A stretch of DNA of 61,264 bases from an uncultured Thermoplasmata archaeon. Its GTDB lineage: Archaea; Thermoplasmatota; Thermoplasmata; Halarchaeoplasmatales; Halarchaeoplasmataceae. The notes beneath the pieces were generated by a model. That model was given only the letters and a program-made list of their open reading frames with translations. It did no database searches and was not told where the DNA came from. Of this stretch, positions 1-61,264 are shown one piece after another. The DNA lies in the NCBI GenBank assembly GCA_964399335.1, contig CAYNQI010000002.1, positions 1-61,264 of the forward strand, read 5' to 3'. The translations under genes were made by a program, and so were the position numbers. Numbering within the stretch: the stretch's first letter is position 1; every line of letters begins with the position of its first letter.

Positions 1-61
1 TATATTTGTTTGATTTACTATAACTCCAATTGACCAGATTGTCAGACAAGGTGTAGAGTAC

Positions 62-895
62 ATGAAAAAGATACCCACAGGCGTCAGTGATCTAGACTCG
101 ATAATAAAAGGAGGGCTACCAGCAGGATCAGTAGTCTTACTCCTTACAGAAATAGGGGCAGGTGGATTAGAATACCTTTATACATCTTCTGCGAAACTAT
201 TGAGGGTTAAAAAAAGTCCCAGAGATGTGTCGATAATTTTAGGCGATGAATGTAAAGGCTCGATATTACCTGAAGAAGTGTACTATATAACGTTCTCTCG
301 TTCTAAACAAGATATTCTGGAAGAGGTCAAAATCTCTTTCAATCAGGATTATTACGACGCCATAGAAGAGGACCTAAATTTCAAGGATTTCTCTAATTCT
401 TATTTTAGACGTACGATGGTACCAAACAGTTGGACAAGGGAAAACCATCAACCATCGTTGTTTGGTGATGAATCAGATTCTAATATATTAGAGGAATTAG
501 TGGATTTTTTAGAAGAAAAAGCCCCGGAAAACATGGTCATAATCGACTCCCTTACCGATCTACTTACAAACACATCTATAGAAAACGATAAGCTTGTAAC
601 CGTTATCAAGGGAATGAGACGGGCATCAAAAAAATGGGGTGGTGTAATATATCTTCTACTTACTAAAGGTATAATGGATCGAAGCACTGAATATCTACTC
701 ATCGATAGTGTTGACGGAGTTATGAGTTTCGAGTGGTCTAAAAGTCGCCACACATCTAAGCGGCAGAGATACATGTTCTTAGAAAAGTTCATGAGTGTTC
801 TACCTCATTTAAAAAGAGAGAAGATCGCTAGGTTTACAGCAGAAGTAACAGATTTTGCTGGTTACAATGTAGTAAATTATGAAAAGATAAGGTGA
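62..895 (+). CDS. RAD55/KaiC-family RecA-fold ATPase, degenerate Walker A
   Basis: N-terminus IPTGVSDLDSIIKGGLPAGS is KaiC/RAD55-like; Walker B-like VIIDSLT; DSVDGV motif. The Walker A position reads EIGAGGLE with no lysine. Confidence 0.8.
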   Translation: MKKIPTGVSDLDSIIKGGLPAGSVVLLLTEIGAGGLEYLYTSSAKLLRVKKSPRDVSIILGDECKGSILPEEVYYITFSRSKQDILEEVKISFNQDYYDAIEEDLNFKDFSNSYFRRTMVPNSWTRENHQPSLFGDESDSNILEELVDFLEEKAPENMVIIDSLTDLLTNTSIENDKLVTVIKGMRRASKKWGGVIYLLLTKGIMDRSTEYLLIDSVDGVMSFEWSKSRHTSKRQRYMFLEKFMSVLPHLKREKIARFTAEVTDFAGYNVVNYEKIR

Positions 896-900
896 TCAAA

Positions 901-1608
901 ATGGAAGAATATAAAATAGAGCAGGTTGAAACGGGTATAAGTGGTTTAGATGAAATGTTGAAAGGAGGGATACCGAAAGGTCATGTTTTCACGGTCATGG
1001 GTTCTTTCGGTACTGGTAAAACCACTTTTTCACTTCAGTACCTATGGCAGGGTCTCCAAAATAATGAATCCTGTATCTTCATCTCTCTAGAAGAAGATAA
1101 AAAGGCCATACTAGATACTGGTAGATCCTATGGATGGGATTTTGAACCTTATGTCGAAGAAAACAAGATCGCCCTTGAAAGATTGGCACCGGCTGATGCA
1201 GAGGCGACCATCTCTAAATTAAAAAGCGACCTCCCAGCTTTCATAGAATCATTTGATGCAGAACGGATAGCAATAGATTCCGTTTCGCTGCTTAACATGA
1301 TGTCTAATACACCTCAAGAAAAGAGAGATCGGCTTTTCGACCTCTGTAAGATGGTTAAAGATTCAGGCGCAACTACGTTGTTAACGGCCGAAGTAAAAGA
1401 TGACAATCCAAGAAGTTCAAGGGATGGTTTGGTCGAATATACTGCAGATGGTGTGATCTTACTTGGATACAATCAAGCGGACAGCCAGGAAGTACAGATG
1501 AATGTACAGGTCATCAAGATGAGACGTATCGATCATTCGAGAAAAGTAAAGCCTTACGAGATAACTGATCATGGCATCGATGTTCAGACCGAAGGTGCAG
1601 TGTTTTAA
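901..1608 (+). CDS. KaiC-like/RAD55 ATPase (single domain)
   Basis: TGISGLDEMLKGGIP, Walker A GSFGTGKT, FISLEE, IAIDSVS, EYTADGVI, KMRR. GGTGA RBS precedes the ATG at 901. Confidence 0.88.
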   Translation: MEEYKIEQVETGISGLDEMLKGGIPKGHVFTVMGSFGTGKTTFSLQYLWQGLQNNESCIFISLEEDKKAILDTGRSYGWDFEPYVEENKIALERLAPADAEATISKLKSDLPAFIESFDAERIAIDSVSLLNMMSNTPQEKRDRLFDLCKMVKDSGATTLLTAEVKDDNPRSSRDGLVEYTADGVILLGYNQADSQEVQMNVQVIKMRRIDHSRKVKPYEITDHGIDVQTEGAVF

Positions 1609-1625
1609 AAAAAGGTGTGGAAAGA

Positions 1626-2642
1626 ATGGGTACAGCCATCGGAGATATAGTTGAATCTAAAGAGATCGATTTCGAAGATCTAAAAGGTAAGATCATAGCT
1701 GTAGATGCCTATAACATAATCTATCAATTTTTATCGAGTATAAGACAGAGGGATGGCACCCCTCTTAAAGATTCAAATGGAAACATCACTTCACATCTCT
1801 CGGGTATATTGTACAGGAATTCGAACCTTATCCAAGAGGGGATCAAACTGATCTATGTTTTCGACGGTAAACCAGACATAATGAAAGAGGGAACTTTAGA
1901 GAAAAGAAAGGAAAGAAAAGAGAAGGCTGACTCAGAATATGAAGAAGCCTTAGAAAGGGGGGATCTAGAAACCGCTAGAACAAAGGCACAACAGACATCT
2001 AGGATGAGCGACGAGATCGAAAACAGCAGTAAAGAATTACTCGATGCACTAGGTATACCCTATATTCAAGCTCCGGCGGAGGGAGAGAACCAGGCAGCCC
2101 ATATGGTTAAGAAAGGGGATGCATGGGCAGTAGGCAGCCAGGATTTCGATTCCTTGTTAGTAGGTGCTGATAGATTGGTAAGAAATTTAACAGTATCTGG
2201 AAAAAGAAAACTCCCAGGTCGGAATGAATACAAAGAGATCAAACCTGAGTTGATAAGTCTAGAAAAAATGCTTGATGAACTTGGGGTCACAAGGGAACAA
2301 CTCGTAGATATCGCTTTATTATGTGGAACTGATTACAATGAGGGTGTTAAAGGTATAGGTCCTAAGAGGGGATTAAAGTACGTAAAAAAGTACGGTGATA
2401 TTGAGCAGGTTTTAAAGGAAAAAGACGAAACAATAAACAATGTTCAGGAGATCAAAGCACTGTTTTTGGAACCGAAAGTCACAGAGGATTATGATATAAC
2501 TTTCAAAGACCCAGATATCAACAAAGTTAAAAAGTTCCTATGTGATGAACACGAATTTTCAGAATCCAGGGTCGATAAAGCTCTAGAGAAGATCATAGAA
2601 GGAAGAGATATGGATAAACAGACTTCCTTGACCTCTTTCTAA
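1626..2642 (+). CDS. fen: Flap endonuclease-1
   Basis: IAVDAYN, TSHLSG, YVFDGKP, APAEGE, SQDFDSLL, GTDYNEGVKGIGPK, and C-terminal PIP box KQTSLTSF. Confidence 0.97.
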   Translation: MGTAIGDIVESKEIDFEDLKGKIIAVDAYNIIYQFLSSIRQRDGTPLKDSNGNITSHLSGILYRNSNLIQEGIKLIYVFDGKPDIMKEGTLEKRKERKEKADSEYEEALERGDLETARTKAQQTSRMSDEIENSSKELLDALGIPYIQAPAEGENQAAHMVKKGDAWAVGSQDFDSLLVGADRLVRNLTVSGKRKLPGRNEYKEIKPELISLEKMLDELGVTREQLVDIALLCGTDYNEGVKGIGPKRGLKYVKKYGDIEQVLKEKDETINNVQEIKALFLEPKVTEDYDITFKDPDINKVKKFLCDEHEFSESRVDKALEKIIEGRDMDKQTSLTSF

Positions 2643-2643
2643 T

Positions 2644-5600
2644 TCAACAGAATTCGTCTAAGCTAGGTGTGGAAACTTTATCGTTATCGAACAATGAGTT
2701 TATCTGCATCTCTAATTGTTCGATCCTCTGTTTAAGATATGGTGGAAGATCGAACCTTTCAGTCATCTCGATAGTCGTTCTAAGATACTTTTTTACGCTA
2801 CCTTCATGTACTGTTAAAGTTAGATTACCCCCGCATTGACATTCTCCACTCAGAGGGGGTCGTCTATATTTTCTATTACAACTAGTACATCTAGTCTCTT
2901 GAACACAGAATTTGTTAAGGTTTCCAATAAGGTCGGGTATGAAATGTGCTCCTATCACCCTACTCACAACATCTGTTGCATCAACCGCACGGATCATCTT
3001 AGCCACTTTAAGCTGTGCTTCCATCTTCTCAGTCATCTTGTCAAGTCTAGTGTATCGACTTCCGATGGGGCCCTCGGAGATATTCAATGTTTCATGAGTA
3101 TACCCAAATCCTTCGTATTGTTTTTCAGTGTGAAGTCTCTCTTCAACTATATCCATCATATCGACCAGTTCTTTCGGATTGGGATACTCGAAGGTCTTTT
3201 CGTAGAATTCTAAGGGGTACTTCCATAAGCAATCTACGTTATGGGCTTCGCTGTCGATCTCATCCGGGTTGATCTTAGTGGTTAACACTAGAGGGGCATC
3301 CATCTTTCCTCCCCTCTTTTCAGGTAAAAACTTTTGTGAGAAATTCAGCAGCCCATCCATAAGCAGCATGATACAGTCTTCGTCGCCGTCACACTGGCCG
3401 ACATACAAATCATTAGCTACTAAAGTGTGATTATCGTTAACAGTGAGTGAGTAAACATAATCATCAGAATTTTTTACTATCTTTTTATCTACAATCTCAT
3501 CAAACCAAATGTTGCAGTTATCTGTCATCAGACGTTGGGTTCCAACAGATGTATTTTCTAAGGAATCTTTAAGGGAGTTTGATTTTCTATTTGTGTCGAA
3601 ACCAATTTCTTTTTTAAATTTGACTATGTTTTTTGAAGTTATTTTAATTATGTGAGCTGTAAATATTTTATCAGTATGATCTATTCCTTTTTCCTCGTAG
3701 AATTCTTTAACTATTCCACTTGGGTCTCTTTCTTCTTTATATAGTTTTGAGTTTATTCCAAATCTCTTCAAGGAATAAATTATCTCATCTGCAAGTCTTT
3801 TACTTACTGTACTAGCTCTAATATCTAATCTTTTCGAGGAGGTTGTACCATCCCCTGAAAAATAACCAGAAAGAAAACTAGATAGACAACGTTTATTAGA
3901 TAAAAGTATTTGAGTAGGGATCTTTTTATTTTTTGCTTTATTTCCAGTACCAAGAACATTATTGAATAAGAAATATATCAGTTTACTTGAAGCTGTTATT
4001 TTCCATTCATTTTCTTCAAATGCATTTATACCTAGTTTATGTTTATATACTTTTTTTAAAAAATCTCTTGAATCTCTATCAGGTATACAAATCGTGACCT
4101 GATAAAAATTTCCTTTCTTTTTTCTAGCAAATCCTTCTGCAGTATAATATCCAATCAGTTTGCTAAAATCCTCGTCTATAGTAATATATCTATTAATGCT
4201 AATTTCGTCCCTTTTACTACCTAACTTTATTTCTTCTGGTAGAATCTCAAAAGTCTGATCCCCAAATATCTTTTTCATTATCCAATATGGAAAGCTACAC
4301 CTTTGGATATAACTAGAAATTGTTTTTTTATTAATGCCAGTCTCTTCGGATAATTTTTTAAGATAAGAGTTAGTAGAAAATTTTTGTCTAAAGGTACTTT
4401 TTAGAAAATCTGATGAAATAGATCTTATCATTATTGTTTCTTCAATATCAGGTATTTTTGATAATTCTTTTAGTAGATCAATTTTATTCTCTTTACCCTC
4501 CATCTCTATTTTTTTGGGCGAAGGAATCAAATCACCTTCCTCTAAATCGAAGGCACGGTAAAATTCGATTTTATCTCCGGCTTTTAACATCTTGTGTTGA
4601 GGGGTGACTTTAAGCTCACGTCCAGATCTTGTTTTAAATTCAATATAATGATTAGGGGCGGGATGTTTAGAAACACAGGACACTTTCATCAAAGACTCTT
4701 CACCATCTTTAGAGATTGATGGGACAAATAAGTTATCCATACCTTTATACTCGGTTCCAAAATCGTCATATTTTGTATCCCCCCGGGTAAGTTCTTTTTC
4801 AACTATCTCTTCAATTGGCTTCAATGTCCAATCGCCCTTAGATTTAATCCATAATTTGGTATCCGGGGAAAAACAATTCCTCCGCTTTGCAGCATGGAAG
4901 AATGGATGAGCGTATCCCGCCTTTCCTTCATGATAACCGATCAATCTTCCCAGGACCCCACCAGAAGTATGAGGTGCTAATCCGACAACTAGTTCACCGA
5001 TGAGGTCCTCCTTTCTTTCAGCTTCGTAGAAAGGGTCTATATCATAGTATTTTTCAAGTAGATCATCAACGAATTTAGCTATCTTGACTAAATACATCCC
5101 CGCAGCCCTAGATGCGATAAAATCCTGGGTTTTCAACTCTAACATTTGATCCGAATCTTCTAACGGTTCTCCATGGATGTCTTTCTTATAACCTAATTTT
5201 CTAGCTTTATCAACACTGAGTCCGATCTCTTCAGGTTTAAAATGAGTGACTGGAAGGTCTGTCATGTCATATCGGCAGGTGCCGTCTTTAAAGACCCAGA
5301 TGTTGTGTTTAGCCCTTAAGATCGCCTTTTCAAGTGCCTCTGGGGTCTTCTCCTTGGTCATTAGTCCTTTGACACCTTTAACCCTCTTAACATTCCCGCC
5401 CTCTCCTATGTTCCTTAGTGCTTCTCTGTATTTACTAGCCATATCTAACTTCTGTTTCTTTGGACCACCGTTTCCCATGTCATTTTCCAATAATTCCCTC
5501 CTCCCTCCACAGGTACACCTGATCTGGGCACCACTCTTGCCGCATTTACTACACCTCCTGGCACTGACCTCGACTTCTATTATCCCGTTCTCCACTGCTT

Positions 5601-7398
5601 TATTGACTAATCTCTGATTTCCTCCGGCGCTACCCAAAGGAAACAGCCCGTGTACCGGTGGGTTCATTTTCCTTTCTTTAGTTTTTTCCGGTCTAGCCAT
5701 CCTTGCGCCGATGGTGGTTGGGGCCTTGCTGCGGATCTTGACGCCCGATAACTCAGAAAGATACTCAATGAGATCCTCCTTTTGACTTTCTCCGTGAAGT
5801 TCAAGATCACCCTCTTCGATTCCAAGTGTGAACAAGAAGGGGCGATAAATCTCGACATATATTTCGTCATCCTTCAATTCATGAGGAAGACCGATATCTT
5901 CTAAAATTTTCTTTATCTCTTCATCGTTAGAAATGTACAAACCTTCATCGATACGTGAATTATCACTTACAAACTCCCTCAATCTCCGTAGTTCCGATAC
6001 CCCCACATAATCCCAGAAATAGATATATTTTGGATGTAAGGGATAGCCTTGTTCTCGACTCAATTCTACGGCTTTTTCAGGAGTCATCTCATCTTCATTC
6101 AATTCCACATCCACTTCCTGGATCCACCATTCGTGACAGTATGCAGCAGGGACCAGTGGATGATTGTTCTCCAAAAATTCGCCATAGGGTATAAGCATCT
6201 CTCCTAGGTCCAGTATCTCTTTGACCTTGCTGGTAACCTCTTTAGCCTCTTCATAATTATCTATCCTCTTTACTTTTCCATTATGGAAAAGTACCGTTGG
6301 CCCTTCGATAGTATCGCAAGGGGTTACCGCTCCAGCCTTACCGGGCCTTTCGATCTTGATCTGGGTTCCCAAGGCCATAAACTCATCGGTCAAAAACATG
6401 ACTGCTGGATTGACAGCTATAGCAGCTAAACCAAGTGTTCTACTCCTCCCATATCTCAATCTGAATCCACCCTTAACACTAGGATGGCCAAATACCGGTC
6501 TACCGGCGATGGTATCTTTTATGTACTTGAAATTTGGAGATATTCCTTCTTGTTTTTCATCGTCTGAGTCTTTTTTACTTGAAGCGAATTTTTCTATATA
6601 CTCGTCGATAAATTCCCATCCCTCGATGTCCAATTTATCTACGTATTTCTTCAATTTTTGTGCTTTAAGACACATCCCCTCGGCAAGGACCAAACATGCC
6701 CCACCTCTTACTCGATTTGTATCTACTCTAGGAAGGTTCCTATTTCCAGATACCTCTTCACTTTCAGTCCCTTCACCACTGATACTTATGGGACAACCTT
6801 TAACGATGACTTCTATCTCTTCAGCAGAAGGAGTGTATTGTAAACTTCTAGTTTTTTTGTAAAGGGGTACTTCTTCTTTGAACCTTTGTACCTCCCCCGT
6901 GGTGGCCTTGTAAGAACCGATGCCCAATTCCCTCCTGACCACATCCGCTATGAGTACACTCATAGCCTGACCGGTACCACCGGCTGAACGTATGGGACCT
7001 GCGAAGGAAAGCTCTACGTAATTTGTCCCGTCGCTGTTGTCTTTGATATCTAATCCTCCGATCCCCTCTAGTGGTGCGACGAGAATACCTTCCGTTAGAA
7101 CAGCCAAACCTATCCTCACAGCATCTTCCAAGCGCTCTTTTACAGATCCCTCATCTCTATTGGCGACTTCCCTTGCTATGTGTATGGATACTTCCTCACG
7201 GTCATATTCTTCACTCAATTCCCTGATCTTTTCGGCAGTATTCTTGACTCCTGTCAATTCCTGAGCTCTCAGGGCCAAATCCTCCGCCATGGGTATTTCT
7301 ACATCTTGTTCCGGATCGTAACCTTTACCTCTAGCTTCCCTAGCTACCGCATATGCCTTTAATGCAGACTGCTCAAGTTCATCAAAATAAGATTTCAT
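2644..7398 (-). CDS. polC: DNA polymerase II (PolD) large subunit DP2, intein-containing
   Basis: FAGPIRSAGGT, GGFRLRYGRSR, RMARPEK, DGTCRYD, HAAKRRN//CDGDED, KRGGKMDAPL, C-terminal Zn finger CTSC...CQC, PIP-like SLDEF end. Confidence 0.97.
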   Translation of the reverse strand: MKSYFDELEQSALKAYAVAREARGKGYDPEQDVEIPMAEDLALRAQELTGVKNTAEKIRELSEEYDREEVSIHIAREVANRDEGSVKERLEDAVRIGLAVLTEGILVAPLEGIGGLDIKDNSDGTNYVELSFAGPIRSAGGTGQAMSVLIADVVRRELGIGSYKATTGEVQRFKEEVPLYKKTRSLQYTPSAEEIEVIVKGCPISISGEGTESEEVSGNRNLPRVDTNRVRGGACLVLAEGMCLKAQKLKKYVDKLDIEGWEFIDEYIEKFASSKKDSDDEKQEGISPNFKYIKDTIAGRPVFGHPSVKGGFRLRYGRSRTLGLAAIAVNPAVMFLTDEFMALGTQIKIERPGKAGAVTPCDTIEGPTVLFHNGKVKRIDNYEEAKEVTSKVKEILDLGEMLIPYGEFLENNHPLVPAAYCHEWWIQEVDVELNEDEMTPEKAVELSREQGYPLHPKYIYFWDYVGVSELRRLREFVSDNSRIDEGLYISNDEEIKKILEDIGLPHELKDDEIYVEIYRPFLFTLGIEEGDLELHGESQKEDLIEYLSELSGVKIRSKAPTTIGARMARPEKTKERKMNPPVHGLFPLGSAGGNQRLVNKAVENGIIEVEVSARRCSKCGKSGAQIRCTCGGRRELLENDMGNGGPKKQKLDMASKYREALRNIGEGGNVKRVKGVKGLMTKEKTPEALEKAILRAKHNIWVFKDGTCRYDMTDLPVTHFKPEEIGLSVDKARKLGYKKDIHGEPLEDSDQMLELKTQDFIASRAAGMYLVKIAKFVDDLLEKYYDIDPFYEAERKEDLIGELVVGLAPHTSGGVLGRLIGYHEGKAGYAHPFFHAAKRRNCFSPDTKLWIKSKGDWTLKPIEEIVEKELTRGDTKYDDFGTEYKGMDNLFVPSISKDGEESLMKVSCVSKHPAPNHYIEFKTRSGRELKVTPQHKMLKAGDKIEFYRAFDLEEGDLIPSPKKIEMEGKENKIDLLKELSKIPDIEETIMIRSISSDFLKSTFRQKFSTNSYLKKLSEETGINKKTISSYIQRCSFPYWIMKKIFGDQTFEILPEEIKLGSKRDEISINRYITIDEDFSKLIGYYTAEGFARKKKGNFYQVTICIPDRDSRDFLKKVYKHKLGINAFEENEWKITASSKLIYFLFNNVLGTGNKAKNKKIPTQILLSNKRCLSSFLSGYFSGDGTTSSKRLDIRASTVSKRLADEIIYSLKRFGINSKLYKEERDPSGIVKEFYEEKGIDHTDKIFTAHIIKITSKNIVKFKKEIGFDTNRKSNSLKDSLENTSVGTQRLMTDNCNIWFDEIVDKKIVKNSDDYVYSLTVNDNHTLVANDLYVGQCDGDEDCIMLLMDGLLNFSQKFLPEKRGGKMDAPLVLTTKINPDEIDSEAHNVDCLWKYPLEFYEKTFEYPNPKELVDMMDIVEERLHTEKQYEGFGYTHETLNISEGPIGSRYTRLDKMTEKMEAQLKVAKMIRAVDATDVVSRVIGAHFIPDLIGNLNKFCVQETRCTSCNRKYRRPPLSGECQCGGNLTLTVHEGSVKKYLRTTIEMTERFDLPPYLKQRIEQLEMQINSLFDNDKVSTPSLDEFC
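3394..4875 (-). mobile_element. Intein (494 aa) with LAGLIDADG homing endonuclease in polC
   Basis: Splits RRN|CDGDED. Begins CFSPDT and ends NHTLVANDLYVGQ before the extein Cys. Block B LKVTPQHK; LAGLIDADG-like motifs LIGYYTAEG and FLSGYFSGDG. Visibly more AT- and Lys-rich than the flanking exteins. Confidence 0.95.
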
Positions 7399-7567
7399 CT
7401 CGTCTGAAAGCGCTAGTTCAGCCGTGTTGACCCCTCCATTTCTGCATTGTGACCTCTGTTCATATTACGATAAAACTCCAAGTAAGATGGTGTTATTAAA
7501 CCTTACTGGTTCGGAATTTTATAGGCCTTTAGAAATTGATAAATAATAATTTAACGTATGTATAACT

Positions 7568-8398
7568 ATGAGTTTTCGGGGTGTAGAAGAAATAATTCGA
7601 GATAACAAAAAAGGAGCTTTCGAACTTCTCTTTGAAACCGGGGAAAGTATAATCTCTTTAAATCCTGATGAGGCAAAAAAGTATGCTATAGAATTAGTTC
7701 AAGGTCGTTGTTCCATGTCCCCTTTGGTTAACCTTGCTAATGAAACGTTTAAAGCCATTAAAAAGGGAAATCATAGGGAGTCGATCAAAGATTATCTTCT
7801 CGATGTTGAACAATCCAAAAGGAAAGTGATCAACAAAGCTCAAGACATTGTAAGTGAATTCAACAACATAGGAACTCTAAGCTACAGTTCTACGGTGATC
7901 GAAGTTTTAAGAAATTCTCAAAAAGTTTCAGTTCTAGAATCAAGACCTTTATTCGAAGGGAGAAAGACCGCAGAGAAACTTTGTAATGAAGGTGTGGATG
8001 TGAACTTTTATCCCGACCCAGCAATTTGCGATATGGTTTTCAAAATCGATGCACTACTCGTAGGATGTGATTCCATCTCCAATGAAGCATTTACTAACAA
8101 AACAGGTACCCATGCTGCTGTTATAGTTTGTCAACATCTTAAAAAACCGGTTTATGTGGTCTCGGACTCATCTAAGATACTTCCAAAGGGCATTCCTCTT
8201 CATTTTGAAGAACACCACGATCCGAAGGAAGTTTGGGAAACCGAATTAGATATAACTATCCATAACAAATATTTCGAAAAAATTCCATGGATGGACCACA
8301 TAAAATTGATCACTGAAAATGGAATCATAGAGAAAAAGGAAAAAATTCAGAGAGAAGGGGTTTCTGAAAAGTTGCTAAAACACTACCCTATGGAGTGA
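7568..8398 (+). CDS. eIF-2B alpha/beta/delta-family (IF-2B domain) protein
   Basis: TLSYSSTV, VLESRPLFEG, ALLVGCDSI, NKTGT and VSDSSKI motifs of the IF-2B/R15P-isomerase fold. Confidence 0.8.
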   Translation: MSFRGVEEIIRDNKKGAFELLFETGESIISLNPDEAKKYAIELVQGRCSMSPLVNLANETFKAIKKGNHRESIKDYLLDVEQSKRKVINKAQDIVSEFNNIGTLSYSSTVIEVLRNSQKVSVLESRPLFEGRKTAEKLCNEGVDVNFYPDPAICDMVFKIDALLVGCDSISNEAFTNKTGTHAAVIVCQHLKKPVYVVSDSSKILPKGIPLHFEEHHDPKEVWETELDITIHNKYFEKIPWMDHIKLITENGIIEKKEKIQREGVSEKLLKHYPME

Positions 8399-9638
8399 TA
8401 AGTGTCTCTTTTATTTCTCCATTCTTTTCCTTGAGTTTGACTTCTTCCCTTATCACTTCGGCTAACCTTTCGATACCAGTCCATATCTCTTCTTCAGAGG
8501 AATGGGTGAAGTTCAATCTCATCGTGTTATGTCCGTTATCCTCTACGTAGAAGGCATCCCCAACTACGTAAGCCACTTTTTTCTCGATGGCTTTTTCGAA
8601 CATCTCCCTAGTATCGATATTTTCTGGTAGTTTTGCCCATATGAACATGCCGCCTTCTGGTCTGTTCCATTCTACGTGATCCGGCATGTACTTCTCCATG
8701 GCATCCAACATAGCCAATCTTTTTTCATTATACAATTCTTTGATGTACTCTAGATGTTCATCAAGTACGCCTTCTGATACGTATTTGTATGCTACATATT
8801 GACCGAATGGATTTGTACATAAATCAGTAGCTTGTTTAGCAATGACCATCTTATCTATGAAATCTTTCGGTCCTACACACCAGGCTATCCTAAATCCAGG
8901 TGCTAAAATCTTAGAGAATGTTTGAAGCCTAACGACCCTATCTTCATCGTCTAAAGACATCAAATGTGGTTGAGGTGAACCCTCGTAGCGAAGATAAGAA
9001 TAAGGAGAATCTTCGACTACTAAAACGTCGTGTTCAGATGCTATGTCAAGTAATCTTCTTCTCTTATCACCTGGGATGGTAGCTCCAGATGGATTCTGGA
9101 AAGTTGGAACCAAATACAAAAATTTGGGTTTGCATCCTTCTTTCTCTAGTTGAGTCAACTTCTCATCTAGAAGATCCATATCCATGCCATCTTCTTGTAC
9201 TGGCACAGTTTCCATATGGCCCTGGAAAGCTCTAAAAGCGCCCGTAGCTCCCAAATACGTTGGTGAACCAACAACGATAGTGTCACCGGGATTTAGTAAT
9301 ATCTTGCTGATAAGGTCTAGGGCCTGCTGAGAACCGTGGGTTATCAAAATATTTTCCTTATCTACATCCATACCCCTTTTCGTCATCTCTTCAGCAAGTA
9401 CTTCTCTCAAAGGCGTTATACCTTCAGTAGAACCATACTGCATCACACTTTCTGGCATATCATCCATGAGCTCGTTTATCAGCCTGCGTGTACTTTCTAC
9501 AGGAAAGGCATCTGGATTTGGTAATCCCCCCGCGAAAGAGATAATACCCGGTTTTTGAGTTAACTTGAGCAGTTCTCTTATCTCAGAGGTTTTCATGGAT
9601 TTTGCTCTTTCCGAAAATATATCATTGCATTTCACCAT
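8388..9638 (-). CDS. PLP-dependent class I/II aminotransferase (aromatic/2-aminoadipate type)
   Basis: SEIRELLK...ISFAGGLP, QYGSTEG, FQNPSG, EDSPY, TFSKILAPGFRIAW (PLP lysine), PEGGMF, MRLNF. Start moved to ATG 9638. Confidence 0.9.
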   Translation of the reverse strand: MVKCNDIFSERAKSMKTSEIRELLKLTQKPGIISFAGGLPNPDAFPVESTRRLINELMDDMPESVMQYGSTEGITPLREVLAEEMTKRGMDVDKENILITHGSQQALDLISKILLNPGDTIVVGSPTYLGATGAFRAFQGHMETVPVQEDGMDMDLLDEKLTQLEKEGCKPKFLYLVPTFQNPSGATIPGDKRRRLLDIASEHDVLVVEDSPYSYLRYEGSPQPHLMSLDDEDRVVRLQTFSKILAPGFRIAWCVGPKDFIDKMVIAKQATDLCTNPFGQYVAYKYVSEGVLDEHLEYIKELYNEKRLAMLDAMEKYMPDHVEWNRPEGGMFIWAKLPENIDTREMFEKAIEKKVAYVVGDAFYVEDNGHNTMRLNFTHSSEEEIWTGIERLAEVIREEVKLKEKNGEIKETLITP

Positions 9639-9691
9639 ATATATCAGCAATTTAAGAAAAGAGCGCCCTATCTTATTATTTTCGGTCATCT

Positions 9692-11020
9692 CTAACCTAA
9701 TACTTCACCGACAGCCTTATCGAATTCAGCAAGAAAATCATCCCTCTTATCTATTGGTACTCTTGAGCCTGATGCGATATCGTGTCCTCCACCAGAACCT
9801 CCAAATTTCTCCGATATTTCCCTACATAACTTTCCCAGATCTAATCCATTATTGACCAATTTCTTCGTTCCTCTGGCAGATATATCTACATTGTTTTCCA
9901 ATTCACATACACCTAACGTCGGTTTACTCTGGTCGAATATATACAGCATGGAGAGGCCGGCTAACTCGCCCTTTCTTTCCTTTTTCTCTTCGAAAAAGTA
10001 CTGAATGTTTTCTTTTTCTATCGGTCCATCGTCTTCCAAGCTGTGCAGCCTTTCGATCATCTCATCTCTATAACTTTCACGGATCTCTTCCGCTTTTTTA
10101 AAGGCATTTTTGTCACCTAGGCAGATCGACATCCCTAAACCAGCTTGTTTTGTACGTGCGGTGGAATTCAGTAGTTTGTAAAGTATATCTACGGACAAAC
10201 CATACCTTTTGGAAGAATAGTGTGGGCCTCTGATACTATCGATAACATGTGATGGTATGTCCCTTTCAAGCAGAGATAGAACAAGTAATGTATTCAACTT
10301 CCTCTCAGCTTTACTAGATACATCATCTACGGGAGTCTCATGATCTATGTCAACATCCTCTAAAATCCTATCGATCTCTTTTTCCCTACCTGATATCCCA
10401 GGGAAATAGGGATCGCATGCCTTCAATAAAGCGTCCCTGATGTTTTTACCATCTATGAAAAGTCCAACGTTTTCAGTAATTTCTTTTTCATCTAAAGCAT
10501 CTTTTAATAAAGATTCATTAAGACCTATGAACCCTTCAATGTTCTGTTTATCAGCTGCGGCCCCGGCTAGACCGTATAATGATAAAGAAACGTTCTTTTT
10601 ATCATATATCATCGACAAAATCAAAGCAAGAGTTGCACCACAAACTTCATCGGAACCGTTGATCCCATGATTATGAGGGTTTATGAAAACGTGTTCCTCA
10701 TCTTCGCTCTCCACATCTTCATCAACTTTATGATGATCTAAAACTATCACAGGTTCATCTATCTTTTTGATGTCCTCTAATTGACTGTTACCTATATCAG
10801 TTAAAATTATAGGAATATCTTTTGGTAAATTTTCCGGTAGTTTACTGACAAATCTAGCGTGAAATCCCTTATTCTCCCTCATCAATGTAAGTGCTAAAAC
10901 AGAAGCTGCTGAGATTCCATCGCCGTCGTAATGTGATATTACCCTGAATTTATTGTAAGAATTTAAAATCTCTGAAGCAGATTCATATTTTTTCTCTAAC
11001 CCCTTCGGTAACTCTACCAC
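9692..11020 (-). CDS. DHH-family phosphoesterase, RecJ/GAN-like with DHHA1 domain
   Basis: HYDGDG, TDIG, LDHH, INPH, GGGHDIASG. Directly downstream of rps15, a conserved archaeal arrangement. Confidence 0.88.
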   Translation of the reverse strand: MVELPKGLEKKYESASEILNSYNKFRVISHYDGDGISAASVLALTLMRENKGFHARFVSKLPENLPKDIPIILTDIGNSQLEDIKKIDEPVIVLDHHKVDEDVESEDEEHVFINPHNHGINGSDEVCGATLALILSMIYDKKNVSLSLYGLAGAAADKQNIEGFIGLNESLLKDALDEKEITENVGLFIDGKNIRDALLKACDPYFPGISGREKEIDRILEDVDIDHETPVDDVSSKAERKLNTLLVLSLLERDIPSHVIDSIRGPHYSSKRYGLSVDILYKLLNSTARTKQAGLGMSICLGDKNAFKKAEEIRESYRDEMIERLHSLEDDGPIEKENIQYFFEEKKERKGELAGLSMLYIFDQSKPTLGVCELENNVDISARGTKKLVNNGLDLGKLCREISEKFGGSGGGHDIASGSRVPIDKRDDFLAEFDKAVGEVLG

Positions 11021-11039
11021 ATTCCCTCCCCTACATTGA

Positions 11040-11495
11040 TTATTGTGTAAGCATCTCTGCTATATCTATGGAATATTTCCAATCTTCAGGAATTTCTCCT
11101 TTTCTTTTATAGTACTTGGCCAGCCGTCTTATTTTAGATTCGATAAGTTGGAGACCACGTTTGTTTTTTAGGTCCTTCCGATTATCCTCGAGATGTTCAT
11201 GGAGGTTGACGGCTTTTTCCATCAAATTAATAAGGTCCTCTGGGAAATCCATGTAAACCTCATTTTCCTTCAATATCTCAGTAACATCTTTACCTGCAGC
11301 TAATTTTACGTTAGGTACAGCATACTGGTCTCTAAGTATCACCCCAATCTCACTAGGGGTTCTTCCTCTTTTGAATAACAGGAGTACTTTTTCTTCGATC
11401 TCTTCTGCATCCATCTTTACCCATTCAGGATTAGAAGTAACATAGGGGCGTGTCGAGCCTGATCTTCCGTGTTTTGAACTGTGCATTCTAGACAT
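11040..11495 (-). CDS. rps15p: 30S ribosomal protein S15
   Basis: MSRMHSSKHGRSGS, IGVILRDQY, PEDLINL, GLQLIESKIRRLAKYYK. GGAGGT RBS. Confidence 0.97.
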   Translation of the reverse strand: MSRMHSSKHGRSGSTRPYVTSNPEWVKMDAEEIEEKVLLLFKRGRTPSEIGVILRDQYAVPNVKLAAGKDVTEILKENEVYMDFPEDLINLMEKAVNLHEHLEDNRKDLKNKRGLQLIESKIRRLAKYYKRKGEIPEDWKYSIDIAEMLTQ

Positions 11496-11628
11496 AGTAA
11501 ACCTCCGAATGAACTCGGGATTCGATTCATATATGTTCTAATACTTAAAAGTGACTGTTGTTGTGATGTATAAATAAGTTTCGAAACATGCAAAATAACC
11601 AAATATGACTTTACATTTGTAGAAACTT

Positions 11629-12939
11629 ATGGGTTTCTTGGATAAGTTATTGGGTCGAGATTTTAAGACCGTGGTTTTAGCATTGGATGGGGTTCCTTAC
11701 AGTTTTATAAAAGACATGTACGAAAAGGGAGAGTTCAAACATTTGGGTTCTCCTGAATATCATAAGATGAGTTCTGTTTATCCAACGATCTCGTCCGTTG
11801 CATGGTCATCTTTTATGACCGGAAAAAATCCTGGAAAACATAACATATATGGCTTTGTAGACAGAAAGTCTAATAGTAAAAATTTACAGATATGTAATTC
11901 GAAGGATCTAAAATCCCAGACACTTTGGGAGTATCTCAGTGAAAAGAAAAAAAAGGTATTTGTGATGAATGTGCCTTTGACCTACCCTCCAAGAAAAGTG
12001 AATGGTAAATTAGTATCTGGTTTTCTATGTTCAAACCTAATAAAAGGTACATATCCAAAGGAGTTTGCCTCGGAACTTTATAAGTTGGGTTATAAGATAG
12101 ATGCCGAGTCATCTTTAGCACTTGAAAATCTAGAGAAGTTCTTAAAGGATATCAATGAAACCTTTGAATCTAAAAAGAAGGTAATGTCTCATTATCTCAA
12201 TAAAAACTATCACTTTATGATGTTCCATTTCATGGCCACCGACCGTATCAATCATTTCATGATGGGGAATTATCTAGATGGGGATAAATATGCGGACAAG
12301 TTTATTTCATTTTATAAGAAAATCGACCGTATGGTTGGGCTATTAAAGAAAAATCTAGATGAAAATGATAAGCTTTTAATTATTTCTGACCACGGGTTTA
12401 CAAGATTGGAACAGGAAGTTCAGCTAAATAGATGGCTTATGGAAGAAGGTTATCTAGAAGAGGTTAAGGAATTCTCTAACATAACTAGAGAAACAAAAGC
12501 ATACAGTTTGATCCCTGGGAGGATATACATCAATCTGGAAGGAAGGGAAAGGAACGGTAGCGTATCAAAAAAGGAATACAACTCACTTAGAGATGAATTG
12601 ATTGAAAAATTGAGTAACCTCCGAGACCCGATGTCGGGACGTGAGATCGTAGATAAGGTTTTCAAACGTGAGGATATCTATTCAGGCCCATACGAAGAAA
12701 ATGCACCAGATTTGCTTGTTCATCCAAAAAATGGATATGACTTAAAAAGTAAATTTGGTAAAGTTGAATTTATAAGCAAGGGCCTCCGAAACGGGATGCA
12801 TACATACGATGATGCTTTTGTTTATTCCTCTGAGCCAATATCTGCGGAAAAAGCTAATATTATAGATCTTTACCCAACCATTTTAAAGATGATGAAAGTA
12901 AAACCCCCTAAAAATCTAGACGGACGGTCTCTTTTGTAG
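11629..12939 (+). CDS. Alkaline phosphatase superfamily (nucleotide pyrophosphatase/phosphodiesterase-like) protein
   Basis: LALDGV, PTISSVAWSSFMTGKNPGKH, DRINH, ISDHGF, PDLL, GMH, IIDLYPTIL. Confidence 0.85.
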   Translation: MGFLDKLLGRDFKTVVLALDGVPYSFIKDMYEKGEFKHLGSPEYHKMSSVYPTISSVAWSSFMTGKNPGKHNIYGFVDRKSNSKNLQICNSKDLKSQTLWEYLSEKKKKVFVMNVPLTYPPRKVNGKLVSGFLCSNLIKGTYPKEFASELYKLGYKIDAESSLALENLEKFLKDINETFESKKKVMSHYLNKNYHFMMFHFMATDRINHFMMGNYLDGDKYADKFISFYKKIDRMVGLLKKNLDENDKLLIISDHGFTRLEQEVQLNRWLMEEGYLEEVKEFSNITRETKAYSLIPGRIYINLEGRERNGSVSKKEYNSLRDELIEKLSNLRDPMSGREIVDKVFKREDIYSGPYEENAPDLLVHPKNGYDLKSKFGKVEFISKGLRNGMHTYDDAFVYSSEPISAEKANIIDLYPTILKMMKVKPPKNLDGRSLL

Positions 12940-12941
12940 AT

Positions 12942-13418
12942 TCATCGTCCACGTACCTTTTTACGTACTGCGTCTATGTATTCTTGTTTTTTAGGTAATT
13001 CTAGTTCAAGTTCTCGAGCTAATAGCAGTAAAGCAGCTTCGATTTCTATATTCATATCATCCTGTTTAACGTTCACACGGGACATTATCTCCTGTCGATT
13101 TAGATGACTGTACATAACCACATCATCCAACATACTCTGGAAAAGTGGTTTCTTATTTTCTTCAAGGATTCTTTTTGATGGTTCGAAACCCAACGGTATA
13201 TTAACGTTAGCAGGATCGAACTCTGAACGGACGATATCATCCTTCAGCTTTACTAAACCCTCTTTTCTTGCTATCTTAAGAAGTTTTTTAGCTTCACTAG
13301 ATGTGAACCATCCTAAATCGGCAGGAGGACCGTATATGAACTCATCTTTATCTATTTCTTGAGCTCCCGCTCTTTGGAATATGAAGGCTATCGTATATTT
13401 CAATTCCTTGCTTGCCAT
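12942..13418 (-). CDS. DUF2240-like protein
   Basis: LKYTIAFIFQ...DLGWFTSSEAKKLL...VNIPLGFEP...NVKQ...IEAALLLLA pattern of the archaeal DUF2240 family. Confidence 0.7.
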   Translation of the reverse strand: MASKELKYTIAFIFQRAGAQEIDKDEFIYGPPADLGWFTSSEAKKLLKIARKEGLVKLKDDIVRSEFDPANVNIPLGFEPSKRILEENKKPLFQSMLDDVVMYSHLNRQEIMSRVNVKQDDMNIEIEAALLLLARELELELPKKQEYIDAVRKKVRGR

Positions 13419-14053
13419 TCTATCGAATCCTCTAGACCTAATATAACTCCATCTACTTTATCCTCATATAAATCGATTTTATCTATATCGATTTTTCCTC
13501 CTATGTAAAGCTCGTGATCTTTATCTAGCATGTAATCTAAAAGGGTGTTATCAAAATTTTCATCGCTCAAATCGTGGATGACTATCGTATCGATACCAGT
13601 TTCAACAGCTTCTAGGATCAGTTCTTTTATATTGGTTTGTTTAATCTCATTCGATGGTGAGATGATTCCATCTTTATAATCTATACAGAAGACCATCTTA
13701 TCACTGATTCTTGACGATTCGTTCATCAAATCGATCGAATACATCGTTTTAGTGGAAATGACTATTCTGTCTGCCCCAGCTATGTAACCGTCTGTAATGG
13801 TCGCTGTATCCCTAGCTCCAACGTCAGCCCAAACTTCTCTACGAGTTCCGACTTTTCGTATCATATCCGATTGTAGGCTTCTACTTTCTATACCATTTAA
13901 GTCTAACAAGTAAATAATATCATAATCACTTAAAAGGAATAGAACATCATTATAGTCTAGGTTATTACCATTTTTAGAATAATGTTCGTAATACCCGTTT
14001 TTGACGGTCACGGGTTTACCGCCTTTGAACGATATCGATGGTATAACTTTCAT
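13400..14053 (-). CDS. HisA/HisF-related TIM-barrel protein
   Basis: MKVIP start, YLLDLNGI, WADVG, AGADRIVIST, IDYK, YIGG, VDGVIL. Alternative GTG start at 14074. Confidence 0.65.
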   Translation of the reverse strand: MKVIPSISFKGGKPVTVKNGYYEHYSKNGNNLDYNDVLFLLSDYDIIYLLDLNGIESRSLQSDMIRKVGTRREVWADVGARDTATITDGYIAGADRIVISTKTMYSIDLMNESSRISDKMVFCIDYKDGIISPSNEIKQTNIKELILEAVETGIDTIVIHDLSDENFDNTLLDYMLDKDHELYIGGKIDIDKIDLYEDKVDGVILGLEDSIEWQARN

Positions 14054-14093
14054 GATCGGTAATTTGATAACCACTTAATAAAAGGATTGCCTA

Positions 14094-14612
14094 TTAATGG
14101 ATCAGATGCTTTAGATAAGCTAGAAGTTGATTGAGCGGCATACCTTTGTCCCATTCCATTTTAAGGTTGCCGTGAACCGTGGTCTGCATGTATGGGATCT
14201 TTCTCTGGAGGACTTGATGTTTTTTCTTCATGCCATCTATGTCCATGGTATATACTCTCCATTTGTCTCCTCTCTGGCTTTTCAACCTATATGCATAAAG
14301 GGGAAGAACGTTGCTGTTCACACACACTTCTTTCATCCATTCCGCCTGTTCACTCAACCTACCCTCGTTCCTAAAATAGAGTACGTTTTCCTTGGATGAT
14401 TTTACTTCTATCGGGAAAGAAATCTCACCTCTTAAAGCTATAAGATCAATGCCAAGGCTTCCACCGGCTCTGACGACAAGAAAGGGTATATCGTGGATCG
14501 CTCGGTATCCTTCGAGTTCTTTATCACTACAGGTTTTCGTAGCATTATTGATAACCTCCTCATCCCCAGATAAAATTCCTTTCAACTCTCTTTCGTATTT
14601 ACCGACGGCCAT
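14094..14612 (-). CDS. Archaeal Holliday junction resolvase-like (Hjc, PD-(D/E)XK) nuclease
   Basis: YERELK, VVRAGGSLGIDLIA, IEVKSS match the Hjc E...D...EVK catalytic layout. Confidence 0.75.
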   Translation of the reverse strand: MAVGKYERELKGILSGDEEVINNATKTCSDKELEGYRAIHDIPFLVVRAGGSLGIDLIALRGEISFPIEVKSSKENVLYFRNEGRLSEQAEWMKEVCVNSNVLPLYAYRLKSQRGDKWRVYTMDIDGMKKKHQVLQRKIPYMQTTVHGNLKMEWDKGMPLNQLLAYLKHLIH

Positions 14613-14667
14613 CGTTTTTAACAGTGCGAGTATGTTATATATATTTATCAATCAGAGGTGACTGAAA

Positions 14668-15987
14668 CTAAGGCCTTAACCTAGAAGTGTCTCTTGGGAA
14701 CAATATCGCTTCTCTTATATTTGATAAATCGAGCATCTGCTGAACGAATCGATCTAGACCTAAACCTATCCCACCGTGTGTTGGCATGCCGTATTTGAAA
14801 GCCTTCAAGTAATCCTCGAAATCTTCCTCTTCTAGACCTATCTCGTCCATCTGCTTGATAAGAACATCGTACCTGTGCTCTCTTTGTCCACCTGAAACTA
14901 ACTCCTGACCTTTGTACTCAAGATCGAAATAAGTGGTTAGTGACGGGTCGTACTCTTTCCTCATAGCGTAGAAAGTACTCTCTTTGAGTCTTGTCGGAAA
15001 TTCTGTTATGTAGAAGAAGTCAGTATCATGATTTTCTTTAACGTAATCTCCCAGCATCTTCTCAGCTTCCGTATCGATCTCCGGTCTGTCTTCCCATTCC
15101 TTTCCCAAATCCTGCAAGATCTCGATGCAGCCTCTATGGGTTATTTTTTTGATCGGATGCTCGGGAACTTCCAGTTCTACATCGAGTTCTTCGAGCTGTT
15201 TATTTCCGTGTTCCTTTACATGTGAAAGTGTATGACTTACCATATAACTGGTCATGTCCATTATATCTTCCGAACCATCTATGAATGACATCTCAAAATC
15301 AACAGAAATGAATTCCGAAGTATGTCTTATAGTGTCAAAATCCTCGGCTCTGTAAGCCGGTGCTATCTCGTAAACCCTTTCAAATCCAGCGGACATCAAT
15401 ATCTGTTTGAACAGCTGTGGACTTTGAGCTAAGTGTGCCTTCTCTTCATAATAATCAACATCGAATAACGTGGCGCCACCCTCGGCACCGGCTGCTACTA
15501 CCTTTGGAGTACTAACTTCTAAAAAACCCTCCTGGGAAAAGAAATCCCTCATACCTTCGATCAAAAGATTCCTCAATTCGAAGATGTTCCTCTTGTCCTT
15601 TTTCCTTAAATCTAAGAAACGGTTATCCAATCTCGTTGGAAGTTCAGCGTCAACTTTGTCAACAACACCCAGTGGGAGTGGTTTTTCAGCCTCACAGACA
15701 ACCTTGATCGATATAGGATGTACCTCGTATCCAAGATCTGTTTGATCGGTATCGGTTTTCTTACCTTCTATTTCGATAACACTCTCTCTCGGTATATTAA
15801 CGATATCCTCGAATTCATCTTCGCCGGTCTCCTTCTTTACCAGTACCACTTGAAATACATCCTCGCGGTCTCTAACCTTTAAAAAAGCGATCCCTCCAAG
15901 GTTCTTGACTTCCTGTAACCATCCGGCCAGTTTACATTTCTCACCGTCTTCAAGATTAACTGCATCCGTGGAATGAATTCTTTTCAT
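14668..15987 (-). CDS. aspS: Aspartate--tRNA ligase (archaeal type, probably discriminating)
   Basis: OB domain AGWLQEVKNLGGIAF, RLDNRFLDLR, LAQSPQLFKQ, YRAE...RHTSEF, SGGQREHRY, GMPTHGGIGLGLDR. Confidence 0.95.
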   Translation of the reverse strand: MKRIHSTDAVNLEDGEKCKLAGWLQEVKNLGGIAFLKVRDREDVFQVVLVKKETGEDEFEDIVNIPRESVIEIEGKKTDTDQTDLGYEVHPISIKVVCEAEKPLPLGVVDKVDAELPTRLDNRFLDLRKKDKRNIFELRNLLIEGMRDFFSQEGFLEVSTPKVVAAGAEGGATLFDVDYYEEKAHLAQSPQLFKQILMSAGFERVYEIAPAYRAEDFDTIRHTSEFISVDFEMSFIDGSEDIMDMTSYMVSHTLSHVKEHGNKQLEELDVELEVPEHPIKKITHRGCIEILQDLGKEWEDRPEIDTEAEKMLGDYVKENHDTDFFYITEFPTRLKESTFYAMRKEYDPSLTTYFDLEYKGQELVSGGQREHRYDVLIKQMDEIGLEEEDFEDYLKAFKYGMPTHGGIGLGLDRFVQQMLDLSNIREAILFPRDTSRLRP

Positions 15988-16102
15988 GTTTTACCTAATT
16001 TATGTTCCATGTATAAAAGCCTTTCATGGACTTATAGTGACTCAATGATGAATCTTACGAAATATTTATAGCTTCGATTTCGATTTGTCAATGGGAGATA
16101 AA

Positions 16103-17335
16103 ATGAAGGCTTTGATATTCGGGGCAGGTAGACAGGCTGAGGGAATAGCATGGTATCTAGCAAATCATACAGATTTTGAAGAGATAGGCATCTTTAGTAG
16201 GTCACCTGGTCCCATAGACGATATTATCGAGTTCGTCGGTAGTCATAAACTAAAAAAATATGTTGGGAATGTTTTAGACTCTGAGAAGGTAAAAGATGTG
16301 ATGGGGATGTACGATATTGGTATCAACGCACTTCCAACAAGACAGACCAGTTACAAGACCATCGAGAATGCTGCTGATGTTGGTTTGAACATGATCGATA
16401 TACTCGAAGAATACCACAGGAGACCTGATGCCTATGAGACGGAAGATTTAGAGGTTCCAAAAGGGATGTCAGTGGATGATTATGGAGAATATATTCATGA
16501 AAAGTACAAAGAAAAAGGGATCATGCTTTTGGATGGTATCGGTTTTGCCCCTGGCATAACGAATTTTACTTTGGGTGAGGGTCTTAGAGAGATGGATGAA
16601 ACTAAGTCTGCCATAGCACGCTGTGGAGGAATACCGAACGAAAAATCCGCTGAAAGACATCCTTTAAAGTATATGATAACATGGGCATTTGATCATGTTC
16701 TTAGGGAGTACAATGTAAAATCCAATGCTATCAAAGATGGAGAGAGGAGAGAGGTCGAAGCCCTATCAGAACATGAGAAGTTCAAATTCGATAAATTTGG
16801 AAAAGATATAGAGTTGGAGTGTGCAGTAACCCCGGGTATGCCCAGTTTTGTGTACACTAGGTCAGAGCTAAAAAATACCTATGAGAAAACTGTTCGTTGG
16901 CCTGGACATTATGACACTATCAAGGAGTTCAAAAAATGTGGGATGTTAGATACTGAACCCATTGACATGAATGGAATCAAAGTCGTGCCAAGAGAGGTAC
17001 TATTGAACGTGATCACACCTAGATTGAAACCAAAAGAAGGAGATAGGGACGTATGTGTTATGTGGAATACTGCAGAGGGGAAAATAGATGGCGAAGAGGT
17101 CAGTATCGATTACTACATGTGGGATGAAGAAGATACTGAAACAGGACTCACTGCAATGCAGCGAACGACCTGTTTTCCTCCGGCTATCGCCGCTGAGATG
17201 ATGGCAAAAGGAGAGATATCTGGGGAAGGAATAGTTCCGCCTGAGGATTGTATAAAGGGTCCGATATATGATAAGATGATAGAGAAGCTTGAAGAAGTAG
17301 GAGTAGAGATACTGAAGGAAATAACCTATCCATAA
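16103..17335 (+). CDS. Saccharopine dehydrogenase / lysine 6-dehydrogenase family protein
   Basis: IFGAGRQA Rossmann motif, INALP, GIGFAPGITN, CGGIP, YMITW, KTVRWPGH, AMQRTTCFP. Confidence 0.82.
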   Translation: MKALIFGAGRQAEGIAWYLANHTDFEEIGIFSRSPGPIDDIIEFVGSHKLKKYVGNVLDSEKVKDVMGMYDIGINALPTRQTSYKTIENAADVGLNMIDILEEYHRRPDAYETEDLEVPKGMSVDDYGEYIHEKYKEKGIMLLDGIGFAPGITNFTLGEGLREMDETKSAIARCGGIPNEKSAERHPLKYMITWAFDHVLREYNVKSNAIKDGERREVEALSEHEKFKFDKFGKDIELECAVTPGMPSFVYTRSELKNTYEKTVRWPGHYDTIKEFKKCGMLDTEPIDMNGIKVVPREVLLNVITPRLKPKEGDRDVCVMWNTAEGKIDGEEVSIDYYMWDEEDTETGLTAMQRTTCFPPAIAAEMMAKGEISGEGIVPPEDCIKGPIYDKMIEKLEEVGVEILKEITYP

Positions 17336-17380
17336 TTTGATCAACTCTAAATTTAAATACATCTCAGTCTCTTTCCTTTC

Positions 17381-17848
17381 ATGCATCCTGAAAGAATTAT
17401 TGGAGTTGTTCCAAATTTAAACACTGGCATGTTCGGGCAGAGTTCTTTTACTCTTGTTGTTACCAATTATAGATTGATCTTCGCAGAGGTTACTAAACAA
17501 TTGTTGAATCAGGAACGTGAAAGAGCTACAGCGGGGGTACAGAATGAAGGTATGATGAGTCGTTGGAAAGCGTCTATGTCATCCCATTTCAACTTTCACA
17601 ACAGGTATCACAATATGCCGCCACAGTCTATATTGCAGGAGAGCCCTAACAATTACGAACTTAGGCCGGATCAGATTAAAACCGTTAAAGTTAGGGCAGG
17701 TCACTACGATTACGGATCAAATCAACAGTTATCAAATAAGATGGTTATCAAATCGACGATTGGAAAGAAGAAATTCACCTTCGACAAGATGAATACCAGG
17801 GATGTTAAGAATCTGATAGGTCAACTTTTAGGACCAAAAGTTCGTTGA
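17381..17848 (+). CDS. Hypothetical protein (possible PH-like fold)
   Basis: 155-aa ORF with beta-rich N-terminus (FTLVVTNYRLIFA). No firm family recognised. Confidence 0.55.
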   Translation: MHPERIIGVVPNLNTGMFGQSSFTLVVTNYRLIFAEVTKQLLNQERERATAGVQNEGMMSRWKASMSSHFNFHNRYHNMPPQSILQESPNNYELRPDQIKTVKVRAGHYDYGSNQQLSNKMVIKSTIGKKKFTFDKMNTRDVKNLIGQLLGPKVR

Positions 17849-18068
17849 AATTTGGATACTAAAACATTCTCCGTAAACTTAGTTCATCTATTTTTATATC
17901 TGCTTGTATAGTTCCGGGATTAACATTATACATACTCTTTTTGGCTTAACAAGCAAGCTAATATTTCGTTAGTCCTTTGAAACATAGACCTCTATGATTA
18001 CCAAAGTTCTTGATGTTTCATGCAATTAATAAGAATCCCCTAGGGGTGTTAGGGAAATTCCTTCGGAT

Positions 18069-20075
18069 TCATCTTTGGGGAGGAGGGGGCGGAGTTTCTC
18101 CTTCATCAAAACCACCTTCTTCCTTCGGAGGATACGAAGTCCGTTCCTGTTGTGGTGGCTGTGGCGATTCTGGTGGTGGACCTTGATCCGGAGGTACGTG
18201 ACCTCCCTGATCTCCTTTGTCACCGCTACCCATCAATTTTACGGCAACCACTATGATTACCGCTATGATAACGATGATTATTATAATAGCTATAGCGAGA
18301 CACATCATACCTCTCTCTATTAAATCATCCAAAAATCCTTCAGGATCTACTTCATCTTCTTCTACATTAACGATAAATTCAGCAGTCAAACCTTCTGCTT
18401 CTACTTCATAAGTTCCAGCTTCATCTGTCATAAAAGTTATACTAGCGGTTTCGGTTTCTCCACCAGCAACAGAGACCGTATCCGATCCAACATTAACTTC
18501 GTTGACATAAAACTCTACAGTATAATCACCTGTCTCCTCACCAACATTTTCTACATCGATAATCAACTCTAATTCTTCACCTACAAGAACCTCAGTTGGT
18601 TCGGTTCTCAGATTCGAAAATTCAAACTCTGCGGGATCTAGAGCAGTGGGGTCCTCTTCGAAATGAGCCGTGATATCCATATCGCTTTCCATGACTATAA
18701 CGATGTTCTCCTCTTCACTAACGTAATCTCCTGTCCATTCATAAAATTCTCTATCCTCATATGGGACTGCATTCAACTCAACTTCAGTTCCGTGTAGATA
18801 AACGTCTTCATAGGGCCATTCTGTTATTTCAACACCATCTACTTCGACTGTACCTTCCCCGATGGGGTCATTTATCGTAAGTGTATGTTCACCTGTTATG
18901 GCATAAAGATGATTATCAAAAGACCCAAAGTATAAAGTGCCATCTTCTCCAATTGATGGTGATGATCTCACATCATCATCCGTCATAAACGTCCAATCTT
19001 CCGTTCCATCTTGATTCACGGCATGTAAGTTGTTGTTTGCTGATCCAATATATATTGTACCATCACCACCGATAGCTGGTGCAGATTGCACAAAACCGCC
19101 TGTATGATATATCCATTCTTCCGTCCCATCTGGGTTGATTGCATAGAGGTTCTCGTCTCCACCACCTACGTAGATAGTACCATCCTCACCAATAGCCGGA
19201 TTAGGTGATGGTTCCCACCCTATTTCGAAGGTCCATTTCTCAGTCCCATCTGGGTTAACCGCATACAAATTCTCGTCCCAGGAACCGAAATAGATCGTAC
19301 CGTCGTCAGCGATAGTAGGGGTGGACCATACATTCCCACCTGTTTCAAAGCTCCATCTTTCTGTCCCATTCGGATTGAGTGCGTATAGATTATTGTCCCA
19401 GGAACCTGCATATATGGTTCCATCGTCACCGATAGCAGGAGAAGAAAACACTAAATCACCAGTGGTAAAATTCCATTTCTCAGTCCCATCTGGGTTGATT
19501 GCATATATGTTGTTATCAAAAGAACCAAAATAGATTGTACCGTCCTCCCCGATGGTGGGAGAAGAAAACACTATACCATCTGTTTCAAAAGTCCATCTTT
19601 CAGTACCTGCCCTACTAATAGCATATAGATTGCCATCGTGCGAGCCGACATATATGGTTCCGTCATCACCAATGGCGGGAGATGAAGAGATATGATCGTT
19701 AGCCTCAAAGCTCCATCTTTCTGTCCCGACTCTATTGAGAGCATATAGATTATTGTCCCGGGAGCCAACATATATGGTACCATCGTCTCCAATAGCAGGA
19801 GATGACAAGATATTATCCTCTGTTTCAAAGCTCCATCTTTCAGTGCCATCTACATGACTGGTGTCGTATGGACTCCTACGGGTGTTCCTTTGATCACGAC
19901 CAAAACTAGGCCATGGAGAATCCGCTAACTGTTTCAATTCCATTTCGGTCTGTGTATATTCAAAATTTTCGTTTCTTTGTATATCCAACGATGCAATACC
20001 CGCAACCAAGATTGAGAGAATTAACATCGATGTAACCGCTAAAATTATCGCTTTACCATGCCTATTTTTTTCCAT
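18069..20075 (-). CDS. Membrane-anchored cell-surface protein: PQQ-like beta-propeller, B-repeat-like and CARDB-like domains, TM helix, Pro-rich tail
   Basis: N-terminal signal/TM, SPWPSFGRDQRNT, eight 40-aa repeats, Ig-like domains (VELNAVPY...FYEWTGD; IDVENVGEETG), hydrophobic IAIIIIIVIIAVIIVV, PPQ-rich C-terminus. Confidence 0.85.
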   Translation of the reverse strand: MEKNRHGKAIILAVTSMLILSILVAGIASLDIQRNENFEYTQTEMELKQLADSPWPSFGRDQRNTRRSPYDTSHVDGTERWSFETEDNILSSPAIGDDGTIYVGSRDNNLYALNRVGTERWSFEANDHISSSPAIGDDGTIYVGSHDGNLYAISRAGTERWTFETDGIVFSSPTIGEDGTIYFGSFDNNIYAINPDGTEKWNFTTGDLVFSSPAIGDDGTIYAGSWDNNLYALNPNGTERWSFETGGNVWSTPTIADDGTIYFGSWDENLYAVNPDGTEKWTFEIGWEPSPNPAIGEDGTIYVGGGDENLYAINPDGTEEWIYHTGGFVQSAPAIGGDGTIYIGSANNNLHAVNQDGTEDWTFMTDDDVRSSPSIGEDGTLYFGSFDNHLYAITGEHTLTINDPIGEGTVEVDGVEITEWPYEDVYLHGTEVELNAVPYEDREFYEWTGDYVSEEENIVIVMESDMDITAHFEEDPTALDPAEFEFSNLRTEPTEVLVGEELELIIDVENVGEETGDYTVEFYVNEVNVGSDTVSVAGGETETASITFMTDEAGTYEVEAEGLTAEFIVNVEEDEVDPEGFLDDLIERGMMCLAIAIIIIIVIIAVIIVVAVKLMGSGDKGDQGGHVPPDQGPPPESPQPPQQERTSYPPKEEGGFDEGETPPPPPQR
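18891..19835 (-). repeat. Eight tandem 120-bp coding repeats (beta-propeller blades)
   Basis: Unit consensus W-x-F-x-T-x5-SSPAIGxDGTIYxGSxDxNLYAxNxDGTE[RK], repeated 8 times; the last copy is shortened. Confidence 0.9.
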
Positions 20076-20406
20076 ATCTTAACCACCTACATTTTTTTAT
20101 AATTGATAACGAGATTCTCAAATTTTTAGTGTTGTAATGTTCATTAAAAGTTTATAAATAGTATCCTTAAAATCTTTTATTTTGAATACTTCCTGAAGAA
20201 TACTGAGGGACCTATGGTGATCCCCAAGTTCAATTCTGGATCTTTCTAGATTTGCTACCACTATAGCTTTCAAACCTCAGATTATAATATGAGATTAAAA
20301 TATTTATATTTGTCGTTTATCTGTTTTTTATAGATTTTCTAATCTGGCTAAGGGATTCAAAATCAACAGATTTATTATATAATGTTGTTATAACTTATGT
20401 GATAAC

Positions 20407-20850
20407 ATGGGTGGAGAAAAAAATAAAATGAATAAATACAAAGCCGTGCTAAATAAAAAGAGTGGGTTCGAATCCGAAGTAAAAATCAGGGATTTTACGA
20501 TAACTATCGATGAACCAGAAAGAATTGGAGGAACGAACAAAGGCCCTAATCCTGTTGAAGTTTTACTTGGTTCTTTAGTGGGCTGTCTAGATTTCACCGG
20601 AACTATTGTAGCTCAGCAGATGGGATATGAACTAGAAGATTTCAAGCTCGAAGTTGAAGGAGAACTTGATCCACGTGGGGTCATGGGTGAAGCTGACGTA
20701 CCTGCGGGATTACAGGAGATACATGTAAAAGTGAAAGAAGTAAAAGGTATCCCTGAAGAAAAGATAACGGAATTTTTAGAGGCCGTTCAAGATAGGTGTC
20801 CAGTTGATAACACTATCACTAAAGGTGTAACCGTCGATATCGAATGGTGA
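20407..20850 (+). CDS. OsmC/Ohr-family protein (paralogue 1)
   Basis: IDEPERIGGTNKGPNPVEVLLGSLVGC...RCPV with two Cys. Alternative start at 20428. Confidence 0.88.
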   Translation: MGGEKNKMNKYKAVLNKKSGFESEVKIRDFTITIDEPERIGGTNKGPNPVEVLLGSLVGCLDFTGTIVAQQMGYELEDFKLEVEGELDPRGVMGEADVPAGLQEIHVKVKEVKGIPEEKITEFLEAVQDRCPVDNTITKGVTVDIEW

Positions 20851-20855
20851 TCGCC

Positions 20856-21305
20856 ATGGCACTAAAGATAGATCCTAGTATATTGGATTCAGATGATATC
20901 GGAGAAAAGACAGCTAGGTTGGAGATGGGACACAAAGAGGCAATCGAATACGTGCGAAAAGTCTGTGAAAAAAACGGTTTCGGGATACTAGTGGAGTTTT
21001 CACCCTCTGAGGTGTTGAACAAAAAAGTGGGTGCAGATAAAGATCCATATTACGTTTTAGGTGCCTGCAATGCCAAAGTAGCTGATAATGCTCTGGATAT
21101 GACCATGAAGATCGGATGTCTCTTCCCATGTAATATGGTTATATGGGAAGAAGAGCCAGGGGTACAAACAGTTTACCACATATCCATCATGAAAGCGGCC
21201 CGATTATTAGGTATAGCTCCAGATAACGGAGATTGGCAAGCGATAATCGACGAAACTGGAAAGAACGTTGCAGCGGTCTTCGAAGAGTTAAAATCCCATA
21301 AATAA
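20856..21305 (+). CDS. DUF302 domain protein
   Basis: GFGIL...YYVLGACN...IGCLFPCNMVIWE, the LGACN/LPC signature of DUF302. GGTGA RBS before ATG 20856. Confidence 0.85.
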   Translation: MALKIDPSILDSDDIGEKTARLEMGHKEAIEYVRKVCEKNGFGILVEFSPSEVLNKKVGADKDPYYVLGACNAKVADNALDMTMKIGCLFPCNMVIWEEEPGVQTVYHISIMKAARLLGIAPDNGDWQAIIDETGKNVAAVFEELKSHK

Positions 21306-21325
21306 AACCAGTTTTAATGGAAAAA

Positions 21326-21784
21326 TCATTCAGGTGGTGGGGTGTCTGAATCCCCTTGAGTGGAATGATGACTTTCTTGACCAGATGGTTCCTGCGGAGG
21401 TTGAGCTTGGCCTTGTTGATATCCATATTGAGGTGGAAAGTACTGTGGAAAAGCTCTACCTAATGCACTTTTAACCTCATCCATTTTGAGATACCATAAA
21501 ATGAATATTATAGCTCCAAAAATAACACCGGGCATAAGTAGTATTATGCCGAGTATCAAGCCTAATGTAGTTAAACCATACTTGGCCTGTATGCTGGTTC
21601 CGTTCCGTTGAGGGTAGAATTCAAATTCGTAGGAATTCAATGTGCTCTTACCTTCTAATATATTCTGATAACCACTCAAATTTATGCTAGATTCGGAATA
21701 AACAATAGATTGTATCTTACTTTTAGCTGTTTCAACATCATCGTTTGTAAACAGGTTTTGATCACTCAGTTTGATACCATCCAT
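21326..21784 (-). CDS. Hypothetical membrane protein with Gln/Pro-rich C-terminal tail
   Basis: Helical hairpin GLILGIILLMPGVIFGAIIFILWY followed by PQYFPPQYGYQQ...TPPPE. Confidence 0.65.
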   Translation of the reverse strand: MDGIKLSDQNLFTNDDVETAKSKIQSIVYSESSINLSGYQNILEGKSTLNSYEFEFYPQRNGTSIQAKYGLTTLGLILGIILLMPGVIFGAIIFILWYLKMDEVKSALGRAFPQYFPPQYGYQQGQAQPPQEPSGQESHHSTQGDSDTPPPE

Positions 21785-21956
21785 TATCTTTCACCTCATT
21801 CCTTAATATTATGGAGTTTTATTTATACGTATTGTTTTCATCTTACTTTGGTAGAATAGCAGAGTTTACTTGAACTCTTTCAAGAAAGGAAATCCTGGAT
21901 AGTATTTCATGGATGAAACCTGAAGTCCTGCGCAACCTATATATCGAGATCAATTA

Positions 21957-22472
21957 ATGATAATTTTAAGTCGTAGCAATGAACTTAAAAAAAAGACCTC
22001 AAAAAAAAAGTTAGCTTTTTACTTGGTGTTAATTATTGTATTAATCCTTATAATATCTTTCGCTTTTAAAAATACACGAGATGATATCCACTTCGAAGAG
22101 GAAATTATCTTTATCACGAATTCAAACGGTGATGAGATCGAGATGAACGTTTTAGTAGCCGAAGATAGTGAACAAAATGAAAAGGGATTGATGGGACGAG
22201 AAACGCTGTGTGATTACTGCGGTATGCTTTTCGTATTCGAAGAGGATGTTGAAGGAGGATTTTGGATGAAGGATACTTACATACCGCTTTCTATAGCTTT
22301 TATCTCTGAGAGCGGGATGATAATGGAGATACGAGATATGGAACCAGAAACTACTGAGGTACACAAACCTGAAGAGCCATATAGATTCGCCCTTGAAGTG
22401 AACCAGGGATTCTTTGAAGATAATGATATCGTGGTGGGTGATAATGTGGTCATACCGGAAATATATAAGTGA
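21957..22472 (+). CDS. DUF192 family protein with N-terminal membrane anchor
   Basis: KGLMGR, GMLFVF, FWMKDTYIPLSIAFI, FALEVNQG. Confidence 0.88.
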   Translation: MIILSRSNELKKKTSKKKLAFYLVLIIVLILIISFAFKNTRDDIHFEEEIIFITNSNGDEIEMNVLVAEDSEQNEKGLMGRETLCDYCGMLFVFEEDVEGGFWMKDTYIPLSIAFISESGMIMEIRDMEPETTEVHKPEEPYRFALEVNQGFFEDNDIVVGDNVVIPEIYK

Positions 22473-22794
22473 AATGGATATTCACCGCTATTTTATTGGG
22501 TATCTATGATAGTTTCATAATAGCAGAAAGGATACAACTACAGCGACGATAGGACAGTATATCAGGTCTTCGATATGGAATTTGACTAGCTAATCCTCCC
22601 ACTATGAACAATATCCCAAAGATGAACAGACTATTCATTAGGAATGTTTGATCATATATGAAACCTAAAATCAGATAAAATACCAAAGATAATAGACTAC
22701 AACTGTAGATAGGTGTCTATTATAGATAACTGGATAGGTGAGAATACTTAAACTTTATAAAATTCTAGAACCAACAAAAAGTATTGAACATGGA

Positions 22795-23952
22795 TCATTT
22801 CTTTCCTGGTCTCAAGTACAACTCTATCAATATAACACCGATGATCATCGATATACCTGCTATCAACAATGCGGTTCCAACTGAAAATATCTCTGCAAGA
22901 TTTGAAAAGATGATTATGCCTGAGAAAGAACCTATCGTACCCATGGTACCCCTTATACCCATACCTTTTCCTCTGTCCTCTTTTGCCGTTCCATCAGCTA
23001 TCATCTCGAAAACCACAGGATGATAGAGTCCCCCTATAATACCCCAGAACATCGAGATCAATATCAATATCATGAGGGATTCAGTTTGAGATACCAATAT
23101 TATAGCCAAGGCTGAGAATCCTGTTGAAATAGTTAAAATAATTTTTTTGCTAAAAACTTTTTCTATCTTCTTACTGAATATACGGACCATAGAAGCAAAA
23201 CCCATACGGGTAAACTGTATCAAACCGATTATCGTGGCTGTGAAACCTATCCCAGACAGGTATAAAGGAAAAATAGAAAAAGCCAGATTGAAGTTCATGA
23301 ACATCAATACTGAAAATAAAGAACCCCTCATCACCTCTGGGTTCTTCAGAGTTTTTATAGAATCTTTGTATATCGAAATTAAGGACGTGCTGTTTAAATC
23401 CTCAACTCTTTCTTCTGAACGATCGTTTTTAACCAGCAAAAAAACGATGAAAAGAGTAGGTAATGAAAGGAGGAAACATATCAAAAAAAGACGATCCATG
23501 CCATATAGATCTTTCAGAAATCCTCCTAGAGGTACCGACATTGTGTAAGCTACACCGACTATTAAGGTAAAAAGTGGGATCTTCTCCTTACCAAATTGGG
23601 TCATGAACGAAGGCAGTGTCACCCACTCCATACATACAGCGATACCTACCAGGATCTGAGCTAGGAAAAGAAGGGGCCATAGAACAGGGGACATCAAGTA
23701 CAATATCATGGATAAGAACAGAGATAAGGATCCAAAAACGATCATCCTGTTGTAACCCAATATATCGGAAAGTGAACCCATAGGTATCCTTCCGAATACC
23801 TGTACAAGATGGTAAACAGCCACAACATAACCTATCATAGATATAGAAAGACCGATATCCTCTCCATATAACGGGATATATGGTAGAAGTAAGGCTATCA
23901 AGAAGGATAGGATGAAAGCGAGTATTATAACAAGAAGAACATCTTTTTTCAA
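22795..23952 (-). CDS. MFS transporter
   Basis: About 12 hydrophobic segments, MFS motif GSLSDILGYNR, EDRGKGMG. Confidence 0.88.
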   Translation of the reverse strand: MKKDVLLVIILAFILSFLIALLLPYIPLYGEDIGLSISMIGYVVAVYHLVQVFGRIPMGSLSDILGYNRMIVFGSLSLFLSMILYLMSPVLWPLLFLAQILVGIAVCMEWVTLPSFMTQFGKEKIPLFTLIVGVAYTMSVPLGGFLKDLYGMDRLFLICFLLSLPTLFIVFLLVKNDRSEERVEDLNSTSLISIYKDSIKTLKNPEVMRGSLFSVLMFMNFNLAFSIFPLYLSGIGFTATIIGLIQFTRMGFASMVRIFSKKIEKVFSKKIILTISTGFSALAIILVSQTESLMILILISMFWGIIGGLYHPVVFEMIADGTAKEDRGKGMGIRGTMGTIGSFSGIIIFSNLAEIFSVGTALLIAGISMIIGVILIELYLRPGKK

Positions 23953-24259
23953 CTATATCACTGAGGAATCTATAAAGAGCGAAGACCATATAATTTATGG
24001 GATAAAGAAGAGAGGATTTTTCAAAATATCCATCGTATTTTCTCACGAACGTACGTAAAGTTTTATAATTTCTAGGACGGACGCCGGTTCAATTGGGGTT
24101 AGTATACGTGGTTGAATCATCCTCACAGAATGTAATAATTAAAATAAATTTAAGCAATTGCTAGGACACCTCTCAAAATCTTCATCAAAGCCTAGCCCAC
24201 ATATCTACGATACAATATTCAATGGTAATATCTCACCTGAATAAAACAATACCACATCT

Positions 24260-25870
24260 TCAATCTTGAACCACTTCTTCATTGATTTTTTCTATCAAAT
24301 ATCTTGAGACTAAAATGTTAGGATTGTTCACGTATAATGCTCCTTTTTCAAAATACTCTCGGGTCTTTTCCATCGTATGTGCTTTTGGTACCACTGGACA
24401 ATGTACATCCATCTCAAGTAATTTTTGAGATACTATGTCTCTATCGATAGTAGATATCACTACCTTAGCATTATTAATTGACGCTTTCTCCCAAGTATAG
24501 TCATGCATCGCATCACCAAAAACATAATTCTCACACTCCTCATCCAACTCTTCCAACTTAACAGGGTCGTCCTCAATTACAAGAAAATCAAAGCCCTTAG
24601 ATCTGCAGATTTCTACTAATTTTTTACCCTGCCGCCCATATCCAAGTATTATGGTATGATTTTTCAGACCAGGTTGGACTACACTTTTATCGTCAATCCT
24701 CTTAGCAGGGTATTTATCGACCATTCGTTTGAAAATTTTCCCAAATATCTGCTCTTCTTTTCTGATTGTGATAGAAGAGATTATCATGGTGACAACTACT
24801 GCTAAGATTATGGCATCGAACAGTTCTAGGATGATTATCCCTAACAAAAATCCCTCGATAGCGATTATAAGTGTGAACTCGCTCATCTGATTCAAACGAA
24901 AACCGGTCAATGCGGATGTCCTGATATCGAAACCCTCCCAAAGTAATATCAGGATAGTAAAGAATGGCTTGATAAATACTACTAGAAGCACCAATACTAA
25001 AGATATAAGAACTGTTTGTAAACTAGGTAAAGTTAAAAGTCCACCCAGCATAGCAAAAAATATAGCTGAGAAAAAATATTTTATGGATTCAACACCGTTA
25101 AGTAGCTCTGTAGATTTAACTGGTTCTATCTTTACAGCTAATCCCGCTATAAATGCCCCAACAGCTATCGAGATACCAAAATATTCACTTATCGAGATGA
25201 ATATTATAAGTAATGAAATACTACTCATAAGAGATAACTCTTCTGAATCACCAGCTAAACTTACTATATATTCAAAGCCATAATTGTATATCAACATGGC
25301 TATGACCAACAAGATAATCCCGATGATCAAGTTTCTTAAAATAGGTATAGGTGTAAGACCTCTAATAGATACTGCACCGAGGAACAATATAAGAAACACA
25401 GCTAAGATATCATCTGTGAATTGAATCGTTTCAGATAACCGACCACGGACCAATCTAGTTTTGCCTTCATGGCCTGCTAATTTAAAACCTACCATGGTAG
25501 AACTGAGGATAACTGCGGCTGCAAAGTAAAGGGAATTTATGTGGTCAAAACCTATCATCAGACCTATGATTATACTTAAAGACCCTATTATCAATATCTG
25601 GATACTTACAGCATATTCACTTTCCCATAACACAGTTTTGATCTCCTTAAAATCTACTGAAACGCCGAAAGCAAATACTAAGAACGCAACACCCCAGCGG
25701 GCCAATTCGAATATGTTTTCTTGCTCGATGAAAAAACCTGCAATTATGCCGGCTAATATGAATATAGGTACCGAAGGTAGCGATAATTTATTAGATATTA
25801 ACAGAAAACCGCCTATGATTATGAATAAGATAGCTAGATCCATGACCGGCTCTGCTAACTCAACGGCCAT
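24260..25870 (-). CDS. CPA2 cation:proton antiporter (Kef-type) with C-terminal RCK/TrkA-N domain
   Basis: Multi-TM N-terminus with GAFIAGL and QMSEF; RCK domain ILGYGRQG and YVFGDA. Confidence 0.88.
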   Translation of the reverse strand: MAVELAEPVMDLAILFIIIGGFLLISNKLSLPSVPIFILAGIIAGFFIEQENIFELARWGVAFLVFAFGVSVDFKEIKTVLWESEYAVSIQILIIGSLSIIIGLMIGFDHINSLYFAAAVILSSTMVGFKLAGHEGKTRLVRGRLSETIQFTDDILAVFLILFLGAVSIRGLTPIPILRNLIIGIILLVIAMLIYNYGFEYIVSLAGDSEELSLMSSISLLIIFISISEYFGISIAVGAFIAGLAVKIEPVKSTELLNGVESIKYFFSAIFFAMLGGLLTLPSLQTVLISLVLVLLVVFIKPFFTILILLWEGFDIRTSALTGFRLNQMSEFTLIIAIEGFLLGIIILELFDAIILAVVVTMIISSITIRKEEQIFGKIFKRMVDKYPAKRIDDKSVVQPGLKNHTIILGYGRQGKKLVEICRSKGFDFLVIEDDPVKLEELDEECENYVFGDAMHDYTWEKASINNAKVVISTIDRDIVSQKLLEMDVHCPVVPKAHTMEKTREYFEKGALYVNNPNILVSRYLIEKINEEVVQD

Positions 25871-27518
25871 CTTTCAGTTCACCTCCAATATCTTGATCGT
25901 TCATATCTTTCAAGTAGCCTTCAACATATTTGAAAAGCTGTAATGCAGATACTTCGTTAATAAGTAATACATGATCTGCACCCATCTCATGTAATATATC
26001 AGACTCTTCCTTCCATTCACATTCTATGAATACTTTGGTACCAGATCCAACATTATCTAATAAAATTGAATTTAAATGAATATCTGAAATAGAACTGAAA
26101 ACAAAACTAGCTTCTTTAAGATTTAAAGCTCTACGTACCTCACCATACCTGAAATCACCATAGATATTGTCTAGACCCTGGCTATCCAATTTTACTATCT
26201 TTTCAGCATCGCTGTCAAGGATTAGTACATGTTCGAAATGCTCTTTTAGTACTGGTACAAGTTTTTCAGCTAAATTGTCGTATCCTATGACCACTGCGTG
26301 TTCACTGTACTTTTTCAGATCAACATCCTTTCTTTCAGTATCTAATCGTTTAAACAAATGTTTCACACGTTCGTAGATCTTATGGTTATTAGCTATGATA
26401 TAAGTAGAAGCACTCATAGTCATAAGAGCCATAAGACTCAGGTAGCCTAGTACTTCTATCTCGATAAAACCCTGAGCTACTGCTAAAGCCCCGACTACCA
26501 GAGAGAACTCGCTGACCTGTATCATATTGATACTGCCTATGAAAGAGGTTTTAACGGAGAAATCCTCTTTATATATCAAATAAAACATTATCAAGAAATT
26601 TCCGAATACGAGGATGACCGAAGCTATGACCGCTTCCTTCCAGTAATAGAAAAGCTCGTCAGCCACTAATCGTAATCCTATGCTAGAGAAGAAAACCAGT
26701 ATGAAAAAATCAGTTATCGGTTTGACACGATCTTCCAATTCTCTACTGTACGGCAATTGAGCAAGACCTAAGCCTGCAAGGAAAGCACCAACTTCTATGG
26801 ACAACTCAAGTCGTTTGGAGGTGTAAATAAATAGAAAGGCCCATGCTATGGTAAATAAGAAAAAAACCTCTTTGTTATCTGCTATCTTTTTAAAAATTTT
26901 AGGAAGTACGTAACGGGATGAAGCTATTGTAACAATACTAATAGCAGCTATCAATATCAGTATTTTGACCACGGTTGTAGCAACTTCTAGTGGTTCGGCT
27001 AAGGTACCTATACCCAATAATGCTAGAGCGATGACTAGATAGATATCTTGGCCGATCAAGACTCCCACATTTATCCTTCCGGGTAACGTTCGGATCTCAT
27101 CTTTATCAGTGAGTACTTTTACTATCACCGGTGTAGCACCGAATATCGTACACAAACCTATCACGAATGCCTGCCATAATGGGAAACCAAGGAGATACGC
27201 CACTAAAAAGGCCAGGGATTGCTGTAATAGGATCTGACTCCCGGCTATATTTACTATGGGTCGAAATATTTCTTTGATCTCATCGAAGTGCATCTTGATC
27301 CCTAGAAGGAAAAGAAGGAATCCTAAGCCGAGACTGGACATGATCTCTACTAATCCTTCTTCAACAACTATATTGAGGCCGACGGGTCCTAGGATAACGC
27401 CCGTTAAAATATACGAAACTATCGTAGGCTGCCCTAATCTATGTGCTATATAACCAACTAAGGTAGCTGCAACGAAAATTATAGCAAAGTTGGTCGGATA
27501 AGCTATAGCACTAGACAT
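25860..27518 (-). CDS. CPA2 cation:proton antiporter (Kef-type) with degenerate RCK domain
   Basis: YILTGVILGP, GAFLAGLGLA, FFSSIG, QVSEFSLVV; RCK region VIGYDNLA and IYGDF. Start at ATG 27518. Confidence 0.88.
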   Translation of the reverse strand: MSSAIAYPTNFAIIFVAATLVGYIAHRLGQPTIVSYILTGVILGPVGLNIVVEEGLVEIMSSLGLGFLLFLLGIKMHFDEIKEIFRPIVNIAGSQILLQQSLAFLVAYLLGFPLWQAFVIGLCTIFGATPVIVKVLTDKDEIRTLPGRINVGVLIGQDIYLVIALALLGIGTLAEPLEVATTVVKILILIAAISIVTIASSRYVLPKIFKKIADNKEVFFLFTIAWAFLFIYTSKRLELSIEVGAFLAGLGLAQLPYSRELEDRVKPITDFFILVFFSSIGLRLVADELFYYWKEAVIASVILVFGNFLIMFYLIYKEDFSVKTSFIGSINMIQVSEFSLVVGALAVAQGFIEIEVLGYLSLMALMTMSASTYIIANNHKIYERVKHLFKRLDTERKDVDLKKYSEHAVVIGYDNLAEKLVPVLKEHFEHVLILDSDAEKIVKLDSQGLDNIYGDFRYGEVRRALNLKEASFVFSSISDIHLNSILLDNVGSGTKVFIECEWKEESDILHEMGADHVLLINEVSALQLFKYVEGYLKDMNDQDIGGELKDGR

Positions 27519-27673
27519 ATTTTCCCTCTGATGATCTCGGATCTTGGTTTGGGTGTCAATCATTTACTAACTTAATAAAAATTTCCAAAGTGTCATGATG
27601 TCTAAAAATGGTGTATATAACTGTTTAAAAAAAGTGGAAAAAGTTTATTCCTATAGATGATTTTATAATATAC

Positions 27674-27892
27674 ATGGATAAGAAGCTGATAGTGATCATA
27701 TTGGGAGTTATCTTGATAGTGGCTGGGATCGCAGCTATGGCATATAGTGAACCTGCTGGAGGGCCGGGATCAGAAGCTAGTTGGGGTATCGCAGATGTTA
27801 GTGAGGATGTACATCCCTATTTTTGGCATGGTGTGATAATCTTACTGATAGGCATAATTCTACTTGCTGTAGCAGTAATCAAAATGGTTTAG
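27674..27892 (+). CDS. Small two-helix membrane protein
   Basis: 72 aa with two hydrophobic helices around a polar loop; preceded by a TTTTATAA TATA-like box. Confidence 0.6.
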   Translation: MDKKLIVIILGVILIVAGIAAMAYSEPAGGPGSEASWGIADVSEDVHPYFWHGVIILLIGIILLAVAVIKMV

Positions 27893-27945
27893 ACCTAATA
27901 TAAGAAGTCTATTATAACGTTAAAGTTACAGTCTAGATGAATACC

Positions 27946-28425
27946 TCACTCACAGTCACGAGTTTCTACAGTTAGATCTATCTCAACTTCAGTTTCCTCT
28001 TCAATGTTTTCAACTAAAACCACCTCATATGGATATGTCAAAACCTGAATCACCCCACAATCTTTACCTGGCCTAGTTTCTGTAGCATGGATTACTATCT
28101 TATCTTCTTTTTCCCTTATTTCATCAATTTCAACATTATAACCGCCTGTGCGCCTTTGGCCGAGAAGTACTGCTATGATCGAATTTTCTTCAAAATTTAT
28201 CTCTGTTTTATTATCCAGACTTCCAATTACCCGTTCATACTCCTCAGCATTATTGATAATAAATACTTCAGTTCCATTTGCCCTTCTTTCGGGACGAAAA
28301 CCTGACTCGATGGATTCAAAATCTATTGGTTCTCCTTCATCTTCCATTGGCAGGTAAGCTCCAGCTGCAACTAAAATAGCTGCGTTAACGATTATGATCC
28401 CCAAGTAGATCGTTTTATCTTTCAT
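27946..28425 (-). CDS. PrcB C-terminal-like domain protein, membrane-anchored
   Basis: N-terminal TM; INFEE...AVLLGQRRTGGYNVEI...QVLTYPY. Confidence 0.7.
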   Translation of the reverse strand: MKDKTIYLGIIIVNAAILVAAGAYLPMEDEGEPIDFESIESGFRPERRANGTEVFIINNAEEYERVIGSLDNKTEINFEENSIIAVLLGQRRTGGYNVEIDEIREKEDKIVIHATETRPGKDCGVIQVLTYPYEVVLVENIEEETEVEIDLTVETRDCE

Positions 28426-28564
28426 TTTTGATCCACCCTTTATCCCATCGGTAAATAATAGGTGAAAAATCGTATATCAACTTAATGGTTGGATTAGTAA
28501 ATCCCAAGTTTAATTATTAATGATAAATAGAAGTATGAAATAGGCTTTTAATCTTAAAAGCCAT

Positions 28565-29002
28565 CTACTTTTCTATCTTAACGTCCAATTTTCTCTTGAG
28601 GGTATCTTCGATAGGGCACCTGTTCTGAATCTTCTTGAGAAACTCATCCATTTTATCTTCAGGTATCCCTTGTATTTCATCTATTTTGACCCTGATACTC
28701 TGGAAACCTGACGGTACATCAGCCGTACCCATAAAACCTCGTGGATCTAGGTCACCTTCTATCTTCAATTTAAAATCCTCAAGTTCGAGGTCCATCTCTT
28801 TCGCCACTACAACCCCTACGATACTCAAACATCCCCCAAGTGAGCTTAAAAGTACTTCTACCGGGTTGGGCCCTTTATCAGTGCCACCTAGATTATCAGG
28901 TTCATCTATAGTGAGGGTAAAATCTCTCATCCTCGCCTCACATTCCATACCCTTTTTCTTGTCAACTTCAGCTTTGAACGTAGCCATCTTTGGTTCGGCC
29001 AT
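28565..29002 (-). CDS. OsmC/Ohr-family protein (paralogue 2)
   Basis: IDEPDNLGGTDKGPNPVEVLLSSLGGC...RCPI; closely similar to 20407-20850. Confidence 0.88.
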   Translation of the reverse strand: MAEPKMATFKAEVDKKKGMECEARMRDFTLTIDEPDNLGGTDKGPNPVEVLLSSLGGCLSIVGVVVAKEMDLELEDFKLKIEGDLDPRGFMGTADVPSGFQSIRVKIDEIQGIPEDKMDEFLKKIQNRCPIEDTLKRKLDVKIEK

Positions 29003-29065
29003 TTTTATCACCATATTTATTATAACGGCGTAATTTTTAAACTTGTTGGTTTTTAAAATATCACT

Positions 29066-29491
29066 TCACTCTATTTCAGGTTTCAAAACTATCTCGGATC
29101 TCATACTTTTTGATATGAGACAGTTCTTTTTAGCTAATTCCAGAGCCCTTTCTATCTTTTTCTTGTCATCCTCGTTCTTCAATTCAACTCTAGGGACCAG
29201 ATCTATTTTAGTTATCATGCTGCCTTCATCAGTATCTTCGAGTATACCTCTAGTTTCTAATTCAAAATCTGATATTTCAGTCCTCATCTTTTCTAGAGTA
29301 GACTTGAAAGTAATGGAATAACACATAGCTAGTGAACCAACGAAAGCATCTTCAGGATTCATCATACCATCTGCTCCACCGAACTCTACGGGTTTGTTAA
29401 ATCCACAAGCATAGCCACAATCCATGCTTATACTACCGTGCTCGTCTTCCTTATCGCTCCAATGAACGATACTTGTGTATTCATGAGTCAT
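29066..29491 (-). CDS. OsmC-family protein (paralogue 3, divergent)
   Basis: PVEFGG...NPEDAFVGSLAMCY...AKKNCLISKSM. Confidence 0.85.
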   Translation of the reverse strand: MTHEYTSIVHWSDKEDEHGSISMDCGYACGFNKPVEFGGADGMMNPEDAFVGSLAMCYSITFKSTLEKMRTEISDFELETRGILEDTDEGSMITKIDLVPRVELKNEDDKKKIERALELAKKNCLISKSMRSEIVLKPEIE

Positions 29492-29650
29492 GGTTATGCA
29501 AAAATACTACAAAAATATAAATCTTGTGTTTGATGCTCTGATAAATGAGTCCATAAATACAATCAGGGAAAGTTATTTCGTCGGAATTCACTAAAACTTA
29601 ATTCCATGAATGAAAAAAATCTAATCGGGAGATGTGGACATTACTGCGGG

Positions 29651-29910
29651 TCATGTATAATATACAGGGCATACCTCCAGAAGTTTCATCATGTTTCTCA
29701 AAGATACCCGTGACATAATTGCAGCTTTCCAAAGAGTAACTTACCCCTTTTCATATTTTTTAAAGCATTCTCTATCCTCTTCTCTTTCAAACTAGACTTT
29801 ATCAACTCTCTGATTAGAGTCGATCTATCTTTGGACTCCTCCTCCTCCGTAATCTCATCTATCTGTTTCTTTAAAGACTCAGGTATCCTGAGAGATATAG
29901 ACTTGCTCAT
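29651..29910 (-). pseudogene. Disrupted RHH/UPF0175-family putative antitoxin gene
   Basis: N-terminal RHH ISLRIPESLKKQIDE...DRSTLIRELI. After a 6-A run (29756-29761) the family-like text YEKG*VTLWKAA...SLRNMMKLLE continues in another frame, with an in-frame TAA at 29741-29743. Confidence 0.7.
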
Positions 29911-30039
29911 GTATTCACATTGTAATACATTATATACATAATGTGATAAATATATGTTTTAAAACTTTATACCACTATAATCTCTTAGGGTAAATTTTAT
30001 TTATACTGATATATATGATGATTTACTTTGGTGAATTAA

Positions 30040-30408
30040 ATGGGATTAATGGATGCATTCAAAGGATATTTGTTCGCGAAATTCTTAGTTGGTGGATTGG
30101 TTTTAAACATAGCAGGACTAGTTTTATTGGGTATGGCTATCAGAGATAACAGACCTGACGGGTTTGCTATTTCTGTATTTTTGTTTATAATTGGCTTCGG
30201 ATTGCTTTATATGGCCCATAAGATATGGAGTAGCGAAAGGGATGATGCAAACACCTCCACCAGTTCTATGGGAATAGGTTATTCAAAGGAATCAAAATTG
30301 AAAGAATGTCCAAAATGCGGACAAGAAAAGATGGATGTAGAATTCGACGGTTCTGGTGTCTGTAGCGGATGTGGATATTCCACACAGGAATACGAGTCAG
30401 AGTTCTGA
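30040..30408 (+). CDS. Two-TM membrane protein with C-terminal zinc ribbon
   Basis: Two hydrophobic helices followed by CPKC...CSGC. Confidence 0.7.
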   Translation: MGLMDAFKGYLFAKFLVGGLVLNIAGLVLLGMAIRDNRPDGFAISVFLFIIGFGLLYMAHKIWSSERDDANTSTSSMGIGYSKESKLKECPKCGQEKMDVEFDGSGVCSGCGYSTQEYESEF

Positions 30409-30486
30409 AGTAAACACCATTTGGATTGTCTTCAAATAAAAGATCTTAAGATAAATATTATAAAAAATATTGACATTGTAAGTACT

Positions 30487-31041
30487 ATGACTGAAAAGAA
30501 AATAGACATCGAAGAGGCGGCTAAAGAAGTAGAATTGGTCAGTAAAAGATTAGCGTTGCTTCATTTAGCTTATGCAAAAACTCTTACTGAAGAGTTGGGT
30601 GAGGAACGTGGTGAAGAATTGGTTTTAAAGTCTATAAAAAGATACGGTCGATGGATTGGAGAGAAAAGAAGAGAAGAGATAGAAGAAAAGGGATTAGAGC
30701 CGATCCCTGAGAACTTCAGTAAAGGAAATGTTTTAAGGATCCCAAAGTTCGGTATGCACTCGGAGTTGGAAAGTACGGGGGATTCCATGAAACTTTTTGG
30801 ATGTACTATGGGAAAGTTATGGCGTGAATACGGTGAGGAAGAACTCGGAAGACTTTACTGTTACGTAGATCCAGCAAAATATCTGGGATTCAATGAAGAT
30901 CACATCCAGGTCCACAAAAAAGCCATGCCTGCTGGGGATGAGTGTTGTGAGTTCGTGGTAAGAAGATCTACAAAAAAAGAAAAAGAACTGTTTAAGTCCG
31001 AGGATGAAGACTTTTCAGAAATTGATGAACATTTAAAATAA
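30487..31041 (+). CDS. L-2-amino-thiazoline-4-carboxylate hydrolase-like (ATC hydrolase family) protein
   Basis: LLHLAYAKTL...LGEERG...IKRYG, CTMGKLW...GRLYCYVDPA...GDECCEF pattern. Start at ATG 30487. Confidence 0.7.
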   Translation: MTEKKIDIEEAAKEVELVSKRLALLHLAYAKTLTEELGEERGEELVLKSIKRYGRWIGEKRREEIEEKGLEPIPENFSKGNVLRIPKFGMHSELESTGDSMKLFGCTMGKLWREYGEEELGRLYCYVDPAKYLGFNEDHIQVHKKAMPAGDECCEFVVRRSTKKEKELFKSEDEDFSEIDEHLK

Positions 31042-31103
31042 GGAAAAATTTAATCCATGTCTTGACTTTCAAATCTAAATAAACAGTTTAATCTATATCG
31101 GAT

Positions 31104-32288
31104 GTGAAGTTATTGATAACAGATAGAGGTCATGTTTCCAAATTCGTGGTAATCACGCTCCTGATAATGGGGGCCTTCGGTGTCATGGGAGGTGGTCTAG
31201 TAGCTCCGGGTCTACCAACAATAGGTCGAGCATTCGATGCACCCGACGAACAGATCGGGTTGATTTTAAGTCTATATACATTAGCTGCGGCAATGAGTCT
31301 TCCATTTATAGGGTATTTTATCGATGCAGTAGGCAGGAGAAAAGTTGGAATAACATGTTTACTCATCGATGGGATCACTGGCTTAGCCATAATTTTTGTT
31401 CCTAACTTTCACACTTTATTAGTACTAAGATTCATACAAGGTATCGGAATAGCTGGCTTAATTCCAGTAGCTATGACCGTTATCGGTGATATCTTTACAG
31501 GAGATACAAGACTGAGATTTATGGGTTACCTAAGTGGAACTATATCCTTAGGAGCTGTTATTATCCCCACGATCGGAGGTACTCTTGCCTCAGTGGATTG
31601 GAGGCTGGTCTTTGCAGTCTATGGTCTATCGATCTTTCTAGCCGTTGTATTTTTCTTCACACTTCCTGAAACTAGACGCGTGAAGAAATCAAGTGGTGTA
31701 AGATCAGATTCTGCTCTAGAATACGCTAAATCATTGGTATCGACATTGAAGATCAAAAATATTCGGAACGTGATGGTCCATTCATTCATCATATTCTTTC
31801 TACTTTACGCTTTAGTTACTTACCTTCCTATCTATCTTTTCAAAACACATGGTTTTGGTGAGCTTTTCAGTGGATTTGCCCTTTCCATCCAAGGCGCTTT
31901 TGGAGCAATCTTAGCTTCTCGAGCTGAATTCATCGCCGGTTATCTAGATTGGAGAAAGAGAGCTTCGTTGGGTTTTTTACTGGTATCTTTAAGTTTTCTA
32001 TTCTTACCTTTCTGGAATGTTGGGAGTTATTTAATAACTATCAGTTTCATAACCTACGGTATCGGTATGGGTATCGTTTCTCCGACTATATATAACAGGG
32101 TTACTAAGTTATCTCCACCGAAACTCTCTGGATCGGTTATAGCTGTTTTCAACATGATGAAATATATCGGAATGACTGCTGCCCCCATAATTATCGGCCT
32201 GCTTTTGATATTCTTTGGATTGAATACTATATTCATCAGCGTTGGGATTCTATCAATTTTATGGGCGATTCTAACTTTCTTTTACTGA
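31104..32288 (+). CDS. MFS transporter
   Basis: GYFIDAVGRR, LRFIQGIG, about 12 TM segments. Confidence 0.88.
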   Translation: MKLLITDRGHVSKFVVITLLIMGAFGVMGGGLVAPGLPTIGRAFDAPDEQIGLILSLYTLAAAMSLPFIGYFIDAVGRRKVGITCLLIDGITGLAIIFVPNFHTLLVLRFIQGIGIAGLIPVAMTVIGDIFTGDTRLRFMGYLSGTISLGAVIIPTIGGTLASVDWRLVFAVYGLSIFLAVVFFFTLPETRRVKKSSGVRSDSALEYAKSLVSTLKIKNIRNVMVHSFIIFFLLYALVTYLPIYLFKTHGFGELFSGFALSIQGAFGAILASRAEFIAGYLDWRKRASLGFLLVSLSFLFLPFWNVGSYLITISFITYGIGMGIVSPTIYNRVTKLSPPKLSGSVIAVFNMMKYIGMTAAPIIIGLLLIFFGLNTIFISVGILSILWAILTFFY

Positions 32289-32289
32289 G

Positions 32290-32853
32290 CTACTTTTGAA
32301 ATGAAACAAAAAAATGATGTTTGTTTTTATAAGATTTGATCGGAGCAAAACCATATCTTTCAAGCAATTCAATCGCTTCTTTTAATGGAAAGCGTTTCGA
32401 TGCAGGAGGACCATGGCTGGTTTCTCCCTCTTTATCCCAATCAACAACACACATTTTACCGCCTTCATTGATCAATCTGTAAAGTTCTTCGAATGTGGCT
32501 TCATCGTCTATTTCGTGGAGAACGTTGATCAAAAAAGCCTTATCGATTTCTCCGTCCTTGATCGGGATGCACCCCTCTTCGTTCAATAGGACTTCTATAT
32601 TTTTACATCCGTTCTCTTGGCACTTCTTCCTCAACTTATCAAGCATCTCTTCCTGCACATCTACGGCGTAAACTTTCCCATCCGTTAACCTCCTAGATAT
32701 GGGAAAAGTCAAAAATCCAGTTCCTGCTCCAAAGTCTAGAACAGTATCATTCTTTTCTATATCTAACAATGAAAATATATCATCAGGTGCTAATCTTTCT
32801 CGTCTTTCTTTGGAATCTAGATGGTCCGCGTTATCTGGGTCGAACTTGCTCAT
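32290..32853 (-). CDS. Class I SAM-dependent methyltransferase
   Basis: VLDFGAGTGF, YAVDVQEEML, NVLHEI, VVDW...HGPP. Confidence 0.88.
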   Translation of the reverse strand: MSKFDPDNADHLDSKERRERLAPDDIFSLLDIEKNDTVLDFGAGTGFLTFPISRRLTDGKVYAVDVQEEMLDKLRKKCQENGCKNIEVLLNEEGCIPIKDGEIDKAFLINVLHEIDDEATFEELYRLINEGGKMCVVDWDKEGETSHGPPASKRFPLKEAIELLERYGFAPIKSYKNKHHFFVSFQK

Positions 32854-33002
32854 ACTCTTATAAAGTTCCTACTAATCAATAAATTTTGTTAATCATCTTT
32901 TCAATTATTATATCTCTATCTACTCACCAAAAACAGATGAAAAATTATATGAGTTACTTTTCACATCTCAGCTCAAATAAAAAATTACCATGAAGTGATA
33001 AT

Positions 33003-33326
33003 ATGGGAAAGAACAAATACGACGTAAAAAGAGGTCATTTCAAGAATATAGAAGGTGACCAATTGAAGGAATTGATGGATGAGATCTTCGAGGATGTTGA
33101 AGAAAAAGATGAAAAACTGGAGACATCTTACGGAGCAATTGATCATCTTGAAGTCTGGACTGAAGGCAGAACCGGCTTATGGGTCGATATCGAGATGGAT
33201 GATGATGCCGACGAACAGGAAGCCATGGATACTATTTCGAAATGGAATGATTTCTTGGAAAGAGCTACCGGTTTCGATGCTAAAAAAAGAAGAAAAAGGG
33301 CCAAGAAAAAAGCGAAGAAGTCTTGA
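33003..33326 (+). CDS. DUF5611-like small archaeal protein
   Basis: YDVKRGH...TSYGA...WNDFLERATGFDAKKRRK with a basic tail. Confidence 0.65.
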   Translation: MGKNKYDVKRGHFKNIEGDQLKELMDEIFEDVEEKDEKLETSYGAIDHLEVWTEGRTGLWVDIEMDDDADEQEAMDTISKWNDFLERATGFDAKKRRKRAKKKAKKS

Positions 33327-33368
33327 TAAATACTATATATACCAAATATTTTACCAAGAAGTGATTAT

Positions 33369-33959
33369 ATGGCTGAAGAAAATAAATTAGCAAATGTCGC
33401 CCCTCTAGGTTTGATGGGTTTCGGAATGACTACTGTACTGTTGAACATTCATAATGCAGGTATTATTCCCCTCGGAGGCATGATTCTAGCGATGGGCATA
33501 TTCTATGGAGGTTTCGCCCAACTGATAGCGGGTTGGTGGGAGATCAAACAGAATAACACTTTCGCTGCGGTCGCTTTCAGTTCTTATGGCCTATTTTGGC
33601 TTACTTTCGTAGGTATACGTATTATACCCGCAGTCGTTGAAGGTATTGAAGCACCAGGCCATACTGCAACAGCGGCTTACCTTGCCATGTGGGGGCTGTT
33701 CACAGGATGGATGTTCCTTTCGACGCTTAAGTTGAATAGAGCTCTTCAAGTGGTTTTCTCAACATTAACGATACTGTTCTTCCTGCTAGCTACTGCCTAT
33801 GCTATCGGTCCGGATAGTGATGCAGGTCAGATCGTTTACACAATAGCTGGTATAGAAGGTATCTTCTGCGGATTCAGTGCGATATACACCGCCCTCGCTG
33901 AGGTCACCAACGAGTACTATGATAAAACCATATTCCCGATCGGACCTGTTGAGGAATGA
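33369..33959 (+). CDS. satP: Acetate uptake transporter (SatP/GPR1/FUN34/YaaH family)
   Basis: LANVAPLGLMGFGMTT, FYGGFAQLIAG, FSSYGLFW. Confidence 0.88.
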   Translation: MAEENKLANVAPLGLMGFGMTTVLLNIHNAGIIPLGGMILAMGIFYGGFAQLIAGWWEIKQNNTFAAVAFSSYGLFWLTFVGIRIIPAVVEGIEAPGHTATAAYLAMWGLFTGWMFLSTLKLNRALQVVFSTLTILFFLLATAYAIGPDSDAGQIVYTIAGIEGIFCGFSAIYTALAEVTNEYYDKTIFPIGPVEE

Positions 33960-34462
33960 TGGTACTCGTTCGATATCTTAAACCTAGTGGAGAAACCAGA
34001 GAGTGGGAACAGACCCTATTGGCGGATAGAGATGATATGATCGTATCAACCTTTCGATTCCGCCTTAAAAAACCTTTTTCACCTTTTGATTCCCGTATTT
34101 TGATTAAAGATGGATACTATGGGGTATTGTTTGATTTTTTAGATAGATGGTACAACGTTGTCAAGATATATGATTGTAAGAAAAATTTTGTAGGATATTA
34201 TTCAGATATTCGAACCCCTCCGAGACGGATCAAGGATGGTTACGAAGCCGTGGATTTATTCTTGGATTTTTGGGTGGATCTAGATGGAAGTTACATAATT
34301 TTAGATCTCGATGAATTTCAGGCATTTGATTTATCTAAGGATCTGAAAAAACAAGCTAAGCAAACTGCACGAATATTGAAAGAAATGATCGAAAAGGACT
34401 GTTATCCGCCAAAAATTGTGAAATCGTTTGATATATCTGCAGATGAAATCGGTAGTTTATAG
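33956..34462 (+). CDS. DUF402 domain protein
   Basis: WYNVVKIYD...GYYSDIRTP...AVDLFLDFWVD...LDLDE. ATG overlaps the satP stop codon. Confidence 0.78.
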   Translation: MMVLVRYLKPSGETREWEQTLLADRDDMIVSTFRFRLKKPFSPFDSRILIKDGYYGVLFDFLDRWYNVVKIYDCKKNFVGYYSDIRTPPRRIKDGYEAVDLFLDFWVDLDGSYIILDLDEFQAFDLSKDLKKQAKQTARILKEMIEKDCYPPKIVKSFDISADEIGSL

Positions 34463-34487
34463 TTCGAACGAATTTGAAAAACTATTT

Positions 34488-34874
34488 CCGGCGGAATTCG
34501 CCGGCGGCGAGTGTCAATTTTCAAACTTATATATTTGAAATTTAATTAATATCTCGGTTTACTACTATATAAACTTATATAAAGTGTCATACAACTTCCT
34601 TTAAATTCCCTTAAGGATTATTACCAGGAAGCGTCTGACGAAAGATTTTTTATAGATTAGTACATCCTTAGATTTCCCTAGTCAAAACCCCCCTACTTGG
34701 TGAAAGCAAGTGCGAATCAAAGGCTTAGCATATGTAAAATCTAGGTTCCGAGTTCCACATGAAATATAGGGGGTAACAAATATAGCCCTGATGATCAAAG
34801 CGACGGTCATATTAAAGGATCGTTTAAAGCCTTCAAGCCCAGAAGGTTTCATAAGATTACAGGGGGAGATAAAT
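34488..34874. promoter_or_regulatory. Candidate replication origin (oriC) upstream of cdc6
   Basis: About 410-bp intergenic region. ORB-like GTTCCACATGAAATATAGGGGG at 34752-34773, an AT-rich tract at about 34515-34600, a C-string near 34688 and a second G-string element near 34846-34866. Confidence 0.7.
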
Positions 34875-36158
34875 ATGGAAGGAAACGTATTCAGCAGCTA
34901 CATAAATTCGAAGCCTTTATTCAAGGGAGATAGAGATATCCTACGCCCCTCTTATATACCTGAGGAGCTACCTCATCGGGAGAAATATATCAACGATTTG
35001 GCATCCATCATGGTAACAGCATTAAGAGGAAACAGACCCTCTAATGTACTGATCTTTGGTAAAACGGGAACAGGTAAAACAGCAGTTGTTCGTTATTTAG
35101 AAAGGGAGATCCGCCGATTGAAAAAAGAGTCCGCTGATAGTAATCTAGAAGGTGAATTTGACGACAAAAAAATTAACCAGGTAGAGTATGTTTACATAAA
35201 TTGTGAGGTAGTAGATACTCATTATGGTGTAATGAAGAATATCGGTAACAAGTTTGTAGAAAAATGGAGTGAACAAATTCCGTTCACCGGTTGGCCCATG
35301 GAGAAGGTTTACGAATCATTAAAAGATAGAATCGATGAAAAATCTAGAGTTGTCGTGATAATTTTAGACGAATTAGACAAACTCGTAACGAAAAGTGGTG
35401 ATTCTGTCCTATACCATCTTTCGAAAATAAATTCCGAACTGGAAAAAAGCAAGGTGAGTTTGATAGGGATATCTAACAATCTTAAATTCACAGAATTTTT
35501 AGATCCTCGGGTCAGAAGTCGTTTAGGTGAAGAAAAACTGATTTTCCCACCATACAATGCTGATCAATTGAAAGATATCCTATCTAAAAGAGCAAATAAG
35601 GCCTTCGAAATGGACATCATTAGTGGAGAAGTTGTGTCACTTTGCTCCGCCCTTGCAGCACAAGAGCATGGAGATGCTAGAAGAGCTTTGGATCTTCTTA
35701 GAGTTTCTACAGAGATCGCTGAAAGAGAGAATTGTGAAAACATTGATACTAACCATGTATATAAAGCAAAGAATAAGATTGAACAGGATTGTGTTAGAGA
35801 AGCAGTAACAACATTACCGACACATTCCAAACTTGTACTATACTCAATATTACTAAGTGAAAATAACGGCCATAAAAAAATGACTACAGGAGAGGTATAT
35901 GCCGGTTACAAAGAATTGTGCATACTCTCAGGTATGGATCCACTTACACAGAGAAGGATAACTGATCTGATTTCAGAATTGGATATGCTAGGCCTCATCA
36001 ACGCCAGGGTTAAATCCTTCGGTAGAAGAGGTAGAACTCGAGAGATACAAGCTAGTGTACAAAATGGAGATACCATAGAGATAATAGAGGAGGATGAAAG
36101 TATTAAACCTGTAGAAAAACTTTCACTTTCCTCAGTTAAACAAACAAAACTTATCTGA
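34875..36158 (+). CDS. cdc6: Orc1/Cdc6 replication initiator
   Basis: LPHRE, Walker A GKTGTGKT, YINC, LDELD, PPYNADQL, HGDARRALDLLR, winged helix with GRRGRT. Start ATG 34875 after a GGGGGAG RBS. Confidence 0.96.
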   Translation: MEGNVFSSYINSKPLFKGDRDILRPSYIPEELPHREKYINDLASIMVTALRGNRPSNVLIFGKTGTGKTAVVRYLEREIRRLKKESADSNLEGEFDDKKINQVEYVYINCEVVDTHYGVMKNIGNKFVEKWSEQIPFTGWPMEKVYESLKDRIDEKSRVVVIILDELDKLVTKSGDSVLYHLSKINSELEKSKVSLIGISNNLKFTEFLDPRVRSRLGEEKLIFPPYNADQLKDILSKRANKAFEMDIISGEVVSLCSALAAQEHGDARRALDLLRVSTEIAERENCENIDTNHVYKAKNKIEQDCVREAVTTLPTHSKLVLYSILLSENNGHKKMTTGEVYAGYKELCILSGMDPLTQRRITDLISELDMLGLINARVKSFGRRGRTREIQASVQNGDTIEIIEEDESIKPVEKLSLSSVKQTKLI

Positions 36159-36168
36159 AGGTAAAAAA

Positions 36169-37086
36169 TCAATATTTTTTCTTTAATATTTTTTTCTCTT
36201 TTCCTGTTTTGTTCTCTTTCTCTAGTTCAACTTCCTCATCATCTTTATCTTTCTTCTTATAGTAGTCTAAAGCATACTCTATAATTATCGGTAACGAAAT
36301 AATCACTGCTATGGATATGATAAGATTTCTCCAGGTGTTTGGAGGTACACTTTCTGTCCTTCCCATGTAAATCAGTTTTAACGACCCGAACCATGGTAAT
36401 TCTCCTCTAGCTTTACCTTCAACCCATTCAATCCTGATAGGTTCATTAATGTTTCTTAAATTTCCTTGGTCATAAATGCCTCTATTATTATCTATATTGT
36501 TGTCGCCCATGGTGATAAAACCATCGGGCTGATACTCATTGTCGCTATTGAGAAAGGAACCCAAGTCTATCTCCAAAGTAACATCCCTGTGCCCATAATC
36601 ATTGAGTATTATATTCTTTGTGAGGCCATAAACCCTTTCGCCTTCATCGCTCTGCCAATCCTTTTCATAAGTTAAATCTGCAAGATCCGGTACATCGAAT
36701 CCATCTGCAGTTTCATTGTATTCTATGTACAATACTGGGCGGTGAATAACAGGAGTCTTATCCTCAGAACCATCTGGACGAAAGATTATCACATCCCCAT
36801 ATTGCCCATAAGTTCGATATCCTGAAGCTCTTCCTTCAATATATGTTACTATTTCATGCCTATCATTAACGGTTTTAACAGCCACTATGTCACCAGTATC
36901 TATAACACCCAACATGCTTTCAGGTGGATCACCTTCCCCATGGCTCATACTAGCAGATTCAATAACAACCATGGGTGGCCATCTACCAGTATATACATAC
37001 AGTGAGCTAAGTATTATCGCTAATATCAATAAAGCCACTGCAGCGTCCTTTAAAACCTGAACGATTTCGTCCCTATACTCTTGCAT
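36169..37086 (-). CDS. Archaeal signal peptidase I (S26 family)
   Basis: N-terminal TM, VVIESASM (Ser nucleophile), GDVIIF, VIHR, TMGDNN, C-terminal TM. Confidence 0.85.
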   Translation of the reverse strand: MQEYRDEIVQVLKDAAVALLILAIILSSLYVYTGRWPPMVVIESASMSHGEGDPPESMLGVIDTGDIVAVKTVNDRHEIVTYIEGRASGYRTYGQYGDVIIFRPDGSEDKTPVIHRPVLYIEYNETADGFDVPDLADLTYEKDWQSDEGERVYGLTKNIILNDYGHRDVTLEIDLGSFLNSDNEYQPDGFITMGDNNIDNNRGIYDQGNLRNINEPIRIEWVEGKARGELPWFGSLKLIYMGRTESVPPNTWRNLIISIAVIISLPIIIEYALDYYKKKDKDDEEVELEKENKTGKEKKILKKKY

Positions 37087-37113
37087 GTTAAAACCAATTA
37101 GGATGAAGCATTA

Positions 37114-37677
37114 TTAATTATTTTCTCGAAGAAAACCAGTCTTTGTTAGTTCCTCATATACTTTTTCAACACCTTTTTGTATATCTTCTTCATTCTTTCC
37201 GCCGGTACATACAACTTTTCCAGAACCAAAAAAAAGCATTACAAGTTTGGGATCATTCATCCTATAAACCAATCCTGGAAATTGTTCTGGTTCGTATTCT
37301 GTTCTTTCTAAACCCAAAGATATGGCTATTGAAGTGAGGTTCAATGTTCCTTTAAGATCAGTAGTAGCTACTATGTTTTGTATTTGAATCTCTGGTTCAT
37401 CTAGAACTTCAACACCTTTCTCTTCTAAAACTCCTTTAAGATGGGCAACTGTTTTGTATATCTCTTCTTCTTGCTTAGCACCTGTGCAAACCATCTTACC
37501 ACTTCCAAATAATAAAACCGATGTCCGTACACCAGGTTTTCTCAACTTATATATTACACCTCTGAACCTCTCTGGTTCGTACTCCGCACCATCTAAGATC
37601 CTGCATAGTTCATCGAGGTCAAAGGATTTTCCCAACGTGATCGAGGCAACAATATTTTGTACTTTTATATCAAACAA
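37114..37677 (-). CDS. tbp: TATA-box-binding protein
   Basis: Two repeats QNIVAS...YEPERFRG...FGSGKMVCTGAK and QNIVAT...YEPEQFPG...FGSGKVVCTG. TTG start. Confidence 0.96.
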   Translation of the reverse strand: MFDIKVQNIVASITLGKSFDLDELCRILDGAEYEPERFRGVIYKLRKPGVRTSVLLFGSGKMVCTGAKQEEEIYKTVAHLKGVLEEKGVEVLDEPEIQIQNIVATTDLKGTLNLTSIAISLGLERTEYEPEQFPGLVYRMNDPKLVMLFFGSGKVVCTGGKNEEDIQKGVEKVYEELTKTGFLRENN

Positions 37678-37808
37678 GTGTATCCCTCCTGATTTTTTAA
37701 TAATACTTTTTGAGCCTTCTCATAGAATATGTTCAATATTTATAAAACTTCGCTTCTATTATCTTCCATTCGAAAGTTAATTAAAGTAAAAGAGTTTACA
37801 TTAATTCG

Positions 37809-38252
37809 ATGAATAGACCTACAGTTGATGAATATTTTATGGCGATGGCAGAACTTGCTGGATCACGATCAACCTGTCTGCGAAGAAAAGTTGGGGCAGT
37901 GATCGTGAAAGATAAACAGGTGCTGAGTACTGGGTATAACGGTGCACCGAAGGAGTTACCCCACTGCGAAGAGGTAGGATGTAGAAGGAAGAAGATGAAA
38001 GTTAAATCCGGGACTAGACACGAACTATGCCGGGGGGTCCATGCAGAACAGAACGCGGTAATTCAAGCGGCGGTTTTTGGAGTAAGTGTAAAGAACGCAA
38101 CTTTGTACTGCACCCATCATCCATGTGTTTTATGCATGAAGATATTGATAAATGCTGATATTAAACGAGTTGTTTATAAAGAAGGGTACCCCGATGAACT
38201 TTCGAAAGAGATGCTAGAAGAGAGTAATATAATCATAGAAAAACTAGAATGA
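37809..38252 (+). CDS. dCMP deaminase family (cytidine/deoxycytidylate deaminase)
   Basis: RSTCLRRKVGA, TGYNG, HAEQNA, PCVLC. Confidence 0.92.
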   Translation: MNRPTVDEYFMAMAELAGSRSTCLRRKVGAVIVKDKQVLSTGYNGAPKELPHCEEVGCRRKKMKVKSGTRHELCRGVHAEQNAVIQAAVFGVSVKNATLYCTHHPCVLCMKILINADIKRVVYKEGYPDELSKEMLEESNIIIEKLE

Positions 38253-38294
38253 ACAGAAAAATTAAGATGGACCTGATAGGCCCGTTAAATGTTT

Positions 38295-38462
38295 TTATAG
38301 GCTTAAAGCGTCAACCGGACATACCTCGATACAGTTACCGCAATCAATGCAGGTATCCTCATCGATGATTGCTACTTCTTCAATCGTTATGGCCTCTACT
38401 GGGCATTCTGGCTCACATTGGCCACATGCTATGCACGCATCTTCATCTACTTTTACTACCAT
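38295..38462 (-). CDS. Ferredoxin, 2x[4Fe-4S] type, 55 aa (not in ORF track)
   Basis: Manual translation MVVKVDEDACIACGQCEPECPVEAITIEEVAIIDEDTCIDCGNCIEVCPVDALSL; two CxxCxxCxxxCP motifs; GTGA RBS. Confidence 0.93.
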   Translation of the reverse strand: MVVKVDEDACIACGQCEPECPVEAITIEEVAIIDEDTCIDCGNCIEVCPVDALSL

Positions 38463-38513
38463 ATTATCACGACGGAAGTGAGGCGTGCAGTATATAAAAG
38501 TTTTACTGACTTT

Positions 38514-38681
38514 TTATAAAGACAGGGCGTCCACAGGGCAGACCTCTACACAGTCTCCAATATCTTCACACTTATCAGCATCTACTTTTGCCACGTCTTC
38601 GACTGTAAGAGCATCTACTGGACATGCTTCTTCACACAATCCACAAGCTATACAGGCATCCTCATCTATTTTGACTACCAT
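38514..38681 (-). CDS. Ferredoxin, 55 aa, second cluster motif lacks one Cys (not in ORF track)
   Basis: Manual translation MVVKIDEDACIACGLCEEACPVDALTVEDVAKVDADKCEDIGDCVEVCPVDALSL. Confidence 0.92.
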   Translation of the reverse strand: MVVKIDEDACIACGLCEEACPVDALTVEDVAKVDADKCEDIGDCVEVCPVDALSL

Positions 38682-38736
38682 GTTATCACAGCGTGAAATG
38701 AGTTTTTACCAATAAAAATCTTTCTATCGCTTAATC

Positions 38737-39443
38737 GAGGATGTCAACTTAAGAATTAAAAAAGAGCATCCCATATGTTTATATGGGATCAAACATGAAT
38801 GGGATGCTCTCTAACCTAGTTAATACTTTAGAGAATAAAAACATTTTTGAAAGAGATCGAAAAGCTACTAGAACTAGAGCACTTGGTATACTGCTATATC
38901 ACTTTGGTCTGTCATTGAGGAAAACTAGAACAGTAATTTCTTCTTTTGAAAGGGTAAGTCATGAAGCTGTAAGAAAATGGTATCTTAAAGCAAAAGATAT
39001 TTTTTCCTTGCAGAAAAAACAACGCCAAGCTTTAGCAATTGACGAAACTAAAGTAAAAATTCAAGGTAAGCAGCATATACTTTGGGCTGCGATTGATATC
39101 CATAGCTGGGAAGTTTTGGGAGTCTGGATATCACAAGGTAGATCTTCAATTGAAGCTTACAGTTTCATTAAAAGCGTATTGAATAAATGTAAGAACAAGC
39201 CAAAAATCTATGTCGATGGAGGTCCATGGTACAAACCAGCACTGAATAGATTGGGTATAGAATGGGAACATGTTACCTTCGGAAATAGAAATCCGATCGA
39301 ACAATGGTTTGGAATACTAAAACAAAGAATAAAGTTATTTTACAAACGATGGCCACATAATGCTAGTGTTGAAACAGCACAACACTGGCTTGAATCGTTT
39401 GTAAGTATGTACCACTTTACGAGGTGATTAAGTTGACATCCTC
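38737..39443 (+). mobile_element. IS6-family insertion sequence, 707 bp, intact ends
   Basis: Perfect 16-bp terminal IRs GAGGATGTCAACTTAA (38737-38752) and TTAAGTTGACATCCTC (39428-39443). 8-bp direct repeat GCTTAATC at 38729-38736 and 39444-39451. Confidence 0.95.
38783..39427 (+). CDS. IS6-family DDE transposase
   Basis: AIDETKVK...LWAAID...YVDGGPWY...NPIEQWFGILKQR. Confidence 0.93.
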   Translation: MGSNMNGMLSNLVNTLENKNIFERDRKATRTRALGILLYHFGLSLRKTRTVISSFERVSHEAVRKWYLKAKDIFSLQKKQRQALAIDETKVKIQGKQHILWAAIDIHSWEVLGVWISQGRSSIEAYSFIKSVLNKCKNKPKIYVDGGPWYKPALNRLGIEWEHVTFGNRNPIEQWFGILKQRIKLFYKRWPHNASVETAQHWLESFVSMYHFTR

Positions 39444-39494
39444 GCTTAATCTTATATGAAAAACTATAATTACTGAATCCTTTGATTTAAAAAT

Positions 39495-39965
39495 ATGAGA
39501 ATAATCCTGGATGAAAATCTACCAAGCGATATAAAAGAAGAAATCAAGGATATTCACGATCAAAATGATATCCTGGACATAGATGAAAAGTATAAAGGTA
39601 TTTTAGACCTAAAGCTCGTGGACAAGATGGAAAAAGATGATGTGATGGTGACTAGAGACCTAGAACTACATAGAAATCTTCTAGATGTAGGGAAAAAAAG
39701 TGTTTATTATGATATACAAAAAGAAAACATCATCGAAGTACAGATCAAACTCAAATATTACCTAAAGGGCTCTGATACATCAGAGGTAGAAAGGGTTTCT
39801 AATATGAATGAACATATCTCGTCAGGTCCAAATTCACTACTTAGAAAAAGATTTGAAGAGTTGAAAAAAGAGAATTCAGAATTAAAATGCCGTGTTAATA
39901 TTCTAGAAGGGAAACTGAGATCTATACGCAACACTGTCGAATCGGTATTTGGTAAAGATCATTGA
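39495..39965 (+). CDS. PIN/Mut7-C-like domain protein with C-terminal coiled coil
   Basis: MRIILDENLP and MVTRD resemble DUF5615/Mut7-C PIN-like motifs; heptad-like FEELKKENSELKCRVNILEGKL. Confidence 0.55.
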   Translation: MRIILDENLPSDIKEEIKDIHDQNDILDIDEKYKGILDLKLVDKMEKDDVMVTRDLELHRNLLDVGKKSVYYDIQKENIIEVQIKLKYYLKGSDTSEVERVSNMNEHISSGPNSLLRKRFEELKKENSELKCRVNILEGKLRSIRNTVESVFGKDH

Positions 39966-40017
39966 TGAAAAAGTTTTAATAACTGCAAACCCATATATTT
40001 TATTGAGGTGCCCGAGT

Positions 40018-40455
40018 ATGATAGATTCAATGTTAGAGAAGAAACTCAAAAAATTGGTAGGTGGGAGTTTGGTTGTCGTTATGGACGACGGTCTTTCTTT
40101 TATCGGGACGTTAAAGGAGTTTGATAAAAACACCTTGATCTTAACTGACGTATACCAAGGCTCTTCTAGTGAGATCAATTGGGAAGAAGTTAGTGAAGAC
40201 GTGGACTCCAGTGTGAAAGAAAAAGTAGAATCAAAAAACGAAAGATACGGATTCGTTGACTGGACAGCGGTCCATCTTGAAGAGGTCTATATTAGAGTTG
40301 ACCATGTTTCAAGGATCTGGCCGTGGAAATTGATCGAAGAAAAACCATCGATGCAACAGACTTACAAGACCGGGCCAGTTTACAAAAACGACCATTCTAC
40401 ACCAAATATATCTTCGGGGATGGATATACCTGAAGGAAGGATAAGAAAGGGCTGA
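40018..40455 (+). CDS. Sm/LSm-like fold protein
   Basis: Sm1-like LVGGSLVVVMDDGLSFIGTLKEFDKNTLILTDV and Sm2-like VYIRVDHV, separated by a long acidic loop. GAGGTG RBS before ATG 40018. Confidence 0.6.
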   Translation: MIDSMLEKKLKKLVGGSLVVVMDDGLSFIGTLKEFDKNTLILTDVYQGSSSEINWEEVSEDVDSSVKEKVESKNERYGFVDWTAVHLEEVYIRVDHVSRIWPWKLIEEKPSMQQTYKTGPVYKNDHSTPNISSGMDIPEGRIRKG

Positions 40456-40460
40456 CAAAA

Positions 40461-41477
40461 TCAAGCCCTAATATCCTTTATCTTTTTTTCTAACTCTTCT
40501 CTGAGTTCTGAACCTTTATTTCTATCTCCAAAGTAATCTATTCTAGCGGCAATAGCGATCTTATTGGCAAACATTCTAGAGATTTTACCTCTGAGCTCGG
40601 GATCCGTTTTATGGACGAATGGGTGCTGGAGTATGAGTCCGTGTTTAGGGGGTTTAGTTCCTTTACTTAGGTGACTAAATAACGCCTTTTCAGCCCCAAG
40701 AACTTGAATAGTACTTGAGGGCATCCTAGCCATCTTCTCTAAAGAACCTGCTTGAGCTATCAACTCGGCTCCGAGTTTTACACCTGTGAGTTCAGTTAAA
40801 GTCGGTGCACTTTCTCTCATCAAGTCTTCAACATAATCCCAAAGTTCGTCCCTAAAATTCCTTTTATCTATAACTATGTTTGCAAATCTTTGATAAATAT
40901 CTTTCTCCTTTTCCGATATATTTCCACCTACGGAATCATCTACCATCCCTGTTTTCTCTTGTATCCCATCTCTGCTACCAAAATTGGCTATAAGTTTTAA
41001 GAAATCATCATCTTTGACATTTTCTTGAAGTTCTGGATAATGTACTGAGTACCAGTCCCTCAATCTCTCCATGAGTATGTTCAGGGTTTCGTTAAGATCC
41101 TGTATGGTCTTAACCCCCTTTGCTAAATGTTCTCCATGTTCAACAGACTTTTTCAGCTCTAAACCACCTAGTTCGGTCAATGACTTTTGGAGTAGATCAG
41201 GTGGATATGAGTAATCTTTTGGATCTATAAAAGATACTTCCTTAGAAACCACATCGCCTAATCCAGTTAATCTTTTTTCAGTGACCTTGATCGAATTATA
41301 TTCACTGGCTAATTCTTCCTCCTCTTTTAAAATCTCGTCATTGTTGACCTTTAATCTTTTTTCAGCAATGATCTCTGGATCTTTATCAAAAAGGATTTTA
41401 TCAATCACATTCTCTCCATCTATAACAAAAACCCCGAACCATGTGGTATATAGTAATTTTCTATCTTTACTTGACAT
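40461..41477 (-). CDS. nop5: C/D-box sRNP Nop5/Nop56 protein
   Basis: ERLRDWYSVHYPE, AGSLEKMARMPSSTIQVLGAEKALF, PPKHGLILQHP, RGKISR, AARIDYF. Confidence 0.92.
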   Translation of the reverse strand: MSSKDRKLLYTTWFGVFVIDGENVIDKILFDKDPEIIAEKRLKVNNDEILKEEEELASEYNSIKVTEKRLTGLGDVVSKEVSFIDPKDYSYPPDLLQKSLTELGGLELKKSVEHGEHLAKGVKTIQDLNETLNILMERLRDWYSVHYPELQENVKDDDFLKLIANFGSRDGIQEKTGMVDDSVGGNISEKEKDIYQRFANIVIDKRNFRDELWDYVEDLMRESAPTLTELTGVKLGAELIAQAGSLEKMARMPSSTIQVLGAEKALFSHLSKGTKPPKHGLILQHPFVHKTDPELRGKISRMFANKIAIAARIDYFGDRNKGSELREELEKKIKDIRA

Positions 41478-41509
41478 GATCTAATGAAAAGAACGGTAAA
41501 CTATAAAAT

Positions 41510-42559
41510 TTACTTACCTTCATCTTCAATAATATATAGGTGACCTTTCACTTTGATCACTTCTACTTCCTTCTTGTCAGTTGAGAAATCTTTTGGTTTT
41601 AGAACTGTAACTGTCTCGTAACTTTTTGGATCTAATAATTTCATCTCCTCATCAGTTTTAGACACGATCACTGCACTCATTATCAATTCCTTACCACCTA
41701 AGACTTCGGCATCCTCTAACTGCTTATCGTCCATCCTGATCTTCTTTCCACTCTTTATATCCCTTAAGATGACTTTACCTGTGTTGCCCTTTAATTTCTT
41801 GACACGGTATATCTGTTCTTCAACCTCGATAAAGTCACCTAAGTTGTAAGGAGGTATTCTGACAGAATAGGTCATCCTGTAGATATTTTGACCATCCTCT
41901 CTACCTGCTAATTTAGCTGAACTTTTTACAGTCCCTCCTACAGCGTTCGAGATATCTTTAGCTAAGTTTTTAGTTACACCGGTATCACTAAGATAAAAAT
42001 CCATACCTCCGTGGATCTCTTCATGAAAGGTTAAAAAGATGTTCCTTTTTTCGCCTTCTTTCACTTCTATCCTTCTCTTGACTTTTTTCATAACTAATTC
42101 TTTCTGTTCATCTGTCATTTCTTTATCCGAAGGTCTGACTTGTAAGATGGCTTCATAATAATTGCCATGAACTCTACTACATATCTGACATTGAACTTTT
42201 TTAAAAACTATTTTAGTAGATATCTTTTGTTCTGTTGAGAGGTCATTTGATTCAAGTTCTACGTTGATATTTGCATCTATATTGTATGGATCCTTTTCTT
42301 CAAATCCCACATTAAAACCATAACTATCAACTTCGTACGGAATAGAAAGCGCATCATCGATCCTATCTAACATTATAGCATTTAAATCCGGGCGTTCTAT
42401 CCAACTATTTTTCTTCCTCACGCTATTGCAGACGGGACATATATCGATCTTTATAGGGCAGTCTATCTCGACCTTTAACTTCGTATCTATGTAGCAGTCT
42501 GGACATAACCCATCGTATAGTTTATCCGGTTCGGATCCACATTCTACGCAGAACATCAC
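41510..42559 (-). CDS. nmd3: NMD3-family ribosome maturation protein
   Basis: FCVECG...LCPDC, CPVC, CQICSR...YYEAILQVR, GMDFY, YSVR. Confidence 0.9.
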   Translation of the reverse strand: MMFCVECGSEPDKLYDGLCPDCYIDTKLKVEIDCPIKIDICPVCNSVRKKNSWIERPDLNAIMLDRIDDALSIPYEVDSYGFNVGFEEKDPYNIDANINVELESNDLSTEQKISTKIVFKKVQCQICSRVHGNYYEAILQVRPSDKEMTDEQKELVMKKVKRRIEVKEGEKRNIFLTFHEEIHGGMDFYLSDTGVTKNLAKDISNAVGGTVKSSAKLAGREDGQNIYRMTYSVRIPPYNLGDFIEVEEQIYRVKKLKGNTGKVILRDIKSGKKIRMDDKQLEDAEVLGGKELIMSAVIVSKTDEEMKLLDPKSYETVTVLKPKDFSTDKKEVEVIKVKGHLYIIEDEGK

Positions 42560-42560
42560 A

Positions 42561-42866
42561 TCAAATCCTCACAATCTGTAGATGAGGCACCCCTTGGATC
42601 ATAAGGATATCCTCTTCATATCCAAATCCATTCTCTATGGCTTTTTCTACCGTTTTTTTTCCTACTAGATTTGCGATAGTACTAGTCTTGAAATATTGAA
42701 CTAGACCATCTATTTCGACCTCTTCTCCACCATAAAAGGATTCTTTTACTTTAAGATTCATCTCTCCTTCCTTCAATGTTTCGCCTAAGAGGTGTTTATC
42801 GCAGGCTGCGAGTAACTTCTCTCCTTTCTGTTCGTATACAGAGTAGCTGATTTTCATTTTATACAT
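42561..42866 (-). CDS. DUF424 family protein
   Basis: LLAACDKHLLG...FYGG...ANLVGKKTV...IQGVPHLQ. Confidence 0.85.
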   Translation of the reverse strand: MYKMKISYSVYEQKGEKLLAACDKHLLGETLKEGEMNLKVKESFYGGEEVEIDGLVQYFKTSTIANLVGKKTVEKAIENGFGYEEDILMIQGVPHLQIVRI

Positions 42867-42872
42867 CTCTTT

Positions 42873-44945
42873 TTAACTGAATCTATATTTTCCTGGAGAA
42901 GGGGAGTATATCTGTCCATTCCTTCTCATCTTTTCCAGTTCTTTTCTAATGTTATCTGGTGATATTCCGGCTTTTTCTCCCCTTTCTATGACTTCGTCTT
43001 CAGGGGCACCACCTTCGTGGAGTTGTTCAAGTTCTTTGATTATATCTCGTATGTCATGCATTATAGTCCTTTCGCTTGATGATACTTCTGACGCAACGAA
43101 ATCGATATCTAATCCTCCCTCTGTAGTAGAAGCCACTTCGTTAAGGAAATATCTAGTAACATTTATCGCTCTTTTTGCATCCTCTTTTGTAACTCTCTTT
43201 CTAAGATGTGCCCTTGCACTTGATTCGGATAATCTTACAAGAGATTCCAACTGCCTTGCAGTTATAGGTATCGAATCTTCACTTCCGCCACTTGATCTGA
43301 TATCTAAATAAAAGTGTTCCAGTTCATCTCTTGCTTCATCGGTCATAATAGGGTTTACAGTTTTAGCATAGGAAACGTACTTCTTTAAAAATTCCTTTTC
43401 AAATGGAGGGACAAACCGTTTATCGGGTTCATAACTTTCGTCGTTGATCATCTTTTCACCCACCTGATGAAGTTCCAAAATATGCTGTGCAATGTCCCTG
43501 TCCTTCTCTTTATCAGGTTTATCCAATATGGCAAAGATCAGATCGAATCTTGAAATCAAAGGAGGTGGTAGTTTGATCTGCTGAGATATGTTTTCATGCT
43601 TTTCGAATCTTCCATATTCTGGATTCGCTGCGCCTAATACAGCACAGCGAGAGTTCAATCGAGCATTAATTCCGGCTTTTGCTACGGATATACTCTGCTG
43701 TTCCATAGCCTCGTGCATCGCACTTCTATCTTCATCCCTCATTTTATCTAACTCGTCAACAGCTGCGATACCGTTATCCGCTAAAACGAGTGTTCCAGCT
43801 TCCAGTATCCACTGACTTTCTCCCATGACCTCTTCTCTGACCGCTGCTGCTGTAAGGCCTGCTCCCGTAGTACCTTTCCCTGAAGCGTACATACCCCTTG
43901 GAGTCAAATCCGAAATATATCTTAAAAGCTGAGATTTAGCAGTACCTGGATCACCAACAAGTAATATGTGAATATCTCCTCTAACATTGCTATTATCAGG
44001 AGTTTTCTTTTTAACACCACTGAACAATTGAAGGGCGAGTCCCGTTTTTATCATCTTCATACCCTGAATACTTGGAGCTATAGAATTGACTAGTTTTGAG
44101 AATAGTCGGGGATCCTTTGAGGTTTCCATTATCTCGTTTTTATCTTCATCCGAAAGTTTGACTTCTTTGTACTCATAATCCTGAACCTCTATACTATTTA
44201 ACCTCATGAATATGTTGAAAGTCCTTGATTTTGACCCACCAGGGCCACTTTTAGGGGTTCCATCTAAAATTCCATTCATCACAATCCTGTCACCTGGAGA
44301 GACTGTTCCAACAAGGTCCTCCTTAGTCCAACCCTTTAATCGCTGAGGCTGTTCCCCGCCCCTAAGGTCTTCTGGACTTTCTTGAATCTCTAAGGTTTGA
44401 TAATCTGTAAATTCGGAGTCCTCTAAAATTAGTTTGAAACTTGTTTTGTTCGCTGATTTTCCACAACTTTGACATTCCATGGGTTCTTCTATTTTACCTA
44501 CACTCTGTGGCTGCTTGATCTTTGCACCGCATCTCAAACACTGGAAAACCGCTATCGTGATCCTAGGTCTAACTTCTGTAGCCTTTCTAACCAAACCTTT
44601 GACCCCGATAAATTTGGTAAGATCTTCAGCCCTCAACTCCCTGATACCTTTATTATGTGCTTCTGGGAGATCCTTGATTCTTAATCTTATAGAGGTTTCC
44701 TCGTAGCTAGATCCAAGTATCTCATTTATCGCTTCAGTTGCAAGTTCTAAACATGCTCTTGGGTTTTCATGTATGTACTCAGGGAATTCTACCTCAAAAT
44801 GGTCCAATAAGTCACCATAGGTGATTTCGAGGGATCTGTCCTCAGGATAATTTTCTGCGACTCTGATAATCTCCGATGTGAATCCTTCTTCCTCAAAATA
44901 TATCTTGAAATTTTCCCTGATCTCATCATCTGAGTAATTCTTCAT
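42873..44945 (-). CDS. mcm: MCM replicative helicase (no intein)
   Basis: Zn finger CLRC...CQSC, Q-x-L-x-IQE, GDPGTAKS, GLTAA, LEAGTLVLADNG, VDELDKM, AANP..GR, SRFDL, TARQLESL. Confidence 0.96.
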   Translation of the reverse strand: MKNYSDDEIRENFKIYFEEEGFTSEIIRVAENYPEDRSLEITYGDLLDHFEVEFPEYIHENPRACLELATEAINEILGSSYEETSIRLRIKDLPEAHNKGIRELRAEDLTKFIGVKGLVRKATEVRPRITIAVFQCLRCGAKIKQPQSVGKIEEPMECQSCGKSANKTSFKLILEDSEFTDYQTLEIQESPEDLRGGEQPQRLKGWTKEDLVGTVSPGDRIVMNGILDGTPKSGPGGSKSRTFNIFMRLNSIEVQDYEYKEVKLSDEDKNEIMETSKDPRLFSKLVNSIAPSIQGMKMIKTGLALQLFSGVKKKTPDNSNVRGDIHILLVGDPGTAKSQLLRYISDLTPRGMYASGKGTTGAGLTAAAVREEVMGESQWILEAGTLVLADNGIAAVDELDKMRDEDRSAMHEAMEQQSISVAKAGINARLNSRCAVLGAANPEYGRFEKHENISQQIKLPPPLISRFDLIFAILDKPDKEKDRDIAQHILELHQVGEKMINDESYEPDKRFVPPFEKEFLKKYVSYAKTVNPIMTDEARDELEHFYLDIRSSGGSEDSIPITARQLESLVRLSESSARAHLRKRVTKEDAKRAINVTRYFLNEVASTTEGGLDIDFVASEVSSSERTIMHDIRDIIKELEQLHEGGAPEDEVIERGEKAGISPDNIRKELEKMRRNGQIYSPSPGKYRFS

Positions 44946-45118
44946 TTTCTATGCTCCGGATTTTTCGCATATATCTCCACTTATTAACACTTTACTTGAA
45001 AACATGGGGGGTTTAAAATATGACACAGGGGAGGGTGATGAAAGTGTATTTTCTATATGGTTCTTGATATGTAGCTTATGTAACAGAGAGGGAAAGGTTT
45101 TTTGGTGATTGCACAGAT

Positions 45119-45508
45119 ATGAGTACGATGTTTAAAAAATTTGATATGAAGATGATCACTTTAACTTTAGTTTTAATCATCTTCTTATCTTCACTAATAT
45201 TCACGATTCAAGCTACTGAGCCTTTGAGGTCTTCCGATATTTCCTCCATCCCTGAAGAAGATTTATCAGGATCTATCGAAACAATTCAGCTTATCTTTGA
45301 AGGGTCAACTCTTACAGAATATCCTCCTCTCCCCCCTGAAGATAGAGGATCCCCGATCCCATTCTATGAAGGAGATACATTGATATTTATTTTGGTCTTG
45401 ATCGTTATAGCTGCTGTTGGTTGGACTGCATTCACATATTATAGGTATATGAAAAGGGCGGAGAAGTATAGGGAAAAAAAGAGAAAAAGTCAGATGAAAA
45501 GGTATTGA
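45119..45508 (+). CDS. Hypothetical exported protein with C-terminal membrane anchor
   Basis: Signal-like N-terminus, acidic/Pro core, TM LIFILVLIVIAAVGW, basic tail. Confidence 0.6.
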   Translation: MSTMFKKFDMKMITLTLVLIIFLSSLIFTIQATEPLRSSDISSIPEEDLSGSIETIQLIFEGSTLTEYPPLPPEDRGSPIPFYEGDTLIFILVLIVIAAVGWTAFTYYRYMKRAEKYREKKRKSQMKRY

Positions 45509-45686
45509 ATAAAGTTATTACCAGGTAATAGAAATTGAAGTCAGTATATGAGGGTATGTTAATTTTGCTAAATCTAAAACATAAGAGCTATTTTTAGGGG
45601 CAAGTTTATAAAGGACCCGTTATGTGAGAAGGTCAAAGAACTAATAATTGATCATTAGAGATCTAACAAACAAAGGGTTGACATTT

Positions 45687-47069
45687 ATGAGTAAAACAAC
45701 TAAATTCGAAGAACTTTCTATAGACAGAAATACACTTTCTGCTTTAGAAGATATTGATTTTAAGCAAGCTACCGATGTCCAGACAGAAGCGATACCACCT
45801 GCATTAGAGGGTAAAGACGTTGTGGTACAGGCTAGAACTGGCTCGGGTAAAACACATTCCTTTTTGATACCTATATTTGAAAATATCGAAGGGGGTAAAG
45901 GAGTAAGGGCTATAGTTCTGACTCCTACAAGAGAATTGGCACAACAGGTCGAACTTGAAGCTAGTAAAATTGCAAAACATCACGATTTAAAGACTGTAGC
46001 CATATATGGAGGAGCTAGTATCAGCCGTCAGATAAACAAGCTGAAAAAAGCTTCTTTCGTAGCAGGTACCCCTGGTAGAGTTATCGACCTTATGAAGAGG
46101 GGAGAACTCAATCTAAGAGATATAGATTTTTTTGTACTAGATGAAGCTGACAGGATGCTGGATATGGGATTCTTACCAGATATCAGATGGATCATCTCTA
46201 ATACGTCAGGTGACAAACAAGTGATGCTTTATTCTGCAACTATGCCCAGCGAGATAATGAGATTGGCGAAGAAATACATGGAAGACCCGCATAAGATACT
46301 TTTATCTGAAGACGATGTTTCCGCTAAAGGGATCGATCAGTACTTTATAAGAGTGGGTAAATCAAATAAATTAGCTAGACTATCTGCTCTGCTTGATACC
46401 GAACCTGGTAAATACCTGATATTTTCCAATACAAAAAAATGGACTCAGATACTGTCAGAAAAACTTCAAAGACTCGGATACAAAGCTCACCCAATGCATG
46501 GAGATATGAGTCAATCTGCCAGGACTAATACTATGAATCGATTCAAAAAGGGTGAAATAGATATCTTGGTTTCAACCGATGTTTCAGCAAGAGGCATCGA
46601 TGTTGATAATATCACCCACGTGGTGAACTATGATATTCCTAGATATGAAAAAGACTATGTCCATCGTATCGGAAGAACCGGTAGATTGGGTAAAGATGGA
46701 AAAGCCATAACTTTCGTGACCGGCGATGAACTTGAATTTTTAGAAAGGATCGAGGAGTACATCGATAAGAGTTTGGAAGTTAAAGAGATCCATGGGACCG
46801 GTCGAGTAAAAATGAAGACCGATTACAATGAACTTTCAAATATATACGGTATGGTTCCTTTCAGATTTTCATTGAAAAAAGATGCATCTAAATGGGATAT
46901 CGTTAAGAATATGCAAAAACACGGTATCCGGGAAGAAGAAGTCGGTAAGATCGAGATAGAAAACGATACCGGTGAAGTAGAGATAGTCAAATCTAAAGCT
47001 AACAGAGTACCTAAGATCGATTACTTCGACAATATCGAGGTCATGGAGAAAGACCCGAGGAAGCAGTGA
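45687..47069 (+). CDS. DEAD-box RNA helicase
   Basis: Q motif, ARTGSGKT, PTRELA, GTPGR, DEAD, SAT, HGDMSQ, TDVSARGID, HRIGRTGR. Confidence 0.95.
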   Translation: MSKTTKFEELSIDRNTLSALEDIDFKQATDVQTEAIPPALEGKDVVVQARTGSGKTHSFLIPIFENIEGGKGVRAIVLTPTRELAQQVELEASKIAKHHDLKTVAIYGGASISRQINKLKKASFVAGTPGRVIDLMKRGELNLRDIDFFVLDEADRMLDMGFLPDIRWIISNTSGDKQVMLYSATMPSEIMRLAKKYMEDPHKILLSEDDVSAKGIDQYFIRVGKSNKLARLSALLDTEPGKYLIFSNTKKWTQILSEKLQRLGYKAHPMHGDMSQSARTNTMNRFKKGEIDILVSTDVSARGIDVDNITHVVNYDIPRYEKDYVHRIGRTGRLGKDGKAITFVTGDELEFLERIEEYIDKSLEVKEIHGTGRVKMKTDYNELSNIYGMVPFRFSLKKDASKWDIVKNMQKHGIREEEVGKIEIENDTGEVEIVKSKANRVPKIDYFDNIEVMEKDPRKQ

Positions 47070-47078
47070 TTTAGAGTA

Positions 47079-47846
47079 TTATTCATCTGTAGTGATATCG
47101 AACCCACATTCTTTTAACTGTTTTAGCAGTTGCTCTACATCGGGATACCATTGACCCCATTTCCTACAGATGTGTTCTGTCCAGCTATAGTTGTCGTATG
47201 TGTATTCATCTTCCTTATCATCTTGAATAGCTATTTTAGCATCTAATTTTTTGTAATAATCCTGTTCGAGATAGCCTCCGTCCATCTCCTCCATAGCCTT
47301 TTCGATCAATTCTCCAGTAAATTCAGGATATTCATCCTCGAATAGAACATATTCCATCGGATATCTGGGTCTAGGCTTTGGGTCCTCTTCGGGATATCCC
47401 ATGACTAACTGTACAACCGGGAACACTTTATCAGGTAGGTTGTACTTTTCTTTCAGATTTTTGGCTTTGTAAGGTGCCATACCCAAAAAACAGCTCCCGA
47501 TACCGAGACTCTCTCCGGCGGTCACCATGTTTTGGGCCATGTAGCAGGCGTCTTGGACAGCGAAGAACAGTATAGATAGATCATTTGTTACAGGTTTCCA
47601 ATCTCTCTTTTCCATGATCTTTTCAAATTTGTGGAAATCGGCACAGATCGTGAAAAGTAAAGGGGCGTCGAAGGGATGATCTTCTTGATTTCTAGATAAG
47701 ATCACACTGTATAATTGGGATACAAAAGGTGCCTGCATTCCAGCCCTAACTATGGACTCCATTTCCTCGTCAGAAGGTGCTCCATCTTTATATTTTCGTA
47801 TGGAGCGATGATTCATCATGGTTTCGATGACTTCATTCTTTATCAT
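47079..47846 (-). CDS. Nitroreductase family (NfsA/Frp-like) protein
   Basis: HRSIRKY, AQN...AGESLGIGSCFLG, MGYP...PRPRYP. Confidence 0.88.
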   Translation of the reverse strand: MIKNEVIETMMNHRSIRKYKDGAPSDEEMESIVRAGMQAPFVSQLYSVILSRNQEDHPFDAPLLFTICADFHKFEKIMEKRDWKPVTNDLSILFFAVQDACYMAQNMVTAGESLGIGSCFLGMAPYKAKNLKEKYNLPDKVFPVVQLVMGYPEEDPKPRPRYPMEYVLFEDEYPEFTGELIEKAMEEMDGGYLEQDYYKKLDAKIAIQDDKEDEYTYDNYSWTEHICRKWGQWYPDVEQLLKQLKECGFDITTDE

Positions 47847-47965
47847 AATTATAATTAACTAAATCGTGATAAATATAATTTGGTTTTCTAATGTATTTTA
47901 AAAAACTTTAAATCCCTGTTCGACATAAAATAAATTTAGGATATACATAAAAGGGGGTGAGGGCC

Positions 47966-48061
47966 ATGCCTGATAAGGAAGAATACAAATGCAAAGCATG
48001 TGGGGAGGTATTCTCAAACTGAAAGATGTATCGGAAACATCTCAATGAAGAACATAGATGA
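47966..48061 (+). pseudogene. Single C2H2 zinc-finger micro-ORF (31 codons) with internal TGA
   Basis: MPDKEEYKCKACGEVFSN*KMYRKHLNEEHR; C-x2-C-x3-F-x5-Y-x2-H-x4-H spacing is intact across the TGA (48020-48022). Strong GGGGGTGAGG RBS. Confidence 0.7.
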
Positions 48062-48125
48062 ACAATCGTAGCAAATGAAAACGTTATTAATACCCATTAT
48101 ATTATATCGTAGAAAAGGTGAATCC

Positions 48126-49100
48126 ATGAACAAAAAGAATCTTGCTGACAGGCTGCTGGATGCTATAGATGATAAGAAGAACCCGTCGGTTGTAGGGCTG
48201 GATCCTCGGATCAATAGGATCCCGGACCACATCAAAGAAGAGGCCGGCGACAGAGCGGACACTCCTTTCGAAGCGGTCAGATACTCCTTCGAAGAATTCA
48301 ATAAATCGATCATCGATGAGATAAAAGATATCGTTCCTGCGGTGAAGCCACAGGTAGCCTTTTACGAACAGTATGGCAGTCATGGTATGAGAGCATTCGA
48401 AGAAACCATAGATTATGCTAAAGATAAAGGACTGATAGTCATCTCCGACGTTAAGAGGAACGATATAGGCAGTACTGCTGAAGCTTATGCATCCGCTCAT
48501 CTCGGAGAGGTAGAAAGGATAAACAGGGAATTCACATCTTCCTTTGACTCAGACATGGTGACCGTCAACGCTTACCTTGGATCAGATGGAGTGGAACCGT
48601 TTTTAGATGTATGCAAAAAATATGGGAAAGGTATATTCATATTGGTCAAGACTTCTAATCCTTCTTCCGGGGAGCTTCAGGACAAGGAGATAGAAGGTGA
48701 AGGGAAAGTTTACGAGCTCATGGCCGAGTTAGTTAAGGGATGGGGTGATGATCTGGTTGGAAACAGAGGTTACTCATCCGTTGGTGCAGTTGTTGGTGCA
48801 ACATATCCCGAAGAAGCGGAAAAGTTGAGGAAAATGATGAAAAAGGCAATATTCTTAGTACCTGGCTATGGAGCTCAGGGTGGAACTGCCGATGATATAA
48901 TACCATGTTTCAATGATGATGGTTACGGGGGTATAGTTAATTCATCAAGAGGGATCATCTTCGCATATGAAAGGGAACCATATTCTGAAAAATTTGGAGA
49001 GGAGAATTTTGCCAAAGCATCTAGACAGGCAACTCTGGATATGAAAGATGATATTCAAAAATCTCTAAAAAAAGGAAAAAAAGTTCCTAAGGGATGGTGA
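48126..49100 (+). CDS. pyrF: Orotidine-5'-phosphate decarboxylase (long, subfamily-2 type)
   Basis: VVGLDP, KPQVAFYE, DVKRNDIGST, TVNAYLG, LVKTSNP, GAVVGATYP, LVPGYGAQGG, NSSRGII. Confidence 0.93.
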   Translation: MNKKNLADRLLDAIDDKKNPSVVGLDPRINRIPDHIKEEAGDRADTPFEAVRYSFEEFNKSIIDEIKDIVPAVKPQVAFYEQYGSHGMRAFEETIDYAKDKGLIVISDVKRNDIGSTAEAYASAHLGEVERINREFTSSFDSDMVTVNAYLGSDGVEPFLDVCKKYGKGIFILVKTSNPSSGELQDKEIEGEGKVYELMAELVKGWGDDLVGNRGYSSVGAVVGATYPEEAEKLRKMMKKAIFLVPGYGAQGGTADDIIPCFNDDGYGGIVNSSRGIIFAYEREPYSEKFGEENFAKASRQATLDMKDDIQKSLKKGKKVPKGW

Positions 49101-49124
49101 CAGAGGCCACCACTCCTTTTTGTT
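49092..49124 (+). terminator. Hairpin plus T-tract at the end of pyrF
   Basis: Stem GGATGGTG / CACCACTCC (one bulge) with an 8-nt loop, followed by TTTTTGTT. Confidence 0.45.
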
Positions 49125-49125
49125 C

Positions 49126-49188
49126 TTAATACTGTCCAGTCAATAACCTTGCTTCACTATATTTTTGGCTCGGGTAATTTCTTATCAT
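49126..49188 (-). CDS. 20-aa micropeptide, copy B (MIRNYPSQKYSEARLLTGQY)
   Basis: Manual translation; AGGTGA RBS upstream; 15/20 identical to copy A with the same length. Not in ORF track. Confidence 0.7.
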   Translation of the reverse strand: MIRNYPSQKYSEARLLTGQY

Positions 49189-49219
49189 CTCTTTCACCTT
49201 CTTTTTTCTTTTTTCGTTT

Positions 49220-49282
49220 TCAATACTGGCCTGACAACATTCTTGCCTCACTATATTCCTGGCTTGGGTATGTTCTCTTCAT
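49220..49282 (-). CDS. 20-aa micropeptide, copy A (MKRTYPSQEYSEARMLSGQY)
   Basis: Manual translation; GTGAG RBS-like element; TTATATAAATA TATA-like box at 49325-49315; paralogue of copy B. Confidence 0.7.
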   Translation of the reverse strand: MKRTYPSQEYSEARMLSGQY

Positions 49283-49520
49283 TTTTCTCACGATAATAGC
49301 ATAGCTAGTGATGTATTTATATAATTCTTGAAAATAATAATAGATAAGTGCAATATCGTGTTAGAAATGATCAACTTTGAAGTTGAAAAAGCAAGTCTGG
49401 CTTACAAATACTTATATTATTTATGCATTATCTAAATACCGGCTATTTTCCCGCTTTACCGAAGATCACTTCCAAAATGCTTTTATCTAAAAACCTCACT
49501 GCTCCACTTGAGTGGATAAT

Positions 49521-50864
49521 ATGGGCCAAGAAAGAACCCAAGAAGAGATATCCAGCGATCTCGACGATGCTACTTTCGTAGACATAGTCGATATACTGGA
49601 AGGCCAGCACACAGGAAAAGAAGTCAGTATCCGAGGATGGATACATCGTGAAAGAGATATCGGTAATATGGTGTTTTTGAACGTGCGTGATCCATCTGGG
49701 ATAGTTCAAGTTACCATCGCAAAGGACAACTTCGATGAGAATAAGTTCGAAGATATCAAAAAACTGCTGGTCGAAACTTCTCTTAAGGTTCGGGGTGAAG
49801 TGGCTGAAGACTACAGAGCTCCAGGAGGTTACGAGCTAAGAGCCTCGGATGTAGAGATAGTCCACGCCTCAGATGATTTCCCGATCCATAAGGACCAAAG
49901 TGTTGAGCACTTACTGGATAACCGTCATCTATGGATACGTTCAACACGGATGAGGGATATACTTTCTATCCGTTCTACAGTTTTTGGAGCTATTCACGAA
50001 TTCTTTAGAAAGAATGGGTACAAAGAATTTCAATCACCGATCATAACACCGCTAGCTTGTGAAGGTGGTGCGACTTTATTCCCTGTTGACTATTTTGATG
50101 AGGAAGTATATCTCACTCAAAGCTGGCAGCTTTATGCAGAAGCGGCCATATTTGGATTGGGGAATTTGTACACGATCGCACCCAGTTTTAGAGCGGAAAA
50201 ATCCAGAACTCCTAGACATCTGACTGAATTCTGGCATGCCGAGATGGAAGGACTTTGGTTAGATAACGATGATCTAATAGATATGGGGGAGGGTCTGGTT
50301 CTCCATATCGCTAAAAAGGTGTTAGAAGAGAATAGAGAAGAGATGGAGAACATACATGATGAGGGAATTGAATATCTAGAAAAGCTAGAAGGGCCTTTCC
50401 CAAGGATCACCTATGATGAAGCAGTAGAAAAGTTGAAAGATGCCGGTATGGATGTAAATTACGGTGACGATCTCGGAGTTCCAGAAGAGAAAAAACTCAC
50501 ATCTATGTTCGATAAACCGGTGTTTGTTACACATTATCCAAAAGAGATCAAAGCATTCTACATGAAAAGGGATGAGAAAGATCCAGATAAAGTATTAGGA
50601 TACGACCTTATGGTACCTCATGTCGGTGAACTGATAGGAGGTAGTGTCCGGGAAACGGAGGTTGATTCTTTGATAGATAGACTTGAAGAGGAAGGAGAAG
50701 ATCCATCGAATTATGACTGGTTCTTGGATACTCGAAGATACGGTAGTGTTCCCCATGCCGGGTACGGTTTGGGTATCGAACGTGTGATCATGTGGTTGTG
50801 CAACCTGGACCATATCCGAGACGCCATCGCTTTCCCGCGAACTCCGAATAGGTGTAGACCCTGA
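49521..50864 (+). CDS. asnS: Asparagine--tRNA ligase
   Basis: RGWIHRER, HLLDNRHLWIR, YLTQSWQLYAE, FRAEKSRTPRHLTEFWHAE, KAFYMK, GELIGGSVRE, YGSVPHAGYGLGIER. Confidence 0.93.
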   Translation: MGQERTQEEISSDLDDATFVDIVDILEGQHTGKEVSIRGWIHRERDIGNMVFLNVRDPSGIVQVTIAKDNFDENKFEDIKKLLVETSLKVRGEVAEDYRAPGGYELRASDVEIVHASDDFPIHKDQSVEHLLDNRHLWIRSTRMRDILSIRSTVFGAIHEFFRKNGYKEFQSPIITPLACEGGATLFPVDYFDEEVYLTQSWQLYAEAAIFGLGNLYTIAPSFRAEKSRTPRHLTEFWHAEMEGLWLDNDDLIDMGEGLVLHIAKKVLEENREEMENIHDEGIEYLEKLEGPFPRITYDEAVEKLKDAGMDVNYGDDLGVPEEKKLTSMFDKPVFVTHYPKEIKAFYMKRDEKDPDKVLGYDLMVPHVGELIGGSVRETEVDSLIDRLEEEGEDPSNYDWFLDTRRYGSVPHAGYGLGIERVIMWLCNLDHIRDAIAFPRTPNRCRP

Positions 50865-50936
50865 ATTATACATAATGGGTTAAACTATTAGAAGTAATAC
50901 CCAATTATAATATAGTCCTAGGACTTTAAAACAGAC

Positions 50937-51971
50937 ATGGAACCCTTAGATGACTTGTTGAACCTGAAACTTCTCAGACATATTGTATCAGGGAATTACG
51001 TCAAAGCCAATATTAGCTTTTTATCCCGGGAACTGGGGATCCACCGGGCTACAGCAAAAAGAAAACTGAACATGCTATATGAAAACAATATTTTGAACCC
51101 GCCACTATATCCATTTCCTTACCTATTCGAAAAAAATCCTCTATTGGTTTTAGTCAAAGCGGATATGCCCAGAACATCAGATGCTATCACCTTCTTCAAA
51201 GAAGATTCCCATATATTTGGAGCATTTTCATGTATGGAAGGGTCCTACAACACTCTGCTTATAGAATTCTTCGAAGACCTAGAATCTTACCATTTGTGGA
51301 GAGAACAGATCGTAAAAGATAAGAAGATCCCGTCTAGAGAGAACCGTGTACCAGCACACGCTGAGATATTCAGTAATAAACTCACATTCAAGTATGACCC
51401 AAATTGTTTCATAAGACCGATTAAAAAACAGTGGAAAATTGACGGGAATTTAGAACTTAACGGCATCCATTTCGATGAAACTTCGTTCCAACTGCTAGAA
51501 CTTTTATTGAGGGGGGATTGTTTCAGAACTAACGCCTCGGCAATAGGTAGAGAGATCGGTGCTGATCGAAAAACCGTAAGGAGGCGGATAGAAACTTTAC
51601 TAGAGAATGGTGTAATAGAGGAACCGTGCTGTTTTTTCAAAAACCTATTCGTACCACCAGGCTATAATTTTGTAGTTTCTTTGATAGAAGTGAAATCCAA
51701 AGTAGACAGTGTAAAAAAATATATTACGAGAGATGACCACGTCCCTAGAGCAGTAGAAACAAGTACAGAAAGGTATAACTTCCTTCTGTTTTCAGCCTTT
51801 GAAAACATCGAAGATTTCTTCGACTGGGGTGAGAGGTTAAATTTTAACTTTCCAGGAAGTATCGGTGCGATCTCGAATACTATATTGTCATCAAAGATGA
51901 TACATACTATCAAACCTCACAAGGTCTCTTTAGGTCTTATCGAGAGGCAGTTGTGGGAGATTGAACATTGA
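50937..51971 (+). CDS. Tandem (duplicated) Lrp/AsnC-like transcriptional regulator
   Basis: Two HTH halves (ISFLSRELGIHRATAKRKLNMLYENNIL; ASAIGREIGADRKTVRRRIETLLENGVI), each followed by a RAM-like segment (GSYNTLLIEFF; RYNFLLFSAF). Confidence 0.7.
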   Translation: MEPLDDLLNLKLLRHIVSGNYVKANISFLSRELGIHRATAKRKLNMLYENNILNPPLYPFPYLFEKNPLLVLVKADMPRTSDAITFFKEDSHIFGAFSCMEGSYNTLLIEFFEDLESYHLWREQIVKDKKIPSRENRVPAHAEIFSNKLTFKYDPNCFIRPIKKQWKIDGNLELNGIHFDETSFQLLELLLRGDCFRTNASAIGREIGADRKTVRRRIETLLENGVIEEPCCFFKNLFVPPGYNFVVSLIEVKSKVDSVKKYITRDDHVPRAVETSTERYNFLLFSAFENIEDFFDWGERLNFNFPGSIGAISNTILSSKMIHTIKPHKVSLGLIERQLWEIEH

Positions 51972-52194
51972 AGTCCCTACAATATGGAATCAGTTCGATT
52001 TTCTCTTCCAGTATAAGATCTTACAGATTTGAAAACAGTGTTTTTTAATCTGACTTACCTTTACTTAGCAAAAATGTTAAATCATATGTACCTATTTTAA
52101 CCAAAGTGTATAAAAAAAGTATGAGAAAGTGTAAAGCAGATATTTATACTCCTTGCCATTTGGCTCAAATACCGGAAAAATAGGTGGCGAAAAT

Positions 52195-53481
52195 ATGGCA
52201 AAAGAAGGGTTTAATGCGTTTAAGATGGCTCAGAAGCAGTTCGATAGGATAGCTGATAAACTTGACCTAGATGAAGGTACAAGAAAAATCCTAAGAAAAC
52301 CGATACGAGAATATCACTTTAATATACCTGTAAAGATGGACGATGGCTCCACCCAGGTCTTTGAGGCTTTTAGGATCCAGCATAACGATGCTAGAGGACC
52401 TTGCAAAGGAGGTATCAGGTTCCATCCACAAGAGACAGTTGATACTGTAAGGGCTTTAGCGATGTGGATGACTTGGAAAACAGCAGTAGCAAATATCCCA
52501 TTGGGTGGAGGAAAAGGAGGAGTCATATGTGATCCTCACGATCTATCTGATAGAGAGCAGGAACGGATATGCAGAGGCTACGTAAGAGAGATATATGACG
52601 AATTGGGACCTGATAAAGACATACCCGCTCCGGACGTTATGACAACTGCACAGCATATGTTGTGGATGATGGATGAATATGAGAAGATCAACGGATCCAA
52701 GAATCCAGGTGTGATAACTGGTAAACCAGTTGATATGGGAGGTTCGTTGGGACGTACAGAAGCTACTGGTTATGGTGTTATATACGTTCTGAGAGAAGTT
52801 CTAAAAGAGATGGATCTTGATATAAACGAGATGACCGCTTCGGTTCAAGGTTTCGGAAATGTTGCCCAGCATGCTGTTGAGTTGTTCATTGAATATGGCG
52901 GTACAGTTGTGTCTGTATCCTGCTGGGACCAAGAAGACAGCTGTGCTTACAGTTACTTTAGGGAAGATGGGATCGATCTGGAGGAACTCAGAGGGATAAC
53001 TGACAGGTTTGGTTCTATAGATAAAAAGAAAGCTAAAGAGAAAGGGTACACGAGGAGATCTGGTGAAGATTGGATAAAGGACGAAGTAGATATACTGATT
53101 CCAGCGGCTTTAGAGAACGCTATCACCGAGGATAACGTAGAAGATATCAAAGATAGTGTGAGGTTGATAATCTCTGGAGCGAACGGACCTATAACCCCTG
53201 AAGCTGATGAAATGCTAGAAGAAATGGACATAGTTGTCATACCAGACTTCCTAGCCAATGCCGGCGGTGTTACTTGCAGTTACTTCGAACAGGTACAGAG
53301 CAATCAGAACTACTATTGGCCCAAGGAGGAAGTTCTGGGAAAATTGGATAACATGATGACCGATGCCTTCTACGAGGTATGGGAACTCGCTAAACGGAAA
53401 AATATCCGTGTTCGTGATGCAGCTTATATGATATCTATAGATAGAGTAGCTGAAGCCTGCAAAAAACGCGGTTGGGTATAG
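52195..53481 (+). CDS. gdhA: Glutamate dehydrogenase (Glu/Leu/Phe/Val family)
   Basis: RGPCKGGIRFHP, MTWK, GGGKGG, DIPAPDV, ITGKP..GGS.GR, ATGYG, QGFGNV, GANGP, PDFLANAGGV.SYFE. Confidence 0.94.
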   Translation: MAKEGFNAFKMAQKQFDRIADKLDLDEGTRKILRKPIREYHFNIPVKMDDGSTQVFEAFRIQHNDARGPCKGGIRFHPQETVDTVRALAMWMTWKTAVANIPLGGGKGGVICDPHDLSDREQERICRGYVREIYDELGPDKDIPAPDVMTTAQHMLWMMDEYEKINGSKNPGVITGKPVDMGGSLGRTEATGYGVIYVLREVLKEMDLDINEMTASVQGFGNVAQHAVELFIEYGGTVVSVSCWDQEDSCAYSYFREDGIDLEELRGITDRFGSIDKKKAKEKGYTRRSGEDWIKDEVDILIPAALENAITEDNVEDIKDSVRLIISGANGPITPEADEMLEEMDIVVIPDFLANAGGVTCSYFEQVQSNQNYYWPKEEVLGKLDNMMTDAFYEVWELAKRKNIRVRDAAYMISIDRVAEACKKRGWV

Positions 53482-53490
53482 TGGAGATAG

Positions 53491-56478
53491 ATGAAGAATC
53501 GAGAAGACGAGATAAAAAAAACTATCGAGGAGATAACCGGGATAACCCCAAAAACAGAGAAGGAAGATAAGGGAGATGAATATCTTAGGGCATCCTATGT
53601 AGAAAATGTCCTGATCATTTCCCCTCCCTTCGATTATTTTTTATTCGAGGAAGAAGGTAGGTTAGAAGAACTCTTTGACGATGTATTTGGAGGTAGGGAA
53701 TTTGGTCCAGTACCAAATGTGATCCATGTGGAAAATGGTGGTGAAGGAAAGGATGTCTTGGATGACACCAAGATAGACCTGATAATAGTTTTCAGTGAAC
53801 CCATGGATATGGAACTGTTGAAATTCTCTGGTATGGTCAAGGATGATCATCCTGATATCCCCATAGTTTTGATCAGCAACGATACAGTAGAGATCAAAGA
53901 GATACTAAGAGAAGACAGTAAAGATACCATCGAAGAAGCTTTCACATGGTACGGGGACGGTAGGATAATCCTCAGTATTATCCAGTATATCGAAGATAAG
54001 AAAAATCTTGAAAACGAGGTACTTTCGAAAGATGGAAAGGCTATATTGCTGATAGAGGATTCTATCCAGTTCTATTCAAAATATCTGCCGTTGATTTATG
54101 AAGAGATATGGCATTACCTCGACTCTGTAATCGAAGACGACCTACCAAAAAAGATCAAGAGTAAAAGATACTGGAGTAAACCTTTCATTCTATTCGCTTC
54201 CGATATACGGAAGGGGAAGGATCTTTATAATAGATATCACGATAATTTGATATGTATAGTGACTGATAATCACTGTGGTTCAGACAACGAAGAACATCCG
54301 GGACTCGATTTTGCTCTACAAGTCGAGAAAGAGAGAGAAGACCTTTCTATTTTAGTTCAATCCTCGGAACCTATAGAAGGGTTCCCTGAAGATAGCGATA
54401 TAGAATTCATTTTAAAGGACTCTCCTGTACTCACTTCCAAGATCGGTGAGTTCGTTAGGAAAAATATAGGACCGTTAGAGCTAATTTTTAAAAATGAAGT
54501 CGGAACTGAATTGGCGGTCGTAGATGGTCTTAAAGGACTCGAAGAAGCTTTATGGAATATCGATAACGAGATCTTAGAAAAGTATCTCATGGAAAGTCAG
54601 ATAACTACCTGGTTAAGAGCTAGAGCTGAGTATGTCTTAGCTGAGGAGATAGAAAACCTCTCAAAGGAGGGAGAGAAAGAAGAGTTGAAAAGCCAGCTTA
54701 TCAACATCTTAGAAGAGCACAGATACAGATATCATCAAGGCACGATAACGAATTTCGAGAGAAGAAGGGAGAATCACTATAGCAAGATCAGCAGGATCGG
54801 AAAAGGTGCATTAGGTGGGAAAGCAAGAGGATTAGCTTTCATGGCTAAGATACTGTCAAAATATGTCACAGACGAGATGTTCGATGGCTTACGTATCACA
54901 GTCCCTAGAAGTGTGGTACTATCAACAGAGGTTTATGATAAATTTCTCGAGAAAAATGATCTTATTAATGATAACATCGATCTGATGTCCGATCAAAGGA
55001 TATCATCTAAATTCATCGATGGTTCCTTGTCAGCGACTGTATTAGGCGATCTTAGATCCTTTGTTAGAAACACGAAAACACCTCTTATCGTTCGTTCTTC
55101 TGGTTTATTGGAAGATTCATTGATGCAGCCCTTTGCCGGTATCTATTCTTCAGTATTACTTCCTAATGACTCATGGGAAACGGATCTTAGGTTCAAAGAA
55201 GTCTGTAACGCCATCAAACATGTCTATGCATCGGCATTCTTCGAAAAAGCAAGGACCTACCTGATGTCCACACCTAAGAAATTAGGGGATGAAAAGATGG
55301 CGGTGATGATTCAGGAAGTGGTCGGAAAAAAACATGGTAAATATTTTTATCCCGATATATCTGGTGTGGCTAAATCGTACAATCATTATCCTTCTGGTCC
55401 ATGCAGTTCTGAAGATGGTATAGTTTATCTTGCCCTTGGTCTTGGTAAAGCAGTGGTTGACGGGAGCAACACTTTCTGTTTCTGCCCAGAACATCCCAAA
55501 ATTCCTTTATCGGGTACCCCAAAAGATTTTATGAAGTACTCTCAGACCGACTTGTATGCAGTTGATCTTGAATCCGTTTACAAACGGATAAAAAAGGACG
55601 AAGAAACATCACTCGTTAAATTGAAACTAGACGAAGTAAAGAAACATGGTGTACTCGATAAGACTGTATCTACTTTTTCCCTGAGGAACGATAGGTTATA
55701 TCCAGGTACTGCCCATGAGGGTCCTATGGTGGTCGATTTTGGTCCCATAGTGAAATATAATTCAGTACCTCTCGCAAAGGCTTTGAAGATGCTGTTGAAG
55801 GTAAGTAGGATAGCATTAGGTTATCCCGTTGAGATAGAATTCGCAGTAAATCTAAACAAAGGAAAAAATGAACCCGCGGAACTAGTCATACTCCAGATAA
55901 GAAGTATGATCACGACCGAGAGTTTTTTAGATATGGATATCGATGAATATAAGGAAGATGAACTAATCTGTAAAAGTCAGAACGCCATAGGATATGGAGT
56001 GATCGGGGATATAAGAGACGTGATTTATATCAAATATGACGAGTTCGACTTCAAGGATTCTCAGAGCGTTGTTGAAAAACTTAGAAGATTAAACAAACGT
56101 TTGATGGATGATAAAAGACCTTATATTTTGGTCGGTCCAGGGAGATGGGGATCCTCTGATGAGTGGTTGGGTATCCCGGTCTTATGGAGTGATATTGCCG
56201 GGGCAAGGATCATAGTAGAAACCACGACTGCAGGTAGGCACATCGATCCTTCCCAAGGCTCTCATTTCTTCCATGACATGATCTCTTCTCAAGCTGGATA
56301 TATGATAGCGGATTCAGAAAATATTGATTGGGACTGGTTGAGATCTCAACAGATAGTAGAAAAACTAGAAGATATTGTCCATGTTAGAACCAAAGAACCA
56401 TTAGAAGTCATGATAGATGGAAAAGAGGGTAAAGGTGTCATCAAAAAGTCTAAAAAGGATGTTGAAGAAGATAATTGA
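53491..56478 (+). CDS. PEP-synthase/PPDK nucleotide-binding (ATP-grasp) domain protein with N-terminal receiver-like domains
   Basis: REC-like segments (ILLIEDS, CIVTD, ILVQSS), GGKARGLAF, VRSSGLLEDS, FAGIYSS, IQEVVG, LQIR, GPGRWGS, QGSHFF. No pyruvate-binding TIM barrel. Confidence 0.85.
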   Translation: MKNREDEIKKTIEEITGITPKTEKEDKGDEYLRASYVENVLIISPPFDYFLFEEEGRLEELFDDVFGGREFGPVPNVIHVENGGEGKDVLDDTKIDLIIVFSEPMDMELLKFSGMVKDDHPDIPIVLISNDTVEIKEILREDSKDTIEEAFTWYGDGRIILSIIQYIEDKKNLENEVLSKDGKAILLIEDSIQFYSKYLPLIYEEIWHYLDSVIEDDLPKKIKSKRYWSKPFILFASDIRKGKDLYNRYHDNLICIVTDNHCGSDNEEHPGLDFALQVEKEREDLSILVQSSEPIEGFPEDSDIEFILKDSPVLTSKIGEFVRKNIGPLELIFKNEVGTELAVVDGLKGLEEALWNIDNEILEKYLMESQITTWLRARAEYVLAEEIENLSKEGEKEELKSQLINILEEHRYRYHQGTITNFERRRENHYSKISRIGKGALGGKARGLAFMAKILSKYVTDEMFDGLRITVPRSVVLSTEVYDKFLEKNDLINDNIDLMSDQRISSKFIDGSLSATVLGDLRSFVRNTKTPLIVRSSGLLEDSLMQPFAGIYSSVLLPNDSWETDLRFKEVCNAIKHVYASAFFEKARTYLMSTPKKLGDEKMAVMIQEVVGKKHGKYFYPDISGVAKSYNHYPSGPCSSEDGIVYLALGLGKAVVDGSNTFCFCPEHPKIPLSGTPKDFMKYSQTDLYAVDLESVYKRIKKDEETSLVKLKLDEVKKHGVLDKTVSTFSLRNDRLYPGTAHEGPMVVDFGPIVKYNSVPLAKALKMLLKVSRIALGYPVEIEFAVNLNKGKNEPAELVILQIRSMITTESFLDMDIDEYKEDELICKSQNAIGYGVIGDIRDVIYIKYDEFDFKDSQSVVEKLRRLNKRLMDDKRPYILVGPGRWGSSDEWLGIPVLWSDIAGARIIVETTTAGRHIDPSQGSHFFHDMISSQAGYMIADSENIDWDWLRSQQIVEKLEDIVHVRTKEPLEVMIDGKEGKGVIKKSKKDVEEDN

Positions 56479-56538
56479 TGCAGTCTATAGAACAAAACTA
56501 TTTAGCGAGGTTAATCATAGATATATAAGGTAAATATC

Positions 56539-59500
56539 ATGGATGAGGATGTTAACGTCGAAAATAGAATTGAAAAGGAAATCGAGGATAAGATAACCCC
56601 TAGGAAGGAATTGGATGAACTTCAAGAACGGGTGAAAGAACTCAACTGTATCTATGGTATATCCGAGATAGTTAACGATGACAATTTATCATTAGAAGAA
56701 GCTTTGCAAAAGATCGTGGAACTACTTCCCCCATCTTGGCAGTATGAAGATATCGCTTGTGCTAGGATAAAATTGAACGGTGAAGAGTATAAGACGGATG
56801 ATTTTCGAGAAACGGAGTGGAAACAGCAGAGTATAATAGAAGTTGGGGGGGAGATTAAAGGGTCTCTAGAAGTATGCTATCTAGAGGAAAAACCCGAGAT
56901 AGATGAAGGACCGTTTCTCATCGAAGAACGGAGACTTCTGAACACTGTTTCTGATCTTTTAGGAAGGTTCATAGAAGAAAGAAGGGTGAAGAAACAGATC
57001 TCAGATGAAAAACAGGATTGGGAAGTTATCATAGACCTGTTGATGAGGACTGATCCTAAGACCCTTCTCAGGATGACCCGAAAGATGGTGTATTACCTTT
57101 ACAGACATGAGAACGAACAGATCTCGATGCTTTTGAATGATGTGTGTCCCATCGAACCCGATTCTGACACACCAAAATGGTGTGGGATAAATATGCCAAA
57201 TCCTAAACAGGATCTAGAGTCATTGAAAGAGATCCAGAAAAGTGTGTTTCAGATTGCAAAAGATAGTTTAGAACCGGAAGAGATATCTGAACTCTTTCAT
57301 AGATGGTTGAAGGAAGATAAAGCTAGACCGTTACTACTTGCTTCTCAAAGGAAGGGTATACCTTTGGTTGAGATAACAGATGAGCTCAATCGTTTTTTCG
57401 AAAAAGCTGATGCAAATACAGCTCTAGCTCCCGAGGATAAGATGGCTATCAGAACAGCCCTTATCCAAAGGTTTTTCACCGATAGATTGGAGTTCATCAA
57501 CATCGCAAAAAATTACATCCAATTGGATGATTTTGTCTCTTTATTGAAACGGCTCATCGGTCCTGCCCAAGGTGCTGGTAAAGTAGGTGGTAAAACCTCT
57601 GGGGCATATCTAGCCTATAAGATCCTTCAAAGGGAGAAGGATAGACACCCTGATCTCAAAGACATCAAGTTCCCCAAAAGTTGGTATCTTACGTCGGATT
57701 CTATGCTAGACCTGATACATTATAACGACTTGGATGAAGTTATACACATAAAATATCTCGATCCAGATAGGATCAGACAAGAACAGCCATTCCTCGAACA
57801 GATCATGAAGAATGCTGTATTCACTTCAGAGATCGTTGAGGGATTTAAAAAGATCCTCAGGGATATAGACGATAATCCGATAATAGTAAGATCCTCTAGT
57901 CTCCTTGAAGACAACTTCGGAGCAGCCTTTTCAGGCAAATACAAGAGTCTCTTTTTATCAAACAAAGGTTCTGAAGAGGAAAGATTGAATGCTCTCATGG
58001 AAGCGGTCGCCGAGGTGTATGCGTCTACTTTTGGTCCGGATCCCATAGAGTATCGTCGAGAAAAAGGGATGTTAGATTTCAGTGAAGAGATGGGGATACT
58101 TATTCAAGAGGTCGTGGGTAAAAGGGTAGGTCCATATTATGTTCCAGCCTATGCGGGTGTTGCTTTCAGTAAGAACGAGTTCAGATGGTCACCTCGTATC
58201 AATAGAGATGATGGGATAATCAGATTAGTACCCGGATTGGGAACTAGAGCAGTTGATAGAGTGGGTAATGACTATCCTATCTTGGTTTCTCCTAAAAGAC
58301 CTGAACTCAGGGTGAATACACTGGTTGAAGAGCGGATAAAGTACTCTCCACGATACATGGATGTCATAAATCTTGAAACTGGAGCTATAGAAACCGTTGA
58401 TGCCATAGAGATATACAAGAAATATGGAGAGAAATTTCCGTTCCTTGACAAGATCGTGTCGGTGTATGAGGATGGTGAACTTAGAAAACCTAAAAGCTTT
58501 TTATTCGATCCTGAAGAAGAGGATATGATAGTAACCTTCGATAAGCTGTTCGAAGAGACTGACTTCTTACTTTTGATGTGTAAGATAATGGATATACTCG
58601 AAAGTAAGATAGAGACACCTGTCGATGTTGAATTCGCTCATGATGGAGATAATCTTTACATCCTTCAGTGTCGCCCTCAAAGCCAGACTCAACAGATAAA
58701 ACGTAAACCTATCCCCATGGACATAAAGAACAAGGATAAACTGTTCTCCAGTAAAAAATTTGTCACCACCGGTCACCTAGAGAACATTGAATATATAGTG
58801 TATGTTTCTCCAGAAGGATACGCAAGTCTCGATAGCGAACGTAAGATGAGAAAAGTAGCTGATATAGTTGGAGAATTGAACAACAGTCTCCCTGAGAAAA
58901 GGTTCATATTGATGGGACCCGGGAGATGGGGAAGCCGGGGAGATATCACTCTTGGGGTACCGGTGAAGTACAGGGATATCAACAATACTTCATTGATAGT
59001 AGAGATAGCTAAAGAAAAAGGTGGATATTTACCAGAATTATCTTTTGGAACTCACTTTTTCCAGGATCTAGTTGAGGCCGATATAAAATACTTACCTCTT
59101 TATCCAGATGAGTCCGGAAACATCTTCAACGAAGAATTGTTGTATAGGTCAGAGAATCGACTGACCGAGATACTTCCTGGACAGGAGGATTTCGAAGAAG
59201 TTATCCGGTTAGTCCGGGTCAGTGATATCAGTTCAGGCGGTTCCTTAGATGTTGTCATGGACGGCGAAGCCAACGAAGCTCTAGCTTATCTAAGGTCTCC
59301 AGACCATTGGGAATGGAGGATGAATAAAGTGGAAACCATGGCAGATGAGTTGGACCCGGATATATACGGGGTTAAAGGCCTATATATCGTTGGGAGCACA
59401 AAAGAAGGTACAGCTTGTTCTAGAAGCGACATTGATCTTATAGTCCATTATACAGGAGAGCAAGAAAAGAAGGAAAAGTTGGAGAACTGGTTCTATGGAT

Positions 59501-59676
59501 GGGATAAAAAATTAGTTGAAGAAAATAAGGATAGGACGGGTATTGAAGTGGATAAAATATTAGACATCCATTTCATAACTGATGAGGATATAAAAGAAAA
59601 TACCTCATGGGCTTCACATATAAATTCTAGATATAGATCAGCCCGGGAGATCCCCTTGGATGGTAGTGATTCATGA
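56539..59676 (+). CDS. GAF-like + PEP-synthase ATP-grasp + C-terminal nucleotidyltransferase fusion protein
   Basis: N-terminal ERVKELNCIYGIS...LPPSWQY...DEGPFL sensory-type domain; GGKTSG, VRSSSLLEDN, FSGKYKS, LQCRPQ, GPGRWGS, FGTHFF; Pol-beta NTase motif GS(952)-x10-DID...DIH. Confidence 0.85.
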   Translation: MDEDVNVENRIEKEIEDKITPRKELDELQERVKELNCIYGISEIVNDDNLSLEEALQKIVELLPPSWQYEDIACARIKLNGEEYKTDDFRETEWKQQSIIEVGGEIKGSLEVCYLEEKPEIDEGPFLIEERRLLNTVSDLLGRFIEERRVKKQISDEKQDWEVIIDLLMRTDPKTLLRMTRKMVYYLYRHENEQISMLLNDVCPIEPDSDTPKWCGINMPNPKQDLESLKEIQKSVFQIAKDSLEPEEISELFHRWLKEDKARPLLLASQRKGIPLVEITDELNRFFEKADANTALAPEDKMAIRTALIQRFFTDRLEFINIAKNYIQLDDFVSLLKRLIGPAQGAGKVGGKTSGAYLAYKILQREKDRHPDLKDIKFPKSWYLTSDSMLDLIHYNDLDEVIHIKYLDPDRIRQEQPFLEQIMKNAVFTSEIVEGFKKILRDIDDNPIIVRSSSLLEDNFGAAFSGKYKSLFLSNKGSEEERLNALMEAVAEVYASTFGPDPIEYRREKGMLDFSEEMGILIQEVVGKRVGPYYVPAYAGVAFSKNEFRWSPRINRDDGIIRLVPGLGTRAVDRVGNDYPILVSPKRPELRVNTLVEERIKYSPRYMDVINLETGAIETVDAIEIYKKYGEKFPFLDKIVSVYEDGELRKPKSFLFDPEEEDMIVTFDKLFEETDFLLLMCKIMDILESKIETPVDVEFAHDGDNLYILQCRPQSQTQQIKRKPIPMDIKNKDKLFSSKKFVTTGHLENIEYIVYVSPEGYASLDSERKMRKVADIVGELNNSLPEKRFILMGPGRWGSRGDITLGVPVKYRDINNTSLIVEIAKEKGGYLPELSFGTHFFQDLVEADIKYLPLYPDESGNIFNEELLYRSENRLTEILPGQEDFEEVIRLVRVSDISSGGSLDVVMDGEANEALAYLRSPDHWEWRMNKVETMADELDPDIYGVKGLYIVGSTKEGTACSRSDIDLIVHYTGEQEKKEKLENWFYGWDKKLVEENKDRTGIEVDKILDIHFITDEDIKENTSWASHINSRYRSAREIPLDGSDS

Positions 59677-60522
59677 ATCGACTACAGTTCTACGTGCATC
59701 CTTTAAGTTTTCTGTATCGAATATGACCAATGCAAGCCCATCTCCGGATGTTACGCCTGTAAAACTATAAGTATCGCCGATGCTGCATCTCCAATTTCCC
59801 GTCAACTCGACTGTTTCATGAACATGACCATGCAGTGTGAGAAATGGCTGCTCTTTTTTTATAAAATTCCTGATAGCTATACTTCCTACATGAACATCCA
59901 AGGGTACATGGTCCACTTCCTTCCCGTCTAGATCAGCTCTGTCCAGATCGGTATCATATGGAGGTGCGTGGAACAGATATATAGTATTTTTCGGATCTGA
60001 TGCTCGTTTTATATCCACTATATCTTTTTCGATAGTAGAGTAAGTGATCTCATTTTTATTTATCTTTACAGTTCTAGTTCCTTCCTCAGGAGCAACGACT
60101 CCTACATCAATAAATCTTGAAACATCATATTTTTCCCAGTCTTTAAGATGAAAAGGTGTGGGAGGTATAAAGCTGTACCCACATATATTATATCCCTTAA
60201 AATCTGCACATTTCTGGTTGACGTAATCTATGTGTCCTTTTTCGTCAAACCCATTTAATATATCTTCGAATACCCTTGGATCATCGTTACCCATGATCAC
60301 AAAACATCTCATTTCTTTATCTGACTCCTCTCGGATATTCTGAATGGGTTTGATGAGATTGTTTGATAAAAAATCCTTCACTCTATTTTTATCTCTAATG
60401 AAGCTCGGTAGTAGATCACCACCAAGGAAAAGAGCATCGGGATCTATCTTATCTAGCACTTCTATCAAGAGTTTATATTTTTTTTCTTTTCCATGTAGGT
60501 CCGAGGTAAATATACACTTCAA
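59671..60522 (-). CDS. Metallophosphoesterase (calcineurin-like/Icc-related)
   Basis: SDLHG, GGDL, MGNDD, FHAPP, LHGHVH. Confidence 0.88.
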   Translation of the reverse strand: MKCIFTSDLHGKEKKYKLLIEVLDKIDPDALFLGGDLLPSFIRDKNRVKDFLSNNLIKPIQNIREESDKEMRCFVIMGNDDPRVFEDILNGFDEKGHIDYVNQKCADFKGYNICGYSFIPPTPFHLKDWEKYDVSRFIDVGVVAPEEGTRTVKINKNEITYSTIEKDIVDIKRASDPKNTIYLFHAPPYDTDLDRADLDGKEVDHVPLDVHVGSIAIRNFIKKEQPFLTLHGHVHETVELTGNWRCSIGDTYSFTGVTSGDGLALVIFDTENLKDARRTVVDS

Positions 60523-60526
60523 GTTC

Positions 60527-61264
60527 TCACCGTTCTTTGGTCACGGATCCTGCATATTCAACATATATATCAACTATCTCGAAAAGATGTTCTAGATCTA
60601 TATACTCGTCGGGCTGGTGTGCTGAGTCAACTTCGCCTGGACCAAATATGAATGTGTTTTTGTTGTATTCAGCAAACCTGACCATCTCTGTACCATAAGG
60701 TACTGACCATAGTTCGGTATCTGCTATCTCAAGCATCTTCTTAACACAGTCCATGTCTTCATCTACTTTGACTGCGTCTAGATACTGGATAACATCTAAA
60801 TCATGATCTTCATCTATATCACCGAATAGATGCTCTTCGAGTTCTGATCTGGAAAAGCTCGGTGGGAACCTGACATCGACTTCAACTCTGCATCTTTTCG
60901 GTATCACGTTCGTAGCACTGCCTGATTCTATGACGTTAACGGAACAGGTCATCTCATCTTTGGTGGCTGGAACATGACCTTTAGAATTTAGATTCTTGAT
61001 TATCGGGACCATCTTCATGATAGCGTTTTCACCTTTTTCAGGCATACTAGCGTGGGCGTTGATCCCTTTGGTTTGTAATTCGAACTGGTAAACTCCCTTT
61101 TCCTGTGTTACCACTAGTTTTGCAGTGGGCTCTGCTACGATTATGGCTGAAGCTTCCGTTATTTCAGGTTCAGAAGCAGCTTCTAGTGCACCGTTCATGG
61201 ATATCTCTTCATCGGTGGTGAATATCAATGAGAAAGGTACGTCTTTTTCGATTAGTTTTTTAGC
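60527..61264 (-). CDS. M20-family metallohydrolase (ArgE/DapE-like), 5' end beyond window
   Basis: TTDEE, AEPT, KGINAHASMPEKGENAI, FGPG...AHQPDEY. The frame stays open to the window edge. Confidence 0.88.
   Translation of the reverse strand, partial: AKKLIEKDVPFSLIFTTDEEISMNGALEAASEPEITEASAIIVAEPTAKLVVTQEKGVYQFELQTKGINAHASMPEKGENAIMKMVPIIKNLNSKGHVPATKDEMTCSVNVIESGSATNVIPKRCRVEVDVRFPPSFSRSELEEHLFGDIDEDHDLDVIQYLDAVKVDEDMDCVKKMLEIADTELWSVPYGTEMVRFAEYNKNTFIFGPGEVDSAHQPDEYIDLEHLFEIVDIYVEYAGSVTKER

Follow-up and report, generated by a model that had tools for sequence, protein, structure and literature searches.

Probable 20-codon micropeptide genes in tandem behind a conserved promoter in uncultured halophilic Thermoplasmatota

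Bacterial efflux genes can be controlled by leader peptides, and the known leader or stop-codon arrest peptides of bacteria include BmrB-bmrCD, the tet(L), erm and cat leaders, TnaC and SpeFL; for TnaC, SpeFL and AAP-type peptides, the site of action is the ribosomal tunnel. We know of no archaeal precedent for leader-peptide control. Other small soluble bacterial proteins, such as MntS and SgrT, regulate transporters. RiPP and pheromone loci, in turn, typically contain several tiny paralogous precursor genes in tandem, in numbers that vary, and some of these precursors obey strict rules: MccA, the microcin C precursor, has an invariant C-terminal Asn and an adjacent gene for the ThiF-like adenylyltransferase MccB, MftA ends in G-V-Y and occurs with MftB/MftC, and PqqA carries an E-x3-Y motif and occurs with pqqB-E. 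In archaea, small-ORF proteins have been described in the small proteome of Haloferax volcanii (PMC10117724) and in Methanosarcina mazei, where sP26, found by Ribo-seq, binds glutamine synthetase and where the small RNA sRNA154 carries a 20-aa sORF and has been proposed as a dual-function transcript (PMC11456600).

The locus described here lies within a 61,264-nt stretch of DNA from an uncultured Thermoplasmata archaeon (contig CAYNQI010000002.1; hereafter, the window), in the intergenic region (49101-49511) that separates pyrF (OMP decarboxylase, 48126-49100, plus strand) from asnS (asparagine-tRNA ligase, ~49521-50864, plus strand). An initial annotation, made from the letters of the window, had proposed a minus-strand pair of paralogous 20-aa micropeptide genes, and re-reading the sequence bore out their coordinates, equal length (63 nt each), 15/20 identity at the peptide level and different stop codons (TGA and TAA), as well as all five of the synonymous codon differences that it listed (Pro CCA/CCG, Gln CAG/CAA, Glu GAG/GAA, Arg AGA/AGG and Gly GGC/GGA). 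We refer to these ORFs as pepA and pepB (Table 1); the distance from the pepA stop to the pepB ATG is 31 nt in total. The DNA repeat that underlies them is 81 nt long, 75% identical and spaced by 94 nt, and it exceeds each ORF end by about 9 nt, with GTGA.A.A.ATG kept upstream, in the Shine-Dalgarno (SD) region, and A.AAC.AAAA downstream. The 15 nucleotide differences between pepA and pepB are distributed 3/3/9 over codon positions 1/2/3, a split which, for the window pair alone, amounts to modest evidence of coding (P = 0.03 for at least 9 of 15 at one position); pS is 0.71 and pN 0.14. No further copy of the YPSQ motif shared by the two peptides occurs elsewhere in the 61-kb window.

Table 1. 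Coordinates of the features of the pepA-pepB locus, in positions of the window.
Feature	Position	Strand	Remarks
pepA, 20-codon ORF MKRTYPSQEYSEARMLSGQY + TGA stop	49220..49282	minus	first cistron
pepB, 20-codon ORF MIRNYPSQKYSEARLLTGQY + TAA stop	49126..49188	minus	second cistron
A-rich spacer between pepA and pepB	49200..49219	minus	
Whole conserved promoter region	49279..49402	minus	nhmmer profile from 12 loci, E = 5e-32
Palindromic operator-like site TTCAACTT-CA-AAGTTGAt	49370..49387	minus	half-sites TTCAAC/GTTGAA, ~55 nt 5' of TATA box
Conserved upstream promoter block ATTGCACTTATCTATTATTATTTTCAAGAA	49325..49354	minus	
TATA box TTATATAAATA	49314..49324	minus	ATATAAATA near-invariant in 12 loci of at least 4 genera
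pepA weak SD-like GTGAG	49287..49291	minus	4 nt 5' of ATG, within predicted short 5' leader
pepB Shine-Dalgarno AGGTGA	49194..49199	minus	5 nt 5' of ATG; in every pepB copy
Terminator hairpin GGAGTGGTGG-cctctg-TCACCATCC	49092..49116	.	starts 10 nt after pepB stop, overlaps convergent pyrF stop codon
Two T7 tracts after hairpin	49067..49083	minus	archaeal-type termination signal inside pyrF 3' end

Gene callers do not see ORFs of 20 codons, and pepA and pepB are unannotated. A search of public protein collections with a 40-aa concatenation returned only two traces of these peptides, JGI calls in which the TGA stop is translated as Trp. At the DNA level, a degenerate pattern for YPSQxYSEAR...G was run against 185,579 species-representative genomes (596 Gb), and the same degenerate peptide pattern was used to scan JGI metagenomes and IMG/VR. 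The initial annotation had pointed to Thermoplasmatota, rightly, and to metagenomes as the places to look for further copies: the genome scan yielded six loci, all in MAGs of Ca. Saliniplasma or soda-lake Thermoplasmatota (chance expectation, ~2 matches per genome-collection scan), and six of the eight DNA stretches matched in the JGI metagenomes are true copies on soda-lake-sediment contigs, the other two being obvious chance matches inside long ORFs. Across the scanned genomes and JGI metagenomes the YPSQ motif is thus restricted to these organisms, all of which are known from MAGs alone. IMG/VR contains no match to either the peptide or the promoter pattern, which disfavors a viral origin. 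As in the window, pepB has an orthologue between pyrF and asnS, with many synonymous changes, in each of L001, L003-L006 and L021 (L numbers denote the loci compared), and intact orthologues or paralogues of pepA with the same start, length and stop occur in L002, L005, L009 and L011-L014. Saliniplasma is placed in the MAG-only order 'Ca. Halarchaeoplasmatales', whose members are halophiles thought to use a salt-in strategy (PMC11332174), and, on the sequences compared, the whole family is confined to this halo(alkali)philic order of Thermoplasmatota.

Every YPSQ copy is a 20-codon ORF with its ATG and stop at the same positions, and the reading frame is intact, with fixed start and stop, in 17/17 YPSQ copies and in all of the 29-32-aa relatives described below, a count that takes in 27 loci in addition to the window. 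Frame-breaking changes, which the initial annotation had named as the mark of a non-coding repeat, were found in none of them. Among the 14 unique copies, the inferred changes are split 10/10/28 over the three codon positions (P = 3e-4), with a mean pN of 0.11, a mean pS of 0.46 and a ratio of 0.24. Changes in the YPSQxYSEARxL core are almost solely synonymous, and in L006 a serine is encoded by TCC rather than by the AGC of the other copies. Residue variation is concentrated at positions 2-4 and 19-20, around an invariant middle, and the last two residues take the forms QY, QN, LN, LY, K and GR. A second genus gives independent evidence of selection on the protein: the two Natronoplasma-type sequences L025 and L028, which differ by 8 synonymous and 6 non-synonymous codons overall, differ by 8 synonymous and only 1 non-synonymous over their last 17 sense codons (13-29).

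The fixed frame, the synonymous bias, the SD sites and the lack of any sign of structured RNA together argue that the ORFs are protein-coding, and we consider it very probable that pepA and pepB are real genes under purifying selection, as the initial annotation had held. The start codons are also well constrained by comparison. A longer ORF beginning at the in-frame GTG 9 nt upstream is interrupted by a TAA before the ATG in L001 and is out of frame in L004, a longer ORF beginning at an upstream ATG lacks that ATG in the window and in L006, and the GTG upstream of pepB is part of its SD sequence. No overlapping antisense gene is present that could have caused the conservation.

The approximately 120 nt located 5' of the first ATG can be aligned without gaps across 12 loci from at least 4 genera, with profile E-values of 1e-21 to 5e-33, while the rest of the intergenic region toward asnS is far less conserved. 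The flanks had been described as unconserved; this holds between the two copies in the window, but when genomes are compared, no part of the locus is better conserved than the ~120 nt 5' of pepA. They include the TATA-like box that had been noticed ahead of the first ORF, 32-42 nt 5' of the pepA ATG, and a putative operator palindrome (TTCAACTTCAAAGTTGAA) of the form TTCAAC-N6-GTTGAA, whose half-sites persist in every Saliniplasma locus, in L022 and L030, and also in L017, where the spacer has changed (TTCAAC-CCGCAG-GTTGAA). A 344-aa double-wHTH protein encoded next to the locus is a candidate for the factor that binds this palindrome. Given the usual archaeal spacing between TATA box and start, transcription is predicted to begin ~10 nt 5' of the pepA ATG. 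A promoter profile search of the window revealed no second promoter copy or regulon member.

Matches to the SD of at least 5 nt precede 26% of the window genes as compared with 6% of background 15-mers, and the organism, judged by its sequence, uses SD sequences. An SD-like element had been reported before each ORF, which is accurate for pepB, whose 6-nt AGGTGA has a strength found in 1.3% of random 15-mers, and holds only weakly for pepA, with its GTGA(G); the sequence ATCGTGAGAAA(A/G)ATG at the pepA start is nevertheless conserved across genera. The terminator hairpin downstream of pepB is conserved in L001 and L003-L006 with G-U or compensating variants. The comparative data strongly support the proposal of a small two-gene operon, and the unit is, as far as such comparisons indicate, defined as much by its conserved, apparently regulated promoter and shared terminator as by its ORFs.

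We propose that pepA and pepB constitute an independent minus-strand transcription unit of ~230 nt, with a conserved promoter that, carrying a palindrome and a TATA box, is probably controlled by a transcription factor. The product would be a short-leader bicistronic mRNA that ends at the hairpin and T-tract terminator held in common with the convergent pyrF. Both cistrons would be translated, pepB through its strong AGGTGA and pepA from an initiation site close to the 5' end, yielding soluble, hydrophilic and basic 20-aa peptides which may work in trans on a macromolecular partner that they bind, be it an exporter, another protein or, given their charge, the ribosome or RNA. The comparison shows the conservation of the ORFs, the selection on the protein level, the anatomy of promoter, SD sites and terminator, and the phyletic distribution; the transcription, the translation, the action in trans and the partner are what we infer, and we regard the chances of this model, a regulated bicistronic small mRNA whose peptides act in trans, as evenly balanced.

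The YPSQxYSEAR..GQY motif put forward in the initial annotation is not the signature of the family but the Saliniplasma-specific form of a broader family of 20-32 aa. The apparent single-copy loci L001/L021, L003, L004 and L006 also carry, at the pepA position, a 29-codon first cistron (MRRTNTNGKIRGLYTTGTLDEVRLLTGLN) behind the same promoter and SD as pepA. In sister genera, in which pyrF is 69-77% and asnS 71-81% identical, inspection of the pyrF/asnS synteny revealed a diverged cassette in L016/17, L022, L025 and L028/29 and the promoter alone in L030/31; the cassette is absent at the same synteny in L015, L018-L020, L023, L024 and L026. The same promoter is followed by MRKMRQNERSRRVRYIFPSYETGLMKILTGK in L016/17, by MIRNKRFQEKRTGYPSYEYANPLATTAGR and MIGSKKFQERRAGYPSYEYANPLAVTAGR in L025 and L028/29, and by MMKKANMQKKMDMFSVLNSGRTDYRLDQFELK in L022, a peptide that is barely alignable with the others. 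All relatives but that of L022 align over their C-terminal 19 residues (R-x-x-[YF]-[PT]-[ST]-...), the longer forms having an added basic N-terminal extension, such that members of the family are 20-32 aa in length with a basic N-terminus and a [YF]-[PT]-[ST] core, and those of Saliniplasma end in ...E-x-R-L-L-T-G-x-x. The variability of the last two residues and the poor alignability of the L022 peptide are points against the trans model.

What follows the promoter on the same strand differs between lineages. In L030/31 the ATG of an MFS_3 exporter gene occupies the aligned position of the micro-ORF ATG, so that the promoter drives MFS_3 directly; in L022 the micro-ORF is followed, after 16 nt, by an MFS_3 gene with the SD GAGGT; and in L017 it is followed by a hairpin/T6 and then by an ABC-2 exporter operon. 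In the native Saliniplasma and Natronoplasma-type loci, the micro-ORF or micro-ORFs are followed by the terminator and the convergent pyrF, with no same-strand gene. The N-termini of the MFS proteins are unrelated in sequence to the peptides, which are hence not the remnant of an MFS N-terminus. The exporter arrangements of L022, L017 and L030 fit a cis-regulatory leader, at least ancestrally, and in this respect tell against action in trans.

Since the promoter or micro-ORF precedes exporter genes in sister genera, an origin as a leader ORF has to be considered. These arrangements make it probable that the ancestral member was the leader ORF or first cistron of an exporter unit divergent from asnS, and that the family later became free-standing and was duplicated in Saliniplasma. 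It is a further step to hold that the ORFs still act in cis, with translation of the micro-ORF, perhaps through nascent-peptide pausing, controlling downstream termination or translation; in Saliniplasma, the output would then be terminator read-through into antisense pyrF, or the ORFs would be recent orphans. Beyond the exporter genes that share the promoter in L022, L017 and L030, this explanation draws on three traits that fit ribosomal-tunnel peptides, namely a length of 20-32 aa, conservation of the C-proximal segment and a basic N-terminus of variable length, and on L025, where the ORF contains one arm of the terminator stem (GGACCGGAT). However, an ORF in the 5' leader of a same-strand gene is what we see only in the positional homologue of L022 and, arguably, in L017; in the window, as in the native Saliniplasma and Natronoplasma loci, a strong terminator faces pyrF instead. 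The residues beside the stop codon vary, no significant alternative RNA structure was detected, and purifying selection persists in an ORF that has been tandemly duplicated and copied elsewhere. We thus regard a cis-acting leader as an unlikely account of the locus as a whole; a leader or uORF function is likely to have been the ancestral one and is possibly active where an exporter follows.

In at least three further settings the unit is found again as a ~470-bp cassette, 92-97% identical, that includes the promoter, pepA, pepB, a hairpin terminator of its own and an additional 130 nt of upstream sequence: between a GajB-like UvrD/PD-(D/E)XK gene and AbiEii-AbiEi (L002, L013), between the gene of a 2831-aa protein and AbiEi-AbiEii (L011, L009), and next to an AbiL/AriA-like ATPase gene (L012). 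The L005 locus carries an inserted metallo-beta-lactamase-fold gene, together with a duplication of a peptide gene and its terminator. Peptide copies number 1-3 per locus, with extra cassettes elsewhere. That selection persists where no gene follows, together with the tandem duplication and further copying, suggests that the peptide product is functional.

A more far-reaching reading would make the family the archaeal counterpart of the leader peptides of efflux genes, a first cistron that senses translation or its nascent peptide behind a dedicated promoter under operator control, freed from the exporter in Saliniplasma and Natronoplasma, duplicated, copied into defence islands and turned into a dual-function element acting in trans. 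The peptide would be the trans-acting product, joined in some species by the RNA, given the 57-nt invariant segment discussed below. We offer this composite only very tentatively, and consider it distinctly doubtful.

The peptides could instead be precursors or cargo for an export machinery, whether they are secreted for signalling or antimicrobial action or are RiPP-like precursors with maturase and transporter encoded elsewhere. Tandem tiny paralogous genes in variable copy number, and the ABC-2 (L017) and MFS_3 (L022) exporters that come after positional homologues, are in keeping with such a role, and a C-terminal Asn in some copies, with asnS as a neighbouring gene, gives a superficial likeness to microcin C. 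The peptides are basic (pI 8.2-11.4, against a window proteome mostly at pI 4.3-5.5) and hydrophilic (GRAVY -0.6 to -1.3), and they contain neither a signal peptide nor a double-glycine leader. With no hydrophobic stretch, they also lack the transmembrane helix of type I toxins. Neither the conserved neighbours, encoding a DEAD helicase, a nitroreductase-family protein, OMP decarboxylase, AsnRS, an HTH protein and Gdh, nor the genes within ~10 kb include a maturase of the radical-SAM, YcaO, lanthipeptide, ATP-grasp, ThiF/MccB or peptidase type. None was found either among 20 further window genes scanned between 11.6 and 61.3 kb, which are housekeeping genes; together the two scans take in all large ORFs between 38.8 kb and the end of the window. 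The remark in the initial annotation that no maturase is adjacent is therefore correct, and the homologous loci offer no linked modifying enzyme in their conserved neighbourhood.

The RiPP-like precursors that had been suggested as one candidate identity find little footing in the peptides themselves. RiPP precursors cluster with a modifying enzyme and pair a conserved leader or follower with a variable core; here no such enzyme lies nearby, and conservation runs in the opposite sense, the N-terminus and the last two residues varying and the middle and C-terminal part being fixed. Both window copies end in Y; elsewhere the last residue is N, K or R, with GQY replaced by GQN, GLN, GLY, TGK or AGR in other copies, so that the rules of MccA and MftA are both broken. 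A microcin C precursor is further at odds with the absence of any ThiF-family match among the scanned neighbours, and a mycofactocin or PqqA precursor with the loss of GVY, the absence of a nearby radical-SAM gene and the lack of a match to an NCBIfam precursor family. More generally, no Pfam, NCBIfam or PDB-sequence match was obtained at E <= 10, and hence no Pfam precursor family either. We consider an exported or RiPP-like peptide improbable.

Equally improbable, in our view, is that the locus is mainly a regulatory small RNA, dual-function or non-coding, in which base-pairing is selected and any role of the ORFs is secondary or incidental. The architecture is that of an sRNA gene, with a short transcript standing alone between a strongly conserved promoter and a terminator of its own; across genera, conservation of the promoter exceeds that of the transcript; and archaeal sRNAs with 20-aa sORFs have been reported, sRNA154 of M. 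mazei being an example (PMC11456600). A further pointer to a function of the nucleic acid is the 29-aa paralogue in the first cistron of L001, L003, L004 and L006, whose last 57 nt are identical (P ~7e-7), whereas 23-39% of third positions differ in the neighbouring pyrF of the same species, in which the longest invariant run is 17 nt and only 47% of the amino-acid-conserved codons are nucleotide-identical. Because of this segment, which also counts against the trans model, there are hints in the sequence that some transcripts of the family carry an additional RNA- or DNA-level function.

Against this, the window copies exhibit abundant synonymous change with the amino acids kept, a fixed start and stop, and SD sites, and no conservation beyond coding is seen in them at the nucleotide level. 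Whole transcripts fold no better than shuffled sequences (z -0.45 and -0.28), which leaves a structured non-coding RNA without support, and no structure was detected beyond the terminator, including any antiterminator/terminator alternative. The invariant 68-nt segment has a fold z of ~0 on both strands, and the invariant stretch has neither an overlapping ORF nor an Rfam match. In the window, a search of Rfam 15 at the gathering threshold was negative, and relaxing the cutoff to E <= 10 for the locus and L003 brought up only chance-level matches (E >= 3); no complementary RNA target of at least 13 nt was found in the locus sequences compared. A purely non-coding reading fails on the 10/10/28 codon-position pattern.

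Sequence comparison can by itself establish genes of 20 codons in uncultured archaea, and the present family, for which the comparative support is unusually clear, adds, with its promoter, putative operator and terminator, a defined case to the very small set of archaeal micro-proteins. The same promoter occurs in four arrangements, namely before an exporter, before a micro-ORF and exporter, before a micro-ORF, terminator and exporter, and before free-standing micro-ORFs, and this series makes a tractable case for the interconversion of leader ORFs and stand-alone micropeptide genes. If the family were the counterpart of the bacterial efflux leaders, it would represent the first leader-peptide-type control to be described in Archaea, together with a documented route from uORF to stand-alone micropeptide. 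As the organisms are uncultured and the question is not a long-standing one, the immediate value lies in annotation and in a test case for heterologous work.

Among the described systems, the peptides have some features of known RiPP precursors: they resemble MccA, MftA and PqqA in size, in the C-terminal Asn or G-x-Y of some copies, in their tandem arrangement and in having an Asx-tRNA synthetase gene as neighbour, but the defining residues are unconserved and no gene of the MccB, MftB/C or PqqB-E type is found nearby. With MntS and SgrT they share a hydrophilic character with no transmembrane segment and a regulated promoter, and for those regulators, too, the linked transporter need not adjoin; there is no homology, and the link to an exporter is here positional and confined to sister genera. 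The bacterial efflux leader peptides are matched in length (20-32 codons), in position as first cistron, in the MFS or ABC exporters that lie behind the promoter in sister genera, in conservation toward the C-terminus and in a terminator directly after the ORF. In contrast to those leaders, the window has no downstream gene, two ORFs in tandem, variable last residues and no detected antiterminator/terminator alternative structure.

The resemblance extends furthest to the archaeal small-ORF proteins, which are likewise ~20-30 aa long, unannotated, restricted to a genus or family and encoded in intergenic units with their own promoter, possibly on dual-function transcripts and with a product presumed to act in trans. 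Those proteins were found by Ribo-seq and the present ones by comparison alone, with no sequence relationship found between them; the tandem duplication, the single conserved promoter divergent from asnS and the basic character of the peptides within a salt-in, acidic proteome set the locus apart. On this comparison, the lineage-restricted, unannotated micropeptide family is new, and the kind of gene to which it belongs, that of sORF-encoded small proteins, is already known.

In four species (L001, L003, L004 and L006) the first cistron of the micropeptide unit is a paralogue of 29 codons behind the same promoter, and the final 57 nt of this ORF are 100% identical at the nucleotide level in all four. 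Set against a third-position divergence of 23-39% in the neighbouring genes of the same species, this identity points to constraint acting on the nucleotide sequence itself. We sought an RNA structure, an overlapping ORF and a local target for the invariant 57 nt and found none of them. The only database entries that cover the peptides, P0241 and P0242 from JGI contigs (e.g., SL_5KL_010_SEDDRAFT_10000116), are annotation artefacts, in which the gene calls translate the TGA stop as Trp and extend into the spacer.

The conserved promoter was also found upstream of exporter genes: it directly precedes an MFS_3 exporter in locus L030, a micro-ORF followed after 16 nt by MFS_3 in L022, and a micro-ORF, a terminator and an ABC-2 exporter operon in L017. 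A candidate binder of the promoter palindrome is a protein with two winged-helix HTH regions, encoded directly 3' of asnS in both Saliniplasma and L022.

At the other end of the unit, a hairpin accompanied by opposite-strand T-tracts looks like a terminator common to the convergent pyrF and micropeptide genes. In L005, an inserted metallo-beta-lactamase-fold gene separates the pepA/pepB pair from a third peptide gene, and the terminator and pyrF-end sequence occurs twice, once on either side of it, an arrangement that resembles a target duplication.

Elsewhere in the window, one ORF matches the DDE transposase domain of the IS240 type at E = 2e-13, and two neighbouring proteins of ~1000 aa both have PPDK_N (PEP/pyruvate-binding) domains; the gene of the first adjoins gdhA in related loci too. 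No tRNA, rRNA or Rfam-family genes were found across the 61 kb. The proteome predicted from the window is strongly acidic, which fits a halophile with a salt-in strategy.

Coordinates of the features described
Feature	Location (strand)	Remark
29-aa paralogue	L001:3988-4077(-), L003:508-597(+), L004:3059-3148(-), L006:7474-7563(-)	
Conserved promoter with exporter	L030/L031:2754-2869(-), L022:2696-2929(-), L017:7390-7721(-)	
Double winged-helix HTH protein	window 50937-51971(+)	344 aa
Hairpin	window 49092-49116	overlaps pyrF stop codon (49098-49100)
T-tracts	window 49067-49083	
Insertion region	L005:4813-6237(-)	metallo-beta-lactamase-fold gene at 5042-5929
Cassette copies	L002:1725-2189, L013:2190-2655, L011:2826-3290, L012:3121-3427, L009:9051-9370	
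Transposase-domain ORF	window 38783-39427(+)	
PPDK_N protein, first	window 53491-56478(+)	
PPDK_N protein, second	window 56539-59676(+)	additional C-terminal nucleotidyltransferase domain

Promoter, pepA, pepB and hairpin terminator together form a cassette of ~470 bp that recurs at 92-97% identity in at least three differing contexts, in every one of which it is surrounded by defence-type genes: two distinct AbiE modules on the downstream side and, upstream, a helicase-nuclease resembling GajB, an ATPase resembling AbiL/AriA or a protein of 2831 aa.

Follow-up and report, generated by a model that had tools for sequence, protein, structure and literature searches.

The closest functional analogy for the gene cluster described here is represented by GlnE and GlnD, which act on glutamine synthetase and PII; they combine a nucleotidyltransferase of the Pol-beta superfamily with sensor domains, are tied to an ammonium-assimilation enzyme, and nucleotidylylate tyrosines on proteins, with enzymatic reversal. 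In HEPN-MNT toxin–antitoxin systems, too, the substrate is a protein tyrosine, which belongs to the partner of the MNT enzyme and is AMPylated by the latter; MNT enzymes share with kanamycin nucleotidyltransferase a minimal nucleotidyltransferase fold (G-S ... D-x-D ... D). PEP synthase (PPS), PPDK, and rifampin phosphotransferase (RPH) possess a PPDK_N ATP-grasp domain; to our knowledge, all the characterized PPDK_N enzymes have small molecules or glucans as substrates. PTS Enzyme I offers a precedent for phosphoryl transfer from a phosphohistidine of the PPS/PPDK family to a protein, namely HPr, although it depends on PEP and a TIM barrel, and lacks an ATP-grasp domain. Tandem receivers, one canonical (E-D, D, S, K) and one degenerate, are found in PleD. 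Lastly, AceK, the isocitrate dehydrogenase kinase/phosphatase, is a works-like analogy only, being a dedicated enzyme with both activities in one domain; it switches a dehydrogenase at a metabolic branch point through modification of a residue in the substrate/coenzyme site of the latter. It has no sequence or fold relationship with the proteins discussed below.

The stretch of DNA analyzed in this work (hereafter, the window; 61,264 nucleotides) harbors gdhA followed by two genes, A and B, whose products resemble several of these systems. A literature search did not yield any description of this GDH-A/B system, including the C-terminal module (C-module) that A and B have in common.

Gene Organization of the gdhA Cluster

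The features of the cluster are listed in Table 1. The gdhA product matched both Pfam ELFV_dehydrog_N (190 bits) and ELFV_dehydrog (241 bits); its top PDB match was the Thermococcus GDH 1EUZ (E 6.6e-129), and it scored 497 bits with NCBIfam GdhA_Arch, under the cut-off of 750. The mechanical ORF begins with the TTG at 52153; the homologues align instead from residue 1 of a 428-aa form starting at the ATG at 52195, with a Shine–Dalgarno-like GGTGG upstream (52183–52187). The AT-rich element ATATTTATAC, lying about 45–55 nt upstream of this ATG, may represent the gdhA promoter element.

A reading of the sequence alone (the sequence-only reading) had placed two paralogues behind gdhA, at 9 nt (gdhA to A) and 60 nt (A to B). 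This arrangement was confirmed by the ORF coordinates and by the alignment of A with B (29% identity over ~529 aa, E 3e-44), which spans the ATP-grasp domain and the C-module. The A and B genes overlap by 4 nt in another locus (L004), and such spacings and overlaps are operon-like. Two parts of the system had escaped that reading, i.e., the C-module and a calcineurin-like metallophosphoesterase gene (Pfam Metallophos, 36 bits vs. a cut-off of 21.5) that is convergent with B, the 3' ends overlapping by 6 nt. In 67 testable loci, the latter gene comes directly after B 41 times, being convergent in 36 cases and on the strand of B in 5; it was likewise found in L004, L006, and L211, and its product is a candidate reversing enzyme. 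The absence of a histidine kinase from the window, which had also been proposed, agrees with a motif heuristic and a non-exhaustive Pfam analysis that covered ten large ORFs and the gene products encoded near the cluster, neither of which retrieved one.

The winged-HTH gene directly upstream of gdhA is kept in Thermoplasmatota loci only (49–69% identity), and its product has a weak match to an NCBIfam LysM-regulator family (27.7 bits vs. a cut-off of 180). It might be a lineage-specific transcription regulator of the gdhA cluster.

Table 1. Features of the gdhA cluster in the window.
Feature	Positions	Strand	Residues	Description and basis
Winged-HTH regulator gene	50937–51971	+		Double winged HTH, Lrp/AsnC/LysM-like; Pfam HTH_24/HTH_20/HTH_AsnC-type matches
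TATA-like element ATATTTATAC	52140–52149	+		Putative; read from the sequence
gdhA	52195–53481	+		Hexameric-type glutamate dehydrogenase, distinct insert-bearing subfamily, named G1 here
GDH insertion CWDQEDSCAYSY	52921–52956	+	243–254	Subfamily-specific, coenzyme-binding domain
ORF A	53491–56478	+	995 aa	REC-REC, linker, PPDK_N ATP-grasp, C-module
A REC1	53599–54015	+	~37–175	Degenerate, receiver-like; AlphaFold, Foldseek to PleD and 3LUF
A REC2	54037–54480	+	~183–330	Receiver with intact phospho-acceptor set
A ATP-grasp (PPDK_N)	54799–55935	+	440–810 (Pfam)	PF01326, E 6.3e-37
A C-module	55954–56460	+		GPGRWGS and SQGSHFFHD motifs
ORF B	56539–59676	+	1045 aa	GAF-like, helical region, PPDK_N ATP-grasp, C-module, MNT-type nucleotidyltransferase
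B GAF-like sensor domain	56617–56994	+	~27–152	Putative; Foldseek fold-level match
B conserved helical region	57010–57558	+	~158–340	Without family assignment
B ATP-grasp (PPDK_N)	57571–58728	+	348–729 (Pfam)	Pfam E 1.1e-52
B C-module	58729–59298	+		GPGRWGS ... SFGTHFFQD; same domain as in A
B nucleotidyltransferase	59305–59658	+	943–991 (Pfam)	C-terminal, minimal, Pol-beta/MNT type; NTP_transf_2
Metallophosphoesterase gene	59671–60522	-		Calcineurin-like; Pfam Metallophos

Domain Composition of A and B

The AlphaFold models of A and B are of moderate overall confidence (pLDDT ~73 each). The N-terminus of A is modeled better (pLDDT ~90), and its top Foldseek matches were the REC-REC unit of PleD (E 5e-8) and 3LUF/3MF4, so that the receiver-like domains attributed to one of the two paralogues by the sequence-only reading were recovered. 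In REC2, 44 archaeal A proteins share residues E189, D259, S291, and K309 without exception and D190 almost without exception, and none of the five varies in 10 long A-like proteins of bacteria; in REC1, the acidic pair and the acceptor Asp are absent from the A1 consensus. Compared to PleD, the order of the active and degenerate receivers is reversed, the output consists of ATP-grasp and C-module rather than GGDEF, and a cognate histidine kinase was not found near A. The A family comprises 1331 matches, the best 120 of which are Thermoplasmatota proteins (46–97% identity).

Both paralogues carry PPDK_N with the catalytic Lys, Arg, D-x-E, and Q-x-R in PPDK-like spacing. In A, residues K444, R535, E541/D542, Q608, E781/E783, and Q802/R804 are invariant among 44 Thermoplasmatota proteins and are kept in the short and long bacterial forms, except that E783 and R804 each have one deviation in the set of 10 long ones; only 19 of the 48 alignments of short A extend to the K444 column, and K is present in every one of these. 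In B, neither the bacterial (70/70) nor the 43 archaeal proteins deviate from K352, R451, D696-x-E698, and Q710-x-R712, and the Foldseek search pointed to rifampin phosphotransferase 5HV3 (E 6.5e-12) and PPDK 1KBL (E 2.6e-6). Unlike PPS, PPDK, and RPH, neither protein has a detectable PEP-utilizers phosphohistidine domain (PF00391), PEP/pyruvate TIM barrel (PEP-utilizers_C, PF02896), or rifampin-binding domain, and their NCBIfam scores are far under all family cut-offs; the claim that both lack the pyruvate barrel was thus borne out by Pfam.

In place of these domains, A and B have the C-module (GxGRWGS and SxG[ST]HFF motifs) together with sensor and nucleotidyltransferase domains. H925 of A is invariant, as are, in 70/70 bacterial B proteins, G793/G795/R796/W797/G798 and S835/G837/T838/H839/F840/F841. 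The C-module had no match in Pfam or in a PDB sequence search, and hhalign gave a probability of 0.1% against PpsA and of 1% against the swivel segments of PpsA, PtsI, and PtsP, including the His-domain of Enzyme I. It appears to be a domain of a new family. Since a link to the swivel domain went undetected by all three approaches, a phosphocarrier role of its His is a conjecture. The phosphotransfer part proposed earlier is thus less strong than had been assumed, as the domain that follows the ATP-grasp was not recognizable as a PEP-utilizers phosphohistidine domain. Short A proteins consist of nothing besides ATP-grasp and C-module, and A-short::B fusions exist (P0241 and P0243 each have two PPDK_N domains; P0241–P0243 have two C-module matches apiece). 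From the best 150 C-module proteins, 7 were taken for a domain scan as being the longest or the most unusual, and none of them was a GDH::A or GDH::B fusion.

Regarding the remaining parts of B, its N-terminal domain is weakly assignable as GAF-like, from the fold-level similarity of its model to the NifA GAF 8JRC (E 0.044, prob 1.00, TMt 0.48) and to the sensor-kinase GAF 6OAP; C37, Y39, Y114, and E130 are nearly invariant in archaea and bacteria. The helical region, modeled with low to medium confidence, has many invariant columns in Thermoplasmatota, with W161, D172, R181, and R311 kept in bacteria too. The C-terminal nucleotidyltransferase is assigned by Pfam (27–29 bits vs. a cut-off of 21) and by Foldseek (MNT antitoxin 8XEH/8XEO and 2RFF), and G952-S953, D964-x-D966, and D1009 are invariant or almost so; the input and output domains expected for B were therefore both retrieved, the former only at fold level. 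The PADLOC matches to the nucleotidyltransferase reflect the generic motif only; here it is a domain of a 1045-aa protein, and a HEPN partner is absent. The parallel with GlnD/GlnE holds for the Pol-beta-type fold, not for family membership: B lacks detected GlnE or GlnD family domains, its nucleotidyltransferase is of the minimal MNT kind (~100 aa), and it has in addition the PPDK-type ATP-grasp and the new C-module. Moreover, the presumed target is GDH instead of glutamine synthetase or PII, and the candidate for reversal is a separate metallophosphoesterase. Pfam did not detect any DNA-binding domain in A or B.

Linkage to a Distinct GDH Subfamily

Proteins of this kind linked to gdh in bacteria had been mentioned by the sequence-only reading, which also suggested a synteny analysis; they are real, and the linkage is very tight in both directions. 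Among 80 species-representative loci retrieved by B alone, 71 were testable, and a G1 GDH lies beside B in 66 of them, directly upstream and on the same strand in 64. The 66 layouts are gdh-A-B (49), gdh-B (12), gdh-?-B (3), and other arrangements (2). Conversely, 80 metagenome contigs were chosen solely by the GDH peptide ITD[RK]FGxIDK; A and/or B directly follow the G1 GDH in 49 of the 54 testable ones. The linkage is broken in about 7–9% of testable loci; B is solitary in L035 and L040, and neither A nor B accompanies the G1 GDH in L097, L098, L135, L163, and L167. The linked loci belong to Thermoplasmatota and many bacterial phyla and have different flanking genes; besides gdh, the neighborhoods of the examined loci lack a conserved metabolic gene. 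Hence, the gdh-A-B region is a conserved functional module rather than a chance neighborhood. Its core is formed by the insert-bearing GDH and B, the universal partner of G1 GDH, while A and the metallophosphoesterase are frequent additions. In some loci, glnA and an NADP-GDH gene are nearby.

The GDH of the window shares 54–80% identity with the B-adjacent GDHs of the 66 loci. Its insertion, with 5+1 additional residues compared to 1EUZ, takes the place of the canonical SDSxGxIY and has the signature S[CS]WDQxDxxx[SA]Y across G1 GDHs; among 123 of them, W244 is kept in all 123, D245 in 114, Q246 in 113, D248 in 110, and Y252 in 117. Distant second GDHs of the same loci are without the insert. 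The insert, considered earlier as unusual, is real but is not a quirk of this GDH, representing the signature of the whole B-linked subfamily. It is expected to be located where the coenzyme-binding dinucleotide fold reads the adenosine ribose, and it still fits the docking role suggested for it; it is a candidate docking or modification loop.

Possible Roles and Distribution of the Module

The almost constant position of this GDH subtype beside A/B hints at a control system of its own, hitherto undescribed. We tentatively suggest, as the most likely reading but at somewhat less than an even chance, that the module exerts post-translational control on G1 GDH, with a chemistry that we infer as follows. 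B would sense a metabolite via its GAF-like domain and consume ATP in its catalytically intact ATP-grasp, the invariant His of the adjoining C-module being the likely phosphoryl carrier; its nucleotidyltransferase, alone or jointly with the ATP-grasp unit, would modify GDH, the best target candidate being the loop SCWDQxDxxxSY, with its near-invariant tyrosine, at the adenosine-ribose reading site. A would pair with B, contributing in this archaeon a phosphorylatable receiver input, and the metallophosphoesterase would take the modification off. This reading is favored by the insertion, highly conserved and confined to the linked subfamily; by GAF-like and REC-REC domains, typical of regulators and not of pathway enzymes; by the (nearly) invariant ATP-grasp, C-module His, and nucleotidyltransferase residues in both domains of life; by the A-short::B fusions, the operon-like spacing, and the lack of another conserved metabolic gene nearby; and by the likeness of the nucleotidyltransferase to MNT, which, as GlnE/GlnD, modifies protein tyrosines. 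It is weakened by the structural proximity of the ATP-grasp of B to a small-molecule enzyme, by the undetected relation of the C-module to the swivel domain, by the unlinked loci and the lack of GDH fusions among the 7 scanned proteins, and by the moderate model confidence and the weak GAF assignment. If true, it would represent a hitherto undescribed control of GDH, a central enzyme of nitrogen metabolism, in one archaeal and many bacterial phyla.

The main rivals to post-translational control are a small-molecule dikinase and a non-covalent regulation. According to the former, which the sequence-only reading had already named and which we regard as rather unlikely, A and B would be a small-molecule dikinase/nucleotidyltransferase, like rifampin phosphotransferase, PigC/RedH, or the multi-subunit phenylphosphate synthase, acting on a metabolite supplied or consumed by GDH (e.g., a derivative of 2-oxoglutarate, of glutamate, or of a nicotinamide cofactor). 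The RPH-like ATP-grasp, the weak NCBIfam matches to PigC, RedH, and Rph, and the substrates of the characterized PPDK_N enzymes agree with it; the large helical region of B could hold a substrate, and minimal Pol-beta nucleotidyltransferases such as the kanamycin enzyme modify small molecules too. However, the surroundings of the cluster contain no additional conserved pathway enzyme, the inputs are of regulator type, short A has no obvious substrate site, having no domain besides ATP-grasp and C-module, and a purely metabolic link leaves the co-varying GDH surface insertion unexplained.

The insertion and the synteny are equally accounted for if the loop is the binding site on the GDH hexamer for B, alone or together with A, and if this binding tunes the enzyme allosterically according to ATP/AMP and a GAF ligand, as the regulatory subunits of Thermus GDH or regulators of the PII type do, the ATP-grasp, His, and nucleotidyltransferase activities modifying only B and A themselves. 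The sensor domains of both proteins, and a receiver in A that could accept intramolecular phosphotransfer, are compatible with this distinctly unlikely possibility; the data do not set it apart from covalent control, and two complete invariant catalytic centers plus an often-linked phosphoesterase exceed the needs of a ligand sensor. Even more doubtful is a general nitrogen/energy signalling device (nucleotide messenger or transcription control) merely co-transcribed with gdh and not acting directly on the GDH protein: sensor domains and a nucleotidyltransferase could in principle produce a signalling nucleotide, and both the glnA/NADP-GDH neighbors and the few genomes with B alone would suit it, but the two-way linkage of over 90% to one GDH subtype, in many phyla and with unrelated flanks, argues for a direct tie, the GDH-specific insertion goes together with B, and a DNA-binding domain is missing.

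As for the origin of the module, horizontal transfer had been considered plausible, and the present data are in line with this idea: the distribution is patchy over bacterial phyla and Thermoplasmatota, and G1 GDHs share 63–68% identity across the domains of life, so that an inter-domain transfer is plausible. The local composition of the window is unremarkable, which implies that any such transfer was not recent.

Organization of the gdhA cluster and its genomic setting

The gene gdhA, coding for a glutamate dehydrogenase (GDH), is followed by two large ORFs, A and B, and by a calcineurin-like metallophosphoesterase gene (hereinafter phosphoesterase). The positions and spacings of gdhA, A, and B that the sequence-only reading had reported turned out to be correct, since the ORF ends and gaps in the sequence agree with them. 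The start of gdhA differs between public gene calls (442 aa from TTG 52153 versus 428 aa from ATG 52195); the homologue alignments and the GGTGG motif favour the latter.

Features of the window considered in this analysis (positions in nucleotides)
Feature	Position	Strand	Remarks
DNA polymerase D large subunit (DP2) gene	2647-7464	-	split by an intein that contains a LAGLIDADG homing-endonuclease domain (Pfam Intein_splicing, LAGLIDADG_3)
Two tandem paralogous Na+/H+ exchanger genes	24263-27563	-	C-terminal TrkA_N (RCK) domain on each
Double-HTH gene	50937-51971	+	344 aa; two winged-HTH regions (AsnC/Lrp/LysM-like); directly upstream of gdhA
gdhA	52195-53481	+	ATG start most likely; GGTGG and AT-rich TATA-like element 52140-52149 upstream
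ORF A	53491-56478	+	995 aa; gap after gdhA of 9 nt
ORF B	56539-59676	+	1045 aa; gap after A of 60 nt
Metallophosphoesterase	59671-60522	-	converges on B, 6-nt overlap

The closest protein matches belong to "Candidatus Saliniplasma" (order Halarchaeoplasmatales, phylum Thermoplasmatota), with 84% identity. The neighbouring genes are housekeeping ones: MCM and a Nop5-like gene (both recognized from their translations), Asn/Asp-tRNA synthetases (one recognized likewise, the other with Pfam tRNA-synt_2), and Cdc6 and the PolD large subunit (Pfam). The GC content, skew, and composition across the gdh-A-B region are unremarkable; on the basis of the ordinary GC and skew and of the housekeeping neighbours, a recent transfer or a genomic island was rejected for this window. 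No RNA element reached the Rfam gathering threshold within the window. The tandem Na+/H+ exchanger-TrkA_N genes agree with a haloalkaliphilic host. The double-HTH gene is kept upstream of gdh in the Thermoplasmatota loci (49-69% identity) and is absent from the bacterial ones; its product is a candidate amino-acid-responsive regulator of the gdh operon.

Linkage of GDH, A, B, and the phosphoesterase

Three homologues of B (about 62-63% identity to the window B), embedded in differently flanked contigs, are all organized as gdh-A-B. A forward scan of one genome per GTDB species, with the B alignment as a query, gave at least 600 matching stretches; the 80 highest-ranking of these were analysed as loci, with their gene arrangements scored by tblastn of the window proteins. 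About ten of the loci are from Thermoplasmatota and about seventy from bacterial MAGs (Acidobacteriota, Planctomycetota, Ignavibacteria, Bacteroidota, Calditrichota, Zixibacteria, Cloacimonadota, Eisenbacteria, Myxococcota, Bacillota, and others), the bacterial B being full length and sharing 42-46% identity with that of the window. The gdh-A-B arrangement was found in 49 loci, gdh directly followed by B in 12, gdh-?-B in three, and gdh nearby in another orientation in two; five loci are without a GDH of the insert-bearing subfamily encoded in the window (G1), and the nine cut off by a contig end were excluded from the count. A G1 GDH hence lies beside B in 66 out of 71 testable loci, and it is always of this subtype (54-80% identical to the window GDH).

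The reverse scan searched metagenomes for a degenerate DNA pattern encoding the GDH-only peptide ITD[RK]FGxIDK and gave 80 loci, all with a G1-type GDH; the count was limited to the 54 in which the gene is complete and is followed by about 600 nt or more. A and/or B are located directly downstream of the G1 GDH in 49 of them, the exceptions being L097, L098, L135, L163, and L167. In L135 (1680-3848), the G1 GDH gene is directly followed by the phosphoesterase, with neither A nor B in the 2.5 kb available. According to the two counts, the association holds at about 90% in both directions and in both domains of life; the linkage on which the sequence-only reading depended is thus conserved in archaea and in many bacterial phyla, and the gdh-linked proteins with a PPDK_N ATP-grasp domain that it mentioned in bacteria do exist, about seventy of the best 80 B loci being bacterial, with a GDH beside most of them.

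The phosphoesterase follows B in 41 out of 67 testable loci, and the minimal form gdh-B-phosphoesterase was found in one 4.1-Mb genome record. The carriers are nearly all uncultured and mostly MAGs, so a few taxonomic labels may represent binning errors (e.g., "Planctomycetota" L016, whose B shares 55% identity with the window B). Probing with a Bacteroidales B retrieved almost only MAG proteins with generic names, and no model organism was among the matches. Several carrier lineages are named or annotated as degrading proteins and amino acids. Across Thermoplasmatota and many bacterial phyla, the module retains 42-84% identity over a length of about 1040 residues. The analysis establishes GDH-B(-A)(-phosphoesterase) as a conserved module that has sensor inputs and whose catalytic centres are intact.

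Bacterial A proteins are short (about 560-590 aa) and consist of the ATP-grasp and the C-module (the C-terminal domain common to A and B) alone; a receiver pair on the A located between gdh and B is a feature of Thermoplasmatota. In the SG8-52-3 lineage (L006 6679-8784 and L007 7110-9239), A is about 701-709 aa long, aligns to residues 340-976 of the window A, and misses most of the receiver region, which implies that the receiver input was gained or lost within Thermoplasmatota. Moreover, three proteins of 1523-1654 aa (P0241, P0242, and P0243) have two C-module matches each, and the two scanned with Pfam (P0241 and P0243) have two PPDK_N domains each. By this domain content, they are natural fusions of short A with B, an argument for the two proteins working as a single unit. 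No GDH::A or GDH::B fusion was found among the seven longest or most unusual proteins scanned, out of the best 150 C-module proteins.

Structure of A and B and of their partner GDH

Both A and B harbor one PPDK_N ATP-grasp (Pfam PF01326; E 6.3e-37 for A and 1.1e-52 for B) and are paralogous (29% identity over about 529 residues, E 3e-44), the similarity spanning the ATP-grasp and the C-module of about 170 residues. The PEP/pyruvate-binding TIM barrel (PF02896) was absent from the Pfam scans of both, and the sequence after the C-module is too short to hold it. A and B share with PPS and PPDK the PPDK_N domain with its invariant Lys, Arg, acidic pair, and Q-x-R, and Foldseek matches B to PPDK and rifampin phosphotransferase (RPH), but both are without a detectable PF00391 swivel domain and without the barrel. 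An ordinary PPS/PPDK, which the sequence-only reading had already discarded, was rejected because the barrel is absent and the scores fall far below the family cut-offs.

AlphaFold models, built from 43-44 homologues and compared with the PDB by Foldseek, are of moderate confidence (mean pLDDT 72.6 for B and 73.3 for A), the ATP-grasp of A being poorly modelled. That of B is nearest to RPH (E 6.5e-12), followed by PPDK (about 1e-6). The likeness to RPH is confined to the ATP-grasp (about 370-460 aligned columns), and the full-length NCBIfam model RIF_Ptrans_rph, which includes a rifampin-binding domain and a C-terminal His swivel, gave 20-33 bits versus a cut-off of 999, in the ATP-grasp only.

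The catalytic residues were checked in 43 archaeal and 70 bacterial B, 44 archaeal A, 48 bacterial short A, and 10 bacterial long A-like proteins. In the B ATP-grasp, K352, R451, D696-x-E698, and Q710-x-R712 are invariant or nearly so, with a spacing that corresponds to PPDK K22, R92, D321/E323, and Q335/R337; PPDK K22A and R337A mutant entries are among the Foldseek matches of B. Also invariant or nearly so are the nucleotidyltransferase (NTase) motif of B (G952-S953, D964-x-D966, and D1009, fitting G-S-x(9-11)-D-x-D plus a third Asp) and the Gly-rich loop and histidine of the C-module (H925 in A, H839 in B), this histidine being present in 128 out of 128 proteins of the bacterial sets. Judged by this conservation, A and B are enzymes under strong purifying selection and not decayed paralogues.

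At its N-terminus (pLDDT about 90), A carries two receivers in tandem, similar to PleD or 3LUF (Foldseek E 5e-8). The second receiver, REC2, has the residues of two-component response regulators: E189, D259, S291, and K309 are invariant and D190 nearly so in the 44 archaeal A, and in the 10 bacterial long A-like proteins none of the five varies. REC1, by contrast, is degenerate and devoid of the acidic pair/acceptor Asp/Ser-Thr/Lys set. No window ORF showed the G1/G2-box pattern of a cognate histidine kinase, this motif heuristic being a weak test, and Pfam retrieved none in the gene translations around the cluster or in ten large ORFs; a kinase for A may be encoded elsewhere. In the 1557-aa protein P0387, residues 909-1006, in the linker just before the ATP-grasp, match Pfam DUF5752 (E 1e-5), which may name the REC2-to-ATP-grasp region of A-type proteins.

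As for B, residues of about 27-152 resemble GAF domains, a weak assignment (NifA GAF, Foldseek E 0.044), and those of about 158-340 are conserved, yet without any match. Its C-terminal 100 residues resemble MNT antitoxins/minimal nucleotidyltransferases (8XEH, 8XEO, and 2RFF; probability 0.99, E only about 0.04-0.06) and exceed the cut-off of Pfam PF01909; with MNT/KNTase-type enzymes, they share the G-S/D-x-D/third-Asp motif in an alpha/beta core of about 100 aa. The HEPN domain expected of a HEPN-MNT toxin-antitoxin pair was not found in the neighbours scanned. A known anti-phage defence system was rejected, as PADLOC gave only 15-22-bit matches to the NTase motif. Pfam and NCBIfam did not retrieve any GlnE- or GlnD-specific domain, only generic NTP_transf_2, Polbeta, and MTPAP-like matches. 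The phosphoesterase belongs to PF00149 (36.1 bits versus a gathering threshold of 21.5); it matched none of the NCBIfam families and had no close sequence in the PDB.

The receiver-like domains on one paralogue and the C-terminal nucleotidyltransferase on the other, both proposed from the sequence alone, are therefore recovered, the accompanying GAF-like input persisting as a weak match; the stated lack of a histidine kinase in the window agrees with the motif heuristic and the Pfam scans mentioned above. The parallel drawn with GlnD/GlnE is an analogy in the sensor and nucleotidyltransferase parts beside GDH and does not extend to the GlnE/GlnD family domains.

The C-module is characterized by the motifs GPGRWGS and SxG[ST]HFF. 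No Pfam match, including PF00391, was obtained with the window segments (E<=1) or with 24 diverse members (E<=10); a profile search of PDB sequences gave no PPS, PPDK, or EI match, and the hhalign probability was 0.1% against E. coli PpsA and 1% against a PpsA/PtsI/PtsP swivel alignment. All three analyses speak against a divergent PEP-utilizers phosphohistidine domain, which was rejected. A scan of 1.84 billion representatives retrieved 2054 clusters (50% identity), 563 of them at E<=1e-30; the C-module always follows PPDK_N in the eight proteins scanned for domains and lies at or near the C-terminus in the other long matches. On these comparisons, it is a new protein domain. In the model, the invariant His opens a predicted helix that is preceded by a strand and a loop of low confidence, and in our reading of the predicted secondary structure this strand-loop-helix resembles the PPDK arrangement. 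To our knowledge, all characterised PPDK_N enzymes pass the ATP beta-phosphate to a histidine on an adjoining domain, which makes the invariant His the obvious candidate phosphoryl carrier.

The window GDH has both ELFV domains (Pfam) and the GGGKGG catalytic-lysine motif, and shares about 55% identity with Thermococcus/Pyrococcus GDHs (1EUZ, E 6.6e-129, motifs aligned). Its score below the NCBIfam equivalog cut-off (497 versus 750 bits) is consistent with a separate subfamily. Comparison with 1EUZ places SCWDQEDSCAYSY where the canonical SDSxGxIY would stand, after the second strand of the dinucleotide-binding fold, the position that in Rossmann folds reads the 2' group of the coenzyme adenosine ribose. 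W244 is invariant in 123 G1 GDHs, and D245, Q246, D248, and Y252 are kept in 110-117 of them; some of these loci also contain a second, distant GDH, which retains the canonical motif, not the insert. The insert, flagged as unusual in the sequence-only reading, is thus a real signature of the B-linked subfamily. Being located at the coenzyme site, in a loop on the surface, its near-invariant Tyr would be a natural candidate for modification by an NTase that nucleotidylylates tyrosines.

Possible control of GDH and alternative explanations

GDH stands at the junction of carbon and nitrogen metabolism, and what is known of its regulation in prokaryotes mostly concerns transcription or small protein partners; a reversible in vivo inactivation of GDH was reportedly observed in Bacteroides fragilis in the 1980s, with no mechanism given. 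The best-supported reading of the module is a dedicated post-translational control of G1 GDH, to which we assign a little less than an even chance. In principle, a phospho-His would form on the C-module, Y252 of GDH would be NMPylated, and the phosphoesterase would reverse the modification; the new His-bearing domain and the MNT-type NTase would carry out the covalent switching of GDH. There is a considerable, though clearly less than even, chance that the chemistry has no precedent in the PPDK_N family. GlnE, acting on glutamine synthetase, and AceK, acting on isocitrate dehydrogenase, would be analogues in the way they work, with no family membership claimed. The component folds are known, and enzyme-dedicated modifying or regulatory systems are known as a class; the architecture, the C-module, and the GDH partnership were not previously known.

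A and B might instead act as a small-molecule dikinase/NTase, which is favoured by the RPH-like fold of the ATP-grasp and by the known substrate range of the PPDK_N family; however, the presence of sensor domains, the absence of other pathway genes, and a GDH loop that co-varies speak against it, and we consider this explanation unlikely. A non-covalent regulation of GDH appears quite improbable, and a general signalling device, merely co-transcribed with gdh, very improbable.

No description of a gdh-A-B cluster was found in the literature searched, and the public names of A and B homologues are generic ("PEP/pyruvate-binding domain-containing protein", "nucleotidyltransferase domain-containing protein", and "pyruvate, water dikinase"). 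If the dedicated control of GDH were true, this enzyme-encoded module would represent a missing counterpart to the glutamine synthetase adenylylation cascade. It would also give a first function to thousands of proteins now annotated only generically (more than 6800 matches for B, 2054 clusters for the C-module), define the C-module as a new protein domain, and possibly extend PPDK-type ATP-grasp chemistry to protein substrates.

Many bacterial loci harbor a second pair beside the gdh-A-B cluster, made up of an NADP-specific GDH (NCBIfam PRK09414, 778 bits versus a cut-off of 536) and a long REC-REC/ATP-grasp/C-module A-like protein, 31-35% identical to A; the two genes are adjacent in L015, L022, L024 (14125-18546), L034, L055, L066, L073, and L083. 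ATP-grasp/C-module proteins are therefore tied to GDHs twice over, which suggests that two GDHs working in opposite physiological directions are each served by a paralogous module. In its widest form, the proposal would make A and B the first protein-directed members of the PPDK-type ATP-grasp proteins, acting as a covalent on/off switch of GDH at the coenzyme-site loop that the phosphoesterase reverses, in a widespread and so far unnoticed GlnE-like cascade, with the sister NADP-GDH/A-like pair controlling the opposite reaction direction; as a whole, we hold it to be tentative and somewhat unlikely.

In L004, from one Thermoplasmatota lineage, glnA (2649-3986, minus strand) is divergent from an NADP-GDH gene (4226-5566) in the region 4226-6986 of the plus strand; the NADP-GDH gene is followed by G1 gdh-A-B-phosphoesterase, in a compact nitrogen-assimilation neighbourhood.

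Follow-up and report, generated by a model that had tools for sequence, protein, structure and literature searches.

A tandem pair of ATP-grasp genes

The window, meaning the whole 61,264-nucleotide stretch of archaeal DNA that was analyzed, carries two paralogous genes in tandem, P1 (53491..56478, + strand; protein P0001, 995 aa) and P2 (56539..59676, + strand; protein P0002, 1045 aa), defined from their open reading frames, translations and Pfam matches and, for P1, from family architecture. A glutamate dehydrogenase (GDH) gene, named by reading of its translation, lies 10 bases upstream of P1 (52153..53481, + strand), and a metallophosphoesterase-like gene, named by reading of its sequence, is convergent with P2 (59671..60522, - strand). 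P1 is composed of a degenerate receiver (REC), a probable second REC, a helical linker, a PPDK_N ATP-grasp and a C-terminal His domain; P2 contains an N-terminal region of ~345 aa without assignment, a PPDK_N domain, a C-terminal His domain and a nucleotidyltransferase. In databases these proteins are labeled "PEP/pyruvate-binding domain-containing protein".

The PPDK_N ATP-grasps of P1 (residues 440-810; 54808..55920, + strand; PF01326 E 6e-37) and P2 (residues 348-729; 57580..58725, + strand; PF01326 E 1e-52) belong with those of PEP synthase and PPDK by their intact nucleotide-site motifs. In P1 these read GxGxxGGK, VRSSxxxED, FAG, EIEFA and LQxR, and each motif is either invariant or conserved to at least 90% across 90 sequences from both paralog families. 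With such conservation the ATP site looks functional and would be in need of a phosphoryl acceptor. The matches of the NCBIfam dikinase models are all confined to the ATP-grasp region and score far under the cut-offs (58 bits vs 883 and 62 vs 598). Searched as whole proteins against PDB sequences, P0001 has no match and P0002 has weak ATP-grasp matches only. Some family members of ~580 aa consist of PPDK_N and the C-terminal His domain and nothing else, and these two domains therefore form a conserved unit.

The probable second receiver of P1 (REC2, approximately residues 183-315; 54037..54435, + strand) is assigned from Response_reg matches in relatives, which occur at E<=0.01 in 31 of 45 P1-like representatives and exceed the Pfam cut-off in 5; P0001 itself has no Pfam match to PF00072. 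The receiver residues E189, D190, D259, S291 and K309 are kept in P0001, and among 41 aligned P1-like proteins the same positions are retained in 37 (E189), 30 (D190), 36 (D259), 36 (S/T291) and 34 (K309). The first receiver-like region of P0001, as read from the sequence, is without the acidic receiver residues. REC2 probably places the P1 module under ordinary histidine kinase control. A self-contained His-to-Asp relay operating without a histidine kinase was also considered and downgraded, because the five genomes checked encode many HATPase_c matches (9-18 per genome) and receiver matches (5-15 per genome), and ordinary kinases are thus present. P1-like proteins resemble response regulators with enzymatic output in having receivers with conserved Asp, Ser/Thr and Lys positions, and our literature search found no description of a dikinase-type response-regulator output (ATP-grasp plus swivel His), nor of the P1/P2 family. 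A dikinase-like gene beside a response regulator occurs in a Desulfovibrio nitrate-resistance cluster (PMC4001038). It was rejected as a member of the P1/P2 family because its annotation includes a canonical PEP-utilizing mobile domain (PMC4001038).

In P2 the additional C-terminal module is a Pol-beta-type nucleotidyltransferase (residues 943-991; 59365..59511, + strand; PF01909 E 5.6e-6, 27.1 bits vs a cut-off of 21). Besides the profile match, the GS...DxD motif is readable as GS followed by DID, and 27 of 28 P2-like relatives have NTP_transf_2.

Conservation of the C-terminal His domain

The C-terminal His domain of P1 spans approximately residues 825-990 (55963..56460, + strand), a region covered by no Pfam model, and that of P2 approximately residues 728-904 (58720..59250, + strand), where the domain profile matches at E 7e-45 and the copy is alignable with that of P1. 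An earlier note on this DNA had pointed to a GPGRWGS ... S-x-G-[ST]-H-F-F block shared by the two proteins after the ATP-grasp. Both proteins contain it behind their PPDK_N domain, and the BLASTP alignment of P0001 with P0002 (29% identity over 529 residues, E 3e-44) runs through both motifs. The GPGRWGS loop occupies residues 882-888 of P1 (56134..56154, + strand) and starts at residue 793 of P2 (58915-58935, + strand). The proposed phospho-carriers also lie where that note had put them: His925 of P1, within GSHFF (residues 923-927), is encoded by CAT at 56263..56265 (+ strand), and His839 of P2, within GTHFF (residues 837-841), by CAC at 59053..59055 (+ strand), in the same invariant column.

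Conservation was assessed in 278 domain copies from 271 proteins, comprising the best 120 matches of one search and the best 150 of another together with P0001. Among these best-scoring relatives His925, R885, G887, G894, S921 and G923 are each present in 278 of 278 copies and E910, G882 and G884 in 277, followed by Y937 (276), W886 and F926 (275 each) and F927 (274). The residue preceding the His, tallied over the 271 copies fitting S.G.HFF, is T in 168, S in 89, A in 11, M in 2 and G in 1, so that Ser/Thr directly precedes the His in 257. The domain is matched by 1504 cluster representatives (50% identity) at E<=0.001, and the family's loci number at least 647 across species-representative genomes from many bacterial and archaeal phyla. 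A chance or compositional likeness of two paralogs is refuted by this breadth and by motif columns that are invariant in 278 of 278 copies.

Sequence comparison yields no link to PF00391, the PEP-utilizers mobile or swivel phosphohistidine domain family of PPDK, PEP synthase, PTS Enzyme I and rifampin phosphotransferase. Pfam has no PF00391 match at E<=0.1 in whole P0001 or P0002, and the sole match in a genome-wide search is the canonical PPDK gene on another contig. A Pfam search of 21 isolated His domains at E<=10 returned nothing relevant (one unrelated luciferase-like match in one member), and the His-domain profile finds chance matches only among all PDB sequences (E 0.49-1.4). When the 278-copy profile was compared by hhalign with 29 genuine swivel domains of the same phylum, the probability was 0.36% (E 0.17), with 0.36% or lower in the local, global and low-threshold modes; this non-significant register pairs GGxTSH with the GRWGS loop, not with the His.

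The differences from PF00391 extend to motif and size. The canonical motif around the catalytic His is T/SxxGGxT[S/C]HAA, as given in PMC12167813. In its place the His domain has S-x-G-[ST]-H-F-F and a 20-residue GPGRWGS-D-LGxPV loop; the canonical T/SxxGGxxxH signature is absent and the sequence reads P-S-Q-G-[ST]-H-F-F, so that the only shared features are the Ser/Thr immediately preceding the His and a loop with Gly. The His domain is also longer (~170 residues vs ~100-125): a long helix follows its first strands, and further strands are present at the C-terminal end. It has additional invariant positions, occupied by R, D, E, S and Y. These extra invariant polar residues (R885, D890, E910, S921 and Y937) hint at a function beyond that of a plain carrier.

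Structural models and the proposed swivel carrier

Structure prediction and docking were carried out on the P1 domain, to which the P2 copy is related by sequence. [quoted passage not shown] The two-domain P1 model superposes on PEP synthase and PPDK across both domains simultaneously and matches them in domain order and rigid-body placement. The isolated His domain has no Foldseek match at E<=0.001, its best row being an unrelated glycosylase, and reaches PPDK at E 0.04 and TM 0.34. An ESM Atlas feature search returned Peptidase_S41 clusters only, at 0.83-0.86, below the meaningful level.

For docking, the ATP-grasp with ATP and Mg was combined with the C-terminal domain and run alongside three controls. 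The median score was 0.74 vs 0.00 for the best control, a difference to be read with possible model memory of solved PPDK, PEPS and RPH structures in mind; contact agreement between runs was at least 91% and partner pLDDT at least 79. The predicted interface with the ATP-grasp includes residues 887-890 and 918-929, His925 among them, and in the least-error pairs residues 922-925 are joined to ATP-grasp positions, among them G550 in the PFAGIY loop. In the predicted complex His925 touches G550 and V656/D657, and the loop that bears it is placed against the phosphate loop of the ATP-grasp.

On these grounds we consider it fairly probable that the ~170-residue domain following PPDK_N is a phosphohistidine swivel carrier of highly divergent sequence, with His925 and His839 as the carrier residues. 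The phospho-His swivel suggested by the earlier note gains support from the in silico fold, domain order, predicted docking geometry and His invariance, to which the intact nucleotide-site motifs may be added, and His925 would be equivalent to the catalytic His of swivel domains. By analogy to PEP synthase, PPDK and rifampin phosphotransferase, we infer phospho-His chemistry with AMP as product and transfer to an acceptor. The ATP-grasp would bind Mg-ATP, and the C-terminal domain would dock there so that its S-x-G-[ST]-H loop lies by the phosphate site. The His would then attack the beta-phosphate with departure of AMP, the gamma-phosphate would pass to water or phosphate, and the C-terminal domain would swing off and hand its phosphoryl group to the acceptor. 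Pfam and NCBIfam detect neither a PEP/pyruvate-binding TIM-barrel nor any other known acceptor domain in P0001 or P0002, and the acceptor is therefore probably found in trans or in the N-terminal parts without assignment. Small-molecule dikinases, namely rifampin phosphotransferase (RPH) and the two-component kinases HpeHI, CreHI and PpsAB, differ in having a domain devoted to substrate binding (RIF-binding domain or HpeH), none of which is recognisable in P1 or P2; in its stead are the receivers, the unassigned 345-aa N-terminal region and the nucleotidyltransferase.

A less likely explanation accepts the swivelling beta/beta/alpha fold and dispenses with the carrier: the domain would serve as a module for regulation, ligand binding or catalysis, similar to DRTGG or to the extra C-terminal domain on the pyruvate kinases of Bacillus and Staphylococcus. 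The invariant His together with R885, E910, S921 and Y937 would bind a ligand or form another active site, and the ATP-grasp would act on a substrate directly. The two structural precedents differ from the His domain in several respects. In Geobacillus and Staphylococcus (2e28, 3t05) the extra C-terminal domain is borne on pyruvate kinase rather than an ATP-grasp, and no sequence similarity to it was detected in the His domain. The DRTGG domain (AF1212, 2ioj; CBS-pyrophosphatase 3l31) covers model residues 11-151 only, isolated His domains have no Pfam match to the DRTGG family, and we know of no case in which DRTGG accompanies a PPDK_N ATP-grasp. To our knowledge, all characterised PPDK_N-type ATP-grasps pass phosphate to a swivel His, which argues against such a non-carrier module. 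The dikinases described in two reports transfer phosphate via such a residue (PMC4844700; PMC12167813). The prediction also brings the His loop, and not another face of the domain, to the phosphate site of the ATP-grasp, while the PEPS- and PPDK-like arrangement of the two domains and the position of the His at a helix N-terminus behind a Gly/Ser loop are further points in favor of a carrier.

That P1 and P2 are catalytically dead scaffolds is improbable. Such pseudo-dikinases would serve in nucleotide sensing or in tethering the receiver and nucleotidyltransferase, with the motifs retained for structural purposes; the lack of a recognisable acceptor domain fits this explanation, as does fusion to sensor-type domains such as the REC found in 31 of 45 P1-like proteins. 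However, two paralog families of only ~29% identity, and bacteria and archaea alike, share the nucleotide-site motifs of the ATP-grasp and the His block without variation, as expected of an active site rather than a scaffold.

Glutamate dehydrogenase and a possible control point at the carbon/nitrogen junction

The neighborhood of the pair is itself conserved. In 10 of the 12 archaeal pair loci GDH lies immediately upstream of P1, while contig ends interrupt the remaining two, and a GDH cluster (assigned by reading of the cluster representative) occurs at 52 of 79 mostly bacterial loci, upstream and on the same strand in 35. The phosphoesterase adjoins P2 in all 12 pair loci and is present in 12 of the 79 further loci. 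In three Bacteroidales loci with adjacent GDH the two genes are divergent, not tandem, and natural fusions of the P1 core with P2 also occur. Conservation of the gdh - P1 - P2 - phosphoesterase cluster in archaea and bacteria points to control of glutamate dehydrogenase. Because of this cluster and the P1-core/P2 fusions, the leading candidate for the acceptor is glutamate dehydrogenase or the partner protein of the pair. More speculatively, P1 and P2 may form a protein-directed dikinase relay in which the swivel His accepts the ATP beta-phosphate and hands it to a protein rather than a metabolite, the recipient being GDH, the partner paralog or the receiver residue Asp259; the nucleotidyltransferase of P2 would act as a second writer and the conserved phosphoesterase as an eraser.

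With a swivel His in this position, what had been an orphan ATP-grasp would have its first half-reaction complete. It would also mean that divergence can take the swivel domain out of reach of profile methods, and other dikinases that appear "incomplete" may therefore be complete. If the proposed relay is true, it would constitute an undescribed covalent control of glutamate dehydrogenase common to Thermoplasmatota and to many phyla of bacteria, gut Bacteroidales among them. As the family is large and stands beside GDH in most of the loci examined, it may represent an unstudied control point at the junction of carbon and nitrogen metabolism.

Paralogous proteins with a shared C-terminal domain

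P1 (P0001, 995 aa; 53491-56478, plus strand) and P2 (P0002, 1045 aa; 56539-59676, plus strand, the next open reading frame) were identified by translation and are, on sequence comparison, paralogs. BLASTP aligns them at 29% identity over 529 residues (E 3e-44), a span running from the ATP-grasp domain through both motifs of the region that follows it, here called the C-domain. Pfam places PPDK_N (PF01326) at residues 440-810 of P0001 and 348-729 of P0002, where residues 943-991 also match a Pol-beta-type nucleotidyltransferase; the motif-bearing region has no Pfam match in either protein, and NCBIfam dikinase models only touch the ATP-grasp, with scores far under their cut-offs. The earlier note had described a motif GPGRWGS...HFF after the ATP-grasp of both paralogs, and translation, BLASTP and Pfam bear this out, with GPGRWGS lying 41-44 residues upstream of the His motif in each. 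The proposed carrier histidines also lie where it had put them: His925 of P0001 (CAT, 56263-56265, plus strand, within GSHFF) and His839 of P0002 (CAC, 59053-59055, plus strand, within GTHFF).

Among 90 sequences from both paralog families, the ATP-grasp motifs GxGxxGGK, VRSS, ED, FAG, Q (in IQE), E (in EIEFA) and LQxR either do not vary or are kept in 90% or more, and the ATP site of the PPDK_N domain looks active from these residues. Their roles in nucleotide binding are presumably those described in the literature on PPDK and rifampin phosphotransferase (RPH). For Lys22 and the triphosphate, they are described in a study of RPH (PMC4844700).

The C-domain is widespread. With P0002 730-905 as query, at least 7836 proteins among 7999 candidates scored matched at E<=0.001, and 1.84 billion cluster representatives, searched exhaustively by phmmer with P0001 815-995, yielded 1504 matches at E<=0.001, of which 826 reach <=1e-10 and 254 reach <=1e-30. 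Conservation was counted in top-scoring relatives, 278 domain copies from 271 proteins (the best 120, the best 150 and P0001). The His925 column is histidine in 278/278 copies, as invariant as R885, G887, G894, S921 and G923; E910, G882 and G884 are kept in 277, Y937 in 276, W886 and F926 in 275, and F927 in 274. In the 271 copies with the pattern S.G.HFF, the preceding residue is T in 168, S in 89, A in 11, M in 2 and G in 1.

Sequence searches, predicted fold and docking

Sequence methods gave no swivel-domain signal in the C-domain. The sole match to PF00391, the canonical swivel domain, across the genome was the canonical PPDK gene on another contig; 21 isolated C-domains had no relevant Pfam match at E<=10; searching all PDB sequences with a C-domain profile produced six chance matches (E 0.49-1.4); and an ESM Atlas search returned nothing usable. 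We also aligned 29 genuine swivel domains, taken from PPDK and PpsA genes within the phylum, and compared them by hhalign with a profile of the 278 copies (probability 0.36%, E 0.17). This non-significant alignment pairs GGxTSH with the GRWGS loop, not with the histidine.

AlphaFold2 models of P0001 are confident both for residues 430-995 (90-sequence alignment; pLDDT 92.2, pTM 0.91) and for isolated residues 815-995 (150 sequences; pLDDT 93.8, pTM 0.90). From its N-terminus, the modeled C-domain runs through three strands, a long helix, the strand YILVGP, the 20-residue GRWGS...LGIPV loop and the strand ARIIVET. A loop with S-Q-G-S at its end then leads into a helix, of which His925 is the second residue; a further strand and a C-terminal sheet follow. 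In Foldseek, the 566-residue two-domain model has strong matches to RPH, PEP synthase and PPDK (E down to 8e-13). The isolated C-domain has no match at E<=0.001; PPDK, the PPDK carrier domain and Enzyme I turn up for it only as weak matches (E 0.04-0.13, TM about 0.3). A Foldseek-independent structure search covered 48,161 PDB representatives. VIA-align superposes 354 residues on RPH (5hv3; model 2-518 on chain 7-866), against at most 279 for ATP-grasp-only chains. It covers equal ranges of maize PPDK, but with an rmsd of 13.6; the swivel domain of that structure is turned to the other active site. The model thus gives the C-domain a position on the ATP-grasp like that seen in ATP-engaged dikinase structures.

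For docking, P0001 was split into the ATP-grasp (430-812, with ATP and Mg) and the C-domain (815-995) as partner. The median score was 0.74 (runs 0.76, 0.69 and 0.74) versus 0.00 for the best of three controls, with at least 91% of contacts in agreement and partner pLDDT of at least 79. The calibration mark, reached by 116/157 solved complexes and 2/215 mismatched pairs, is only a rough guide here because our own alignment and ligand were used, and the pass may reflect likeness to the solved PPDK, PEP synthase and RPH structures rather than independent evidence. On the C-domain side, the predicted interface includes 887-890 (GSSD, which crosses the end of the GRWGS loop) and 918-929 (IDPSQGSHFFHD). 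Error is lowest for pairs that link Q922, G923, S924 and His925 with the ATP-grasp; in these, His925 is paired with G550, within the conserved PFAGIY loop, and with V656 and D657. Predicted docking does favor the His loop over the GRWGS register of hhalign.

Architecture, distribution and gene neighborhood

P1-like proteins often carry receivers: PF00072 occurs at E<=0.01 in 31/45 representatives (five over the cut-off), and a DUF5752-like stretch in 15/45 (four over the cut-off). The second receiver, in 41 aligned proteins, retains E189 in 37, D190 in 30, D259 in 36, S/T291 in 36 and K309 in 34. Read from the sequence, the first receiver-like region (53599-54000, residues about 37-170) has neither the acidic pocket nor the phospho-acceptor Asp that the second keeps. 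A pseudo-receiver and a real receiver seem to be combined in P1, and ordinary two-component signaling can serve the latter, since the genomes checked hold many histidine kinases and receivers. The nucleotidyltransferase is retained in 27/28 P2-like proteins, and forms of about 580 aa consist of ATP-grasp and C-domain alone. Seven fusions of 1523-1654 aa (P0073, P0075, P0099, P0118, P0126, P0127 and P0132) join a P1 core, ATP-grasp plus His domain without receivers, to a complete P2. These serve as a Rosetta-stone hint and argue for joint action of the two proteins.

Within the phylum, 32/121 sampled genomes encode the C-domain, 14 of them with a same-strand P1-P2 pair (table count). The arrangement of gdh (glutamate dehydrogenase, GDH), P1, P2 and a convergent phosphoesterase-like gene (52153-60522 in the window; loci L048-L059 and L066-L144) recurs: the phosphoesterase-like gene flanks P2 convergently in all 12 pair loci, and a GDH gene 66-75% identical lies directly upstream of P1 in ten, the remaining two reaching contig ends. 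Six lone-P1 loci have neither neighbor. Species-representative genomes encode the C-domain at at least 647 loci, a scan unfit for counting motif exceptions because both motifs served as search patterns; the best 80 of these are mostly bacterial (Ignavibacteria, Bacteroidota including Prevotella, Bacteroides and Phocaeicola, Acidobacteriota, Gemmatimonadota, Planctomycetota, Chloroflexota and others). By ORF clustering of 79 mostly bacterial loci, a GDH gene is found no more than 6 kb from the P1-like gene in 52; in 35 it directly precedes that gene in the same orientation (median gap 152 bases). A phosphoesterase is present in 12.

Several loci vary around this core. GDH is divergent from the P1-like gene, not upstream in tandem, in the gut Bacteroidales Bacteroides, Prevotella and Phocaeicola (L084, L102, L127); a 1996 study, by its title, reportedly found trans-acting genes near gdhA affecting GDH activity in Bacteroides thetaiotaomicron. 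In 5/12 pair loci (L048, L053, L057, L058, L059) the conserved gdh is closely preceded by another, distant GDH-like gene (32-35% identical to the window's GDH). Three genomes (L057, L058, L059) have a third P1-like gene, in opposite orientation, directly beyond the phosphoesterase gene. Upstream of gdh, a 344-aa gene (50937-51971) looks like a putative double HTH regulator, with a 53% identical gene in like position in 2/12 pair loci (L049, L050). Elsewhere in the window, a 214-aa ORF (38783-39427) is a candidate insertion-sequence transposase.

Candidate reaction and acceptor

The C-domain is probably a divergent phosphohistidine swivel carrier, with P1 and P2 each performing the first dikinase half-reaction, in which ATP would phosphorylate the histidine and AMP would be released; we infer every mechanistic step beyond ATP binding. 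By sequence criteria the C-domain lies outside PF00391; judged from fold, position and predicted docking, it would work like a PF00391 domain, as the cryptic phospho-His swivel domain proposed earlier suggests. In the main alternative, which we consider less likely, a swivelling-fold domain would have another role, as a ligand-binding or regulatory module or as another kind of active site; the C-domain's tie with DRTGG, its absent profile signal and its many extra invariant polar residues all point that way.

The literature searched contains no description of the P1/P2 family; the closest systems are RPH (PMC4844700) and the two-component HpeHI kinase (PMC12167813). Whereas RPH has a substrate domain, P1 and P2 have neither a TIM barrel nor an RPH-type substrate domain, which for a phosphohistidine carrier suggests an acceptor in trans. 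Gene neighborhood and fusions make GDH or the partner protein of the pair the most likely candidate for that acceptor.
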